64,000 nt of DNA, taken from NCBI GenBank assembly GCA_963708075.1, contig OY970194.1:1664001-1728000 (forward strand), read 5' to 3'. A model generated the notes under the pieces. It worked only from the letters and a program-made list of their open reading frames with translations. It was not told the DNA's origin and made no database searches. Shown in pieces: positions 1-64,000 of the stretch. The stretch's first letter is position 1, and the number at the start of each line of letters is the position of its first letter. A program made the translations under genes and the position numbers. The DNA comes from Sedimentisphaerales bacterium. Its GTDB lineage: Bacteria; Planctomycetota; Phycisphaerae; Sedimentisphaerales; Anaerobacaceae.

Positions 1-384
1 ACACAATTTGCCGGCTATCGGATCAAGGCCAGAGTTCTCGACGCGGGAGAACTCGACCTGGGGAAAATCACGGAAGACAAAAGCCCCTTCTGCGAGTATC
101 TTGATCTTGACCGCGTGAGGCAGCCCGTGACCGTGCGCCCCCGCCGGACCGGGGACAAGTTCCGGCCGCTCGGCTTCGCCGGGGAGAAGAAGCTCGGCAA
201 GTTTCTCACGACGGCCAAGGTGCCCCGCGAAATACGGGAGCACATCCTGGTCTTTGCCGATCAGGAGAAGATCATCTGGGTCTGCCCCGTACGAATCGCG
301 GAGCCGGCAAGGGTCACAGAGCAGACCCAACGAATTCTCAAGCTGGAGGTCGTACATGATGACTCGCGTAACCACGCGCCGTAA
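1..384 (+). CDS. tilS: tRNA(Ile)-lysidine synthase, C-terminal part (5' truncated by window)
   Basis: Frame is open from base 1. TilS C-terminal signature 'VRPRRTGDKFRPLGFAGEKKLGKFLTTAKVPREIRE...IIWV'. Confidence 0.85.
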   Translation, partial: TQFAGYRIKARVLDAGELDLGKITEDKSPFCEYLDLDRVRQPVTVRPRRTGDKFRPLGFAGEKKLGKFLTTAKVPREIREHILVFADQEKIIWVCPVRIAEPARVTEQTQRILKLEVVHDDSRNHAP

Positions 385-1807
385 CTTCCTGAAGGCGGCG
401 GGCGTTGGCGTACTGGGTGCACTCGCGCCGGGTTGCCGGTATGCGCCAACCCAGGGCCATTCCCAGGACCGCAAACGTTCGCCTAACATCATCTTCATCC
501 TCGGCGATGATCTGGGCTGGGCGGAGCTGGGATGCTACGGCAACACGTTCAATGAGACGCCCAACCTCGACAGGCTCGCCGGCGAGGGCATGCGCTTCAC
601 GACCGCCTACTCCGCGGCCCCGGTCTGCTCGCCCTTCCGCGCGGCCCTGATGACGGGACAGTACCCCGTGCGAACGGGCATCACGGACTACCTGCGGCCG
701 GACGACGCGAAGCATCTCGCGACGGACTACGAGACCTTGCCCGAGATGCTCAAGAAAGCCGGTTATGTCACCGGGATCGTCGGCAAATGGCATCTTACCG
801 GATACGCCAATCACGGCGCGGAGGAGATCCCGCCCGGCCGGCACGGCTTCGACGAAGTGATCGTCTCGGAGAACCGGGGCATCGCCAACGGCAGTTATTT
901 CTTCCCCTACCACTTCAACAGGGAGATCCAGCAGCGTCTGCCCGGCCGGGAATACCTCGTGGACCGCTGCAATCTCGAGGCCGTGGAGTTCATCGAGCGG
1001 CATAAGGATCAGCCGTTCTTCCTCTACCTGAGCCACTACGCCGTGCACACGAGGCTGGCAGGCAAGCCCAGGCTGGTCGCCAAGTACGAGGCCAAGCCGG
1101 ATGCCGGAAAGGGAGCCCAGGCCCCTCGGAACAACCCGCACCTGGCGGCGCAGCTCGAGAGCATCGACCAGGGCGTGGGAATGATCCGGGACAAGCTGAA
1201 GGCGTTGGGCCTGTCCGAGAACACGATCCTTGTCTTCACCGGCGATAACGGCGGCGAGGGCCGTGTGACATCCAACGCGCCGTGGCGGGCCGGCAAATCC
1301 ACGCTCTACGAAGGCGGCATCCGCGAGCCGCTTATCATCTATTGGCCCGGCGTGACCACGCCCGGCAGCCTCTGCCACACGCCTGTCTGCACGATGGACT
1401 TCTACCCCACGTTTGCCCAGGCCGTCCGACGCACGCCGGCACGGACACAAACCATCGATGGCCTTTCCCTTGTGTCGGTCCTGAGAGATTCCCGCGCTGT
1501 TCTCCGCAGGGATACGCTTTACTGGCACTATCCGCTGGAAAAATCCCACTTTCTCGGCGGGCGATCCGTCGGGGTCGTCCGAAAAGGAGACTGGAAACTC
1601 CTTGAATTCTTCGATACCGGCGAGCTCGAATTGTACAATCTGGCCGAAGACCCCGGCGAGCAACGCAATCTCGCTGCTCAGAAACCGGACAAGAGGCAGG
1701 AACTCGTGAACGCACTGCACACGTGGCAGCGGCAAGTGGGAGCGAAGTTTCCGCAGGGACAGCCAAAACGATCAGGCGAGGACAGGCCGCTGGAGGGAAA
1801 CGGATGA
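356..1807 (+). CDS. Tat-exported arylsulfatase-family sulfatase
   Basis: Twin-arginine signal 'TRRNFLKAAG', 'PNIIFILGDDLG', formylglycine motif 'CSPFR...LMTG', 'GKWHL', 'GDNG', 'ELYNLAEDPGE'. Confidence 0.93.
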   Translation: MMTRVTTRRNFLKAAGVGVLGALAPGCRYAPTQGHSQDRKRSPNIIFILGDDLGWAELGCYGNTFNETPNLDRLAGEGMRFTTAYSAAPVCSPFRAALMTGQYPVRTGITDYLRPDDAKHLATDYETLPEMLKKAGYVTGIVGKWHLTGYANHGAEEIPPGRHGFDEVIVSENRGIANGSYFFPYHFNREIQQRLPGREYLVDRCNLEAVEFIERHKDQPFFLYLSHYAVHTRLAGKPRLVAKYEAKPDAGKGAQAPRNNPHLAAQLESIDQGVGMIRDKLKALGLSENTILVFTGDNGGEGRVTSNAPWRAGKSTLYEGGIREPLIIYWPGVTTPGSLCHTPVCTMDFYPTFAQAVRRTPARTQTIDGLSLVSVLRDSRAVLRRDTLYWHYPLEKSHFLGGRSVGVVRKGDWKLLEFFDTGELELYNLAEDPGEQRNLAAQKPDKRQELVNALHTWQRQVGAKFPQGQPKRSGEDRPLEGNG

Positions 1808-2832
1808 TCAGCAGACGACAACTGCTCGAACACGCCAAGGCGCAAGGGGCCACGGATATTCACATCTGCGCCAACGCCCCGATTCTGTTTCGTATCGCAG
1901 GCAAGCTCGTCCCCGTAACCAAGGAACAGATCACGGCACAGCAGAGCCGGGAGCTCGCGCTCGACCTGCTCACGGATGCCCAGAAGAAGCTCCTCGAGGA
2001 GCGGCTCGACTACGATCTGATGCTCGCGGAGGAGAGCGGGCGGTACCGGGTGAACGTCGGCTACTTCGACGGGCACGTTGGCGCGACCATCCGCATCCTG
2101 CCGACACATCCGCGAGCGATCAACGACCTGCTTCTGCCCGAGACCGTGCGGGACCTGGCGCATCGGAGGAAGGGACTCGTGCTGATCACAGGGGCGACCA
2201 GTCAGGGCAAAACGACCACGCTGGCCGCCATGATCGACGAGGTCAACGCCACCCAGGAGAAGCACGTCATCACGATCGAAGATCCCATCGAGTACGTGCA
2301 CACCAACAAGACCGGCGTCGTCCGGCAGCGCGAGATCGGCAGGGACACGCAGAACTTTCACACGGGATTGCGGGCGGCCTTGCGCCAGGACCCGGACGTC
2401 ATCGCCATCGGCGAGATGCGAGACTACGAGACGATCAAGATCGCCCTGACGGCGGCGGAGACGGGCGTGCTCGTCCTCTCCACGCTGCACGTCATCTCCA
2501 TCGACAAGATCCTGGAAAGGCTGCTGAGCTACGCGCCGGCCGGCGACGAGGACCAGTTGCGATTCCTGCTGGCCGAGTCCCTCCAGGGCGTCATCCACCA
2601 GGAATTGGTGCCCACCATCGATGGCAAGCAGCGCGTGGCCTGCGAGATCCTCGTCATCACCACTGCCGCCAAGAACATCATCCGGCGCAAAGGCGGCTAT
2701 TTCCTGCGAAGCGTCATCGAGACCGGCAAGAAGCACGGCATGCTGACGATGGAGGAATCCATCGGCGCCCTCCTGGAGCAGAAGATCATCACCGACGGCG
2801 TGGCAAAAGGCATCCTCGTCAACTACAAGTGA
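1804..2832 (+). CDS. pilT: PilT/PilU-family type IV pilus retraction ATPase
   Basis: Walker A 'GATSQGKTTT', Asp box 'TIEDPIEY', 'ALRQDPDVIAIGEMRD', His box 'VLSTLH'. ATG overlaps the sulfatase stop. Confidence 0.88.
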   Translation: MISRRQLLEHAKAQGATDIHICANAPILFRIAGKLVPVTKEQITAQQSRELALDLLTDAQKKLLEERLDYDLMLAEESGRYRVNVGYFDGHVGATIRILPTHPRAINDLLLPETVRDLAHRRKGLVLITGATSQGKTTTLAAMIDEVNATQEKHVITIEDPIEYVHTNKTGVVRQREIGRDTQNFHTGLRAALRQDPDVIAIGEMRDYETIKIALTAAETGVLVLSTLHVISIDKILERLLSYAPAGDEDQLRFLLAESLQGVIHQELVPTIDGKQRVACEILVITTAAKNIIRRKGGYFLRSVIETGKKHGMLTMEESIGALLEQKIITDGVAKGILVNYK

Positions 2833-2835
2833 GCG

Positions 2836-4992
2836 TCAGAACTCGCAGACGCCGCTGATGCAGCCGCCGGCGTAGTCGGTGTCGGCCGATACGAAATCCG
2901 GCAGCTCATCATGCTGGAGCTCTTGCACTTCGCTCACGGACAGCACCTGGTCGGTTTTGGACCCGTAGCGGTAAATGGTGATGCCTTTGCACTTGAGGCG
3001 GTACGCCTCCAGATAAATCTCGCGGACGTCCTCCACCGTCGCGTCGGCGGGCAGGTTGATCGTCTTCGATACGGCGTTATCCGTGTACTTTTGAAAGGTG
3101 GCCTGAATCTCCAGGTGCTGCCGGGGGGAGACGTCGAACGCCGTAACAAAAAGCCGCTTCACATCATCCGGAATCCCTTTGATCTGCGCCAGCGACGGGT
3201 GCCTGGCCACCTCGGCCAGCAGCTCCCGGCTGTGGAACCCGCGGTCCTTCGCGACCTTCTCAAACAGCGGATTCGTCTCGAACAGCCGCGTCCCCGAAAG
3301 CACGTTGCGCACGAAACTGACGGCGAACAATGGCTCGATACCGCTGGAGCAGCCGGCGATGATGCTGATCGTGCCCGTGGGGGCGATCGTGTTCACGGTG
3401 GCGTTGCGCAGCCTGGCGATCGCCGCCGGCATAGACCGACTTCTCGAAATTCGGGAACTCCCCTCGTTGCTTCGCGAGCGACTCGGAGGCGGCAAGCGAC
3501 TCCTTGTGAAGGAACCGCATAAGTTTGGTGGCAACTGAGACGGCGTCGGCGGAATTGTACGGTATCCCGAGCCGGATGAGCAAATCCGCAAAGCCCATGA
3601 CACCGAGCCCGATCTTCCGGTTGCCCAGCGTCGCCGACTGTATGGTTTCGAGCGGATAGTTGTTGACATCGATCACATCATCGAGGAACCGCACGCCCAG
3701 GTAGATCGTCTCACGGAGCTTGTCCCAGTCCACCGCGGCCCCGCCGATCTCTCCATCGCCCCCGGCACCTTTCGTCATCTTGTCCAGATTGATCGAGGCC
3801 AGGATGCAGCTCTCGTACGGCAGCAAGGGGACCTCGCCACATGGATTGGTCGCCTCGATCCGGCCGACCTGGGGTGTCGGATTTTTCTTGTTGATCTCGT
3901 CAAGGAAAACCAGCCCGGGGTCGCCCGTTCTCCAGGCGGCGTTGACGATCAGGTCGAAGAGGGAACGCGCACCGAGCCGCCTGACGCTCTCGCCGGTGCG
4001 CGGGTTCACGAGATCGAATGGGCGATTGTCGGCAATGGCCCGCATGAATTTATCCGTCGCCCCAACAGAGAGGTTGAAGTTCCTGAACGCATCGGAGCCG
4101 ACCTTGGCCTCGATGAACTCAAGGATGTCGGGGTGATCGCAGCGGAGGATGCCCATGTTGGCGCCCTGCGCTGGCCGCCCTGGACGATGACCTCGGTGGC
4201 CTTGTCGAAAATGCCCATGAAGGAGATGGGGCCGGAGGCGCGTCCCTTGGTGGACCCGACGATATCGCCCCTTGGCCGCAGGCGCGAGAAGCTGAATCCG
4301 GTGCCGCCGCCGGTCTGGTGGATGCGCGCCATATCGGCCAGAGTCTGAAAAATGCCCTCGACCGAGTCCTCGACGGGGAGCACGAAACACGCGGAGAGCT
4401 GGCCCAGACGCGTCCCGGCGTTCATGAGAGTCGGCGAATTCGGCATGAACTCGCGGTTGCGCATCATGCGGTAGAACTGGTCCTCGATGTCATCCACACT
4501 CTCATCCGACTCGTAATCGGCCTCAGCCCGGGCCACGTGGTGAGCCACCCTGCGGAACAACTCGCTGGGCGTCTCCACGATCCGCCGGTTCTCGTCCTTG
4601 AGCAGGTACCGCCTCTTGAGCACCTCCACCGTGTTGATGGGCAGCTTGAGATCGTCCTTGAGTCCGAGCGCCGACTTGGCGAAACGTTCCTGGGATTTCC
4701 GCTCGCGATAGAGGATATAGCTCTTGGCGATGTTGCTGTATCCCTCGCTCATCAAGGCCGCCTCGACAACATCCTGGATGTTCTCGATGCCGGGCGTCTT
4801 ACCCCCGTATTCCTCCGCGAGTTTCTCCACAACAGCCTCGGTCACCCGCCGGGCGACGACCTGAACGCGGCTCTCGTCATGCAGGACTTCCAGCGCCGCC
4901 CGTCCGATGGCGCGTTCAATCTTGGAGGCATCGAAACCGACGATGGAGCCGTCCCGCTTTCTGACTTTCTCCGGCACTGTTTGCGTCGCCAT
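2836..4992 (-). CDS. nrdJ: Class II (adenosylcobalamin) ribonucleotide reductase with N-terminal ATP cone; split by two apparent frameshifts (~4170, ~3420)
   Basis: ATP cone '[12 protein letters not shown]', '[12 protein letters not shown]', 'LSACFVL', 'GGGTGF', 'GANMG', 'ATNPCGE', 'RKIGLGVMG', 'TIAPTG', 'AVSKTIN' and C-terminal Cys pair, spread over three overlapping frames. Confidence 0.9.
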
Positions 4993-5189
4993 GGTCTATT
5001 CCCCACTTCACCGCAGCCCGTACAATCATCCGTACCCGACAAATATACGAGATGCCCCCGCATGCCGGTTCCCAGGAAAATACGATGCCAGCCGCCTCTA
5101 ACGAATCCTCCCGCCCGGCGCGGAAATCAGGCATCTACCGGCAGTACCGCAGCAGACACCCCGGCACCCGCGTGAAGCGATGACAAGGA

Positions 5190-5726
5190 TTACTTCTTCC
5201 CGTTTCCGGAGTGCCTGCACACGTACACGAACGCCGGCGGCAAATTCCGCGGCACAAATCTCAGTTTCACTTCCGAGAAGTACCGCCGAATCTCTCGGCT
5301 AAGGACGGGGGTATACTGCAACTGGATGTATTTTCCGGACCTGCGCGATATGGCCAGAATCTGCTCCATGGCGTCCTTGCTGAACAACGTCAAGGGCAGA
5401 CCCGAAACCACACAATCCGGATTTTCTATGTATCGCTCGCAGTTGCGTGCATCATCGTTGATGATCCGCAGTCGTGGATCCCCGATCTGCTCGAGGCAGC
5501 GACAGAAGTCCGGATTGATCTCAAAACAGGTCAGGCAACCATCCTCAGGCAGTTCCCTAAGGATTTCCCTGGTGACCGGCCCAGTGCCGGCCCCGAACTC
5601 GACCACTCGATGACTTCCCCTGATCTCCTCGGCCATCCGTCTGGCGAGCACCCTGCCGCTCTGCGTGAACGTCCCGCACTGCTTCGGGTGTCGGAGAAAC
5701 TGCCTGGCGAAACGCAGACCCATCAT
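5190..5726 (-). CDS. Small class I SAM-dependent methyltransferase (PmtA-like phospholipid N-methyltransferase family)
   Basis: 'VVEFGAGTGPVT' SAM motif, 'FEINPDF', 'VVSGLP', C-terminal 'RNLPPAFVY'. Confidence 0.75.
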   Translation of the reverse strand: MMGLRFARQFLRHPKQCGTFTQSGRVLARRMAEEIRGSHRVVEFGAGTGPVTREILRELPEDGCLTCFEINPDFCRCLEQIGDPRLRIINDDARNCERYIENPDCVVSGLPLTLFSKDAMEQILAISRRSGKYIQLQYTPVLSREIRRYFSEVKLRFVPRNLPPAFVYVCRHSGNGKK

Positions 5727-5853
5727 ATCACTGCCTCTATCCATAAAAGCGATCTCTCATGACTGCTACGATAAAAGATGTGGACGACCGGCGTCAAGAG
5801 TTTTGTGGATTGGTCCCGAAATGAGATTTGCCGGCAGATTTTCGTCAAGAAAC

Positions 5854-5882
5854 TTGACCGAACGTACGATGTGAATTATAAG
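5854..5882 (+). promoter_or_regulatory. Putative sigma70 promoter of the wza-like gene
   Basis: TTGACC-N17-TATAAG, about 90 bp upstream of ATG 5972. Confidence 0.55.
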
Positions 5883-5971
5883 TGCGTGGGCGCGGGCTGC
5901 GCAGCTCGTATGGGGCGGCACGCGACGCAGAAGTCCTATAAGAACAAAAGGAGATGGACGTGAGCCGGTCA

Positions 5972-6736
5972 ATGAAATTCGGTACGATGATACTCTTGGT
6001 TTCAACCGCTTTCATGGCGGGGTGTTTCCCTTCTAACCCCGAGGACATACAAGCGTTCGTCAAACCGTACGAAGTGAACGTCACGGCGGAGAACTACGTT
6101 CTGCAGCCGCCGGATGACATCGAAATCCATTGCACGCAGGTACCGGAGGTCCACCTGCAGCGCCAGCGGATACGTCCCGATGGCAAGGTCAGCTTCGAGG
6201 GGATTGGAGAGGTCGAGGCTGCCGGCAAGACCCCGGCGCAGGTCGCGACCATTCTGAAGGAAAAGATCGCCCAGTTGTATTCGGTGCCCGGCGACCACCC
6301 GGTCGACGTGCGCATCGCCGCCTATGGGAGCAAGGTGTTTTATGTGGTAGGACAGGTAATGCGTCCGGGGCCTCTGAACTACACCGGCCGTGACAGCGTG
6401 CTGACGGCACTGGCGGCCACGTATCCGAACCCCATGGCCTGGGAGGAGCGCGTGCAGGTGATCCGGCCGGCCGCCACCGAGGATGAGGTGCCCAGGATCT
6501 TCGAAGCGGACTTCAACAAAATGACCCAGCGTGGCGATACCAGCAAGGATGTACTGCTCCGGGAGGGGGACATCGTGTACGTTCCGCCGACTGTTCTGGC
6601 GGCCATCGGCATGGTTCTGGAGGAATTCATTACGCCAGTCGCCAGGGCCTTCTACGGCTGGTACCTGGTACAGAACCCGCCGATTTCCACCGATCGGGGC
6701 TATACTCCGACGGGCGGCAGTTACTGGGGCCGATAG
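5972..6736 (+). CDS. Polysaccharide export lipoprotein (Wza/GumB-like; Poly_export + SLBB)
   Basis: Lipobox 'FMAGC', 'YVLQPPDDIEI', 'IRPDGKVSF..IGEVEAAGKT', 'YVVGQVMRPG', 'LREGDIVYVP' and an amphipathic C-terminal helix. Confidence 0.88.
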   Translation: MKFGTMILLVSTAFMAGCFPSNPEDIQAFVKPYEVNVTAENYVLQPPDDIEIHCTQVPEVHLQRQRIRPDGKVSFEGIGEVEAAGKTPAQVATILKEKIAQLYSVPGDHPVDVRIAAYGSKVFYVVGQVMRPGPLNYTGRDSVLTALAATYPNPMAWEERVQVIRPAATEDEVPRIFEADFNKMTQRGDTSKDVLLREGDIVYVPPTVLAAIGMVLEEFITPVARAFYGWYLVQNPPISTDRGYTPTGGSYWGR

Positions 6737-6788
6737 GACCGGTGGCGTTCGTTTGAGCCGCCGCCCGGGGCCTCTGGGGGGCAAACAC

Positions 6789-7599
6789 ATGGCTGTAAGG
6801 CGTGCCTTGAAGTTGACGCACGTGGCCAGCACGATCTGGTTCATGGTGTGCGTTGGCTACATGCTCGTCCTGACCTTGCACGAGGTCGGCTTCAAATGGT
6901 GGCTCATCTTCTCCCTATCGGGCCATTCCGCCGTCGCCGTCGGCGTCCTGATCAGCGTATATTTGTTTGCGTTGGTCCGCGACATGGGCGGGAGCCAACA
7001 GATTCAGGTGGAGCACCCGTTCACCAGCACCCATTCCTACATGGGTTTCTACGTGGCGGCCCCCCTGCTGGGTGGCTTGGCGGGCATCTTCGGCATGATC
7101 GGCGCCAGCGATCTGAGCCGATATGCGGACGGTGTGGCGCGGGGGACCCTGGGGACGACATTTTTCGTCTGGGTCGTTCTCGACCCCGTGGCCGGTTCTC
7201 ATTGAGATCCTGCTGCCCGTCAGCCGCAGACACAGGGCCGAGCGGGTCGCCCGGGCGGAGCTGGAACGCAAAGCCCGCCAGCAGAAACGCGAAAAACTGT
7301 TGGCGGATGCGGTAGCGAGAGAGGAACAGGAACGCGAACGATGGCGACAGGTCCTGCAGCCGCAGGCCCAGCGTCTTGCCGCCCTGTTGGCAGATAATGC
7401 CTTGAGCGAGCATGCCGAGCAGGAAGCGGTCGATATTGGCGCCCGCGCATGGCATCTCGGGGGACTCAGTTGCATGCGCCAACTGCGCGAGATGGCCATG
7501 GCGATCAGCGAACAAGAAGCCGGTCCCGCAAGGGCGACCGATTATATCGCCTACTGGTGGGACGGCATTGGAGACTGGCGGCGCCCCTCCCTCGATTAG
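6789..7599 (+). CDS. Hypothetical membrane protein (about 4 TM + coiled coil), apparent frameshift at ~7196
   Basis: Hydrophobic ORF from ATG 6789 continues as 'LIEILLP...WWDGIGDWR' in the adjacent frame; removing one base in GGTTCTC joins them. Confidence 0.6.
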
Positions 7600-7660
7600 A
7601 CCGCCGGCAAAGCCCTGATAGGGCACAAAATCAGGGTCCCGGCGCATACCTCCCCTTTGC

Positions 7661-7702
7661 AAATAACAAGGGGAGAAGATCGCATCCCTGCGACCTTCTC
7701 CC
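7661..7702 (-). terminator. Rho-independent terminator downstream of the PEP-CTERM gene
   Basis: Minus strand GGGAGAAGGTCGCA-GGGA-TGCGATCTTCTCCC followed by CTTGTTATTT. Confidence 0.6.
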
Positions 7703-7873
7703 ATCGCTTAACCGTACGTACTGTCACGGCAATCCACAAACGATTCAACTTATCGGCACGACTCGTGCTCCCTCTTAAGCTTCCGCCGAATTCAGATACC
7801 AAGAGCGCAGGAGGGAGCCCGCTTCCTTGCGACCTCCTTCCGATCTACCCCTGAGATCAGATCCCGCGCAGTG

Positions 7874-8572
7874 CTACAAAGCTCGCCGGCGTCGCAGCCA
7901 GCCGACCATCGCGGTTCCCATGCCAGCAAGTAGAATGGCACCGGGGGCGGGGGTCGGTGTAATCCTTCCCCAGAGCATGGCGGTGTTCGCGCCGTCCTCC
8001 GGTGACTGGAACTGCGATTCCAGGGTTGAAGGGCTAGCCCCAAACCCAAGGAGTTCCAGGGAGTACTTGTCCCCGCCGAGCATAAATGTCTGATGCGGCA
8101 TGGAATTCGGGAAGTAGATGAAGTCATCCGTTCCCAGTCCTGGCGTCTCGTTGATGTGGAACGTGAAGGTGGACGTCCCGCTGCCACTCGGACTGGAAAA
8201 GGTCATGGTGACCGCCAGATCCACCGCAGTGGCGTTTGACCCCGTCTGGATCTCATAGTTGAAGTGCGCTAACTCGCCGACCACAAAGGCGACGTCCTCT
8301 GTGACACTCAGCGGCCCAACCGAGCCACCGACAGCACCGGTGAAACCCAAGCCGCTCTGATTCGCCTGGTGATACGGCGTGCCCCAGCGGACCTGGTCCT
8401 GCAGCGTATTTCCATACGCTACTCCCACGCCGTCATTGTAGACAATGTCCACACCACCCACGGGATTGGACCATGCGCCATCGACAGCGCTGAGGGTCAG
8501 CGATCCCATGGCGGGACTGGCCGCCACGACCCACACAACAAACATCAGTGTCAACACTAGTAGCTTCTTCAT
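7874..8572 (-). CDS. PEP-CTERM-type (PAP variant) surface protein with THxN/choice-of-anchor K-like domain
   Basis: Signal peptide 'MKKLLVLTLMFVVWVVAASPAMG'; 'QVRWGTP...SGLGF', 'GELAHFNYEI', 'INETP'; tail 'TPAPGAILLAGMGTAMVGWLRRRRAL'. Confidence 0.88.
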   Translation of the reverse strand: MKKLLVLTLMFVVWVVAASPAMGSLTLSAVDGAWSNPVGGVDIVYNDGVGVAYGNTLQDQVRWGTPYHQANQSGLGFTGAVGGSVGPLSVTEDVAFVVGELAHFNYEIQTGSNATAVDLAVTMTFSSPSGSGTSTFTFHINETPGLGTDDFIYFPNSMPHQTFMLGGDKYSLELLGFGASPSTLESQFQSPEDGANTAMLWGRITPTPAPGAILLAGMGTAMVGWLRRRRAL

Positions 8573-8637
8573 CTTTTGTCTCCTTAAGCCTGCGGGTCCC
8601 TATTCGGAGTGAGCGTGAATTCGCCGCTGAACGGGTA

Positions 8638-8653
8638 TGCAGGACACGTGCCA
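8638..8653 (-). promoter_or_regulatory. Putative sigma54 (-24/-12) promoter
   Basis: Minus strand TGGCAC-GTGTC-CTGCA with exact GG-N10-GC spacing, 65 bp upstream of the PEP-CTERM start. Confidence 0.6.
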
Positions 8654-8753
8654 GCCGTGCGGGTGACCGTCAGGGTGGGCACAGCAAAGTCCGGGGCAGT
8701 CACAAGCAGCACCCAATAGGAAAACCGTTTCATCTGTTTCTCGTTGTTGATGC

Positions 8754-8836
8754 AGCAGATTTCGCAAATCCATTTGGAAAAGAGGGGCTTTTCGAGCCTC
8801 GGGGGACCGCGGGCCAGAGCAGATTGTGGAAATCCA
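8754..8836. repeat. Two 19-bp direct repeats with internal dyad (GATT-N5-AATC), candidate activator sites
   Basis: AGCAGATTTCGCAAATCCA (8754-8772) and AGCAGATTGTGGAAATCCA (8818-8836): 16/19 identical, 64 bp period. Confidence 0.6.
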
Positions 8837-9263
8837 GCTTCCTCTCGCAAAGCATTTCGTCGATCGCGATCAGTAGGGATGTCGCGACAAACCCCGTACT
8901 GAGACGCGGCAGGATGGGTCAATACATAGAGCTCGCCCGTCGAGGCGGCCAATTGCCTACTGCGGGTGCGCACAGGCAGCGCAGATACGATGCCTGTCAG
9001 CAGCCCACTACGCCATCCATGCGTAAGCGGGAACAGGGTTCCCCTGCCGAGCCACATCTCCCGTCTCCTTACGGTCGGATCCCCTCACTACCTTTTTGTT
9101 GTGCGGGCAAGCGCCCTGTGTCACGATCCGGGCGACTCCTCCAGCCAACATGGGATCGCCTGCATCGTACACTGCGTGTCCCCCGCGTCAAGGGAAATCC
9201 AAAAAATGCAGGGAATTGTGGTTGCGCAGGGACCCCAGGAAATCCTGCAGCATCCTTCCAGGG

Positions 9264-9298
9264 AAAATAAAACGGGGCAGACTCGGAAGTCTGCCCCG
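9264..9298 (-). terminator. Rho-independent terminator
   Basis: Perfect 11-bp stem CGGGGCAGACT/AGTCTGCCCCG followed by TTTTATTTT on the minus strand, about 40 bp after stop 9336. Confidence 0.8.
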
Positions 9299-9335
9299 CG
9301 TGTGTATACGTGACTTCGTTAGACAGCCACCTGTA

Positions 9336-9977
9336 CTACAGGCTCTCACGTCTCCTGAGCCAACCGATCAGACTGGTGCCAATGGCAGCCAGAACGATCG
9401 CACCCGGAGCCGGAACAACCGGTGCCGGTGGCGGCGGTGGCGGAGGCGGATCCTGCTCGTACCAGTCCCACCTGTAGGTGACACTGAGCTGCGACCAACC
9501 CACAATCACGCCCGAACCTGTCTCACCGGTATCGATGTTGATGTCCACATCCAACATTCCATCCTCAAGACTGGCCAGAATGGCCGACAGATTGAATGTC
9601 GTCGTGGTCCAGGTGTCGGGAAGTCCCACCGGCGGCTTGACCAGATTGCCTAACACAGTGCCGTCAGCAATGATCTGGTCTGTCTCATCCGCTTGCCAGG
9701 CGTACACGGTCAGTGTAGCCGACTCGAGGGTGCGCACACCGGAGGCATCCGGAGACGGATCGCCAAGATACGTCACCGAATGATCCCAATCCCAATCCTG
9801 GTAGAAATACCGGTAACTGGTAGAGTTGTGACTAGGGCTGGCGCCGGTCGCCAGGAAATAGTTGCCATCAGTACCGAAGTTGGCAGTATCTCCTACCGTG
9901 TCCGGCAGCGTCATGGGGCCGGCTTGCGCCACCCCCATGGCCAGTAACACACTGGTCACCAACGCTATTCTTCGCAT
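9336..9977 (-). CDS. PEP-CTERM-type (PAP variant) surface protein with polyproline linker
   Basis: GGAGGA RBS; signal peptide 'MRRIALVTSVLLAMGVAQA'; Asp/Thr-rich domain; 'PPPPPPPPAPVVPAPGAIVLAAIGTSLIGWLRRRESL'. Confidence 0.88.
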   Translation of the reverse strand: MRRIALVTSVLLAMGVAQAGPMTLPDTVGDTANFGTDGNYFLATGASPSHNSTSYRYFYQDWDWDHSVTYLGDPSPDASGVRTLESATLTVYAWQADETDQIIADGTVLGNLVKPPVGLPDTWTTTTFNLSAILASLEDGMLDVDINIDTGETGSGVIVGWSQLSVTYRWDWYEQDPPPPPPPPAPVVPAPGAIVLAAIGTSLIGWLRRRESL

Positions 9978-10804
9978 AACTCCTCCATACTTCTCTTCCC
10001 CAGATCCGGCCATTCCGTCCACTGTTCGCGGCCTCGGCTGCACGGGAATCAACGTCTCCCGTCATCACCGAACTCCTTCGAACGCGCGTCGTTTCCGAAA
10101 CGATCCGAATCCAAGTCCGAGACTCGATACACGGTCAAGCTTTCAAAGGCTCCGTCCCCCCCGCCGCAGAGACGACCGTATCTCTCAGAACGACGAAGGT
10201 GTTTCGACACTCCTTTTTTCAAGGCGTTGACATGTAATGAACTGTTCCACTCACTAACGCCCAGACTCCGTGGTGGACGATCACATGACACTTCCACTTT
10301 CTCGACGAAAGGGCCTTGCGCACTGGCCCTTGCCCAGAGAGCGCATGTGTTGGTGTCGCAGCGGCGCTACGGAGGCCCACGTGGCACCTGCGCAGCCACC
10401 GGCTGAGACACGGGAGGTAAGTGTGGGTTTGAATGCCAGGTCATACTCAGGAATAAACGCCGCAGTGCGTTTTGGAGGCTTTGATATACGCGAGACAGGT
10501 TGGGAAGGACCCCGCCGGCCGGCAGGCAGAGCAGGTCGAAGGCTGCAGTAGAGGCATCACTGCCCAGAGGACGAGGGCCGGCACCGCCTTCCGCAGAAAC
10601 GGAAAGGGCCCGTCCATCACACCACATTCTCCCGCTGTTTTCCAGCACCGCTCCTCCTCCTAATCCAATGCCCGAACGCATATCATACCGATGACGATCC
10701 CGCGCTCGCGCACAATCAGGAATTCTTCCTTCTCCTGATACGCTTTCCCTCGAAATAAGTAGCGGTGGGAGCCCTCCTCCAGTGAGGCACCAACTATACA
10801 ATGC

Positions 10805-10834
10805 ATTCTATACTTGGTATCCGCCTGCCGTCAA
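10805..10834 (-). promoter_or_regulatory. Putative sigma70 promoter
   Basis: Minus strand TTGACG-N18-TAGAAT in an AT-richer intergenic region. Confidence 0.45.
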
Positions 10835-11161
10835 GGACTTTCTCGGAAAATGGCAGAAATAGTCCACCCACCGTGGTCTTCAGAATGCATCGCGACCTAG
10901 CGCCGGGGATACTGCACGGCGTGTTGATACTTCATGTTGTTATACCATAACACTGGTACTATTTATGTGGTAGACATGGAGTGTGACGATACTGATTGGT
11001 CACAAGGGGAATGCGTAGGGTGCGGCAGGATGTGACAGAGGAGACTGGCCCCCGCCTCTACGGCCGATGGAAGGTGGGCGAGCAGATGGCGGGAGCGATG
11101 AAGTGTCCAAGAGGAACCGTTGAGCCTGGTCCGGCGCGGGCGAGGCCATCAGGCTGTACCG

Positions 11162-11470
11162 CTATTTCGCCTCGCCAAGGAACTTCAGAAGCATGTTGAT
11201 CTTGTCTTTGACTTTGATTTTGCGGTAGATATTGCGGATATGGACCTGCACCGTGGCAGGTTGGATATGGAGGGACTCAGCGATGCGGCTGTTGCGCAGC
11301 CCCTGGCACGCGAGGTCAGCGATCTGCACCTCCCGTGGGGTCAACTCGTACCGGCTCCGGAGAAAGGACCATTGGCGCTCGCTGAGCACGGAGAGGGCGC
11401 GCCCCTGCCCCGGCCGGTCCGTGACCGGGCGGTCCGGTTCTCGGGCATCGAGCGACCGGTCCATCATCAT
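11162..11470 (-). CDS. Stand-alone LuxR/GerE-type HTH transcriptional regulator
   Basis: 'LTPREVQIADLACQGLRNSRIAESLHIQPATVQVHIRNIYRKI'. No receiver or sensor domain; start overlaps the TPR gene stop. Confidence 0.88.
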   Translation of the reverse strand: MMMDRSLDAREPDRPVTDRPGQGRALSVLSERQWSFLRSRYELTPREVQIADLACQGLRNSRIAESLHIQPATVQVHIRNIYRKIKVKDKINMLLKFLGEAK

Positions 11471-14400
11471 TGGCCTTTCAGCAGTTGATCAAGGAGAAGC
11501 CTGGCCTCAGCCTGGTCCTCGGGCGGCAAGTGTCTTGCCGGATCCATCGCCTCCTTGAGGGCCTGCTGAGCCTGCGTGGTGCGCCTCATCTTGGCATACG
11601 CGCGGGCCAGATGGAAATACGCGCTGGCCAGTGGCCCGGCATTTCCCGGATACAGTTCGACGCACCGGGCCAAGTCCTCCGCCGCCTTTTCGGATTGCCC
11701 CAGCCGGTAGAGGATGACTCCTCGTGTCTCCAAGACGTCCACGTAGTGCGGCGCAATCTTCAGTCCCTTATCCGCCAGTTCCAGCGCTTCCTTGTACTGC
11801 CCGTTCTGCTCACAAAGGGCCCAGGCTAGATTGTTCAAGGCAACAATGTTGTTCGGGTCCAGTTCAAGAACCTTCTGGTTCAGCGCGACGGCTTCCGCTG
11901 TGCGTCCCATCTGCTGCACCAGCATGGCGAGGGAGGTCACGACGGGGATAGACTTCGGTGTGCGCTGCGCGGCCGCCGTCAGGAGGCTCTCGGCCATTTT
12001 GATCGCCTCCGGACTGCCCTGCGCTGAGAGCGAGCGGGCCACAGTCGAGACAACGAAGCCGTCCTCAGGATGCTTCGCGACCCAGTTCGCCACCTGCTCG
12101 GCTACTTCCGTCCAGCGTTCATCCGAGGCCAGCAGGGCCGCCAGCGTCGCCGGAGGGATCGGATTGTTGGGCTCGGCCTTCATACGCGCTTCGAGAATGG
12201 ATCGGCCCTCGGTCCTGTTCCCGCTCCTGTACAGAGCCCTGGCCAGACGTCTCTCGATCTGGACGTCATTCGGATACTGTTCCAGCAGGGTCTGCAACGT
12301 GGGCGCCGCCAGTATCGGGGAGCGAGCTTCTTCCGCGTCGGCCTTGAGTAACAGCAGATCCCTGTCCCGCTCATTGTGGCTCAAGCCGCTCAAAGCCATA
12401 TCCAAGGCTTTTCCGGGTTGCCCTTGTTCTAACTCCAATCTGCCCAGCAGATGCCACGCCTGCGATAGTTGCGGCCGAGATACCGTGATTTCCCGCAACA
12501 GCCGTTGTCCCTGAGTGATAGCCGGCCTCGTGCCCCTGCTCAGCAGGAACTGCGATTTCAGGAGCTTGAGCCCGGGATCGTTCGAATCGGCGGCACAGGC
12601 CTTATCGAGCGTCGCCTCGGCCTCCTGCATCAGCCTGGGACTGCCGGAAGCCAGGCACAGTGGAATCGCGTCATTCAGTACGGACGGGTTCCTCGCGGAC
12701 AGGTCCAACGCCTTGCGAACGTCCTGGATGGCCTCGTCCCTGCGACCGATGGCTTGGTGGAATCTGGCCCGTGCCACCCGGGTGCCGGCGTTGTCCGGGG
12801 CTTTGGCGACGGCCTGCGCGAAATCCGCCGACGCCTTCTCGTATTCTTGCAGGCCGACATAGGTCCGCGCGCGCAGCAGATACGCAGCCGCGTGGTCGGT
12901 CTTCTGTACCATTTCATCGCACAGCCGCACGGCGGCCTGCGCGTTCCCACGAAGCATGTGCAACTGGACCGTGGCTTGAGCAATGGAAATAGACTGGGAC
13001 ACCTTGGCCTCAAGCCCCTTGAGAATGACCTCTGCGTCATCGAGCTGGCCCTGAGCCATGTAGATGGTTGCCAGAGCCAGTCTGGAGTCCACGTCGTTCG
13101 GCTCCTTCCGAACAAGCTGCTGCAGGGTACCCGAGGCGGAATCAAAATCGCCGCGGCGCGCCTGGTCCCGCCATCGCATCCTCTGGCCCTGCAATTCAAG
13201 CTTCTCGAGATCCGGATGGTAAAGCTGCCGCTCGCCGGCCTGTTTGAGAATTCGCTCCGCTTCCTCCTGCTCGCCGTTCTTTTGGAGGGCGGCGACCGTC
13301 TGCATGATGATGACGATGTTATTGGGTGCGCGCCTGAGCGCTTCCCGGTATGCCGACAAAGCCAACTGCTTCTGGTTGGCCCTGTCATGCGCCGCCGCGA
13401 GAAGCAACCGGCTCGCCTGGTCGTTTGGATTGGCCAGCAGGTTCTCCTGCAGGAGCGCGGCGGTTTGCGTGTAGTAACGGGCTCGGAAGACATTCGGATC
13501 CGCAACCATAGCAGGATTCACCCAGACTCTAGCCTGCTCGTACCGCCATTGCCAGCCGGCCTGCCCCTCCAATGACTTGATCCGGTCTACCAGCGTCTGA
13601 GCCTGCTGAGCGTTCGCGACGACAGCAGGACATGTTAGAAGCTGGCGTTTGACCTGAATATCGTTTGGGAATTGTACGGCCATATCCGTGAGCCACGGGT
13701 GCAGATCACTCTCCCTCGACCAGAACCGATACAGGGAAGCCAGAAGCAGTCCAAGGTCACGCCGGGCCTCAGGCGACTGCATCCGTGCGATCGCCTGCTT
13801 GATCACGGACTCGCATTGCTGCGGATCTTTCTGCCGGTTGAGCAGCAGGGCAAGAGTCTGCACGGGCTCGATCACTTGAGGGAACTGCTCCGTGGCCCCG
13901 CGCCAGAGCCGTGGCCTCCGCAACCTTGTCCTGGCCGGCCAAAACCTCAACTTCCATAAGGGTCGCCCGGAGGTCCGAAGGGTTCTTGCTGCGCATCTCC
14001 TCCAGGAGCTTGACGGCCTCAGCAGCTTTGCCCTGTCTGGTCATGGCCTGGGCCAGAAGGAACTTGACCTGGACAGATCCCCCCATCGCCTGATCGACCT
14101 GTGCCAATTGCTTCTCGATCTCCTGCCAGGCCTGCTCGCGATTTGGCGTCGATCCATCGGCTTCCGCCAGCAGGAATATCCGACTCTGCAGCTCCAGCAA
14201 TATCGCTTCCGCGTGGCCGGGGATCAGTCGCTGCACTTCGCGCGCTTGCTCCAAAGCGCCGGCCCAGTTTCTTGCGCGAATCATCAGCCGGGCCAGGGTC
14301 AGCCGGCCCTCGACGCTCGTGCGATCCTCCGTGACCAGGGTTTGCAGTTGAACGTTCGCGGACTGGAGGTCACCCAGTTGGGCGTACGTGGACGCGAGCA

Positions 14401-15616
14401 TGATGCGCACCGGCACCTTGGCGCCAAGCCCGCCCGCGTACCAGTATTCTTTCAATCCCTGCCCCACGACGTCCCGCCAACGAGCGACAGCCTCCCAGAG
14501 GTCGCCTCTGCTGGCAGCCACGAGGCCGTCAAGAAAGGTCAGCAGTTCCGGCTGCAAACCTTTCTGCCGCATCCGGGACACGCATTCCTGAGCCTTCTCC
14601 GGCTGATTGGCGGCAGCGAAGAGCTCGGTAGCCGTTGGCAGAAAATCCCAGGGGTATGCGGCCAGTTCCTTCAGTCCGTTTTCCGCTACGGTTGCCTTCT
14701 CCTGTGCCGAGCCGCCGGACATCACGGCGGCCGCCCAGCTCTGCCACAGCGATACTCTTCCGGGCATCTTGGCCTGTAGAACGGTGAGATGCTCTTTGGC
14801 CCTCTCAGACGCCTGTATCCTGAGCAGCTCTTGCACCAGGCGCAGATGGACGTCCACATCGTCAAGACTGCATTTCGCCGCCTGTTCGAAGTCCGCTATC
14901 GCCTGATCTCGGTGCCGGAGCCGGCTGTGGAACGCACCACGAGCGATATAGGCCATCGCGGACTGTGGATTTGCGGCCACCGCCTTGTCAAACCAGTCCG
15001 CCGCCGGCGTGTTCACATCTGTGGGACGCTCCTCCAAGGCCAGCAATCCCAGCATCTCATAAGCCGGGACAGCGTCAGGATGATCTTTGATCAAGTCGAT
15101 AAGCACCTTGGCGGTCTCTGCATATTTCCGCTGCCCGTAGAGGGCACGCGCCAACATCCGCCGCAGTTCCGGATCATCCCTGCTTTGCAGGTATTTGGAC
15201 GCGACGGCTGCCGCCTCGTCCGGACGCGAATAGGGCCTTTCGAGGAGGAGCTCGACAAGACACTTCGCCGCTTCCACATTGCCCACATCCACACGCAGGA
15301 TGGATTGATAGGTCGCGACCGCACGCTCGACGTGCCCCTGAGTACGCGGTCTTCGCTTGCGCTGAGCATCGGCGTACTTCAGCATTGCCGGGAGATCGTC
15401 ATTGCGGACTTCCACGTACCGGCCGAGCTGTTCCGCCGCTTCATCCCAATTCTCCTGGGCATACGCTTGCTCGCCGCGGGGCAGCGCACGCTCCGCACGA
15501 GTGCTTTTCTGCCAGCGGTGCAACGAGAAGACAGCCCCTGCAAAAACCGTAATCGCCACGACAAGAACGATCGCCAGCGTCCAGTTGAAGTACCGTCTTG
15601 CCATTCGTTTGTCCAT
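11467..15616 (-). CDS. Giant membrane-anchored TPR protein (PrsT-like, about 1380 aa), apparent frameshift ~13895
   Basis: N-terminal TM 'WTLAIVLVVAITVFAGAVF'; TPR helices in both ORFs; C-terminal 'ALNNLAW...LETRGVILY' motif; break at a G run. Confidence 0.85.
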
Positions 15617-15717
15617 CCTTTCTGATCAGAGCATAAGGCTCGGGATCGACTGCGGCATCCGGGTCGGCTTGCGCACAGCCGTGTTCGGCGCCCGTCGCGA
15701 AGATTTCTGTGTCGCCG

Positions 15718-17477
15718 CTAGAACTGGTTGATGAAATTGGCGGTCATTCTCTTGAACGTTCGCCAACAGATCCACAGATCCAGGCGCCATGAGAGATCAC
15801 GGACGTACCGGGTATCGTAGTGGATCCACTCCTGAAAGTCCTTCATGGGCTCCCGCGTTCTGCAGATTTGCCACAGGCCGGTGATGCCGGGGCGGACAGA
15901 AAGCCGCGCGTCACGCCACCAGGGGCACAGTGTATTCTCAGACTCCGGCGAGGGACGCGGACCCACCACGCTCATGTCGCCTCTCAGCACATTGTAGAAC
16001 TGCGGTATCTCATCGAGGTAGGTCTCCCGCAAAAATCGGCCCACCGTCGTGATGCGGGGATCATCCGCCATTTTGAACTGCGGACCATCCACCTCACTGA
16101 TGAATCGCAGCTTGTCCTGCAGCTTGTCGGCCCCGACTCGCATGGTTCGGAATTTGACGCAACTGAAAGGTCGGCCATGGAGTCCCTGTCGTCTGTCCCG
16201 GAAGAGCATCGGTCCGGGCGAGCTGAGCTTGATGGCCAGGGCAATGAACGGGATGATCGGCGCAAAGAGAACAAGAACGACGACAGCCGCGATCACGTCC
16301 ACCACGCGTTTGAGGCATCTGGCGTATGAGAATCGGGACCAACTGCGAAAGGCGGCGGTGTCCTGCGAGCGAGTGCCTGCGGAGCAGCGATACATCGTGC
16401 TGCCCGGAGAGCGTCCACCTGCGGGCGACCCGGATGGGGCGACCAGGGAATGCCTGACCACCTGGTCGCGGGCAACCTCGCCGTGACGTCCCACGATGGA
16501 GGCATCGACCACAGCGCCGGTCCGGACTGTGCTGTGATCGCAGAGAATGCTGGGCCCTATGATCACAGCGTCAGACTCCACGCATACCTGTTCGCCGAGC
16601 AACACCGGGCCGACAAATCGCGACTGCGGCGAGATGCCGCCGTTGCCGCCCGATGAAGCCACACCCTGCTCCCCCGCCACCGCCTGGTGCGCCGGGCAAC
16701 AGGACGTGTCGGCCAGCGCGATTGCCGCGAGGGACAATAATCCTTCCTCCGTCCCCAGATCGACGGACGATCCGGCCACGGCGATCGATTTCACGTGCGA
16801 CCCGCGCGCCGGAGCTTCTCAACGGCAGCCTGGAATTCCGCAGGCAATCCCCCGTCCAGGATCGTGCGGGCCGCCTCGCCTCTCACGTAGAGATGGTGAG
16901 GCCAATCCGCAGGCATGGGGATCGGCTCCATCGAATCGCAATACAACCGCCGATAGCCGACGAGCTGTCCCTGCTGTGTCAGGCGGACCCGCTCGCGGTA
17001 GGCGGAAAGGTCGGGGTCAGCCGTTACCGCAACAGCATCGGCGCCCGCGTCGGCAAGTCCCTGCTCGAGCCGCTGGCGGCTCATCCGTGACACGAAACGC
17101 CCGTTGGAGATCACCAGCCAGGAATTCCCGGCAATACTCCGGAGCATTTCGGGGTCAATAACGACGGTGTCCGTGTAGATGACTTTTTGTCCGAGATTCT
17201 CGGGGAACACCGTCTGCCACTCGTGAGGAACCGCCCAAATCGCGCGTTGTGCCGGAACGTTGTCTGCGCAGTGCGCGGGGCGGCCGAGAACATCGAGAAC
17301 GATACGGCCCAGAGGGGCCGCGGACAAGGCGTACTCGAGGAAATCCGGCTCACGCCCCGGTCCGCCGGGTCTGCCCCGCCGCAGGACAACCAGCCTGACG
17401 ATCGGGTCGGACTGCACGGCAAGCGTCACATCGCTGGCGGCCACGGCACTACGCTTCTTGATCACCCGCGTCGACAT
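15718..17477 (-). CDS. Priming sugar transferase (WcaJ/WbaP C-terminal domain) fused to a degenerate nucleotidyltransferase + LbH module; apparent frameshift ~16795
   Basis: 'KRVVDV', 'KFRTM', 'DDPRITTVGRFLR..YLDEIPQ', 'GDMSVVGPRP', 'RPGITGLWQ'. The upstream ORF (16791-17477) and the start of the downstream ORF together form an NTP-transferase-like fold followed by hexapeptide repeats. Confidence 0.85.
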
Positions 17478-19773
17478 CCGGTTCTCATCCCTGCGTCCGT
17501 CTCTTCGCCGTGCGTGAGAAGCAACATCCTCTTGGCCCTGCGGCCCTTGTACTTCGGCTGCGACCCTGCGGGCCGGTAACTGTAGCCGGTGCGGTACAAG
17601 CTGTGATATACCGGCACGTTGCTCAGCACGGCTCCAAGCACGTGTGCACGGATCCGATCAAACCGCTCCCGGGCCTCTTTCAGCTCAGGACCCGTCGTCT
17701 GACCGGCGAAACTGACGAGTACTACCGCATCCATCAGCTTCGCCCACACCAGGGCATCTGGAAATGACAGCGCCGGCGGCGTATCCACGATCACATGATC
17801 GTACTGCCGACTCAGTTTCTCGATCTGTTCCGCTGCCATCGTCGAGGTCAGCAGCTCATAGGTATCGGCCAGATTCCTGGGGTTGGCCACGAGCACGTGC
17901 AAGCCGCTCGACGCCACCATATGAATCGCATCATTGGGATTGCCCCCCAGCAGAACATCCTGCAGCCCGGTGGAGCCGTTGAGGATGCCCAGCATGTAGC
18001 CGATATCGGGCTTGCGAAGATCGCCGTCGATCAGGAGCACCTTCTTGCCCGATTTGGCGAGACTCGTCGCCAGGTTCACGGCGAACGTGGTCTTGCCCTC
18101 CCGCATCCCGGCGCTGCTGACAGCCAGTTTCTTGGGCATGCCCCCGGCGGTCAGCAGAGACAGGTTCGTCCGAATCGTCTGGTAGTCGCTGGCCAGGTGT
18201 TCGGCGAACAGGGCCGCTTTGATCGTGCGGGAACTCGTCGTGGTGCCGATGACGGGCAGGTCAAGCTGCCGGGTGACATCATCGGGGGACTGCAGGGTCT
18301 TGTCCATCCGATCCCGCAGGATCGCCAGACCGAAACCACAGCCCAGCGCCAGGAAAACCACCACAGCCGAATACTTGGCCCGCTTGTCTTCGATGCTGGT
18401 GATTTCCGGCTGGCCGATCGGCTGAATCCGAGGCGCCCGCTGCATCTCCATCTGGATGTCGCTGATCCGGCGCAGGATCTGATCGTGAAGCTGCTGATTC
18501 GTGGCCAGCGAAAACTCTATGTCCTGCAGGTTCACGCTCGCTTTTCCGACCTCGCGCGTCGTCGTCTCCTGCGATTTCAAGGCCTCACGCAGATTGGTTT
18601 CATACAGCTGGATCTGGTCGCGCTCGGCTTTGAGCGCCGCCATTCTCATCTTGGTCGTTGACGCGGTACGATCGGCGACCTGCGTCTCGAATTCCTGCGT
18701 CAGTTCCTGTTCTTTCGCCTTGAGGCTCTCTTCAAAACTCGTCAGCAACTGCTGTTGGCGGGCAAGCTCAGGATTCTCAGCGCCAGCCTCTGCCTGGCGA
18801 TGAGGATGTCCCGCCTGAGCTGCACGATATTCGTGGTCAGCTCCTTCACCATCGAATCGGCGGCGATGTACTCCTTGCGGGCGGCGATCAACTGCTCCGG
18901 AGGGGTGTTGGTGTCGCTGGCCTGCTCGATCGCAGCAATGGTCGCACCCAGACCGATTCGGCGGGATTCCAGCCGGGCCGCCTCCGTCCACAACGTCGTC
19001 TGACGCTGCATTTCCATCTGTTGCCGGCTGTCCAACTGCGTGGTCCCGTATGGCTGAGAAAGCGTGCTGATCTCGGTGTGCTGCTGGGCGATCTTCGTCG
19101 CCAGGGCTTTCTCCTGGTCGTCGAGTCTGCGAAGCGTCACGTCCGTCTGTCTGGCGGAATCGAGGCCATACTTGCTCTGATAATTGCTGATGAACGCGTC
19201 AATGATCCGTCTCGCCTCGCCATCGTTTCTGCTTCTTACGGTCACACTGATGATCTCCGTTCGGCGCAGCGGAGCGGCCGTAATCGTCCCTTTCGTGATG
19301 GCCCTCCTCAGAACGTCGACCGGCTCCCTCGTACGCGGAGCGATCCTGAACAGCCTCGCGATTCGGTCGACAGGATCATTTGCATCTTCCCGGAAGAACG
19401 ACAGGTTCATCGGCTGGAGCTCGTCCGCCACTCCCTGCAGCACGGCTGAGCTCAGGATCTTGGCCGCCTGGGTGTTGAGGTAGCTGTCGTAATCAGAGAT
19501 CTCGCCCCGATCCGGCTCTCCTGTGAGGATACGCGGCAGGACAGGGGCCACGTGGATGGCGCCCGTCACAACGTAACGAGGCTTGATCAGCAGCCAGATC
19601 GCCGGCAGCACCAACACGGCGATCAACACGGAGACAAGAGCCACGATGTACCAGCGGCGGCGCAGAGCATCCAGGACGCTCGGCGGCATCGGTTGCTCGG
19701 GCTGTACCGGCGAATCGTAGATCACAGGCTTCTGCTCGATCACCTGATCTAAATATTTTTCCAGATTGTTCAT
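17462..19773 (-). CDS. wzc: Wzc/GumC-type polysaccharide co-polymerase with BY-kinase domain; apparent frameshift ~18780
   Basis: Two TMs flanking a coiled coil; Walker A 'SAGMREGKTT', 'LIDGDLRKP', 'VIVDTPP', Tyr-containing tail. Confidence 0.85.
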
Positions 19774-19790
19774 AGGACCATTCTCCCGTT

Positions 19791-21791
19791 TTAAGAGTCC
19801 ACCGCGTGCTGCGTTCTTCGTCGCACAATCACCGCGGGTTTCACCTCCGCCTGAGGGCTGATCAACCGTCCGAGGAGCCAGAACTCACCGACAACGAGGG
19901 CCAGGGCCAGCGGCATCATGGCGTACCCCCCAAAGTCGTGGAACAGCTTCTCAACGTTGTCCCCTTCTATGATCGTGAAAGCCACGGCTGTTATGGCCAG
20001 CCGCAGCGTATTGCAGAACAGGGCGATGGGCAGACTGGAAAGCAGGATGATCAGCTTTTCCCACCAGGTCCGCTGGACAAGCAGAACCACCAGGGCACTG
20101 ATCACCAGGAACGCCGTGACCATGCGCAGGCCATTGCACGCTTCGGCCACCGCAACATTCGTCTGTCCGATCCCGATGACATTTCCATCCCGCAAAACGT
20201 CATAGCCTGCCAACTCCAGGCAAAACACCGCTGAGTCCGTCGCCCAGCCCTGGAGAGGCAGACTGATCTGCGCCTGGACCCGATGCGGCCACGGCAGCAT
20301 CAAACACAGGAACACCAGGACGGTGGCCACCCTTCGCAGGGCTCTCCATCCGAACAAAAGAAGAACTAATGCGATTACGGACACAATGATGGAGACCCTC
20401 TCTGCGGAGCCATACATCCAGAACAGGCCAAAGAGCCTCATGGCCTGGGAAAGCACGAAAATCCCCACGCCCCAGAAGAGCATGGGTCTGACCGGCAGTG
20501 AAACCAGGTCACGCCGGCGCGTCCACAGAACGTAGAGGGCCAGGAACGGGACCAACAACCCGGCGGAGTACTCGTCGCTCCTCTGCCACTCCTTGGCCAG
20601 ATCCTGCAAAACAGGCCAGTACGACCATAGCAACGCAACGACCAGGCCGCCGCATCCCAAGATGCCGGCAAGCTGCTTTTGCGAAAGCGGTACCCGGGCA
20701 GGCGGCGCCCCCATGTTGCCACCGGGATGCCCACCGGCAATCTCGCGTTTGCCCATAGGCGCGGTCCTCCTGGCGACAGGTCTGAGAATCGCGGTCTTTT
20801 GTCCCGCCGAGACCGTCTGCTCCGCGACGATGCTTCCATCGGAAACCACAGCGTCGCGTGCTATGACAGACCCGCGAACCTCGCAGCCGGCGCCCACCTT
20901 GCAGCCATTCCACAGGACGCTTTCGACGATCACACTGTCCTCGCCGACGCGGGCTCCGCTGTCGAGGACGGCCGGCCCGACCACCACAGCTCCCCGGGCC
21001 AGATACGTGCCCTCGGAGACCGCTACAGGGCCGTAAATCCGCGCCCCGGGATCGATGCCCTCGCCGCCACTCACCGGCGCCAGCCGTTTACTCGAGCACT
21101 CGCAGAGAGTGTACCCGTCGGCGACAACTCGCTCACTTTCGAGATACAGGGATACCGCATGGAGGTACCCTGCCCGGTCGTGAAAGTTCCCTACGTCCTG
21201 GGGCAATACCACGGGCTTGATGACCCCTCCCGCCCGTAAGATGGCAGGAATCAGTCCTTCCTTGATATCACTATACCCGCTGGGAGCGACAAGTTTGAGC
21301 ACATGCGGACGACAAAGATAAATCTCCGCCGAAGTCCCATAATGCGACTCGCCCGATGGGTCGGGGTTGAATGCTACCGTCAAATCCGCCTCGTTGCGGG
21401 TGTGAGCTTCAATCAGATCGCGGATCGCAGGTGGGCGGACCATACTGCCCGAGAATACCAAGATCAAGTCACCTGGATCCGACGCCACGGCATCTCGCAG
21501 GCACCCGGCCGTGCCGCTGCTCAGTTGCTCGATCACCAGTCTCACGGCGATCCGTCGATCCGTCTCAATGGCCCCGACGGAACTGGATACCGTGCTGTCA
21601 CAACACAGGGCTATGTCCCTGACTCCCTCGTTGGCGAGATGGCGCAGCAGTCGCTCGACGGCAGGCTTGCCGGCAATCGGCCACAGTGCGACAGGCAGGC
21701 GAGCTGCGAGCGGACAGCGCCCGAAGTCCTGTCTGCCGACAAGGACTACGGTCCGGATGCGAGCCTCGTCAAATGCCGCTTTCTCAGTCAT
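19791..21791 (-). CDS. Exosortase fused C-terminally to a degenerate nucleotidyltransferase + LbH module
   Basis: Exosortase motifs 'W..SDEYSAGLLVP', 'VAEACNGLR', 'NTLR', 'FHDFGG' (Cys-Arg-His). The N-terminal ~330 aa resemble mannose-1-phosphate guanylyltransferase with hexapeptide repeats. One uninterrupted frame. Confidence 0.9.
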   Translation of the reverse strand: MTEKAAFDEARIRTVVLVGRQDFGRCPLAARLPVALWPIAGKPAVERLLRHLANEGVRDIALCCDSTVSSSVGAIETDRRIAVRLVIEQLSSGTAGCLRDAVASDPGDLILVFSGSMVRPPAIRDLIEAHTRNEADLTVAFNPDPSGESHYGTSAEIYLCRPHVLKLVAPSGYSDIKEGLIPAILRAGGVIKPVVLPQDVGNFHDRAGYLHAVSLYLESERVVADGYTLCECSSKRLAPVSGGEGIDPGARIYGPVAVSEGTYLARGAVVVGPAVLDSGARVGEDSVIVESVLWNGCKVGAGCEVRGSVIARDAVVSDGSIVAEQTVSAGQKTAILRPVARRTAPMGKREIAGGHPGGNMGAPPARVPLSQKQLAGILGCGGLVVALLWSYWPVLQDLAKEWQRSDEYSAGLLVPFLALYVLWTRRRDLVSLPVRPMLFWGVGIFVLSQAMRLFGLFWMYGSAERVSIIVSVIALVLLLFGWRALRRVATVLVFLCLMLPWPHRVQAQISLPLQGWATDSAVFCLELAGYDVLRDGNVIGIGQTNVAVAEACNGLRMVTAFLVISALVVLLVQRTWWEKLIILLSSLPIALFCNTLRLAITAVAFTIIEGDNVEKLFHDFGGYAMMPLALALVVGEFWLLGRLISPQAEVKPAVIVRRRTQHAVDS

Positions 21792-22328
21792 CCGCCTTCT
21801 CTATATCGTCACCTGTATTCATGTGGCCGCCGAACACCGCGGCTCCTGCTTTTACCGCCCGCTGTACGCCGCTGCCTGTGCATACTTATCCCAATGCGAA
21901 TCGTCTGGGACAGCCTCCGAAACGGACATCTGCCCAGATCATGCTGTACGGCACATTCCATGTAGCGCACGCGGATGGTCCAACTAACGCGGTCGGCCTT
22001 CCCAAGTTCCTTATCGGCAGGGCCCGACAGCGGCTTTCGGCGATTCTGCAGGTGCAACCACCCCCCGGGGTACCGCAAACGTCCTGGATGCGGGCTCACA
22101 TCTTTCGATGATCTCACCCTGCTTTCCCGTTTTTCTCCAAATAATCGCGTTGCCGCAGACAACAACATATATATGTACCCGAATCCGCCTCCTGATGCAA
22201 GCAGAATCCGAGGTCCCGTCAGCTCTATTTATCCGACGGCTTTTCCGCTTTCAGTATGTCGCCTCGTGGTTGGTTATTATCGGACTTGCACGAACCCGTG
22301 AATCCCCCTGCCGCAACGCTTTTCCAAG

Positions 22329-23646
22329 TCACCAACAGATCCCCTCGTACGTGCTCGTGTCACTTCGACGATCCATGATACGGGCCAAATCCACAATGGT
22401 CTTCCCGTCTTTGACTTGTCGCACGATCCCTTGGAAGGCCGGCGTCTTGTTGCCGACGACGATGACCCGGCCATGATCCAGGACCCTGCCGGGATCCTCC
22501 GTCAGCAACGGAGCGATGTGGGGGATGCGATTGAGGATGTAATCCCGATTCGTGCCCATCAGGTTCGCCAGACGTACGTCTTCATCGAAGATGAGTACAT
22601 CATAACCTTTACCCAGCAGACGCTCGATGAGCTCGACCATGGGGCTCTCCCGGAGGTCATCTGTCCCCGGCTTGAAACTCAGCCCCAGGACGCCGATCTT
22701 GCGATGGCCGAAGCTGGTGATCAGGCGGAACGCCTCGCCGACCTGCCGCTCATTGCTCGCGAGAATCGAGTTCAGCACGGGCAGTTCCAGGTCAAGCGTT
22801 CGTGCTTTGTAGGTCAGGGCACGCACATCCTTCGGCAGACAGGAGCCGCCGAAGGCAAAACCCGGCTTGAGATAGCACGCGGACAGGTTCAACTTCGTAT
22901 CCCGGCAGAAGATATCCATGACCTCATGGCTGTCCAGCCCCACGGCCTTGCACAGGTTGCCGATCTCGTTCGCAAAGCACACCTTCAAGGCATGCCAGAC
23001 GTTGTCCACGTACTTGACCATCTCGGCTGTTTCCACGTTCGTGCGGACCATCGGCGCATCGAGTCGCTCGTACAGGTTGGCGACGAGGTCGCCGCTGCGG
23101 GTATCCATCTGGCCAATGACGACCTTCGGCGGATGATCGAAGTCCTGAACGGCGCTGCCCTCCCGCAAAAACTCGGGATTGTTGCAGAGAACCGAAGCCG
23201 GTTCCCGCTCGCTTGCCCGAGCACTCCTCCAGGATCGGCAGGATGATGCTCCGCATCGATCCCGGCAGTACCGTGCTGCGACAGACCACGACGTGAAAAT
23301 CGCTCTTGTTCTGCAGGGCCCGGCCGATCTGCTCCGACACCCGGCGCACGTACTTCAAATCGAGATTGCCGTTGAGCTGGCTCGGCGTGCCCACGCAGAT
23401 CATGGAGATCTCCGTCGCCGCCACGGCCTCGTCAGCGTCCGACGTGGCCCGCAAGGTCCCCTTCCGCACGGCCTGCTCCACGAGTTCGGGAGTACCTTTT
23501 TCCATAATGGGCGACCGGCTGGCATTGATGAGGTCCACCTTGGCCGCGTTCGTGTCCACGCCGATGACAGTATGGCCATCCCGCGCCAGGCAGCCGGCCG
23601 TCACCACCCCCACGTAACCCAATCCGAAAATGCTGATTCTGCTCAT
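22329..23646 (-). CDS. algD: UDP-glucose/GDP-mannose 6-dehydrogenase (AlgD-like); apparent frameshift ~23190
   Basis: 'ISIFGLGYVG', 'MICVGTPS', '(N)PEFLREGSA', 'PGFAFGGSCLPKDVRALTY', 'LSFKPGTDDLRESP'. Confidence 0.88.
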
Positions 23647-23695
23647 GGCAATCGTGACTCTATGCGTGGAGTCCCGTAAGACTCCGCTATCGCTT

Positions 23696-24172
23696 TCAGC
23701 CTTCGTTCAGGAAGACATCGATCCGGTGGGAAACCGCACTGGGATCGACCGTGCGGGGGCGAGGCACGAACGACTTCAACCCCGGGATCTTGTCCGCCAG
23801 CTCCGTCTCGTCACGGGCCAGCAGAATATGGCCAAGGGCCTCGAACTTGATCGCCAGAACCACCTGGTGGTCATTGACGACCTCGTTATACTTTTTGCGT
23901 CGAGGCATCGCCAGCAGCGGCTTGGTGTGCTCCAGGGCCATCGTGATCGTGCCCATGCCTGCGTGGCTGATGATCGCCGACGCCTGCTCGACATTCCGGT
24001 CAAATGCACTCTTGTCCAGGGAGGCCACCGCCTCGAAGTTGCGGGGCCGGTACTTGCTGTCTCCGATCTGTGCGACGACCTGCTCGTGAATCAGGCCCTG
24101 ATCGAACAGGTCATCGACCGCTTTCACCAGACGGTCGAACGGAAATTGTGTCCCGACGGTCAAGAAAATCAT
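23696..24172 (-). CDS. PssE/CpsG/Alg13-like glycosyltransferase subunit
   Basis: 'MIFLTVGTQFPFDRL', 'ISHAGMGTI', 'PRRKKYNEVVNDHQ'. Confidence 0.88.
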   Translation of the reverse strand: MIFLTVGTQFPFDRLVKAVDDLFDQGLIHEQVVAQIGDSKYRPRNFEAVASLDKSAFDRNVEQASAIISHAGMGTITMALEHTKPLLAMPRRKKYNEVVNDHQVVLAIKFEALGHILLARDETELADKIPGLKSFVPRPRTVDPSAVSHRIDVFLNEG

Positions 24173-24630
24173 ATGATGGCACCCACATATTCGACGCCGT
24201 GGTACTTCTCCACGAGTTCCGGCCATTGGACGAGGAAGAGGTCCGCGAAAGGCCGGATCAGCCGCCCCGACAATGAGATTTGTTCCACGTTCGTAATACT
24301 ATCCACCCAAACGATCCTGGCGCGGAGAAGCTTGGCGAGGAAACAGCAGATGCACGCCGGGGCCGCGCCGGTGCTGATAATCATGTCCGGCCTTTCCCGG
24401 AACATGATCCGAATGCAGCGTGCCAGAACGCTCAGGACTCGACCCGGATGCTCGCGGTTGCATTCCCCAACGACGTGCACCCTCCCAATCGAGGCCAGAT
24501 TCGCCCGCACGGCTTCCGAGGTGGTGACGACGAACACATCATGCCCGTTCGTGCAGCCGACCACCTTGAGCAACTGGCTCAGGTGCCCTCCCGCGGAGGC
24601 AGCCAGGCAGATCTTCTTGGCACTTACCAT
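24169..24630 (-). CDS. PssD/CpsF/Alg14-like glycosyltransferase subunit
   Basis: 'ICLAASAGGHLSQL', 'PDMIISTGAAP', 'SLSGRL', 'VQWPEL'. Confidence 0.88.
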   Translation of the reverse strand: MVSAKKICLAASAGGHLSQLLKVVGCTNGHDVFVVTTSEAVRANLASIGRVHVVGECNREHPGRVLSVLARCIRIMFRERPDMIISTGAAPACICCFLAKLLRARIVWVDSITNVEQISLSGRLIRPFADLFLVQWPELVEKYHGVEYVGAII

Positions 24631-25715
24631 ATTCCCAACCGCCTCCGAACAGGCCGCAGCAGAGCCTGCGGCAAGAACAGGGGACGATGCCGACGCCAGT
24701 CTTTCAGGAAGGTTCTCCACATCTGCCTCCTGCCGGCGTCATCGAGCGATTTCAGCTCGCGACAGTATGCCTGCTCGTATAGTTCAGGCTCTTGCGGCAT
24801 CTCGGCCACCAAGTCACATCGCCTCGCGATCTCCTGCCGCAGGGTGGCTTCATCGTCGCCGCCGGCGAGAGCCGGCCGGTAGTCCGGCCCGGTGCGAACA
24901 GGAATCGCTGCCCACTCCAGTACGCCTTCAGCCCCGATGGAGACGCTCAGGATTGCCGTCCACTTTGTCAGGTCGAACTCGTGGTCAAAGATAAAATCGC
25001 CCAGGCTATAAGCCACAAGCGAGCCCTTCTCCCTGTAGATGCCCTGGAATACATGGGCGTGGTGCCCTGCTACAAGTTTGGCGCCGGCCCGGATCAAGTC
25101 GCGTGCGGCACGCTGCTGCCACAGGTTCGGCCGGTCGATCAGCTCATCTCCCCAGTGTGCCGACACGATCACGACTTGTCCCTCGCGTGCTTCGGTCCTG
25201 ACGGTTTCGAGGACTTGCTCGAATGTCGCGGGGCGAAACGCGTATCCCCCCGGATGAAAGCAGGCGCCCACGATGGAAAGCGGGACTTGATTGACCAGCA
25301 TGCGAGTCGCCGTCACGCGAGCGTCGAATGAGCCCTCCGGTCCGGCCCCAACGACCTGGATGCCCGCCTGCTCCAGGTTCCGGGCCGTATCCCGGGCCGC
25401 TTCCACCCCATGCTCGAGGATGTGATTGTTCGCCAGGTGCGCAGCCGTTATACCCCACTGGGCAAGGTACTTCGCCGTCCGGGCACGACCCCGCATCTGG
25501 AGAGAGCGCAGCGAGCGTTCTTTTCGTCCCACGTCGGACAACACGCATTCCACGTTGCAGAGAACGGCGTCATGGGCACGGAACACGGCCATGATCTCAT
25601 CCGGGAGAAAAGCCGGACCGTACCTGTCGATACTCGAGCCGGCGCCCCATCCAATCCTTGTGAATTGATCGCCGCACATCACGTCGCCAACGCAGGCAAT
25701 CCGGACTGTTCTCAC
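24624..25715 (-). CDS. CapA/PgsA (PGA_cap) metallophosphatase-fold protein
   Basis: 'VGDVM', 'NVEC', 'LANNH', 'SAHWG', 'GHHAHV', 'YSLGDF'. No signal peptide evident. Confidence 0.85.
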   Translation of the reverse strand: MRTVRIACVGDVMCGDQFTRIGWGAGSSIDRYGPAFLPDEIMAVFRAHDAVLCNVECVLSDVGRKERSLRSLQMRGRARTAKYLAQWGITAAHLANNHILEHGVEAARDTARNLEQAGIQVVGAGPEGSFDARVTATRMLVNQVPLSIVGACFHPGGYAFRPATFEQVLETVRTEAREGQVVIVSAHWGDELIDRPNLWQQRAARDLIRAGAKLVAGHHAHVFQGIYREKGSLVAYSLGDFIFDHEFDLTKWTAILSVSIGAEGVLEWAAIPVRTGPDYRPALAGGDDEATLRQEIARRCDLVAEMPQEPELYEQAYCRELKSLDDAGRRQMWRTFLKDWRRHRPLFLPQALLRPVRRRLGIW

Positions 25716-26908
25716 CCTGAGGCCCCCCGCTTCGCGTCAATCGTCCGCTCAAGCAGTTCGGAGAGACACTCCAGGTGATGTTTCCAGCTATGGCTCGCGG
25801 CGATCTCGATTCTCTTCGCTCTCCGCTGCGGCGTATCGCGGTGAAGCTCCCACTCGATTGCCCTGCAGAATTCCTCCTTGCTCCCGGCAATACTGATCAC
25901 ATCCGCATACTGCTTCGCCTCGTTGATCTCGACGGAGACAATCGGATTGCCGGACGCCATGTACTCAAGCATTTTCAGGGGATTGCAGTTGCGGATCCAG
26001 TCGCTCATTTTCCACTGGAGCATACAGACGTCGAAGCCCGCGCACAGCCGCGGGATTTTCTCATAGGGCAGTCTTCCGATCAGATGTACGTTCTTCAGGC
26101 TGCTCAGCTCCGAGTAATCACCTGCCGTGACCTGCCCCGCGAACACAAAAGAAACGCCGGGCAGATTCCGCGCGCAGTACGTCATCATCTCGATGTCGTT
26201 GTGCGCGGTCATCGTGCCGAAATAGCCCGCAATCGGCCTGGGGATGTGAGCCACTTCCGCCAGAGGCTCCCCGTGCTCGGCCGCCTCCCGAAACAATTCG
26301 AAATCCACGCCGTGGGGAAGGTAATGGACGTTGTCCCGCTGGCGCCGCTTGAATTCATACAGCTCCCGCGAGACACAGATCAGCAGGTCAGTGCCGCTGG
26401 AAACCCGCTGTTCGCGGGCCTTCTGCTTCTGAGCATTCGACGTGTAGGAATCCGTGGCAAACAGATCCGACACATGATAAACCGTCGCCTTCGGTTGAAA
26501 CCAGGAGAGCGCGTCGACGGCCCGCACGTTCTCCAGCCACAGGATCGGGCGATCGAACTTCAACAGCCGGCATACCCCCTTGATCTGCGACCGCAGGCAC
26601 ACATCATTGAATCCATCGAGGACTCTGCGGCCCTGGATGGGAACGAACAGCGGGCTGAACACGTGCAGGTTCTCCATGGGTCTGCGAAGACCCCGCGTCA
26701 GGCTTTTCAGTTTTCTCGCAATCCGGACCGCCAGGCCCCTGCGCTGCCCTGCATTCGACGCCGCGCTCACAAGATCGGAGCTGAACGGATTGACATAGAG
26801 GACCCGGTTCGCACGAGCCAGCTTGGACATGATATGGGTGGTGCAACTGGGATTCATTGCCCACCAGTCGCTTGGCCCGAAACAGACAATATCGTGCCCC
26901 GTCAACAT
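25712..26908 (-). CDS. GT-B glycosyltransferase (GT4/TuaH-like)
   Basis: 'NRVLYVNP', 'LPHGVDFELF', 'RPIAGYFG', 'NPLKMLEYMASGNPIVS'. Confidence 0.85.
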   Translation of the reverse strand: MLTGHDIVCFGPSDWWAMNPSCTTHIMSKLARANRVLYVNPFSSDLVSAASNAGQRRGLAVRIARKLKSLTRGLRRPMENLHVFSPLFVPIQGRRVLDGFNDVCLRSQIKGVCRLLKFDRPILWLENVRAVDALSWFQPKATVYHVSDLFATDSYTSNAQKQKAREQRVSSGTDLLICVSRELYEFKRRQRDNVHYLPHGVDFELFREAAEHGEPLAEVAHIPRPIAGYFGTMTAHNDIEMMTYCARNLPGVSFVFAGQVTAGDYSELSSLKNVHLIGRLPYEKIPRLCAGFDVCMLQWKMSDWIRNCNPLKMLEYMASGNPIVSVEINEAKQYADVISIAGSKEEFCRAIEWELHRDTPQRRAKRIEIAASHSWKHHLECLSELLERTIDAKRGASG

Positions 26909-26922
26909 CGTGCCCGCTTGAA

Positions 26923-28284
26923 TCAATGATGCTCCGCCATCACGAAGGACATGAACTTGCCCCGGCTCGTGCGATCCACTTGCTTCACGGCGCGAAGCTC
27001 TGCTCGCATTCCCGGCGGCACCTGCTCCGCCATCACGCCACGAAGCCGTTCCTCGTGCTTGCCGGCAAACCCGGCATCGGGCACATATTCCAAGGTCAAC
27101 ACATCGCCGGCGTCCTGAACGATCCGCCCGGCGACAATCGGCATATCGTACATGGTGTATAGAATGCGTGCGAGGATACACTCCATCGCGGATGCCCCCA
27201 ACTGGAGTCCGGAGGGAGTGACAATCGTATTCCCATCGCGCCCGATGATTTTGTCAACAATCGTGAAGGCCCTGCCGCAACCGCACGTGCGGCCCGAAAC
27301 CTTGACCAGATCGCGCAGGTTGTAGCGAATCAAGGGCATCGCCAGGTTCCAAAAGCCCGTGGACACCACCTGGCAGCAGTCCTCGTTGGGAGGAGCCGCC
27401 GGGATCAACTCCGTGAGCCCATACTCTGGAATGACGTGGTACGATCCCCGCTCACACGTGTGAATGTAGCAGACCCGTTCCGCGCTTCCGTAGAAGTCGA
27501 ACACCGAGCACTCGAACGCCTCCGCGATCGTTTTCTTCTTAGTCTCATCCAGGGTTTCCGACGTGGTGAAAACGCAGTGCAGTCTCAAGGGCAGCTTTCG
27601 CTCCAGGCAGCCTTTGGCCAGAAGGTAGGCTGCCGAAGGGTAGGCAACCAAGGCTTTGATCCCGTGGGCCTTCATCAGTTCCACGTAGTGCGGCACCACT
27701 TCAGGCGTCAGGTGAAATGTCGAGAGGGTCAGCTCCCGCATCGCGGCATCGTAGTAGTGGAAATTCGTCGGCGCTTGTCCCGGCGGCTGGACCGTCCGCC
27801 CCTCCAGGTAGGCGCACCGATCCGATGTCCGCACGCCGGCCCAGTCAAATTGCCGCCGTACAAAGGCATGCTCCCGAGCGATGGACCACGGGTCCCGTTT
27901 GACGGGAACGGGCAACCCCGTGGTGCCCCCCGTGTGAGCCGTGGTGAGAAATGCACGCCGGTACCGGGTTGAGACGATCTCGTCACCCACCTTCTTGAGG
28001 TCGTCTTTCGACATGATGGGAAACCGCCGGATATCATCCAACTGCCGGATATCATCGGGGCGAATGCCGTGTTCGCCCATCACCCTCCTGTAGTACGGCA
28101 CGGTCTCCCACGCGTGTCTGACCAGGCGCTGGAGCTGCTCCAACTGGAACGCCTCCAACTGATCCCCGGTATACCACTGGGTTTGTGATATCTGCCGATA
28201 GAGGCGTTTGAAGGCGCCTGAATGACGTTTGATCAGGCAGGTCTTCGCCCCCTTCAGCGTAGCTTTCAGGTCCACCATCCGCAT
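26923..28284 (-). CDS. CapK/phenylacetate-CoA ligase-family adenylate-forming enzyme
   Basis: 'HAWETVPYYR', P-loop 'HTGGTTGLP', 'DFYGSAE', 'AMPLIRYNLRD', 'IIGR', 'SRGKF'. Confidence 0.85.
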   Translation of the reverse strand: MRMVDLKATLKGAKTCLIKRHSGAFKRLYRQISQTQWYTGDQLEAFQLEQLQRLVRHAWETVPYYRRVMGEHGIRPDDIRQLDDIRRFPIMSKDDLKKVGDEIVSTRYRRAFLTTAHTGGTTGLPVPVKRDPWSIAREHAFVRRQFDWAGVRTSDRCAYLEGRTVQPPGQAPTNFHYYDAAMRELTLSTFHLTPEVVPHYVELMKAHGIKALVAYPSAAYLLAKGCLERKLPLRLHCVFTTSETLDETKKKTIAEAFECSVFDFYGSAERVCYIHTCERGSYHVIPEYGLTELIPAAPPNEDCCQVVSTGFWNLAMPLIRYNLRDLVKVSGRTCGCGRAFTIVDKIIGRDGNTIVTPSGLQLGASAMECILARILYTMYDMPIVAGRIVQDAGDVLTLEYVPDAGFAGKHEERLRGVMAEQVPPGMRAELRAVKQVDRTSRGKFMSFVMAEHH

Positions 28285-28328
28285 GAAATCATCTCCGGCC
28301 AAAACACGGGCAGCCTGTGAAGCGGCAC

Positions 28329-29277
28329 CTATCGCCTCTGAAACCGTCGGATTCGCTCGTCCACGATGACGCCGCGGCGAATGATAGTCGCAGGGTCGAG
28401 CGTTGCATCCGTGTCGCCCATGATGAGCTTATCGAGGAAACGCGCCACCTCCCTGCTGATCGACTGGGACACCGAGCGGAAGAAGAGCGTAGGGGTATGA
28501 TCGACGGCATAGTGCAGAATGCCTTTGTGCCAGTAGACCGGCTCCGTGATTGTCGTGGCCCGGCTGCTCTCGATGCCCATGTGCGGATCGCAACTGATGT
28601 CCACGATCATCGAGCCCGGCTTCATCTTCTCGAGATCCTCATCGTACACGAGGTGGTCATCGCGGAATACGTCCCACAGGACACCGTTGACAATCACGTT
28701 GTACCGCCCGATCTCGCGGCGCAGCAGATGACTGGTCTTTCGGTCGTAGACGATGGTCTCACACCCATATCGCTCAAGGGCGCAGAGCGCCGCGGGCGAC
28801 ATTTCCCCGCCCGATGATGGCGATATCGCATTCGTAGGGCAAACGCCCCCACTGCAGCAAGGCGTGCGCGATGGCGGCCTCGCCGGAAATCTCATTATTG
28901 CGCCAGAAGGTGTGCCTCCCATCCGAGAACATGTCCTCCCAGGCAATGGCCGTCATGTGATTCGCGATCAGCTTGTCCGTCATCTCGCGTCCCTGCACGG
29001 CATGGATCCAGCCGAACAGCGTGGTGCCCTCGCGAAAGTAGGGATCACCAATCATCGGCTTGGGCGAACAGACGATGGGACAACTGCACACGACGTCCCG
29101 GGGCGCCACACGGGCCCCGGCCCGTCGGTAGGCTTCATCGCTGTAGCCGTGCTCCAGGCCATACCCCTGCTCAAAAACCAGCATATCCACGTGCTCCACT
29201 TGCGGAACATCCGTGGGCAGCATCGCGATACGCTTCTCATTCTCTTTTGCTGTTATCGGGAAACCAATCTCTTGCAT
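28329..29277 (-). CDS. N5-(carboxyethyl)ornithine synthase-like enzyme (AlaDH/PNT family); apparent frameshift ~28785
   Basis: AGGAGA RBS; 'IGFPITAKENEKR', 'EQGYG', 'FGWIHAVQ', 'AWEDMFSDGRHTFWRNNE', 'IGRGNVARG', then 'IVNGVLWD', 'VDISCD', 'YAVDHTP' in the next frame. Confidence 0.8.
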
Positions 29278-29307
29278 AAATCTCCTACGAACCTGAACCA
29301 ACCACCC

Positions 29308-31698
29308 TCAATCCTGTGCACGCATGCGCAGTCCTTTCCACCCGTGACAGACTCTGGAGACGCCTCGCGCGTATACGACAACACGGGACCATGCGCGGCG
29401 GCGGCCGCTCGGCGGCCACACCGTACGCGCAAGCCAGAACGGAATACGCAACAACAGAAACATGCCCATCAGTCCACAGCCGGCGACGTATGCGGGCCGC
29501 GAACGATGCTTGTGCAGAAACTGCAGAACCCCCGCTTTCAGTTGCAGGGTCATTTCATTGGCTGCCTGGGAGGAGCTGGCGCCGCCGAGATGGATGATCT
29601 CTCCCTGCGGAGCGAACAGGACCTTCCAGCCCGCTTGTCGAAATCGAAAGCACCAGTCCGTCTCCTCGCCATACATGAAGAAGCTCTCGTCCATCAGGCC
29701 CACCTGATCGATGGCCTCGCGGCGGGTCAGCATGAAACAGCCCGTGACCACCTCCACCTCGCGGACATCATCCCGTTTCCACCAGGTCATCTGCTCTCGC
29801 CCGAAGAAGCGGCTGCTCGGAAATAGCTTGTTCAGGCACGTGGCGAACAGGAACATGTTCAATACGGAAGGAACCATGAAACACGTCGGCTGCAGCGTCC
29901 GGTCGCGGTTCAGGACCCGGCAGCCAATGACGGCCGCGCGTGGATGCTGATCGGCGAAGGCTGCCATCTTGTCGATCGCGCCATCGAGCACGATCGTGTC
30001 GCTGTTGAGCAGCAGGACGTAGCGTCCGGCCGCTACCTTCATGCCCTGATTGTTCGCGGCGGCAAATCCCCTGTTCTCGGCGTTCTCAATGAGACGCACT
30101 CCGGGGAAATCGCGTTTCACCATCGCAGGTGTGCCGTCGGCGGACGCGTTGTCGATCACGAGGACTTCGAGGGAGACATTCCTGGTCTGGGCGTACACCG
30201 ACTCCAGGCAATCCCGCAGGATGTCCCGCGTGTTCCAACTGACGATGATCACGGATACGTCTATGCCGGCCATTGCAGCGGTCAGTATGTGGAGCTCTGC
30301 GAAATGGAAGTTGGGCTCGTTTGCAGAACTCCACTCAGTAGGAAACGGAGGGTCGAGCTGCGGCAGCTTCACTGGATCCACTGACCCGCGCGACGCGGGC
30401 GCCGCTTTCGCCGGCTCACCCACGGCGTCAGGCAGGAGCCCGGCAAAGGCCAGCAGCATGAAGAACACGGTTGTGGGCGGGCCAAAAAGCGAGACGCTCA
30501 TCATGGCAGCCCATAATCCAGACAGTGCACCTGACACACACCAGACGAGCCATCTGTCCGCGGTCAAGGGGCTCGCAAGGTAAGCCTTGCGAAGTCGCTT
30601 GGCCGCAACAATGTTGATGGCCAGGAAAGGCACCAGACCCATCAACCCGAACCGGTGAAGCTCCAGTATGTAGTGATTGACCGTATCGGTATACGAACGT
30701 CCGTCCAGCCTCGGGCCCCACCCGGGGTCCACATTGTAGCCAAAGCCGGTCAGCCAGTGGTTTGACATGCCGCCTTCGAACAGGGCCACATCGATCAAGC
30801 GGCTGCGATACCATGCCGTCCGCGAAGAGAAGGTGAAGTCACCCAGCACATCATAGAAGTGGCGATTGCTGATGATATCCACCGACGCACACATGAAGAC
30901 GACAACGATTACCGCTGTCTTCCAGTGCTGACGCCAGGGGAAATAAGCGATGAATCCTATAGCCAGCACGGCTGCAAGAACCGGCCCGCTGGACACAGAG
31001 GAGAAGACCCCCAGTCCCATGAGCGCCAGGCCAAACCAGCACACGACCTTCTCCCGGGTATTCTGCAACACCCCTGCACATGCGGGCCCCAGCATGGCAA
31101 AGAACAGGCCATACATGATGGAGTGCGAGAACCCCACGCTTGCACGGTTGAGGCCGAACCTCTCCGGCGATGTGTAATAGACTGTCCCTGCCTCTGGGGT
31201 CTCATAAATGCGCAGGAAACCCAGCGGATTCCACCCTGTGAGGCACTCGCTGAGGCCGACGACGCCTAACGGCGCTGCAACCAGCACAATGCCTTTGAGC
31301 AACTGCAGGTATTGTTCCCGGGTTTGGATGGCCAGACGCACGGCAAAGTACGGCAAGACCATGTCGAACACGGCGCCGGCCCGATTCTCGAGCAAGGCCA
31401 TCATGGAACTCGGACTAAAGACGCCGGCCAGCAGTTCGGCTGCAAAATAGGCTATGACCAATTTGTCCAGCAGGACGAATCGGAATGGGCGATCCGCCTT
31501 GGTTTGCAGAAGGAGTTTGGCAAGCAAGGCCAGGACGACAATTCGGCGCACGGTAAAGTCAATCGTCCCAACGGACACCATAAGATAGGACGGATACCAT
31601 GCAATTGCCGCCACGTACAGGACGAGCCCATACACTGGCCGGACAAAGAATACCAGGATTGCCAAAACACACGCGACGGCTAGCGTGAGTGCTTCCAT
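29308..31698 (-). CDS. Wzy/O-antigen ligase-like polytopic membrane protein fused to a C-terminal GT2 glycosyltransferase
   Basis: About 10 TM segments with 'RASVGFSHSIMYG' and 'DTVNHY'; then 'VSVIIVSWNT', 'DNASADG', 'LLLNSD', 'FFMYGEETDW'. Confidence 0.8.
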   Translation of the reverse strand: MEALTLAVACVLAILVFFVRPVYGLVLYVAAIAWYPSYLMVSVGTIDFTVRRIVVLALLAKLLLQTKADRPFRFVLLDKLVIAYFAAELLAGVFSPSSMMALLENRAGAVFDMVLPYFAVRLAIQTREQYLQLLKGIVLVAAPLGVVGLSECLTGWNPLGFLRIYETPEAGTVYYTSPERFGLNRASVGFSHSIMYGLFFAMLGPACAGVLQNTREKVVCWFGLALMGLGVFSSVSSGPVLAAVLAIGFIAYFPWRQHWKTAVIVVVFMCASVDIISNRHFYDVLGDFTFSSRTAWYRSRLIDVALFEGGMSNHWLTGFGYNVDPGWGPRLDGRSYTDTVNHYILELHRFGLMGLVPFLAINIVAAKRLRKAYLASPLTADRWLVWCVSGALSGLWAAMMSVSLFGPPTTVFFMLLAFAGLLPDAVGEPAKAAPASRGSVDPVKLPQLDPPFPTEWSSANEPNFHFAELHILTAAMAGIDVSVIIVSWNTRDILRDCLESVYAQTRNVSLEVLVIDNASADGTPAMVKRDFPGVRLIENAENRGFAAANNQGMKVAAGRYVLLLNSDTIVLDGAIDKMAAFADQHPRAAVIGCRVLNRDRTLQPTCFMVPSVLNMFLFATCLNKLFPSSRFFGREQMTWWKRDDVREVEVVTGCFMLTRREAIDQVGLMDESFFMYGEETDWCFRFRQAGWKVLFAPQGEIIHLGGASSSQAANEMTLQLKAGVLQFLHKHRSRPAYVAGCGLMGMFLLLRIPFWLARTVWPPSGRRRAWSRVVVYARGVSRVCHGWKGLRMRAQD

Positions 31699-31936
31699 GA
31701 GATACCTCGTGCACTACAAATTATGAGACGCTCTTTTGCCACCCAAACAGGGACCGATAACCAGGCAAGGGCGGTTCTCCAGTCCAGCCCATCATCGGCA
31801 TGGAGGCTGGCATGACTTGAGGGCAACGCAGGCGCAACCGGTCTGGCATTGTGCCTGATGTCCTTCTGACCGACATGCCCCACCACCGATACGGACTTAC
31901 CCGTGAAGGCACAGCCAAGCGATGCAGCACATCCCG

Positions 31937-32896
31937 TTATCGCCCGCTCAGCAACAGCCGCTCCGCGAAACGTATCAGACGGTTTGCCCCCGGTGCCCTT
32001 TGCAGCACGCGACGCACGCCGGTGAATACGCTGCCGTGATCCTCGCTTGGCAACGGCCGCAGGCATGTCGTTTCCCTGGGCCACATCTTCGCATATCCCG
32101 GACTCTGGTACGCCGATCCGGCTATATACTGTCGAAAACCTGCCTCCCACCGCAACATCCGCGAGAAGCTGACCTGGGGATCCTGGCAGTACTCAATCCA
32201 ATGCTTGGGGAAGTAGCACGTTCGCAGACCCCTTGCCAGAAGTCCGACCGCCGGGCGGTCTACACCCGTCGTGCGCCGAATCTCGGGCTGGTGCATCAGG
32301 CACAACTCCCGGATCGCACGAAACAGCAGGAAGGCAGTCGGCACGGGGAAACCGAACGACCATTCGTTGTCGATGACCACCCACCGATCTCCATCCACCA
32401 GGATATTCCGAGGGCTCAAGTCCAGCAGGCCGCGAGACAGGCAATCCACGGAGAGATCGTCATTCCCAGGTTTCTCACCCGCGATCGTGGAAAGAAACTC
32501 CGAAGGGCAGCCGCGGCTGAGCCTCAGTCCACAAACCTTGCGAACGTAGAGCCCAAGGAGGTCATCGGCCCTGGCACAATGACCGGAACCGAGTTCGCGC
32601 CCGATGCTCTGGGCCAACGAAGCCTGAGCGAGATACTCGTAAAGGATCCCTTCCTCTCGCAGGCTGCCGCACAACACGTGGAAGTGTCCCTGAAGGTACT
32701 CGGCGTTCTCACGCTCTCGGACCGTGATCAATTCCAGGAATGCCCGCGCCTCCTCCGTGGCGGCCACCTTGTACACGACGTTTCTGCCCTGCTCTTGCAC
32801 CAGAATCGTCCGCGTGTGAAACCGGCGCAGGCGATGACAGGAATCGGCAAGAATGGTGCCACTGAGCAGATTTGGGCTCCCGTGAATGCCTTGCAT
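31937..32896 (-). CDS. Hypothetical protein with kinase-like motifs
   Basis: 'VVYK', 'LDLSPRNILVDGDRWVVIDNEW' resemble a catalytic-loop D..N plus Mg-binding D. Confidence 0.55.
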   Translation of the reverse strand: MQGIHGSPNLLSGTILADSCHRLRRFHTRTILVQEQGRNVVYKVAATEEARAFLELITVRERENAEYLQGHFHVLCGSLREEGILYEYLAQASLAQSIGRELGSGHCARADDLLGLYVRKVCGLRLSRGCPSEFLSTIAGEKPGNDDLSVDCLSRGLLDLSPRNILVDGDRWVVIDNEWSFGFPVPTAFLLFRAIRELCLMHQPEIRRTTGVDRPAVGLLARGLRTCYFPKHWIEYCQDPQVSFSRMLRWEAGFRQYIAGSAYQSPGYAKMWPRETTCLRPLPSEDHGSVFTGVRRVLQRAPGANRLIRFAERLLLSGR

Positions 32897-32927
32897 CCGA
32901 TCTCGATTGCCTGCGTCCGGGGACCTG

Positions 32928-33743
32928 CTACCGGCCTCCGCAGATCCGCCTCAATTTCGCTTTTGCGCCTCGGATCTTACGTCGCCAGCCCACGTAGTAC
33001 TTCACATCCCACGGGTCATCCAAAATGTTGCTCACGACCTCGTTGTGCCATCTCTTGGCATCGTCCATGCTGCGTATGCCATGGCTGGCCACCGTGGCGC
33101 TCATCTTCAGCCATTCATCCAGCCTGCCCGCAAACATGAACCGCGGCGACCATGGATAGTCCATGTGTTCCGCGCAGAGCGGCGGGACATAGAACCCGTT
33201 GACATAGCCTTTGAGCGCCAACCGTCTGCCAAAGCTCGTGCCACCCATACCCTCAAAGCCCAGGTCACGCAGCGTCTTGAGCTTGACCAGCCCACATCCA
33301 TCGGTCCAGGGATGCCGAAGAATCCGATGTCGCCCGAACGTCTGGATCTTGTGCTGAGCCCGCGCTTCATCGTAGAATTCCGGGCCCAGATGCCAGCAGG
33401 AGATCTGTCCGAGTTCGGGAACGTCCGCGTGAGCCTGAGCGATGACGCGGCTCCAGCCGGTCGGAAAGATGAAATCGTTGGCTACGAAACCCACCAAATC
33501 TGCCTTCGACTTCGTGAGAGTCTCGTTGACCGCTCCATTCACGTGGACATTCGCCCGCGATAGTACTTTTCTTGCGATCCGCGGATCTTCCACGGACGCG
33601 AGATACTCCTGGACACCATCGGTCGACGCATTATCCCAGATCGTCAGGGAGAACTCCTCCGTTGGGTCTGCCAGGATAGACTGCAGCGCCAATTTCGTGT
33701 ATGCGAGACGGTTATAGCTCACAAAGAGCAAATCAATCTTCAT
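32928..33743 (-). CDS. GT2-family glycosyltransferase
   Basis: 'LLFVSYNR', 'IWDNASTDG', 'FVAND'. Confidence 0.75.
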   Translation of the reverse strand: MKIDLLFVSYNRLAYTKLALQSILADPTEEFSLTIWDNASTDGVQEYLASVEDPRIARKVLSRANVHVNGAVNETLTKSKADLVGFVANDFIFPTGWSRVIAQAHADVPELGQISCWHLGPEFYDEARAQHKIQTFGRHRILRHPWTDGCGLVKLKTLRDLGFEGMGGTSFGRRLALKGYVNGFYVPPLCAEHMDYPWSPRFMFAGRLDEWLKMSATVASHGIRSMDDAKRWHNEVVSNILDDPWDVKYYVGWRRKIRGAKAKLRRICGGR

Positions 33744-33889
33744 TGGAGGAGATCACTCCCGGCACATTGTTGCATGGCTGCAAACGACATATGAGTACAA
33801 AGACGTAGTGCGATACAATATCGTGCGGGCATCGCACACGCAAGCAGTTTTCTGGTGCCCCTGGCGAATCCACCTATCACCAGCAAGAT

Positions 33890-35446
33890 TCATTTCCTGG
33901 CCTCGCCGGCGACCTGCGTGCGCGGAAGCAAGCGTCTGACCTGCTCCCTCAGAGTTTGCCGTTCCTGCCCACTCATCACAAATACATATGTGGCTATGCC
34001 GTACACACCGATCAGCGCAAAAACCAGAACTAGCCAGGAGAGCCAGCCATTCACGTTTCCGGGAATCTGCAACAAGTACCCAAAGATACATGTGGCCACC
34101 AAAACCATGCATCGGCGCAAACACGTGCGGACATAGTAATCGATCAGGCCTATCTTCAGTACACGACACACGTACCACGTGCAGGCCAGGCCGCGGACCA
34201 ATATTACGCCAATAGTATAACCCCAGGCGACACCGACCAAGCCCATCCTCCAGCCTAGCAGGATGCTCAACGCAATCCCCCCAACACCTTCTACACCCGC
34301 GAAAATCGCCTGGACACCCTGACGGCCAGTGCCGCCGAGAAACAGGTTGTTTGCATATAGAGTGCTTTCCACCCAACAGCCTACGCCCAAAACAATCAGC
34401 ACAGAACTGGCAGTCTCAAACGCAAATCCCGCGGGCATCCACAAACGGATGAATGCCGGCCCTGCAAGCAGGACCTGCAGGATGATTCCAGAAGCGAGCA
34501 TGCTGCTGTAACGCGTGGTCTTTTGAAAGAGTTGTGCGACCCCTGCGTGGTTGTTCTCCCCGTCGAGGAGTGCAAACCTGGGCCAGGACACTTGAAGCGG
34601 CGCCCACACGATCTGCCTGACCTTGGCGATAAGCAGGGCCGCCACAGCGTAGATTGCCACGGCCTCGAGGGATACCAGCTTGCCGATGACAAGCTTCTGG
34701 TTCTGCAACGACATGCTGTAGGCCATATTGCCGATCACGTTCAGAGCGCCGAATCTGAACAACTCACTGAGCCGCTGCCATTTGACCAGCCCTATCCCTA
34801 TGTGAATCTCCGGACACTCCTTGCGGAATGCGAAAACACTAAGCAACAGGGTGACAACTGTACTGGCGACGACCACCCAGCCCATCTCGGCTAACCCGCG
34901 ATCAAGGAGCAGACATGCCGTAAGGCCGCCCGCGTAAAGAATCGCATTGGCGACGGTGATAAGATTGGCGGTAACCCACTTCTCGCGAGCCCGCAGGGTG
35001 GCGTCGAATATCCGCATCGGGCATTCCATCGCCGCAGCCACGCCCAGGATTCGAACAAGGACCGAAAGCGACCGGCCCCCCTCGTAGAATCGCGCCACCG
35101 GTTCCGCGATCACTGTGGAGATCAGCAGAATCACTACGCCCACAACCATGAACATGGCCAAGCCTGTGCTGATGACTTGGCCCGTGGCCTCGTTTTCCCT
35201 GCGTCCGGCGTAGAACGGTACATAGCGCATAATGCCCGCCCCCACGCTCAGCCGCAATAACCCGTAGTAGCCCACCAGCGATATCACCAGGCTCCAGATC
35301 CCGTAATCGGTCTCGCCCAGTTGCGAGAACAGAAAAGGTGTCAGCAGCAGTCCGATAGCCGTGTTGACCACCAGCGGAAACCAGTTGCTCATCGCATTGA
35401 CCGCCAATGAACGACGACGGTCAATACCTGATGCATTTGTTTTCAA
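33890..35446 (-). CDS. wzx: Wzx polysaccharide flippase (MOP family)
   Basis: 12-14 TMs; 'LLLTPFL..LG..DYGIWSL', 'IMRYV', 'KLVIGKLVS..AVAIY'. Confidence 0.85.
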   Translation of the reverse strand: MKTNASGIDRRRSLAVNAMSNWFPLVVNTAIGLLLTPFLFSQLGETDYGIWSLVISLVGYYGLLRLSVGAGIMRYVPFYAGRRENEATGQVISTGLAMFMVVGVVILLISTVIAEPVARFYEGGRSLSVLVRILGVAAAMECPMRIFDATLRAREKWVTANLITVANAILYAGGLTACLLLDRGLAEMGWVVVASTVVTLLLSVFAFRKECPEIHIGIGLVKWQRLSELFRFGALNVIGNMAYSMSLQNQKLVIGKLVSLEAVAIYAVAALLIAKVRQIVWAPLQVSWPRFALLDGENNHAGVAQLFQKTTRYSSMLASGIILQVLLAGPAFIRLWMPAGFAFETASSVLIVLGVGCWVESTLYANNLFLGGTGRQGVQAIFAGVEGVGGIALSILLGWRMGLVGVAWGYTIGVILVRGLACTWYVCRVLKIGLIDYYVRTCLRRCMVLVATCIFGYLLQIPGNVNGWLSWLVLVFALIGVYGIATYVFVMSGQERQTLREQVRRLLPRTQVAGEARK

Positions 35447-35484
35447 GTGTTCTTACCTGCCTTCGTCAGATGTTAGTCTCAGGT

Positions 35485-36669
35485 TCAGCTTCGGTTTCCA
35501 CGAAAAGCCTGGATACTTCTGGTGATATATCTCTGCTTCTCATCAGATAGCTCCGGGTAGATTGGCAAAGCGACACTCAGAAGCTCAGCAGTGAGCGCGT
35601 TGGGGAAAGCCGCCTCATCGAGCGCGTACTTTCGCTTGTAATATGCGACCCTGCTCATGGCCTGAGCACCGCCTACCGTGGCAATGCCCCTTTGAGCCAG
35701 ATACTCTATGAAGTCGTTCCTCTGCCTGTGAGTACTCTTTATCGAACTCAATTGCTGTTTGTGGACGACATCGCGAGGATTGAAAAGACAGACATATGAC
35801 TGGTAACCATGCCTGCGACCCGGCGGCTCCGTAGGGGTCATCAACCAGTCAAGCGAACTGAGGTCCTTGTCATACCGCTCGGCCAGCTGGCGTCTTCTCT
35901 CCAAAATGGTCGGGATTTTCTGGATCTGCACTACACCGAGACTCGCATGAATGTCGCTCATCTTGTAGTTGAAGCCCAGGACCTCATAGGACGGTAGGAC
36001 ATGAACACCGTTGTGATGTCTCTCCCAAGCAGAAACAGACGCCCCGTAGTTTCTGAGAATCTTCACCTTCTTTTCGATTTTCTCATCGTTGGTCACGACC
36101 ATGCCACCCTCAGCTGTGGTGATCATCTTTCGCGGGTGGAAACTGAAAATGCCTGCATTTCCAAATCCGCCTATGTGCCTTCCCCTGTAATATGCTCCCA
36201 ATCCCAATGCGCCGTCTTCGATAACCTTTAGGCGGTGTTTCCGGGCTATTCGCATAATCGGGTTCATATCGACGGAAAGACCGAAAAGGTGCACGGGGAT
36301 GATGGCCTTCGTCCTGTCGCTGATGGCCTCTTCGACTTGACGCGGGTCCAGCGAAAAAGTGGCCAGATCGATGTCCACGAGGACCGGCTTGGCATGTATG
36401 TATTCAATGGGGTTCACCCCTGCGCAACACGTGAAAGCAGAAGTGATCACCTCGTCGCCGGGTCGAATTCCACACGCTATCATCGCCACGTGCAAGGCGG
36501 CTGTACCAGAGTTGACCGAACTGGCATATGAAGTGCCAACATATGCGCTAAACCGGGCTTCAAATTCCTGTGCCTTTGGGCCCTGCGATATCCACCCGCT
36601 CTTGATCGATTGGATGACGGACTCTATCTCGCGACAATCAAAAGCCGGCTTAGCTATGGGTATTCTCAT
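35485..36669 (-). CDS. DegT/DnrJ/EryC1/StrS PLP aminotransferase
   Basis: 'NSGTAALH', 'IIPVHLFG', 'IEDGA', 'FSFHPRKMITTAEGG', 'GFNYKM'. Confidence 0.92.
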   Translation of the reverse strand: MRIPIAKPAFDCREIESVIQSIKSGWISQGPKAQEFEARFSAYVGTSYASSVNSGTAALHVAMIACGIRPGDEVITSAFTCCAGVNPIEYIHAKPVLVDIDLATFSLDPRQVEEAISDRTKAIIPVHLFGLSVDMNPIMRIARKHRLKVIEDGALGLGAYYRGRHIGGFGNAGIFSFHPRKMITTAEGGMVVTNDEKIEKKVKILRNYGASVSAWERHHNGVHVLPSYEVLGFNYKMSDIHASLGVVQIQKIPTILERRRQLAERYDKDLSSLDWLMTPTEPPGRRHGYQSYVCLFNPRDVVHKQQLSSIKSTHRQRNDFIEYLAQRGIATVGGAQAMSRVAYYKRKYALDEAAFPNALTAELLSVALPIYPELSDEKQRYITRSIQAFRGNRS

Positions 36670-37304
36670 TTAGATTTCCTCACGGACCTCGCGGGATTTC
36701 CCACGACTGTCTCGAACGGAGCTACGTCTTTCAGAACAACGGCGCCCGCACCAACAATCGCGTTCTCGCCGATCCTGACAAACTCAATAATAGTAGCTCC
36801 AATGCCGATGAAGGCCCCCTTCTTGATTTTGACACAACCAGCCATACAGGCACCTGGAGCAATGTGAACGAAGTCATCCACTACACAATCGTGCTCAACA
36901 ATCGCGGACGTGTTGATGAGCGAGCCCTTTCCAATCCGCGCACCGCTGTTTACGACGGCATTCACGGCAACCATGCTTCCTTCGCCCAGGCTTGCATCAC
37001 CGGACACATGGGCATCAGGGTGAACCAAGGTAAGCGGTTCATGACCCAGAGAGTTGAGTCTCTCCCACATGGCCTTGCGAGTTCTCGGGGTCGCGGTGCC
37101 GATCACAAATGCGCAGCCAGCAAAGTCGGGCTCCCTTAAGCGGTTGGTCCCTCCGAGAACAGGGCAGCCCGCTCGGCACGAGCCGTGGAGTTCAGCATCG
37201 TCATCCAGAATCCCTATTACGCGGTACCCATCAAGTTGACGCAGGAGGTCTATTGTCACCTTGCAGTGCCCGCCCGCACCTAATAAAAGAACGTTCTTCT
37301 CCAT
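36666..37304 (-). CDS. PglD/NeuD-type sugar N-acetyltransferase (LbH)
   Basis: 'LLGAGGH', 'LVHPDA', 'INTSAIVEHDC', 'GAGAVV..DV...TVVGNPAR'. Confidence 0.9.
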   Translation of the reverse strand: MEKNVLLLGAGGHCKVTIDLLRQLDGYRVIGILDDDAELHGSCRAGCPVLGGTNRLREPDFAGCAFVIGTATPRTRKAMWERLNSLGHEPLTLVHPDAHVSGDASLGEGSMVAVNAVVNSGARIGKGSLINTSAIVEHDCVVDDFVHIAPGACMAGCVKIKKGAFIGIGATIIEFVRIGENAIVGAGAVVLKDVAPFETVVGNPARSVRKSK

Positions 37305-37429
37305 TCTCTTCACGTCCCTATATGGTTCGATGGTTCCTCCCGAATATTGTATATTTTGCCTATCAGTTGTTGCCGATCTTCCGTATTTCCTTGGCAGGCA
37401 CACACGCGATGATAATGCCTCACGGGGTG

Positions 37430-37730
37430 CTCAGGTTGACGGCGTCGATGGCCACGGTTCAAGATGCCGCCAGCTTACCGATGACGACCACCTCGTTCTG
37501 CAGCGACACGGCGTAAGTTATGTTGCCAATGATGTTCAGTGTGGCGAACTTGAACAACGCGCTGAGTCGCTGTCATCTGACCAACCCAGTCCCCTGATGA
37601 ACCTCGTGGCACTGCTTGCGAAATATGAAGATGCCAAGCAGCAAATTGATCACCGTGCTGATGACTTGGTCCGCCGCCTTGTTCTCCCTGCGTCCAGCGC
37701 ATAATAGCATACAATGCATTATGCGCGGCT
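37430..37730 (-). pseudogene. Decayed paralog of the wzx flippase
   Basis: About 37470-37660 aligns by eye with wzx 34675-34867 and about 37655-37725 with 35165-35233. Trp TGG has become TGA, and there is an internal deletion of about 300 bp. Confidence 0.75.
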
Positions 37731-37776
37731 CCACAGCATCCTGCCGTGAACCGTTAAGCCATCCGTATTGAGACTA

Positions 37777-38999
37777 GTGGTTCATGACATTCGTACCTGT
37801 GGGTAAAGGCGTCCGAGCTTGATGCGGGCGTCCTTCGTCGTGAATTGCCAGTCTACCCCGCGTTGACGAGCGTTGCGGTCCCGAGCCCACGGAGTCACCT
37901 TGCGGACCAGAGCCGTAAGGCTCGGGGTACGGGTCCGAAGGCATTGGCGTGTCAGGACGCTCAATTCGCATTCGGCGATGTTGAGCCAACTGCCATGCTT
38001 GGGCGTGTAGTGGATTTCCAGTCGCTGGGCCAAGCGACGTGCCTTATCCGCAGGGAAAGCCTTGTACAGCGAAGCGACCGTATGGGTGTTGAGATTGTCA
38101 CAAATCAAGATCACTTTCTCGGCTTGGACATAACGGCCCTCCAGCAACGCGGCCACTTCCTGCGCCCAGTCCACCGCCGTACGCCGGACACGAACGCTGA
38201 CCTGTCGCCAGCCCTGCAAAGCTTCGGTAAATAGAAACACACAGGCCGTGCCCGCCCGCTCATACTCGTGATCCTACCGTCGCGGGTGCCCCGGCTCCGC
38301 CGCCAGGGGCCGGCGAGTTTCCTTCACCAGTTGCACGGGTTGTTCATCCATCTCGACCACCGGGTGTTTCGGATCATACGGGCGTTCGTACAGATCCAAA
38401 ACATCCTCCATGCACGCGACGAACTCCGCATCGGCCTCGGGCGCAATTACCCAGCACTCCTGGAGGTCCGGCCGCAGTTGGTTCTTTTTTAGCGTGCGTC
38501 GCACCATCTGGTCACTGATCGAATCGACCACCTCCAGGGCAACCAGACGTTCGGCCAGCAGCTTGAGGGTCCAGTGGTCTCGCCCTTCGGGCGGGGAGCT
38601 ACACGCCAAGGCAATCAGCCGGGCCTCTCCCTGGCCGTCGAGTTTCGCCGGGTGCGAGGGCTGGGCCTGCTTCTTGCGTTGTAGGGCAGCCGCCAAACCC
38701 TCCAGCATCAGCCGTCGCCGTACGTTCTCTACGCTACGCACGTGGCAGGAAAACGCCTCGGGAATCGGTCGGTCCGGCCACGCCGGTCCGTTCACATCAG
38801 CCGCCAGCAAGATATGGGCATGCTTGATCTTGTAGGCTGCGGCCTTGCCTTTCTTGACCATCGCTTCCAGTTCTACGCGTTCTTCGGCTGTGAGCCGAAC
38901 AATGTACTTCTTCTGCAACAGTGTTCTCCGTCAAAGCTGTCCTTCCTCTAACGGAGAGTATACACGCACAGACCTCTAAAATCAACAGTCATGAACCAC
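37777..38999 (-). mobile_element. IS630-family insertion sequence (1223 bp)
   Basis: Terminal IR GTGGTTCATGAC/GTCATGAACCAC; TA duplication at 37775-76 and 39000-01 in a CTAG target. Confidence 0.92.
37782..38918 (-). pseudogene. IS630 transposase with in-frame amber stop at 38274-38276
   Basis: HTH 'WTLKLLA', 'RRTLKKN', 'MDE', 'ICDNLNTH', 'YTPKHGSWLNIAECE'. Both ORFs are in one frame separated by a single TAG. Confidence 0.88.
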
Positions 39000-40090
39000 T
39001 AGAAGTAGTAAAGCGGCTCCGAATTGGGGATCCCGGTCTGTTTTTCGGACGGTCCTCTCTCCTTTATTGCCACTTGGCGCTGAGGCAAGGAACGGGAATA
39101 TCTCGCTTGTTCAAGCTGCAGGACCCTGGACAGGAGATCCTGGCACACTGCCACCGGGTTCAGTCCAAATCGCTGGCGCAGGCTTTTGACCATATCTGTT
39201 GGAACAACGGGCCGGCCGTTCGCATCGGTCATACGTTCGATCGCGACAAATCCCTGGGGCGTGAGAACGAGAATCTCGCCCGACGCCCGACGCTCGACGA
39301 CCTGGCCCGGGACACCCAAATACGGGTAAGGGCTCGCCTCGGCATGCGCCCTCCATATCACAACTTGCCTTCCCTCAAAGAAGGTGTACGCACCAGCAAA
39401 TGGTGTGGACGAGGCGCGAATCAGACGACAGATCGCATCCGCAGGCAGTGACCAGTCGATCAGGCCGTCCTCGGGCCTTCGCGGATAACACCGAAGTGTC
39501 AAGGCTGGATCAGCGGGCTGCGGTTTCGGTATGATGTCGCCGGTTTCGAGACCTCCGAGCGCTTCACAAAACATCTGCGGGACCAAGCACTCGCAATCGC
39601 TGATGAGATCTCCCACGTATGTTGACTCCGTTATCGGCACCTGTCTGCGTACCAGGATTGCCCCTGAATCGAGGACACTCGGCTCCATCTTGTGAACGCA
39701 CAGACCCATGTACGGCTCATTCTGAAGAATCGCATAGGCATAAGGGGCGTTGCCCCGATACCGGGGTAGATCACCCGCATGACAATTGAGCACGCCACGG
39801 GGAAACAGATCACACACTCGCTCTTTGATGACGGTCAACCAGTTGACGCTGACCGCGACCTCGGCGCCAGCGCGAGCAAGCTTAGCTACGATTTCATCCG
39901 AATTGACTGCTGCGGAATCGAAGAAATCCACCGCGAATTCAGCCGCCAGCCGAGCGAAATCAGCCTCCTTGATCTCAGACTCAGGCGAAGCTCGGCATGT
40001 TCCCACAATTCGCGGAATGTGACCCGCTGCCACTAAAGCCTTTATGCTGTCGTAGAGAATCCGCGTGCGACCGAAAGCTGCAAAACGCAT
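38999..40090 (-). CDS. Sugar N-formyltransferase (Fmt/ArnA-N-like)
   Basis: 'VLNCHAGDLPRYRGNAP', 'LDSGAI', 'RRPEDGLIDW', 'IRASSTPFAGAYTF'. Confidence 0.88.
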   Translation of the reverse strand: MRFAAFGRTRILYDSIKALVAAGHIPRIVGTCRASPESEIKEADFARLAAEFAVDFFDSAAVNSDEIVAKLARAGAEVAVSVNWLTVIKERVCDLFPRGVLNCHAGDLPRYRGNAPYAYAILQNEPYMGLCVHKMEPSVLDSGAILVRRQVPITESTYVGDLISDCECLVPQMFCEALGGLETGDIIPKPQPADPALTLRCYPRRPEDGLIDWSLPADAICRLIRASSTPFAGAYTFFEGRQVVIWRAHAEASPYPYLGVPGQVVERRASGEILVLTPQGFVAIERMTDANGRPVVPTDMVKSLRQRFGLNPVAVCQDLLSRVLQLEQARYSRSLPQRQVAIKERGPSEKQTGIPNSEPLYYF

Positions 40091-40115
40091 GGAGTTACCC
40101 TTCCTTGAGAGACTC

Positions 40116-41147
40116 TCACTGTACAATTTGCGCGAACGGACAGCACCGGCAAACAGTCGCCTGCGCGTCCACAGGATCCGCTGTGGACTTTCGGATACGC
40201 GCGGCGACTTCCCCAACCTTGAGCCCTGCCGTGTGCAGATCTACAACCGGTCGCGGACCCAATGCAGCCAAGGTCCAGGCCATGCGGTGTGGCGGCACGG
40301 GGTCTCCTGGATAGACAAATATGCCGTTTGCCTGCAATCCCGGTACGTCAATTAGACCGGCAAACTGAACCACCTTGACCGCAGGTGCTGCGGCGGCAAG
40401 GTCGCCGGGGGTGAGATCACCCTGTGCCCCGATGATATAGTCCTCCCGTGTGTAATCGCATATGACAAGCGCGTCAGCCGTTCCCAAAGCGCTGGGAGGA
40501 AGGCTCTTCAGGCTTTGCGCGAGACACACATCTACACCCGCTCGTCTGAGATTCTCTTCGATTTCCACACCAAATTTATCGCCGCCGATGACGAAGATCC
40601 TGTTCCTATGGATTTCAATACCCGCCTCAAGAAGCAGTTTCAGGGCAAGCCAGCCACTGTACGCAAAGACATCCACCGTCGGATGGTACTCATCCGTGCC
40701 CAGCACGAGGATGCCTTTTCTTCTGCATGCATATAGATCAATATCGCCGGGCCGAAACTCCCATGCCTCACACATCAAAGGCACAACCGCGGTTGGTTTC
40801 ATCGCTTCCACAGCCCCGGCGTCAATCGGGCGAATAAAACCCAGGTTTGTGACTATATCCGCCCGGGCAAACAGATCGGGTGTACGCTCCGTGTGTATTT
40901 CCACGGCAGCATCTACTCCAAACCTGGATGCAAGTTCTCGAGTCTGCGCGATCACGGCATCCACAGAGGCGTAACGCGATTCTCCTGTCACGGCGATCAC
41001 GCGCTGTGCTCCTGCAAGTGCGGCAATGATCGGCGTGACAACGTACGCACCACTGGCCGCCTCCGTCAGTACGGTAAGCCCTGACAAATCCAGGCCGAAC
41101 GCGGCAACAGTCTCCGGAATCAACTTCACTATGCGCGCATCATTCAC
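40116..41147 (-). CDS. Hypothetical protein with Rossmann-like segments
   Basis: GGAGG RBS before GTG 41147; 'LDLSGLTVLTEAASGAYVVTP', 'ADIVTNLGFIRPID', 'MCEAWEFRPGDID'. Confidence 0.65.
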   Translation of the reverse strand: MNDARIVKLIPETVAAFGLDLSGLTVLTEAASGAYVVTPIIAALAGAQRVIAVTGESRYASVDAVIAQTRELASRFGVDAAVEIHTERTPDLFARADIVTNLGFIRPIDAGAVEAMKPTAVVPLMCEAWEFRPGDIDLYACRRKGILVLGTDEYHPTVDVFAYSGWLALKLLLEAGIEIHRNRIFVIGGDKFGVEIEENLRRAGVDVCLAQSLKSLPPSALGTADALVICDYTREDYIIGAQGDLTPGDLAAAAPAVKVVQFAGLIDVPGLQANGIFVYPGDPVPPHRMAWTLAALGPRPVVDLHTAGLKVGEVAARIRKSTADPVDAQATVCRCCPFAQIVQ

Positions 41148-41279
41148 CGGCCCCGTCCTCCATGAAGTCTTGGCATGATCCGGCACAGTAGATAAGCTCT
41201 GTTGTCGCAGGACACGAACGTTGCAAGTACTTTCGTTTGACCCCATATCGTAGATCCCTCCTCGATGTGGGACGGAGTG

Positions 41280-41400
41280 ATCAGCCCAAGATGCCTTCGG
41301 CTGGTCGATTTCCGCGATCTTCCGCACTTCCTTTGCAGGCACGCCGGCGACGATAGTGGCTGGGGGGACGCTGCGGGTGACGAGGTCCCCGAGAACGCGG
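41280..41400 (-). pseudogene. Remnant C-terminus of a hexapeptide acetyltransferase
   Basis: 'LVTRSVPPATIVAGVPAKEVRKI' is the typical LbH acetyltransferase terminal motif, without the preceding repeats. Confidence 0.55.
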
Positions 41401-41662
41401 GAATCCAGTCCCCCAAGAGCCGAAAGAAACATCACCCCCTCGCCTCCTGTATCCACACTCACGCGCAAATGATGAACAATGAGGACACGGCCCCTGGCGC
41501 TGCGGCTGGGCAAGTCAGGACCGTGGATACGGTGTAGCGATACGAGCGAAAAGAAGGAACTTTTTCGCCGGGGAGAATATCATTGTACGTGACAGGAACC
41601 TTAAATGGGTGACCCCGAAGTCCCAGGAACAGTGTTGTCGGGGCTCCTCCACGGCATCCGCT

Positions 41663-42292
41663 TCACTGCGCGGCGTTCGCTTCCGGGCCAACGCGCTCCA
41701 GCCACGCTTCTTTCCAGAAACAAAAGCACATTCGCTTGCAGCCGGCGATGCGATCCTCCAAATCTGGCGCAGGCTGGCAATACACTTTGTCCAGGAGCAC
41801 GGTGTTCTTCAGCTTCAGTATCCGGCGCGATCGTTCGTCGAAGAACCGATCGACACGCGTCAGCACAGTGTACGTGCCTCCGCAATACCGCTCCATGGTC
41901 GCGGCGGTGTAGTGCATACCCTCGTAACGGTTGTGGCTGTCCAACGTCGACCGTATCTCAGCCGGAAGCTTCACCCGAACTCGGTCTCCTGGTTGCAGCG
42001 CCGCCGGGAGCCCAGTTGAATCATGAATTTTGGACGCGGCCCTGGGCCGCGCGATACCTAGCACACGTCGGGCTTTCCGCACCGCCAATGTCGGATCATT
42101 CCACAGTCTGCGCGATGTGGCCCGCAAGTAGCGGCCCGTCTGGCACAAGCCCATCTGAAGCCTCTCCAAACGCGTGGTTCCCGCTACAGGCAGGACTCTC
42201 AGTTGACAGCGCATACAAGAAACCTCCTCCCGGACCAATGGAAACTGACAGGAATCTGACTCCTGAAGTTGGTCATGATTGTAGCACGTCAC
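41663..42292 (-). CDS. Hypothetical Cys-containing protein with SH3-like domain (start uncertain)
   Basis: 'LQPGDRVRVK..EIRSTLD', 'MERYCG..Y.V..RVDRFFDE', 'VLLDKVYC', 'GCKRMCFCFWKEAWLERV'. Confidence 0.65.
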   Translation of the reverse strand: MTCYNHDQLQESDSCQFPLVREEVSCMRCQLRVLPVAGTTRLERLQMGLCQTGRYLRATSRRLWNDPTLAVRKARRVLGIARPRAASKIHDSTGLPAALQPGDRVRVKLPAEIRSTLDSHNRYEGMHYTAATMERYCGGTYTVLTRVDRFFDERSRRILKLKNTVLLDKVYCQPAPDLEDRIAGCKRMCFCFWKEAWLERVGPEANAAQ

Positions 42293-42533
42293 GCTCTGCC
42301 GTTAAACGGGAAACTGAAGGGCGTGTGAAATTCTCTTTCGGCGCGACGCCATTCCTCTGTCTGCAATGATTTATGAACGTTTGAAGAACGGAGACCGAGC
42401 ATAGGCACGCCAATGATCGCCGGCGTTCGTGACGAGACTCGCGGCGTCTACGGCCCAAACCACCTCGGCAACGCTGCGACACACGTAGGTGGACAGGATC
42501 ACCTCATCTCCCGCACGCGGCTGCCCTGCGGGA

Positions 42534-43628
42534 TCATACCGCCAGCCGAGGCTTCAGTTCTCCCTTGTACGCCGGTTGCTGCCCGTCCCACAGCGCGTAG
42601 GGAAGGACGAAATGGTGGCTGTATGCATCGCGGATCTCCGCCAGAGGTCGCCGGGTGAGAACTTGCGGATCAGAGAGAACCTTCGTCAGGATCAGGTACT
42701 CACCCTCGACGGCTCCCCATCGTTTCTTGAACTCATACACGCCGCTCTCACGTGACGGGCTGGATTGCCAGTTGAGCCACTTGATTCCGAGATCCATGTA
42801 GTACTTCACTGCGGCATCGACGACGGGCACGTTCGCGTTCAGTTCCATCCCCGCCTCATTGTACGCACAGGAGAAGTAGTCCACAATGCCGCGTCCTCTG
42901 ACAAAGAGCCCTCCCCCAAGCAACTCCGCCTGCTGATAGGCCAGAAAGAGTTCCGCTTTCCCCAAGGGCGCGAAACTCTTCCAAGATTCCATCAGAAATT
43001 GCCTGGGCAACGGCCGGACGCCGATCTCGGCATACCGGTCCTTGTAGATATCCAGCCAGGTCTCGACCTCCGCAACCGTCTCGGCCAGCCGCACTGTGAC
43101 ACCCAGCGAGACCGCTCGCTGGAGCCGATTCACGATCCGGTGCCGGGCCTTCGAATTCAGGCAATCGAGAGGATGCCGATCCAAGTCATTATACTGAAAG
43201 AAGTTACTGAAGCAGTATTCCGGCTCCAGGGTTAAGACATACAAGGCTGTGACGCGCTCGTGGAACGGCGGTATGGCCACCGACATTGTCACACAGCCCA
43301 CGGACTTGGCGTGCTCCGCTATGGACCGCATCAATGCCGGGATGACCTCTCCCTCGCGGTCAGGGACACAGGAGCAACCCCCATAGCCCATGAAGGGGTT
43401 GGCATGAGCAATCGCCCCCAGAGGCCCCCGAAACACGGTATAATTGGCCGTGCCCAAGATCTTGCCGTCCTCGGAGGCCACGGCAACATAGAAATCCTCG
43501 CCCTTCAGCCGCGAGAAAACGTACGCCCAGCGAGGATCATGCTGTGCTGGAACATACTCAAGTTGGTCGAAAAATGCAAGTACAGCGTCAAAGGGCGCAC
43601 TTTGCCCCGCGTAAACCGCCACGTCCAT
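42534..43628 (-). CDS. GNAT/FemAB-like acyltransferase
   Basis: Tandem GNAT-like layout; 'PFMGYGG', 'SGVYEFKKRWGA'. Confidence 0.75.
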   Translation of the reverse strand: MDVAVYAGQSAPFDAVLAFFDQLEYVPAQHDPRWAYVFSRLKGEDFYVAVASEDGKILGTANYTVFRGPLGAIAHANPFMGYGGCSCVPDREGEVIPALMRSIAEHAKSVGCVTMSVAIPPFHERVTALYVLTLEPEYCFSNFFQYNDLDRHPLDCLNSKARHRIVNRLQRAVSLGVTVRLAETVAEVETWLDIYKDRYAEIGVRPLPRQFLMESWKSFAPLGKAELFLAYQQAELLGGGLFVRGRGIVDYFSCAYNEAGMELNANVPVVDAAVKYYMDLGIKWLNWQSSPSRESGVYEFKKRWGAVEGEYLILTKVLSDPQVLTRRPLAEIRDAYSHHFVLPYALWDGQQPAYKGELKPRLAV

Positions 43629-43823
43629 GATTCCATCCCTCACTCACGTCCATACACCCATCCACCGCGCCGCTGCATCCTAGCGGACCTCCTGCCATCA
43701 GCGGCATTTCGCGTCAGGTCACATCCAGCATCGCCTCGACTGCGAAGCTCCCAGTGACCTGTCGCGATGCTATTTGGGTAGCGAGTTTCCTATACACCAT
43801 TCAGGCGGAAAAAGCAAGAGAAT

Positions 43824-44966
43824 TCACCCCGTAAAAGCAAGTTTTTTCATAATTTTGCGTAGAGTATCGGCGCAGAAGCGTATTTGTTCGTCGGTCAAGT
43901 CCGAGTAGAGCGGCAAAGCCAGCCCTCGTGACGCCAGTCGTTCCGATACAGGCAACTGTCCCGGCTGATATCCGAACATGCGGCCATACACATCCTGCGA
44001 GTGAGCCGCGACGGAGCCCGGGCCCGCGCCGACGCCCTCGCCTGCCAGCGCCTCCACAACCGCCTGCTGGCTCATGGTCTCGTCCAGGACGACCATGAAT
44101 GTCTGCCACGTGTGCTCAGGACTGGCGGCCGGCAGGCGAATCCCCGGGCAATCCTTCAGTTGGTCCAGGTACTGCCCAACGATCTGACGCCGACGGGCCA
44201 GAATGGCGGAAAACTTCCCCAGTTGCACCTGGCCGACCGCCGCCTGCAACTCGGTCATTCGATAGTTGAATCCGGCCTCCTGAAAGTCACGGCAGCCGCC
44301 GCGAAGGATCTGGCCGTGGTTGCGCCACATCCGGCAGGCCTCAGCCAAGGCATCGTCGTTCGTCACGATCGCCCCGCCCTCGCCTGTGGTGACAGCCTTT
44401 CTGGGATGAAAGCTGAAGATGCCCATGCAGCCGAATGTGCCGACGGGCACGTGGCTGTATGTGGCGCCCAGCGCACAGGCGGCATCCTCTATCGTCTGCA
44501 GATGGAATTCACGCGCAATGTCGAGGACGGCATTCAGGTCAGCCGCCAACCCGAACTCATGCACCGGCACAACCACACGTGGTTTGCCCCAGTTCTGCGA
44601 CAGGCATTGCTGAATCTGCCGACGCAGGTCCACGGGGTCCATGTTGTACGTGTCGGGCAGAACGTCCACGAGCACGGGCCGTGCGCCGACAGCAATCGCC
44701 ATGTTCGCCGCCGAAGGCCAGGCAAAGCTCGGGATGAACACTGCATCCCCCGGGCCCAGGCCCAGCGCCAGATAGCACACGTGCAGGGCTGCCGTGCCGG
44801 AAGAGACGGCGACACAATGCTTCGTGCCATGCATCGCGGCAATGGTCTTCTCGAAAGCCGCAACCTCCGGGCCCTGAACGACCCAGCCGCAGGCCAGGAC
44901 TCGACGGATCGCTTCGACTTCACGATCGTCGAATGTCGGCTTTGCCAGTGGAAATCGAATCTCCAT
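43824..44966 (-). CDS. DegT/DnrJ/EryC1/StrS PLP aminotransferase
   Basis: 'SSGTAALH', 'PVHEFG', 'IEDAACALG', 'FSFHPRKAVTTGEGG', 'GFNYRM'. Confidence 0.92.
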   Translation of the reverse strand: MEIRFPLAKPTFDDREVEAIRRVLACGWVVQGPEVAAFEKTIAAMHGTKHCVAVSSGTAALHVCYLALGLGPGDAVFIPSFAWPSAANMAIAVGARPVLVDVLPDTYNMDPVDLRRQIQQCLSQNWGKPRVVVPVHEFGLAADLNAVLDIAREFHLQTIEDAACALGATYSHVPVGTFGCMGIFSFHPRKAVTTGEGGAIVTNDDALAEACRMWRNHGQILRGGCRDFQEAGFNYRMTELQAAVGQVQLGKFSAILARRRQIVGQYLDQLKDCPGIRLPAASPEHTWQTFMVVLDETMSQQAVVEALAGEGVGAGPGSVAAHSQDVYGRMFGYQPGQLPVSERLASRGLALPLYSDLTDEQIRFCADTLRKIMKKLAFTG

Positions 44967-45949
44967 TACGCCGACGCTCCGTGGAAATACTCCGCCGTTT
45001 TGGCTATGCCCTCTTCCAGGTCCACCTTCGCCTCGAAGCCAAGCAACTCTCGAGCCTTCGCCACACTGGGGACTCGCAACTCGACATCCGCGTAGTCTTT
45101 TGCCGCGAAGAGAATCTTCGATGGCGAATTGAGAACGCGTACGATGGTTTGAGCCAGGCCGTAGATCGTCAACACCGCCCGGGCATTGCCGATGTTGAAG
45201 GATTCACCGACTGCCTTCGGGTGCGTCATGGCGAGCATAAGCCCATCGACGAAATCATCGATGTAACACCAGGCCCTGATCTGATTTCCCTCGCCATGAA
45301 TCTGGATGTCCTTACCCGCCAGCGCGCGTTCCACGAAGATCTTGATGGCCCCTTCGCCCACCTGGCCCGGGCCGTAAATGTTGAATGGCCTGAGCGTCGC
45401 CGTCGGCATCCAGTATTCATCGTGGTACGCCTTGGTCAAATGCTCGCCGGCAAGCTTGCTGACGGCGTACGTCCAGCGTGCCTCCCCCACAGCCCCGATG
45501 TGTGTGGTGTGGTTCTCCTCCGCGCGAAACGCCGACTGCCCGAACACCTCGCTGGTGGAGAAATCCACAAATCGCTGCAGGTCGGGCAGCTCCCGCGCCG
45601 CCTCCAGGGCGTTGGCCGTCCCGATCATGTTTACCCGCATCGTTTCGGTGGGCCGTTTGATCACCGTGTCGATGCCGGCGATGGCCGCACAATGGATGAC
45701 ATAATGGGCCCCCGCCATGGCCGCCTTGAGGCTCGCGAAATCCAGCACATTCCCTTTGACAATCCGCAGATTGGGGTGGGAATGGTAGGGCTTGGAGCTC
45801 AAAGAGTCACGACGAAAGTCGTCATAGACGATGATAGTGTTGTCATCGATCAGCCGCTCGATCAACGTCGAGCCGATGAACCCTGCTCCACCTGTGATAA
45901 AGATGTTCTTATTCTTAACCAGTTTTGATGCCATCACATACCTCGCCAT
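44966..45949 (-). CDS. NAD-dependent nucleotide-sugar epimerase/dehydratase (extended SDR)
   Basis: 'ITGGAGFIG', 'FSTSEVFG', 'YAVSK', 'RPFNIYGPG'. Confidence 0.9.
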
Positions 45950-46040
45950 TGTAAGTTAGCGAATACTCTCACCCTGTGGCTCGCAGGCAATGTCATCCTG
46001 CCTGTCGCGAGAATTGCCGGTCGGGAACCATGGTCCTGCA

Positions 46041-46985
46041 CTACAGATGCTTCTTGAGGAACGGATGGAAGTCGCCCCTGAGCCCGATGGCCTTGCTGCG
46101 GCGGATGTCGGAGACGGTCTGGATCGCTGCTTTGGCCTCGGTGAGACCGAATCCCCGCCCCGCAAGGATACCCTCGTAGCTCCTCGTGTGCAGGTCCGTG
46201 AACCCGCCGCTGAACTCGACCTCCTCACCGTCCACGGTGATGGAGCGAAATGTGCCGGTCTTCTCCTGCGGATACTTGGGCAGATCTCGCCCGTCGATCG
46301 ACAGGAACCATCTGACCCTGGCGCGCTTCAACTCGAGGAATCCGGCCGCCTTGGCGGGCTCATCCAGGTGGACAATGTTGTACTGGACCTCGCCGAAGAT
46401 CCACTGGAGCATGTCGAAGAAGTGGACCCCGATATTGGTCGCGACGCCGCCGGATTTCTCAACGCTGCCCTTCCAGGAGGCCATGTACCATCTTCCCCGC
46501 GGCGTGATGTAGGTCAAATCAATGTCATGCTTCTTGTCTGCGGGGGCGGCGTTGATCTTTTCCTGCAGCGCGGCAATCGCCGGATGCAGGCGCAACTGCA
46601 GAATCGTGTGCACCTGCCTGCCTGTCTCCTCCACGATCTGTTCGAGGGCATCCACGTTCCAGGGATTCAACGTGATAGGCTTCTCACAGATTGCATCGGC
46701 GTCGATGCGCAAAGCAAACCGGATGTGGGCATCATGCAGGTAATTTGGGGAACAGATCGACACGTAATCCACTTTCTCCCCGCTGCCGCGACGGCGCTTC
46801 TCCAGATGCCGATCGAAGCGCTCGAACTCCGTGAAGAAGTGCGCCTCCGGGAAATAGGAGTCGATGACGCCAACGGAGTCGTTCTTGTCCAATGCAGCGA
46901 CCAACTCGTTGCCGGTGTCCTTAATGGCCTTCATATGCCGCGGAGCGATGAACCCGGCGGCACCAACCAATGCGAACTTTTTCAC
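46041..46985 (-). CDS. wbpB: UDP-GlcNAcA 3-dehydrogenase (WbpB-like Gfo/Idh/MocA oxidoreductase)
   Basis: 'FALVGAAGFIAPRHMKAIKDTG', 'ICSPNYLHDAH', 'CEKP', 'GGVATNIGVHFFD', 'GFTDLHT'. Confidence 0.85.
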   Translation of the reverse strand: MKKFALVGAAGFIAPRHMKAIKDTGNELVAALDKNDSVGVIDSYFPEAHFFTEFERFDRHLEKRRRGSGEKVDYVSICSPNYLHDAHIRFALRIDADAICEKPITLNPWNVDALEQIVEETGRQVHTILQLRLHPAIAALQEKINAAPADKKHDIDLTYITPRGRWYMASWKGSVEKSGGVATNIGVHFFDMLQWIFGEVQYNIVHLDEPAKAAGFLELKRARVRWFLSIDGRDLPKYPQEKTGTFRSITVDGEEVEFSGGFTDLHTRSYEGILAGRGFGLTEAKAAIQTVSDIRRSKAIGLRGDFHPFLKKHL

Positions 46986-47203
46986 TGCTCCAGCCTCGAC
47001 AGTTACCATTCCCTGTACCTTCTATCAACGGTTCTCATTCAGCGACCCCACCCGATCCGGCTAACGGAAGGCAGTACACGAGCACGGAGCAGGCATTTTG
47101 CACACCGCCGTCGGGCAGGCACACCGCCTCTTGGTCCTCGCTCTTGTGTCTCCGGGCAGACTCCGTCCCCGTCGGCTGCACTCGGCCAACTGCCATAACG
47201 TCA

Positions 47204-47244
47204 TGTATGACAGGGCTTTACGGAGTTGTCCAACCTGTCATACA
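47204..47244. repeat. Perfect 11-bp inverted repeat with 19-nt spacer
   Basis: TGTATGACAGG (47204-47214) ... CCTGTCATACA (47234-47244). Confidence 0.7.
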
Positions 47245-47800
47245 CCACATCATGCGATGCCCGCGACTGTCCCCAGCTCTCGGCGTGTATCGTCGCCTTT
47301 TGCAGCTTTGGTAACGGTATTATCGTCCCATTCGGACAACATAGTTAAGCATTTCGGGCAATCAGTTTCCGGCCGGGAGGATTCTATCAGGGTCTGTCCC
47401 CCTCCAACCAGGCTCGGACGCGGCCGTGCGTGTTCCGCCTGGGGCTTCCCAGAAGACCCCGCAGAGAATTCCTGTCCCGGCAAGTGCTCGAACCTCTGTT
47501 CCAAGCACCCTCCATCGAGCAAAAGTGCGGGAAAGGCAAGGGATAGCACCGCCCGGACCCGGCCGTTGTCGACTGCCCGACACGTCCCACGACCATCCCA
47601 ATCCGTACTATGCCCTCTAAGTGACTCCCTAGCAAGCATTTATGCGCGACCATAACCCTCACAGCCAAAACCGGTCTGGTCTCGCGATGGCTCCACGCCA
47701 CTCCCAACGAACACATCCCATCGAACTGCCAATCGCCCAAATCCCCTACCAGGGGCATGATTCCCACCCCATCCATGTGGAATCGCGCTGACAGCGTCCC

Positions 47801-47829
47801 TTTATATGGGGACACCTGCCTGGTGTCAA
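47801..47829 (-). promoter_or_regulatory. Near-consensus sigma70 promoter facing the EPS operon
   Basis: Minus strand TTGACA-N17-TATAAA. Confidence 0.65.
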
Positions 47830-48088
47830 GTCCCTCAAGTAAGGAAAAGGATAGGTTTGTGACCAAACCCGTGCACTTCCGATAACGAGCGGATACGGGA
47901 CTTGACGTGCACCGGCCAGGTCGCGACGGCCGTAAGTCTTGGAACCCGGGGGGCATTTCGTAGACTTTTGTTGAAGACTAGCGCAAACTATGCTTTGGCA
48001 TAGATCGAATGGTTCTGGGGGTAACAAAATGACACGGTTGGACGTATTATGCAGGATGGGACACGACCGATATTCACCGGCTTCTCGA

Positions 48089-51000
48089 ATGCGCGGCGCT
48101 CTTGTGGCGGCACTACTGTGCCTGGCCATGATCGAATCATCCGCGGCTGCCGCGACGTACTTCGTGGATCCTGTATCCGGGAACGACGCCGGCGACGGAC
48201 TGAGTCGTGAAAGTGCCTGGAAGACGATTCCACACGCAGAACAGAATGCCGCCAAGGCTTCCACCGTCTACCTGCTGAGCGGCAATTACGGGGCTGTCTC
48301 CATCGCCGGCGCCGGCAACGGCGGCCGGGCAAGCTGGACGGACGCCGTCATGCTGACCCCCTACCCGGGGGATTCGCCTGTCCTCAGCGGACTCCTGATT
48401 CAGGGAAACGTGCGCAGGTACCTGATCCTTGACAAGCTGTTGATCCAGTGCCTGGAAGGCAATGGCTCCGCCATCCCTGTCAACATCCAGTCGGGTGAAT
48501 ACATCAAAATCCAGAACTGCGAGATCCGGGGCGTGCTCGGAAGAGACGCAGAGGGCAGGTACAACAACGCGCTATCGACCTTCAACCTTGTCGAGATGGG
48601 TCATCCCTATACTTCCTCCGGCATCGGCAACATCTTCATCACCGGCTGCAACATTCACACCGGAGGCGCCAACGGCATGTCGATCAAGGGGCCCTACTCC
48701 GGTGACATCTGGATACAGTCAAACGAGATTCACAACTTCGGCGCGAGCGGAATCGGCCTCGCCGGCGCCACGAATGGCTACCGGTCCTACCTTCAGAACA
48801 ACAGGATCTATATCCAGGAGTCCGTCTGGGTCTCGACCGCATCCGTCCCCGAATACTATCATGGGTCGGGCCTGAGCATACGCGTGGCAGACGTCACGGC
48901 CACGGGCAATATCATGCGCGCCTGCGGAGCGAGCACAACAATCACCTGCTACCGGGACATATTCGCCCAGGACGGCTATCGAAACATGGTGTTCGAGAAC
49001 AACCTTATTTACGATCCTCTCAACAGTTCCAACGCCATCCGGCTCGAAGACATCGGCAGTAATTTCGTGTTCAATAACAACACGATCTTCGGTTCCCACT
49101 CGGGAGGCACCAAGGGCGTCTACTACTACAGGAACGTACTGTACATCACGCGCTTCGCCCCGGGATGTGACCGGGCCACCGTCCAGTTCTGCAACAATCT
49201 TCTCGCCGGCTACACAGCCGGGTTCGATGGAGTCGGTATCAAGTGTGTTGGCAACATCATCCATGCGTATGGCACCGCAGGTCCGGTCTGGCGCGATCAG
49301 AACTGGGTGAACGCGAACCTGCCGGGCAACCGCGTGCTCTGCTGGAGCACCATAACCGACAATGTGGAATTCCGCACGTCCGGCCGCATTTTCCAGGGCG
49401 GTCCACTTTTCGACCAGTACGCCACCACGTATCCGAACGGCGGTCCTCACCGGGTCGATCTGGGCGACTCGTACTCACTGGCGCAAGGCAGCCAGGCCAT
49501 CGGATATGGCACGGCGGCGTACGCGCCGACGCGCGACATCAAAGGCTTTCTGCGCGATAGCTCGCCGGATGCCGGCTGCTACGAGTATAAGGCGGGCGGC
49601 GTCGGCAACAGTGGCCCGGTGTTCGCCGCGATCGGGAACAAAGAGGCCACGGCCGGCACACGTCTGACGTTCCAGGTGAGCGCCAGCGATCCCAATGGGG
49701 ACACCCTGACCTACTCCGCCTCCAATCTCCCGCAGGGGGCGACGTTCTCTGGACAGACCTTCGAGTGGACCCCCGCGGCCGATCAGGTCGGCAACCATTC
49801 GGTGACGTTTACCGTCAGCGATGGGCAGTCCCAGGATTCCCAGACGATCACGATCGCCGTCGCCGCGGCTCCCATTCCGAACTCGGCGCCTCTGCTCGGG
49901 GCCGTCGGGGGCAAGTCCGTCAATGAGAACGAGCTGTTGAGCTTCACGGTCAGCGCGACCGATGCTGATGCACAGGACACGCTGAGCTATTCCGCCACCG
50001 GCCTGCCGAACGGCGCCGGGTTCTCCGGGCAGACCTTCAATTGGACGCCCGGCTACAGCCAGGCGGGCAGCTATCAGGTGACATTCATCGTCAGTGACGG
50101 CCGCGTCCAGGATTCCGAGACCGTCACGATCTCCGTGGCAAACGTCAACCGGGCGCCGGCACTGAATAGTGTCAGCGACCGATCCGTCGATGCCGGCAAC
50201 GCGCTGGAGTTCAGCCTCTCGGCCGTCGACGTGGATGGGGACAATCTTACGTATTCGGCCACAGGTCTGCCGGAAGGCGCAAACCTGACTGGCCCGAGTT
50301 TCACCTGGACGCCCACATCCAGCCAGATCGGCTCGTACGACATCACCTTCACCGCCAGCGACGGCAGTCTTGGCGATGCCAAGATGGCCACCGTCGTGGT
50401 GGTAGCCACCCAGCCCGACACCGCCGCGCCGGTAGTAGCCCGGAGCACGCCGGAGGCCGACGCGATTCAGGTGCCCTTGAACAGCCTCGTGACGCTTGAG
50501 GTCACTGATGCGGGCACAGGCGTGAACGCCGCCACCGTCGTGATCCAGGTGAACGATCAGGTCGTCTACCAGGGCAACGAGGCAGTTTATGCAAGTTCGT
50601 ACGGCCGTTGCAGCCGGTCCGGCTCCAAGAACGACTATCGATACATCTATCAGCCCAACCAGATGTTCGAGTTCGATCAGACGGTGGCGGTGAAGGTCAG
50701 TGCCGCCGATCTTCAGGGCAACGCCATGAACGAGTACTCCTACTCGTACCTGACGGAGATGAGGTCGTTCGGAACGAATAACCAGGTGAGCAAAGGCACA
50801 GGCTCGTCCGGCACGAGCAAGCCCGTGACCGTACGAGATACGGCCGGGAACCTGTGGGCAGCCTGGCATGCAGGTCCCCAGGGGGGCAGGGATATCTACG
50901 TGGCAAAGCTGGCCAGCGGCAGCGAGGTCTTCCAGACTCCCGTACGGCTGACCGCCGACAGCCAGGACCAGTGCAATCCGGACCTGGCCGCGGGGCCGGA

Positions 51001-52470
51001 CGGCAAAGTGTATGTTGCCTGGCAGGACAACCGCCGCGGCAACTGGGATATCTTCGCGTCCGTCAACGCCGACCGTCAGAACTTCTCCAAGGAAACCCGC
51101 GTCTCGGATTCCAACGACAACGAGATCAACCCCGCCATCGCCGTGGATGGCCAATCGCCCAGCCGTGTCTACGTCGCTTGGCAGGACGGCCGCAACGGCA
51201 ATCAGGACATCTACGTGGCCGGCTCGGCGAATGCATTCGTCGCCACCACCATATCGAGGGTGACGACAGATATGGCGGATCAGACAGAGCCCGACATCAC
51301 AGTCGACGGACAGAATATCGCGTACGTCGTGTGGACGGACATGCGAAACGGTCAGGCCGACCTCTACGGGGCCGCCTCCAGTGCCGGTCCATGGACCAAT
51401 GTGCCCATCGTCACTTCCGCCGGCGAGCAGACCGGTCCGGCAGTAGCCGCCGAGCCCGGCGGATCCTGCCTGCACCTGCTGTGGGTGGACAACGCCGGCG
51501 GCGATCAGGACATCTACTACGCATCGTTGTCCGGCCTGCCCGATAGTCCCGTGGCCGGTCGCAATATCGTGGACGACACATCCGGTGCAAATCAGACATC
51601 GCCGGCCATCGCTTGCGGCCCCAATGGCACGGCCTTCGCTTGCTGGCAGGATTCGCGCCATGAGGCGCAAATGCCGATGCGGATCTCTACTTCGCCGAGC
51701 TGAAATCCGGAACTGCCGGAACCAACGTTCTGGTGGGCGACAACAATACCAACAGCGGGCAGAGCGAGCCCGCCATCGGCGTGAACCTGTACGGCCATCC
51801 CTATGTGATCTGGTCGGACGATCGGGATCAGCAGACGCAAGTCTACTACGCCGCCGGGACGTTCATCGATCCCGAGCCGTTGGACTACAGACTTGTGGCG
51901 GCCTCCGCCGGAGCCACCGTCGGGACCGATCCCGCCGCCATCAGCAAGGTGGAGGACGTCTCCATCGTCGTGCCTCCCGGAGCCTGCCGCAGCGACCTCC
52001 GCGTGACGATATCGAGAGTCGTCAACCCTCAGGTCAAGTCCCTTGAGTGCCTGGGGAGCTATGACTTCGGGCCCAGCGGTATCGACTTCGATCTGCCGGT
52101 CACCGTCACGATTCCGTATCGTTTCTCCGGCGGCAAGCGTAATGCCCGGCCCTACTGGTATGACGCGCTCACGGGCGCTCTGAGCCAGCAGGGAATTACG
52201 GAGGTGGAGAGTGTCGTCATCTCATCGAATTTGAACGCCCTGCGGTTCAAGACGACGCACTTCACGGCGTTCTATCTCGTCGCCGGCGATTCCGAGTCGG
52301 GCACTGCATTCAGCGACGACGCAGGCATAGGCGGCTGCTCCATCTCGGCCACCGGCAAGGGCTCGCCAATGGAACTGCTGATTCCATACGCCGCCATCGC
52401 AACGATCATGATCATTTTGCGACGGCGAGACAGGCGCAGGCAGAAGCTCCTCGACAAGATTCAAGAGTAG
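48089..52470 (+). CDS. Large secreted/surface protein: right-handed beta-helix + 3 Ig-like repeats + propeller-like repeats + ZU5-like domain + GGC-TM-basic tail; apparent frameshift ~51665
   Basis: Signal peptide; 'TYFVDPVSGND.GDG....AWKTI'; Asn-rich beta-helix; three 'ATD.DGD.LTYSA..LP.GA....F.WTP' repeats; 'YVAWQD.R.GN.DIY' repeats; tail 'GGCSIS...LLIPYAAIATIMIILRRRDRRR'. Confidence 0.8.
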
Positions 52471-52509
52471 GCGTTCAGCTCAGCACTGACACGCACACTG
52501 TGACAACCC

Positions 52510-52549
52510 GCCGGCCCGCGGCCAGCTCCCTCGGGCCGGCATTTTCTTT
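52510..52549 (+). terminator. Rho-independent terminator
   Basis: GCCGGCCCG...CGGGCCGGC followed by ATTTTCTTT, 40 bp after stop 52470. Confidence 0.65.
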
Positions 52550-52760
52550 GCGCATCCCCCCTGTCACACGATTGCAGCATGTGAATCGGCTCTCAGATTC
52601 TCAACGTGCAGATCCGGATTTCCGGGTGGCACGGGCAAACTTGTTGGCCCGTGGGGTCTCGGAGGATCAGGCACAATCAAATCAGCACCGTCAAACGAGT
52701 TTGGCGGTGCCACCCGACTTATGAGGGGTCCCAGACTGAACACGTACTGATGGATGCGGG

Positions 52761-54773
52761 TCAGGTGCGCAGTTCGGCGGCGACGGCTTTGTTGAGGCTG
52801 GCGAGGATCGCGGCCTGATACTGGTCCACGGTCTCGTGGGTGAGCGTGCCGTCTTCGTCGCGGAAGCGCAGGGACAGGGTGAGGCTCTTCTTGCCTGCGG
52901 GGATTCCCTTGCCGCGATAGATATCGACGAACTGGACGTTCTCCAGCTCGGCTGGGGCAGCGTTCTGCACGGCCGCGGCGATGTCCGACCAGCGGGTTGT
53001 CTCCGCTACGACGATGGACAGGTCGCGGTCGATGGCTGGGAAGCGCGGGATCGGGCGGATTTTGATCGGCCCGGCTTTCAAGGCCATCAGCTCGTCGAAA
53101 TCCAGCTCTGCGCCGCACGGGGTCACGTCTTTGAAGTCGAGCTTCTGGCGAACGGCCTCCGAGAAGATCCCCGCCTGCCCGATCTCCTTGCCGTCAACCA
53201 GGACGCGGGCCCCTACCTCCGCCCAGGGGAGCTCGGCGGGCACGAACTCGGCCCTGGCGTTGCGATTGAGGCTCTCGACGAGACCCTCGACGGCGCCGCG
53301 AAGGAGCCGGAAGTTGGCATCGACCACGAGTCCCAGGTTCGCCCTTTCCAGCGGCAGGGAATTCCTGTCGCCGGCGGGAACGAACGTGTCGGCGATCTCG
53401 TATACGCGGCACGGCAGGTTCTTCGCATTGACGTTCGTCTTGAGCACGTCGAGCAGCGAGCCCAGCAGCGTACGGCGCAGGATGCCGGCTTCTCGCCGAG
53501 CCGTCTGCCGCACGGCCAGATGCGACCCCGGCCCACCGGCCGTGAAGAGGTCCGCAACACCCTGATCCACAAAATCGACGTTGATCGTCTCGTAGAAGCC
53601 GCAGGCGTTGAGCAACGTGCCGACATACTCCGCCATCGCGTGGCGCGCGTCGGCGGGCACGGCCTCGATCTGAATCCTCCTTCGCGTGGGCACCTTGTCG
53701 TAGCCATACACGCGGATCACTTCCTCGATCAGGTCCACCTCGCGGTCAATATCGCTTCGCCAGCTTGGGATCGAGCAGATGACCGAGCCATCCTGTAGTC
53801 GCGGCTCAAAGCACAGGCCCGCGAAGATACTCAACACCTGCTGCGTCGGGACTTCGATCCCGAGCAGCCGGCTCACGCGGGAGAGCCTCATGGATACCTG
53901 CAGCGGCTGGGGCTTTCGCGGATAGGCGTCCACGAGCCCTTTGGCCACCCTGCCGCCGGCGAGTTGCACGATCAACTGCGTCGTACGCCTCGACGCCCAA
54001 TCTATTTTCTCTATATCCACAATCCGCTCGAACCGGAAGGAAGCCTCCGACGGAAGGGCCAGCCGGCGGGAGGTCGTGCGGATGCAGACCGGATCAAAGT
54101 AAGCGTCCTCCAGCAGGATCGTCGTCGTGGCGTCGCTGACCTCGGTGGCCAGGCCGCCCATGATGCCGGCGACCGCGACCGGCCGTCGCGCATCGGCAAT
54201 GACAAGCATCTGGGGGGCCAGCGCGCATTGCGTACCGTCGATGCTGACGATCTGCTCGCCCGGCGCGGCCTTGCGAACGATGATCTTGCGTCCTTCGATC
54301 GTGGCATAGTCGAATGCGTGCGGCGGCTGACCGGTCTCCATCATCGCATAATTCGTGGCATCGACGACGTTGTTGACGGCTCGCATGCCAACGGCCTCCA
54401 GCCGCTTCTGCATCCACGCAGGCGATGGTCCGATCTTGACGCCCTCGATGACCCGGGCGGTGTACCGGCCGCACAGGTCCGGCTCGCGAATCTCCACGTC
54501 CACGAACTCGGAGGCGGGCCTTTCCACTTCCGGGAAATCGATCTTGGGCAGACTCAGCGGCTTGCCCGTGGCGGCGGCCAATTCCCTCGCGATGCCGATA
54601 TGACTGAGGCAATCACCGCGATTGCTCGTTACTTCCACGTCGATCACCGAATCGTCGGCCAGGTGCTCGATCCCCTCACAGGGCAGTCCGAGATTGCTCA
54701 GAATCTCCGCAATCTGCTCGGCCTGCAGACCGGTTTGCACGTAATCGTTCAACCAATTCAGAGAAATCTTCAT
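52761..54773 (-). CDS. pheT: Phenylalanine-tRNA ligase beta subunit (short form)
   Basis: 'MKISLNWLNDY', 'TSNRGDCLS', 'NNVVDATNY', 'DLIEEVIRVYGY', 'RFPAIDRDLS', 'GKKSL'. Confidence 0.95.
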   Translation of the reverse strand: MKISLNWLNDYVQTGLQAEQIAEILSNLGLPCEGIEHLADDSVIDVEVTSNRGDCLSHIGIARELAAATGKPLSLPKIDFPEVERPASEFVDVEIREPDLCGRYTARVIEGVKIGPSPAWMQKRLEAVGMRAVNNVVDATNYAMMETGQPPHAFDYATIEGRKIIVRKAAPGEQIVSIDGTQCALAPQMLVIADARRPVAVAGIMGGLATEVSDATTTILLEDAYFDPVCIRTTSRRLALPSEASFRFERIVDIEKIDWASRRTTQLIVQLAGGRVAKGLVDAYPRKPQPLQVSMRLSRVSRLLGIEVPTQQVLSIFAGLCFEPRLQDGSVICSIPSWRSDIDREVDLIEEVIRVYGYDKVPTRRRIQIEAVPADARHAMAEYVGTLLNACGFYETINVDFVDQGVADLFTAGGPGSHLAVRQTARREAGILRRTLLGSLLDVLKTNVNAKNLPCRVYEIADTFVPAGDRNSLPLERANLGLVVDANFRLLRGAVEGLVESLNRNARAEFVPAELPWAEVGARVLVDGKEIGQAGIFSEAVRQKLDFKDVTPCGAELDFDELMALKAGPIKIRPIPRFPAIDRDLSIVVAETTRWSDIAAAVQNAAPAELENVQFVDIYRGKGIPAGKKSLTLSLRFRDEDGTLTHETVDQYQAAILASLNKAVAAELRT

Positions 54774-55108
54774 GCCACAAATCCTTCCAGGTTCTGCGTT
54801 GCGGCCCCACAGTACCGCAGGCAGCAACGGATGTCAATCCGCGCAACCGCGGCCGCTCTCGTTCGGGCCGCGATAAAAAACTTAAAAGGTATCGAGCTTC
54901 GCCGCACTTGTCAACGTAAGCGGTCCTTTGTAAGCTGGCGGACGATCGAAAGACGGGCTCGGGCGTGCGGAACGCCGGGGCAGCGAAAAGATATGAAGCT
55001 TCCGCGGTGGCAGTTGGTTGGAAAGGCCCTCGACCTCACGGATGTGCAGCCTCCCTGCGTTGAGGACCATTGAATCAGGCTGCGTGATTTTGCAGGAGAA
55101 TAGTGGTT

Positions 55109-55654
55109 ATGATTCCGATAAGGACAAAGTACAAAGTCTGCGTTCTGCTGGTTGCCTGGGCTGTCGCGGGCGTTCTGATGATCCAAATCGCCCGGTCGGA
55201 TGCCGGCAAGCCGGAGTTCTCCCGGACCACGATCGATATCGGGGTGGTGGTCAGCGACGTGGAGAAGGCCGCGAAATTCTATACGCAGGCCCTGGGCTTC
55301 ACCGAGACGGGTAGCTTCGATGTGGCGGCCCAGATGGCATGCGATACCGGCCTGACCGACAGCAAGCCCTTCAAGGTCCGCACGTTCACCCTCAGCAAAG
55401 AGCCGACCGCCACGAACCTGAAGATCATGCAGATCGCCGGCGCGAAAGCGGTGGACAACCAGTACCTCAGCTCGAGCCTGGGCTTTCGATACCTGACGGT
55501 GTTCTTCGGCGACCTGGGCAAGACCGTCGAGCGGCTCAAGCAGAACGGGATCACGCCGGTCAAGCCGCCCTACCGTCTCGGCAGCGGAAACAACCACTTG
55601 GCTCTTGTCAAGGACCCCGACGGCAATATCATTGAGTTGATCGGGCCAATGTAG
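55109..55654 (+). CDS. VOC/glyoxalase-superfamily protein with N-terminal signal/TM
   Basis: 'IGVVVSDVEKAAKFY..ALGF', 'VKDPDGNIIELI'; hydrophobic N-terminus. Confidence 0.8.
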   Translation: MIPIRTKYKVCVLLVAWAVAGVLMIQIARSDAGKPEFSRTTIDIGVVVSDVEKAAKFYTQALGFTETGSFDVAAQMACDTGLTDSKPFKVRTFTLSKEPTATNLKIMQIAGAKAVDNQYLSSSLGFRYLTVFFGDLGKTVERLKQNGITPVKPPYRLGSGNNHLALVKDPDGNIIELIGPM

Positions 55655-55690
55655 CAGCGTTTGTGCGAGGTCAGGTTCGGAGCAACCTCG

Positions 55691-57196
55691 ATGCAGTCGG
55701 AAACGCGAACGAACGATTTCGAGCGGTTTGAGCAGCTCATCCAGAGCGGCACATACTGCATCTCCATCGTCACGCACGAGGAGCGCTATGCGCTGGAGAT
55801 CGTTCGCAAGACCGCCGCCAGGCTCAAGCGCGACATGTGGATCTGGTCCGTTGCCGACGGCGTTCGCGACGGCGCGATCGACGGCGGGCCCTGCATCGTG
55901 GGCACGGACACGCCCGCGGCGGGGCTGACAAACCTCTCGCAGGCCAAGCCCGGCTCGCTCTGCGTCACGCTCGACCTGGCCGAGCATCTCAAGAGCGGAA
56001 AGGCCCTGCGCATCCTCCGCGACCTGGTCGACAATTTTCATAAGATCGGCATCGCGATCATCATGATCGACTGCAATGGCAATGTGCCCGATGTGATCAA
56101 GGCCTACGCGAGGTCGTTCGAGATTTCCTTCCCCGATGAGGAGGAGTTGCAGCAGATCATCCGGGCCACGCTGCAGCGGCTCCATCGCAAAAAGCCGGTC
56201 GAGATCGGCATCACGCAAAAAGGACTCGACACGATTGTCCGCAACCTGCGGGGGCTGACGCGCCGCCAGGCCGTGAGGATCATTACTGACGCCGTCAGCG
56301 CCGACCAGAGCTTCACCGACGACGACATCAACGTCATCATCGCCAACAAGCGGCGGATGATCCAGCAGGGCGGCTTGCTTGAATACATCCAGACGCCCCT
56401 TGACCTGAGCGAGATCGGCGGGATGGGCCGTCTCAAGAAATGGCTCACTGACCGGCGTGACGTCTTCAGCGCCGAGGCAAAGGCGTTCGGCATCGTGCCC
56501 CCCAAGGGCGTGCTCATGCTGGGCGTGCAGGGAGCGGGCAAGAGCCTGTGCGCCAAGGCGATCGCTACCGGCTGGCAGCAACCGCTGCTTCGCCTGGACC
56601 CAAGCACACTGTATGCGAGCTTCATCGGCGAATCCGAGCGGAACCTGCGCGAGGCCCTGCGCCAGACGGAGATGATGGCCCCGGTGATCCTCTGGATCGA
56701 CGAGATCGAGAAGGCGTTTGCCTCCGCCGCCAGTCACAGTGCCGACGGCGGGCTTTCCCAGCGGATGTTTGGCACGCTACTGACCTGGCTGCAGGAGCAC
56801 CAGGCGCCGGTATTCGTCGTGGCCACGGCCAACGACATCGAGGCCCTACCGCCGGAGCTGCTTCGCAAGGGACGATTCGACGAGATCTTTTTCGTGGACC
56901 TGCCCACGACGGAAGTCCGGAAGGAAATCTTCGTGATCCACTTGAAGAAGCGTGGCCGCGATCCGGCGGACTTCGATCTGGACGCCCTGGCCGATGTCTC
57001 GGAAGGCTTCAGCGGGTCGGAGATCGAGCAGGCCGTCATTGCCGCCCTGCACGAAGCCTACGCGGAGAAGGCCCGGCTCGATACGGAACGGATCGCCGCC
57101 GCCGTACAATGCTCGCCCCCGCTGTCCGCAACCATGGCGGAGAAAGTGATCGCGCTACGCGAGTGGGCCAAGGGCCGCTGCGTGCCCGCCGATTGA
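55691..57196 (+). CDS. Ycf46-family AAA+ ATPase
   Basis: 'IGGMGRLKKWL', Walker A 'GVQGAGKS', Walker B 'LWIDEIEK', 'ATAN...LPPELLRKGRFDEIFFVDLP', 'LREWA'. Confidence 0.9.
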   Translation: MQSETRTNDFERFEQLIQSGTYCISIVTHEERYALEIVRKTAARLKRDMWIWSVADGVRDGAIDGGPCIVGTDTPAAGLTNLSQAKPGSLCVTLDLAEHLKSGKALRILRDLVDNFHKIGIAIIMIDCNGNVPDVIKAYARSFEISFPDEEELQQIIRATLQRLHRKKPVEIGITQKGLDTIVRNLRGLTRRQAVRIITDAVSADQSFTDDDINVIIANKRRMIQQGGLLEYIQTPLDLSEIGGMGRLKKWLTDRRDVFSAEAKAFGIVPPKGVLMLGVQGAGKSLCAKAIATGWQQPLLRLDPSTLYASFIGESERNLREALRQTEMMAPVILWIDEIEKAFASAASHSADGGLSQRMFGTLLTWLQEHQAPVFVVATANDIEALPPELLRKGRFDEIFFVDLPTTEVRKEIFVIHLKKRGRDPADFDLDALADVSEGFSGSEIEQAVIAALHEAYAEKARLDTERIAAAVQCSPPLSATMAEKVIALREWAKGRCVPAD

Positions 57197-57308
57197 TCCT
57201 GAGCGACACAACGTTCTGCGTCACCACTATCCGCCGAATTTGTCTTCTCAAGGCGCCCTGTCCTCGTATAATAGCCGCCAAACAGGCTCATGGAAAAGGA
57301 CGTCTGAC

Positions 57309-57737
57309 ATGACCAGATGCTTGATGCCGCTCCTTGTTGTTGGCTTTCTGAGTGCAGTCACGATCGGTGGATGCGTGGAGCGCAGACTTACGATCAACAC
57401 ATCGCCCGAGGGTGCACGGGTCATCCTGAACGACCAGGAGATCGGCGCCTCGCCCGTGACAGTCCCCTTCAACTGGTACGGCGATTACTGGGTCCGCATC
57501 AGCAAGGACGGCTACGAGACGCTCGACACGCATCGCAAACTCAAGGCCCCCCTGCACGACTACTTCCCCTTCGATTTCTTCGCCCAAGTCCTCTACCCCG
57601 GCCGGATCGTCGATTCCTATGAGTGGAACTTCGAGCTGGCGTTCAAAGAGTACCCCACCCGCGACACGCTCATCGAGAATGCCCAGTCGCTGCAGAGTCA
57701 GCTCGAGCAGCGCAGCCTGACGGCCCCGTCGCGCTAG
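57309..57737 (+). CDS. PEGA-domain lipoprotein
   Basis: Lipobox 'IGGC'; 'INTSPEGARVILND..IGASP', 'KDGYET'. Confidence 0.82.
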   Translation: MTRCLMPLLVVGFLSAVTIGGCVERRLTINTSPEGARVILNDQEIGASPVTVPFNWYGDYWVRISKDGYETLDTHRKLKAPLHDYFPFDFFAQVLYPGRIVDSYEWNFELAFKEYPTRDTLIENAQSLQSQLEQRSLTAPSR

Positions 57738-58672
57738 GCGAGGTTGTGCCGGTACCAGTCGATGGACTTTTCGAGGCCTTCGCGGAAGAGAACGACGGGC
57801 TTGTAGCCGATCAGGTTCTTCGCGGCGGTGATGTCGGCGAGGGAGTGCTTGACGTCGCCCGGTCGCGAGGGTTCGTAGATCGGCCGAACATTCTTGCCCA
57901 GAAGCTCGTTGATCGCGTGGATGATCGCATTGACTGTCACGGCCTCACCGCAGGCGATATTGACGACCTCTCCGTGCGTTTCTTTCGCGCGTGCCGCCAG
58001 GAGATTCGCTTCCACGATATTGTCGATATAGCTGAAATCCCGGCTTTGCTCGCCATCGCCGTAGATCGTGGGCGGGCGGTCCTGCAGGATGGCCGTCACG
58101 AACGCGGGGATCGCCGCGGCGTACTGGCTGGCGGGGTCCTGGTGAGGCCCGAACACGTTGAAGTAGCGAAGGGAGATCGTCTCCAGACCGAAGACGCCCG
58201 AGAATACCGAGCAATAATATTCACCCACGAGCTTTCCGACAGCATAAGGAGACAGCGGACTGGGCGCCATCGTCTCCACCTTGGGCAGAGTCGGCGTATC
58301 GCCGTAGGCGGAGGAGCTTGCGGCGTAAACGAACCGCTTCACGTGAGCGTCCCGCGCCGCCATGAGCAGTGTGAACGTGGCGTCCACACAATGCCGATGT
58401 GTGGAGGCGGGGTCGTCCACGCTTCGCGGCACGGAGGGCAGTGCTCCCTCGTGCAGGACGACGTCGATACCCTTCACGACTTCGCGGGCCACCTCCGGCT
58501 CGCCCATGTCGGCCTCGACGAAGTCGATCTTGTCCTTGATCGGCGCCAGGTTGCTCCGCTTGCCCGTCAGCAGGTTATCCACCACCCTGACAGAGCATCG
58601 CTCCTTGACGAGGCGTCGGCAGATGTTGGAGCCGATGAAACCGGCCCCTCCGGTTACCAGATACTTCTCCAT
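57734..58672 (-). CDS. NAD-dependent UDP-sugar 4-epimerase (WbpP/GalE-like SDR)
   Basis: '[10 protein letters not shown]', 'PSVPRS', 'ASSSAYGD', 'PLSPYAVGK', 'RYFNVFGP.QDP...YAA.IP', 'GDGEQSRDF'. Confidence 0.9.
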   Translation of the reverse strand: MEKYLVTGGAGFIGSNICRRLVKERCSVRVVDNLLTGKRSNLAPIKDKIDFVEADMGEPEVAREVVKGIDVVLHEGALPSVPRSVDDPASTHRHCVDATFTLLMAARDAHVKRFVYAASSSAYGDTPTLPKVETMAPSPLSPYAVGKLVGEYYCSVFSGVFGLETISLRYFNVFGPHQDPASQYAAAIPAFVTAILQDRPPTIYGDGEQSRDFSYIDNIVEANLLAARAKETHGEVVNIACGEAVTVNAIIHAINELLGKNVRPIYEPSRPGDVKHSLADITAAKNLIGYKPVVLFREGLEKSIDWYRHNLA

Positions 58673-58683
58673 CCAAGACCTCA

Positions 58684-58778
58684 GGATTTGTGATTTACGA
58701 TTTACAGCTTGGCCACGCGGCGCACCAGGCGCAGCCGCGATGGTAAATCAAAAGTCATAAATAGTAAATCGTAAATCC
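58684..58778. repeat. Palindromic heptamer-repeat element (GATTTAC)n...(GTAAATC)n
   Basis: Left arm GATTTGT-GATTTAC-GATTTAC; right arm GTAAATC-AAAAGTC-ATAAATA-GTAAATC-GTAAATC; inner stem CGCGGC/GCCGCG. Confidence 0.7.
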
Positions 58779-58779
58779 G

Positions 58780-61011
58780 TCATGCGGGGTTGGCGGCCAT
58801 CTGGGCTTTGAGGTAGCGGCGGTAGGCCTTGAACTGCTGGCGGAAGTACCCGCCCTTCATGGCCTCGGCCCCGAACAGCACGCACCCGACCACGTTGGCG
58901 CCGACATCCTGCAGCTCCGAGATCGTTCGCTCGGCCGCTCCGCGTCTGGTGACGGCAGCGTTGAACACCAGGATCGTCGCATTCACAAGCTTGGCCAGGA
59001 TCTTCACATCGCTGACCAGCAGAACGGGCGGACTGTCGATGATGACACGGTCATAATCGCGGGCGACGTTTTCAATCAATTCCCTCATCCGCTGGCTCGC
59101 CAGCAGCTCCGCGGGATTGGCGGTGGGCGGCCCGGAACAGATCAGGTCCAGGCCCTCGACGCCGCCGGGCTGGATCGCTTCATGGTAATCAGATTCGCCT
59201 TTCAGGATGCTCGTCAGCCCGGGCCGATGCTTACAGGCATCGTCCTCCGAGGTTTCCAGCGGATACGCCAGGTGCAGGCTCGGCTGCCGCAGATTTCCGT
59301 CGATCAGCAGCACTTTCTCGAATTTGGCCACGAACGCCGAGGCGAGATTGCACGCCACGGATGTCCTGCCGTCGCCGGGGGAGCCGCTGGCGACAAGGAG
59401 TGTTTTCAGCGGCGTATCGCTCGACAGCTCGAGATTGGTCCGGCACTTGCGATAGGATTCGCCGAGCAGGGAGTAGGGCGCCGCATCGACCACGCGGCAC
59501 AGATCCACGTCGTCCACGGCGCGGTCCTCATTCGCATCCGGGATCACGGCCAGAAGCGGGATATTCAGGAACCGCCGGACGTCGCTCGACGTCCGCACCA
59601 GGTCGTTGAGCATCTCAAGCAGAAACGCGAACGCCAGGCCCATGACCAGGCCGAGCATCGTGCCGCCCGGAACCCACAACAGGATATGGCGGGAGATCAC
59701 CATGTCGAGCGGCTCGGGAGCCGGGCCGACCAGTTGCACCTTCGGAGTCTCCGGATCGTCGAGCATGATCCTGAGCTTTTCGACCTGCATCTTGATCTGG
59801 GTGAGCATTTCCACCCGCTCGTCGCGTTTCTTCATCGCCTGCTCATATTCCGAGCGTGCGTCGTCCAGGCCATTCTGCTTTTGCTGAGCGTCGTTCCGCA
59901 GCCGCTGAAGCTCGGCCAGCCGCTCCTCCAGGACGCGCAGCGTGTCGCGGGCGTTCATCAGATTGGCCCGCCGGGTCTGCTCGGCGATCTGTGTTCTGCG
60001 CTGGCTCCTCTCTGTCTCGATCTTGTCGATCAGCTCCTGCGTCTGGCGCACGATGCGATGGTTCTCGCCGAATTTCGTCAGTCGGCCGGATAATTGAGCC
60101 TGGTACAGGGCGATCTGCTGGGCCAGTGAAATCATCAGGGGGTCCTGCTCGATGGCGTGCTCGATCTGCACGGTGATGGGGCCCTCGGCCAGTTGCCTGA
60201 GGTTGCCGATGTCGGCCTGAAGCTGCTTGATCGCCAGGGTCATCTGGCTCTCCTGCAACTCCAGGTCGTTCAAGCGAAGCGTGATGGTATGCTGGAAGTA
60301 GCGGCCCGCGGGTTTCTCCAGGTCGGAGATGCCGGTCTTCGTGCGCACATCCTGCATGGCCCGCTCGCTGTCGGTGATTTCTCTCTCCACGGCGCCCTGC
60401 CGGGCCGTGAGTTCCACGAGCTTCCCGCTAACGCCCGACTTCTCACTCTCTCCATGTTGAGTGACAAACAGGCGGGCCATCTCGTTGACGATCAGGGCCG
60501 CTTCCGCCCGGTTGCCGCAGGTCATCGACACGACGATGTGCTCGGCCTCGCGCTGCGGATAGGCGTTCAGGTGCCTCTCCAGGCTCTTGGTGGCCTCATC
60601 CTTGTCCCCATGCATCGCCTGTCGAAACCACTTTGTCTCGCGGACCTTGTCGCTGATCCTGAGCAACTCCTGCAGATTGCTCTGCATCTTCATCAGGTTG
60701 GCCAGAGAGAGACGATGCCCATACTGGATGTCCTGCTGGACCTGGGAGGCCACGACTTCCATCGGGTCGGTCTCGCCGGGCGGCAGGACCTTGATCACCG
60801 TCTCCGCCTTGTACTGGGGCAGGTATCTTCGGACCAAGTGCCAGCCTCCCGTGCCGGCCGCGCCTCCCATGATGGTCATGAAGATCACAAGCCACACGTG
60901 GCGGCGCAGCATGCCCAGGACTTCCTTCGGCGTCAGCGCAGCGGCCGAAGCCTTCCGTGCCCCGGATGGTCTCGACCCTTTGCCGGCAGCCGTTGGATTT
61001 CGGCTTATCAT
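58780..61011 (-). CDS. Second Wzc/GumC-type co-polymerase with variant Walker A
   Basis: Two TMs and a long coiled coil; 'SGSPGDGRTS', 'LIDGNLRQP', 'IIDSPP', tail 'GGYFRQQFKAYRRY'. Confidence 0.85.
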   Translation of the reverse strand: MISRNPTAAGKGSRPSGARKASAAALTPKEVLGMLRRHVWLVIFMTIMGGAAGTGGWHLVRRYLPQYKAETVIKVLPPGETDPMEVVASQVQQDIQYGHRLSLANLMKMQSNLQELLRISDKVRETKWFRQAMHGDKDEATKSLERHLNAYPQREAEHIVVSMTCGNRAEAALIVNEMARLFVTQHGESEKSGVSGKLVELTARQGAVEREITDSERAMQDVRTKTGISDLEKPAGRYFQHTITLRLNDLELQESQMTLAIKQLQADIGNLRQLAEGPITVQIEHAIEQDPLMISLAQQIALYQAQLSGRLTKFGENHRIVRQTQELIDKIETERSQRRTQIAEQTRRANLMNARDTLRVLEERLAELQRLRNDAQQKQNGLDDARSEYEQAMKKRDERVEMLTQIKMQVEKLRIMLDDPETPKVQLVGPAPEPLDMVISRHILLWVPGGTMLGLVMGLAFAFLLEMLNDLVRTSSDVRRFLNIPLLAVIPDANEDRAVDDVDLCRVVDAAPYSLLGESYRKCRTNLELSSDTPLKTLLVASGSPGDGRTSVACNLASAFVAKFEKVLLIDGNLRQPSLHLAYPLETSEDDACKHRPGLTSILKGESDYHEAIQPGGVEGLDLICSGPPTANPAELLASQRMRELIENVARDYDRVIIDSPPVLLVSDVKILAKLVNATILVFNAAVTRRGAAERTISELQDVGANVVGCVLFGAEAMKGGYFRQQFKAYRRYLKAQMAANPA

Positions 61012-61088
61012 GTCTTTCTCCGATCAGCGCCCGCGGATCATCCCGGCTCCGCGGATACGCAGTGTAACATACTCTTCACCACCCTGTG

Positions 61089-64000
61089 CTATTGCGCCAA
61101 TCTCCCCATGGCGGAGTCGATCCGGTCCTTCATGATCTTGGGCATCGTGCCCGCCCCGACCTCCAGGGCCCGGCGATAGGCGGCCAGCGCCTTCTTGCCA
61201 TCGCCCAGCGCCTCGTGAACCATGCCCAGATGCTCGTACACCTCGGGCGGGGCCGTCCCTTGCACCTCGTACTGCTGGATCGCCGCCGTCAGCGATTGCA
61301 CCGCCTCGGCATTCCGGCCGTTCTTGTGCAAGACGAACGCATATGTATCCAGATAGTTGGCCTCGTTCGGCTTCTGCTCCAGCGCCTTTTTCGCATACTG
61401 CAGCGCATCGGCGAGCCTCAGGTTGCTCTGGGCCAACATGTACGCCAAATTATTCAATACGACACTGTTGTTGTTCTTCGGCGTTTTCTCCAGAAGACTT
61501 TCGTAGACACCGACAGCCTTTTCGAGATACGCATTATCGGAAGTCTTCTTGTGAGCGAGCACCAGGATCTGGGCCTTCTGTGCGATGTACTCGGTATGCT
61601 GCGGCGTATCCGGCGGGCACAACGCGATGCACTTGTCGATATAGTTGATAGCCTCGTTATAATCCTCCTTGATCTTGGCGAGGTTGAACATCGTGTAGTT
61701 GGCGGCTGCCGAACCCGGGTCTGTCCGAAGCCTCTCGTTGCAGTATTTTGAGACCTCGTCGCCGCCCATCAGGAGATAGACCCGCAGCAGCACCTCCACC
61801 GCCACCCGCTCGTTGGTCCACGCCTTGTCCACCGCCTTTCGGCAGTCGTCGCGGGCGGCCTCCACATCTCCGAACTTCTTCCTGGCCTCCGCCATTCGGC
61901 AGAGAGCGGCCGGGCCATAGGACGTGTCCACGTACTTTCCGCCCTCCTCAAGGGCCTTGTTCAGTTTCTCCGGATGCCACGCGCCCCCTGCTGCGGCGGA
62001 CTCGCCGGCGCCGAGGATCAGCGCGAGCAGGTACCCATCCAATGCGGCTGTGAAATTCAGATCGCGAACCGCCTCGGCCGGAGCCTGATTCGACGCGTCC
62101 TGCTGTTTGAGCCTGTACGCCTTTTCGTACAGCTCTTCCGCCCGGGCATAGTCACGCTGGTTGATCGCAAAGGTTGCGGCGCGATTGAGCCAATCGACAT
62201 TCTCCGGGTCCTTCGCCAACATATCGGCGTAGAGCTGCTTGACCGCATCGTTGCGGCCGAGATTCAGATAGATACGCTCCAGCAGTGCTCGTGCCTCACG
62301 CGGGGTCCCCGGCTTGTCGAGAATGCCCTTGAGCTCGGAGATGGCCTCCTCCTCCCTGCTCGCCCACAGGTACGCCTTGGCCAGCATCGTGGTCGTTACG
62401 GGATCGTCTTCCAGGGATCGACTCTTCTTCAGATCGGCCACCGCCTGGTCGTAGTCGCCTCTCAGGAAGCCGATCTCGCCCCGCAGCCGCCATGCCGCCG
62501 CGTTCTCCTGGCTGCCTTGCAGGTTTCGATTCACCAGCTCAAAGGCCCGATCCAGGTCTCCCTGCCGCTTCGCAACCAGCGCCTCCATCAGAAGGATCCG
62601 TGGCTCATCGGGATATCGCTCCTTGAGACTCTGCAGCTTGGGCTGCGCCTCCTGAACCAGCCCGATATCCAGATAGGCCCGGATCTGGCCGATCCGGTTG
62701 GCCGGGTTATCCTCCAGAGTCAGCAGCTCTTCCGAGTACTTCTTCACGGCGTCCGCATCCGCGGTTTCCTCGGCGACCAGAACCAAACCCTTCAACGCAT
62801 CCACGCGATTGGCCGGCTCGGTGTACATCTGCTGCAGGAGCTTCACCGCCTCACTGAACCGTCCCGTACGGAGATAATGACGCCACAGGAGCTGGCTGTC
62901 CTTGGACTCCGCGAGCAACTGCATGGCCTTGTCGTTTTCGCCTCTGGCACGGTAGTACTCGGCATAACTATCGAGCATGAGCTGATTGCCCGGCTCCAGT
63001 TTTCTGGCTTGTTGGAACGCCGATTCCGCCACGCCGAAAAGTGCCTGCTTCCTGTTCTCGTCCGTCTCCTTCAGGGCGACCTGTGTCGCCAGCTTTCCGA
63101 GCAGGACCGCGTTGGGAACGCTTGGCGCGCTGGCCTGTATAGTCTGGTACAGCGCCAGGGCCTTCATCGGATCGTCCTTGCCGATCATCTCGGCGTACGC
63201 GGTCAGCACGCTGACGTCCCGCGGGTCGAGGTGAATGGCCCGCTCGACGGCCTGCTTCGCCTCAAGCTCCTGTTCCGACGACAGCCTCTCGCCGAGCTGC
63301 TTGTTTCGCACGTACAAGGCACCTGCCAGGGTCTTGGCCACCAGAGGGTCCATCGGGTTGAGGCCGGCGGCCTTCTTGAGGTCTTCGATGGAGGCAAGCT
63401 GATTGCCCAGTGCGGCCTGGACGTTGCCCCGCAGCAAGTAGCCATACGAGAAGATCGGCCGCTGCCGCAGGCATTCATCCAGATGGGACAGAGCCTCTTT
63501 GTTCTCGCCCTTGGCAAACGCCAGCCGGGCGGCGAAGAGATATCCGCCGCAATCGTCCAGATTGTCCTGCCTGGCGATCCTGGCCACTTCCTCCGCAAGG
63601 CCCCAGTCCTTCTGGCGCCGCGCCAGGTCGAACAGGTAGCTGGCCGCCTCATGCCGGGGACTCAATTGTCTGGCGCAGGTAAGCCGGCTCTTCTCCAGCG
63701 CCTTGTGCGGTAGTAGTGTTGAGTACCTCCTGCCACTGCGCCGCGGCCAGGTCCGGTTTCTCCTGCTGCTGGTAGACCAGGCCAAGCTCGATCGACCGCC
63801 GCAGCGGGTCTTTGATCCCACGGACTGCCTGCTCGCGGATCTCCCGCCGTCGCGGTTCCGGACAACTCGATGGGTCAGGCTCCGAGAGCAGCTCTGCATA
63901 GAGCAACATCTCCACGCTTTCCGGGGCGTGCTTGAGAAACGCCTCGACGATCGCTTTGGCCGTTGCGGTTTCCTTTTGTGCGATGAGCGATTCACATATC
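61089..64000 (-). CDS. Second giant TPR protein (5' part beyond window; apparent frameshift ~63665)
   Basis: Continuous TPR helices; C-terminal 'VLNNLAY...YLDTYAFVL...VYEHLG'. The coding frame upstream of ~63665 is that of ORF 63649..63915, open to the window end. Confidence 0.85.
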   Translation of the reverse strand, partial: YVNRSSHKRKPQRPKRSSRRFSSTPRKAWRCCSMQSCSRSLTHRVVRNRDGGRSASRQSVGSKTRCGGRSSLAWSTSSRRNRTWPRRSGRRYSTLLPHKALEKSRLTCARQLSPRHEAASYLFDLARRQKDWGLAEEVARIARQDNLDDCGGYLFAARLAFAKGENKEALSHLDECLRQRPIFSYGYLLRGNVQAALGNQLASIEDLKKAAGLNPMDPLVAKTLAGALYVRNKQLGERLSSEQELEAKQAVERAIHLDPRDVSVLTAYAEMIGKDDPMKALALYQTIQASAPSVPNAVLLGKLATQVALKETDENRKQALFGVAESAFQQARKLEPGNQLMLDSYAEYYRARGENDKAMQLLAESKDSQLLWRHYLRTGRFSEAVKLLQQMYTEPANRVDALKGLVLVAEETADADAVKKYSEELLTLEDNPANRIGQIRAYLDIGLVQEAQPKLQSLKERYPDEPRILLMEALVAKRQGDLDRAFELVNRNLQGSQENAAAWRLRGEIGFLRGDYDQAVADLKKSRSLEDDPVTTTMLAKAYLWASREEEAISELKGILDKPGTPREARALLERIYLNLGRNDAVKQLYADMLAKDPENVDWLNRAATFAINQRDYARAEELYEKAYRLKQQDASNQAPAEAVRDLNFTAALDGYLLALILGAGESAAAGGAWHPEKLNKALEEGGKYVDTSYGPAALCRMAEARKKFGDVEAARDDCRKAVDKAWTNERVAVEVLLRVYLLMGGDEVSKYCNERLRTDPGSAAANYTMFNLAKIKEDYNEAINYIDKCIALCPPDTPQHTEYIAQKAQILVLAHKKTSDNAYLEKAVGVYESLLEKTPKNNNSVVLNNLAYMLAQSNLRLADALQYAKKALEQKPNEANYLDTYAFVLHKNGRNAEAVQSLTAAIQQYEVQGTAPPEVYEHLGMVHEALGDGKKALAAYRRALEVGAGTMPKIMKDRIDSAMGRLAQ

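Follow-up and report, generated by a model that had tools for sequence, protein, structure and literature searches.

In bacteria, the nucleotidyltransferase (NTase) paralogues GlgD and GalF have little or no activity of their own and work on partners that are active soluble pyrophosphorylases. The eukaryotic translation factor eIF2B contains two dead NTase+LbH paralogues per complex, gamma and epsilon, which function as a heterodimer. The same fold is shared by GMPPA/GMPPB and by KONJAC/VTC1 of Arabidopsis, where an inactive GMPPA/KONJAC-type subunit heterodimerises via its LbH and has a regulatory role, as described in PMC9168903. GMPPA is also described as binding GDP-mannose. Among monotopic PGTs, the large or bifunctional enzymes include WbaP, WcaJ and EpsZ, and the EpsW-EpsZ pair of Myxococcus exemplifies a priming PGT under post-translational control by a partner protein (PMC12802240). 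For exosortases the reference is the PEP-CTERM/exosortase A system (EpsH, EpsI, PrsK/PrsR/PrsT), and the fusions named in PMC1569441 are those to EpsI and to CAAX-protease domains.

The window, i.e., the whole stretch of 64,000 nucleotides that was analysed from a Sedimentisphaerales genome, holds the following features.

19791..21791, minus strand: module A-exosortase fusion of 666 aa, an intact ORF (domain matches; full-length relatives exist)
20802..21770, minus strand: module A, putative pseudo-nucleotidyltransferase with LbH, aa 8-330 (sequence and structure matches)
21678..21737, minus strand: remodelled signature loop of module A, G19-P38 (GxxDFGR replaces GGxGTR; Val at the PK lysine)
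21258..21278, minus strand: family signature GYxDIKE of module A, G172, D175, K177 and E178 (the K matches Lys196 of VTC1 and, like the E, is part of the predicted interface with B)
19872..20639, minus strand: exosortase domain, aa 385-640, with Cys552, Arg597 and His618 (Exosortase_EpsH match and motifs)
17462..19773, minus strand: Wzc-type chain-length regulator/tyrosine autokinase in two ORFs, 18742-19773 and 17462-18991 (TIGR01007 at 126 bits, cut-off 108; indel near 18779)
15718..17477, minus strand: module B-monotopic PGT fusion in two ORFs, 16791-17477 and 15718-16794 (indel near 16808)
16944..16994, minus strand: hairpin of module B, in which Glu and Arg are conserved (placed on module A in the complex model)
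15952..16299, minus strand: PGT core motifs, namely the D-x12-P re-entrant helix, Asp-Glu dyad and PRP (located by motif)
11467..15616, minus strand: TPR protein of about 1400 aa with an N-terminal membrane segment, in two ORFs, 13769-15616 and 11467-13950 (indel near 13898)
11162..11470, minus strand: stand-alone LuxR-type HTH protein of 102 aa (a variable neighbour)
9336..10052, minus strand: protein with a PAP-type C-terminal sorting tail (PAP motif, hydrophobic helix, basic tail)
7874..8572, minus strand: choice-of-anchor K/THxN-family PEP-CTERM protein with a PAP-type tail (NF038131 at 106 bits versus 30; NF038125 at 88.4 versus 85)

This confirms the five co-oriented genes and two PAP-CTERM genes of the original prediction. 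The true start of the 9336..10052 ORF is probably downstream of its first codon. Rfam gave no match in the window, and promoters and terminators were counted there at the same level as in shuffles. The source genome is 92.8% complete and contains indels, and the splits of the Wzc, PGT-fusion and TPR genes are assembly errors. Contigs built from the short reads of run X1 (29 of 29 align at 99% identity or more; possibly the same sample as the assembly) have extra bases at 13898, 16808 and 18779, a related strain (X2) has two of the three, the indel sizes fit the frame offsets, and relatives have single ORFs. True pseudogenes or programmed frameshifts are ruled out by the same bases, offsets and relatives.

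Judged by their motifs, neither the PGT nor the exosortase domain has lost its catalytic residues. The PGT matches PF02397 at 207 bits, with all three core motifs located, and shares its catalytic core with the large PGTs, but stays below their cut-offs (WcaJ 209 versus 411; TIGR03025 242 versus 296) and has no four-helix bundle or cytoplasmic DUF. Since the B-PGT has a single hydrophobic segment, module B replaces the four-helix bundle and cytoplasmic domain of the large enzymes. The exosortase exceeds the curated cut-off of TIGR02602 (144.7 versus 105.55 bits), and its Cys-x-Gly, Asn-x-x-Arg and His-x-x-x-Gly motifs (C552, R597, H618) are present as strict patterns in 108, 120 and 106 of 120 homologues, respectively. 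Like exosortase A, it is a Cys/Arg/His exosortase in an EPS locus with a TPR gene and many CTERM targets (about 58 in the genome by pattern). It differs by scoring below the models of exosortase A (TIGR03109, 147 versus 208) and exosortase D (VPLPA; TIGR04152, 183 versus 400, only the exosortase half matching), by PAP-type tails and by its N-terminal cytoplasmic module. EpsI, PrsK and PrsR were originally noted as not seen in the window, which holds; genome-wide, the best PrsK and PrsR scores (113 versus 300 and 392 versus 502.6 bits) are below the curated cut-offs in this incomplete, indel-bearing assembly, and the two pieces of the indel-split TPR gene reach 82 and 226 versus 312 with the PrsT model. 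Two EpsI-like ORFs lie elsewhere in the genome. Several related loci contain EpsI (L038, L041, L056, L059, L060, L197), so its absence is not a feature of the system.

In the 666-aa fusion, domain matches comprise a weak NTP_transferase (aa 27-152, E 3e-4), LbH_EIF2B (250-327, E 2e-9) and Exosortase_EpsH (385-640, E 1e-59), and module A has the NTase+LbH fold (Foldseek E 4e-14, TM 0.63-0.71). A Pfam search of module B gave no NTP_transferase match; profile-profile comparison relates it to module A at 99.3% over 220 columns. An AlphaFold model of B (same-genus copy, pLDDT 80.6) can be aligned over its full length with NTase+LbH proteins (Foldseek E 6e-10) and superimposes on human GMPPA with Z 16.6 and rmsd 5.4 (283 aligned). 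The top phmmer matches of module A are eIF2B gamma/epsilon, a factor of eukaryotic translation with neither PGT nor exosortase. In sequence and structure, both modules best match cyanobacterial tlr0611 (PDB 8x7s, annotated UTP-glucose-1-phosphate uridylyltransferase), a CugP-type protein, together with GMPP/phosphomannomutase fusions. These form the nearest active clade and, unlike A and B, keep GxGTR, PK and EKP; they point to ancestry, not to a ligand.

By alignment, A and B are diverged paralogues of NTase+LbH fold that both lack EKP and the NTP-binding loop, which bears out the two dead NTP-transferase modules originally predicted. The GxG[TSE]R loop and the EKP hairpin motif were each found in 0 of 96 A and 0 of 96 B modules, and the PK lysine pattern in one A module and no B module of these sets. 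Neither chain in the window has both metal aspartates: A has Ser at the first and lacks the second, and B keeps the second only. The decay is complementary. Module A is without the sugar-binding hairpin (about 21 hairpin residues missing relative to VTC1) and carries DxKE (95/96 A versus 0/96 B), and B is the reverse, its hairpin having Arg in 96/96 and Glu in 95/96. Single-chain DxKE-type fusions of such a module to a PGT also exist (L057, L174, L175). Among the 120 matches listed, the 43 single-chain PGT fusions comprise 38 with DxKE, two with GxGTR and none with EKP, and the 77 non-PGT proteins have EKP in 77/77 and DxKE in 0/77. A profile search with A revealed no intact NTase+LbH paralogue of the A/B clade in the genome. 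The genome has other NTases. Databases label family members NDP-sugar synthase; ESM Atlas matches are hypothetical or generic NTase clusters only.

It is highly improbable that the pair is not dead at all, i.e., that the heterodimer restores an active site in trans, with which it produces or consumes the NDP-sugar donor, and channels this donor to the PGT. The synthase label, the invariant Lys of A at the position of catalytic Lys196, the Asp matching the WxD motif kept in 30 of 32 fused-lineage B modules and a hairpin supplied in trans in the model would all fit such an activity. Yet that Asp lies outside the predicted interface, GxGTR is missing from every A and B module and from 41 of 43 single-chain forms, EKP from all three sets, and several of these loci also encode intact RmlA-like enzymes (L056, L102, L159, L171).

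The gene context identifies the PGT, not the exosortase, as the constant partner of A. In 34 of the 38 fetched loci, a B-PGT follows the A-exosortase and Wzc genes, as expected from the predicted co-occurrence of both fusions; of the other four, two end before the PGT, one is cut off at its A side and one has A as a separate gene. Free-standing A occurs in Phycisphaerae, Gemmatimonadota and one Acidobacteriota bin. Requiring at least 4.5 kb on each side of it leaves 62 loci, 57 of them with a B-PGT downstream; for at least 9 kb the count is 35 of 37. The A and B-PGT ORFs of Gemmatimonadota overlap in 11 of 13 loci, the other two ending at a contig edge. The two genes keep together in three phyla. 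No free module B family was found with a module B query, the shorter relatives being two matches on contigs below 1.5 kb. The genome scan used a 25-row alignment of free-standing members, and its 0 of 80 fused forms therefore follows by construction. From the originally proposed cluster, the A/B-PGT pairing stands as constant, whereas the TPR, LuxR and CTERM genes are variable neighbours in related loci. The TPR gene is a common, not constant, neighbour.

The proposal that coupling to PEP-CTERM processing is the core function is not supported by this comparison: outside Sedimentisphaerales A is mostly a free protein encoded beside B-PGT, and just 4 of the 37 loci have an exosortase within about 9 kb. 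We consider it distinctly unlikely that an allosteric A-B link makes exosortase cleavage of PAP-CTERM proteins dependent on the start of glycan synthesis or on the supply of NDP-sugar, or works the other way round. Such a link would fit the A ORFs of at least 600 aa, a length used as proxy for the fusion, in 34 of 38 module-bearing Sedimentisphaerales genomes, and the fusion in three genomes outside Phycisphaerae (L053-L055). Separate A genes directly upstream of an exosortase (L059, L060, L196), PAP-tail genes that often trail the operon and the fact that the complex prediction discussed below was obtained with a fused pair point the same way. Both modules are also cytoplasmic by hydropathy, A presumably so because no hydrophobic segment precedes aa 377. 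The exosortase triad, however, faces the periplasm (PMC1569441) and the unconserved linker between A and the exosortase ranges from 25 to 61 residues in length, so that a rigid relay is not evident. Moreover, the genome has two further exosortases without a module (three in total), and free A occurs inside Sedimentisphaerales (L041, L194, L196, L197), once without an exosortase in the 16 kb fetched (L194).

The history of the exosortase fusion may be one of fission or of repeated fusion. In trees from quick searches with 82 sampled rows and long branches, A, B and the single-chain forms are set apart from active enzymes (100), A and B group together (98 and 96) and their subtrees branch alike; an AU test does not reject the alternative in which A joins the single-chain forms instead of B (p 0.112). 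The free A of L041 falls inside the fused forms, but a tree that keeps the fused rows monophyletic to its exclusion is not rejected either (p 0.126).

Complex prediction gave 0.69 for A+B versus 0.00 for the best of three controls, with a pass mark that 116 of 157 solved pairs and 2 of 215 mismatched pairs reach, counts that are only rough for our own alignments. The heterodimer of the original prediction therefore passes as a model, in a same-genus pair (G018) whose fusion is 55% identical to that of the window. Runs share at least 81% of contacts, with partner pLDDT of at least 76. The predicted interface comprises K170/E171 of A and E144 and 152-159 of B, the B hairpin sitting on the DxKE of A. 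The pass may stem from resemblance, as structures of NTase+LbH heteromers have been solved (GMPPA/GMPPB, eIF2B gamma/epsilon, VTC1-KJC2). That A and B are not binding partners, each instead homo-oligomerising or binding other proteins, and that the predicted dimer is a memory of solved relatives, nevertheless seems very improbable to us. Close cousins of true partners can indeed pass the mark and inter-module covariation is not clear: mutual information over 96 pairs peaks at z 6.9 versus 5.7-6.5 in eight within-group shuffles, and the top pairs are clade-marker columns, not predicted contacts. Interface columns of A show no excess conservation (0.50 versus 0.47; 27% of random sets reach it), while those of B do (0.57 versus 0.36; 0 of 20000). 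Against independent modules stand the gene pairing, which is nearly constant in three phyla, and an interface made up of the very features that each paralogue alone has kept.

A scaffold without ligand is unlikely, in our estimate. Here, the A-B dimer would oligomerise or position the PGT, in this order co-localising exosortase, Wzc and PGT. The LbH is the dimer contact of GMPPA/B and VTC1 (PMC9168903), LbH-LbH contacts have the lowest error in the A+B model, large PGTs act as dimers (PMC12802240), and most VTC1 ligand residues have no counterpart in A (Thr12, Arg13, Lys23, Tyr145, Glu162, Asn173, Trp217, Asp219). Against an empty pocket stand, however, G86, G89, G165, D168 and K170 of A, which include the equivalents of VTC1 Gly85 and Lys196 and are invariant in 96/96 modules across phyla, and the Asp/Glu at the Asp111 position in 62/64 and Arg at the Lys23 position in 48/64 free A modules. 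A ligand site may be weaker in the fused lineage, where Ser occupies the Asp111 position in 18/32 and the N-terminal half of B is eroded.

The model that we favour, and hold to be somewhat more probable than not, is that an A-B pseudo-nucleotidyltransferase heterodimer on the priming PGT gates initiation of a Wzx/Wzy-type glycan, EPS and probably a glycoprotein glycan, and that the Sedimentisphaerales fusion also tethers the exosortase to the PGT. A and B would be two subunits of one cytoplasmic heterodimer sitting on the monotopic PGT and packing via their beta-helices, with the B hairpin predicted to occupy the spot where A lost its own, against the invariant Lys-Glu of A. The rebuilt pocket would bind an anionic metabolite, most plausibly an NDP-sugar, that sets PGT activity. 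The pair may have arisen by duplication of a single-chain dead-module-PGT that combines an Arg-rich hairpin with DxKE. Fusion to the neighbouring exosortase in Sedimentisphaerales would anchor A in the membrane, so that the exosortase would be tethered to the PGT. In GMPPA/B and KONJAC/VTC1 the partner is an active paralogue, whereas here the catalytic loop is missing from both modules and it would be the fused membrane PGT that is regulated; compared to EpsW-EpsZ, the regulator would be a pseudo-NTase instead of a response regulator. Rather unlikely is a bolder version, in which the two dead NTases rebuild a composite NDP-sugar pocket in trans, following the eIF2B gamma/epsilon principle, and the Sedimentisphaerales dimer joins exosortase and priming PGT in one inner-membrane complex, the same metabolite switching surface-protein release and glycan initiation.

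In the literature searched, a body that excludes the main PGT-architecture survey, we found no description of a pseudo-NTase-exosortase or pseudo-NTase-PGT architecture. Post-translational control of the first step of Wzx/Wzy glycans is incompletely understood, according to PMC12802240, and the presence of exosortases in EPS loci has been unexplained since the system was proposed. This work also suggests that NDP-sugar synthase or pyrophosphorylase labels on members without the catalytic loop are probable misannotations. The family offers a small, soluble two-protein test case for a putative pseudo-enzyme pair acting on a priming PGT, with named residues and a spread over several phyla. In Sedimentisphaerales, the natural fusion would place exosortase and PGT in one complex.

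In the window, the minus-strand gene run lies where a large polysaccharide cluster ends and includes the fusion of a pseudo-nucleotidyltransferase (NTase) and LbH module, here module A, with an exosortase:

19791-21791, minus strand: A-exosortase fusion, 666 aa, N-terminal NTase+LbH module followed by exosortase

Named relatives of this protein come from Sedimentisphaerales, with 70% identity, and from Anaerobaca lacustris, with 57%; the window is accordingly regarded as Sedimentisphaerales, class Phycisphaerae. Its exosortase core is intact (Cys552, Arg597, His618), as is the core of the monotopic phosphoglycosyl transferase (PGT) fused to module B, the diverged paralogue of A. In relatives, the A-exosortase linker is unconserved and comprises 25-61 residues. 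Wzc, the B-PGT fusion and the TPR gene are each broken into two ORFs in the window. Since run X1, possibly the source sample, has additional bases at 18779, 16808 and 13898 in its short-read contigs (depth 3-4), the sizes of these agree with the frame offsets, and the genes are whole in relatives (Wzc ~770, PGT fusion 510-600, TPR 1400-1500 aa), the splits are assembly errors. The assembly is indel-rich. Ribonucleotide reductase (three ORFs, 2836-4992), UDP-glucose/GDP-mannose dehydrogenase (two ORFs, 22329-23646) and alanine dehydrogenase (two ORFs, 28329-29301) are likewise split. Short-read contigs do not show the dehydrogenase indel at 23190. A second Wzc is located at 58780-61023.

The original prediction that both fusions co-occur is borne out. 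Among 38 fetched loci picked by similarity to the A-exosortase fusion, 34 have the order A-exosortase, Wzc, B-PGT (indels split genes in two of these, and the PGT is split in one); two others stop before the PGT, one is without the A end, and L041 (genome G038) has one gene each for A, EpsI and exosortase. The TPR gene comes next in 31 of the 35 loci having sequence there, while LuxR and CTERM genes are patchier neighbours. Four loci of family f7 (L035, L036, L061, L179) have no TPR or LuxR gene after B-PGT, and three of them have a PEP-tail gene close behind it. Module A was found in 74/301 genomes of the class and 38/50 of the order, with fusion-length frames in 34 of these 38, and in none of the four genomes of family f8. 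Outside the class, three genomes carry the fusion as well. In L196:12783-14840 (G684), A and exosortase share one frame with a single stop codon between them, either a fission, a pre-fusion state or a sequencing error.

The best solved relatives of module A are tlr0611 (8x7s), a cyanobacterial NTase of the CugP type, GDP-mannose pyrophosphorylases and eIF2B epsilon/gamma (TM 0.63-0.71 for a model with pLDDT 84.4). Module B does not match the Pfam NTase model, yet its profile matches that of module A at 99.3% and the model of a same-genus copy (L023) aligns full-length with the same solved proteins. No membrane segment was found inside either module. Paired alignments could be built for 96 of 123 loci (32 fused and 64 free-standing A), the other 27 having no whole partner in the fetched DNA. 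The catalytic motifs GxG[TSE]R and EKP are absent from all 96 A and all 96 B sequences, as proposed for both modules. Compared to the VTC1 ligand residues (Active Site section, PMC9168903), A has lost the pyrophosphate loop (Thr12, Arg13, Lys23), ~21 hairpin residues bearing Tyr145/Gly146/Glu162, and Trp217/Asp219, but retains equivalents of Gly85 and Lys196. The latter sits within the family signature G[YF]xD[IL]KE (95/96 A, 267/269 database homologues, 0/96 B). B retains the hairpin arginine (96/96) and glutamate (95/96) as well as the second aspartate. Free A mostly has Asp/Glu at the Asp111 position (62/64) and Arg at the Lys23 position (48/64), whereas fused A mostly does not retain these residues and has a conserved DFGR loop of its own (~30/32).

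Many free-standing A proteins (320-430 aa) came up when 1.84 billion representatives were searched with a profile, and a genome scan seeded on them gave 168 confirmed loci. The best 80 of these 168, on which the following figures rest, comprise 66 Planctomycetota, 13 Gemmatimonadota and one Vicinamibacteria by record title. Of the 62 loci with 4.5 kb or more, 57 have B-PGT downstream (in one of the five misses, B and PGT are split ORFs), and the A and B-PGT ORFs overlap in 11/13 Gemmatimonadota loci. Where 9 kb or more is available on both sides (37 loci), B-PGT occurs in 35, Wzc in 25, EpsI in 6 and exosortase in 4; the exosortase may be further away in these genomes. Inside the order, G554 combines the fused system with a separate free A-Wzc-B-PGT run that has no exosortase within 16 kb. 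A third form is a single chain of a DxKE-type module (the core of the A signature) and PGT, seen in L057, L174 and L175 and also in 43 of the 120 matches listed, out of 158, with named hosts in Nitrospirota, Deltaproteobacteria, Thermodesulfobacteriota and Planctomycetota. Among the matches listed, these chains have EKP in 0/43, GxGTR in 2/43 and DxKE in 38/43, and frequently an Arg-rich hairpin; the 77 non-PGT matches are intact enzymes. From these gene contexts, the conserved unit is the dead module or modules plus PGT, and the exosortase is an addition. In other Phycisphaerae, L059:2386-8859 and L060:6313-12538 (order A, exosortase, EpsI, Wzc, B-PGT, TPR) have strongly diverged A and B with DxKE still there; these escaped stricter profile cut-offs, and the family is thus wider than the counts given.

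In quick trees of 82 sampled rows, all dead forms separate from active enzymes (support 100), A groups with B (98; 96 with a mixture model) and the branching of both subtrees matches. This favours the duplication of a single-chain ancestor whose features were divided between A and B; it falls short of proof, because an alternative topology, with A beside the single-chain forms, does not fit significantly worse (p 0.112). The deepest-branching pair is that of L056:941-14529 (G259), where A, B-PGT, exosortase, EpsI, Wzc and TPR are followed by an intact long-form RmlA-like enzyme. An intact tlr0611-like NTase+LbH enzyme in another Planctomycetota genome (L177:5647-6804, G406) is a candidate active outgroup.

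Co-folding of A and B from G018, of the same genus as the window and each with its own 96-row alignment, predicts the proposed heterodimer with a score of 0.69 (0.69, 0.69, 0.72); the best of three controls scored 0.00. The score mark, attained by 116/157 solved and 2/215 mismatched pairs, is rough here because custom alignments were supplied. The runs have at least 81% of contacts in common, with partner pLDDT of at least 76. In the model, the beta-helices of A and B contact each other, and the B hairpin (144-159) lies on A residues 132-147, the site of A's missing hairpin, and also contacts the DxKE residues K170/E171 (window K177/E178). Conservation is enriched in interface columns of B, not of A, and a covariation test between A and B gave no support for contact. 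Since solved NTase+LbH heteromers exist, the pass may partly reflect likeness to these.

Dead or nearly dead NTases acting on a partner have precedents. GlgD and GalF are bacterial paralogues with little or no activity, and eIF2B gamma/epsilon is a heterodimer of catalytically dead NTase+LbH paralogues. The A/B system is real and conserved, and would be a variation on pseudo-NTase regulation and on PGT architecture. Neither NCBIfam nor Pfam has a model that describes module A, module B or one of the two fusions as such, and database labels on members read exosortase, sugar transferase or NDP-sugar synthase. Full-text literature searches returned nothing on the A/B arrangement; a Phycisphaerae genomics paper (PMC11266412) does not mention exosortase, PEP-CTERM or exopolysaccharide, nor does the accessible part of the epsSMASH preprint mention Planctomyc-, Gemmatimonad- or nucleotidyl-. 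MonoPGTs are described as bearing additional catalytic and regulatory domains in PMC10186338 and PMC12802240, which refer to O'Toole et al. (2021) for this. That work, which is outside the literature searched, may already include the bare NTase-hexapeptide-PGT architecture; within the literature searched, we found no earlier description of the pseudoenzyme status, the A/B pair or the exosortase fusion.

The genome encodes three exosortases, each of which exceeds the general cut-off and falls short of every subfamily cut-off; the third (G000:C1:1730830-1731894) lies ~3 kb past the window end. Approximately 58 CTERM-like tails were found by pattern, 27 of PAP type, and the latter are putative targets of the fused exosortase by adjacency only. 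At G000:C1:2021313-2030553, an exosortase and an EpsI-like ORF precede seven genes with VP[LV]P tails ending in a KLRK-type cluster, apparently a second, dedicated sorting class.

We propose that a composite anion pocket of A-B would set PGT activity, with an NDP-sugar as its likeliest ligand by ancestry. The pair would occupy the place of the four-helix and DUF unit found in large PGTs, for which PMC12802240 describes dimerisation as required and activation by a partner protein as possible. The variable linker, the free A forms and the exosortase triad, periplasmic according to PMC1569441, argue for tethering rather than allostery between exosortase and PGT. Should the predicted dimer exist, the fusion found in Sedimentisphaerales must keep the exosortase beside the PGT.
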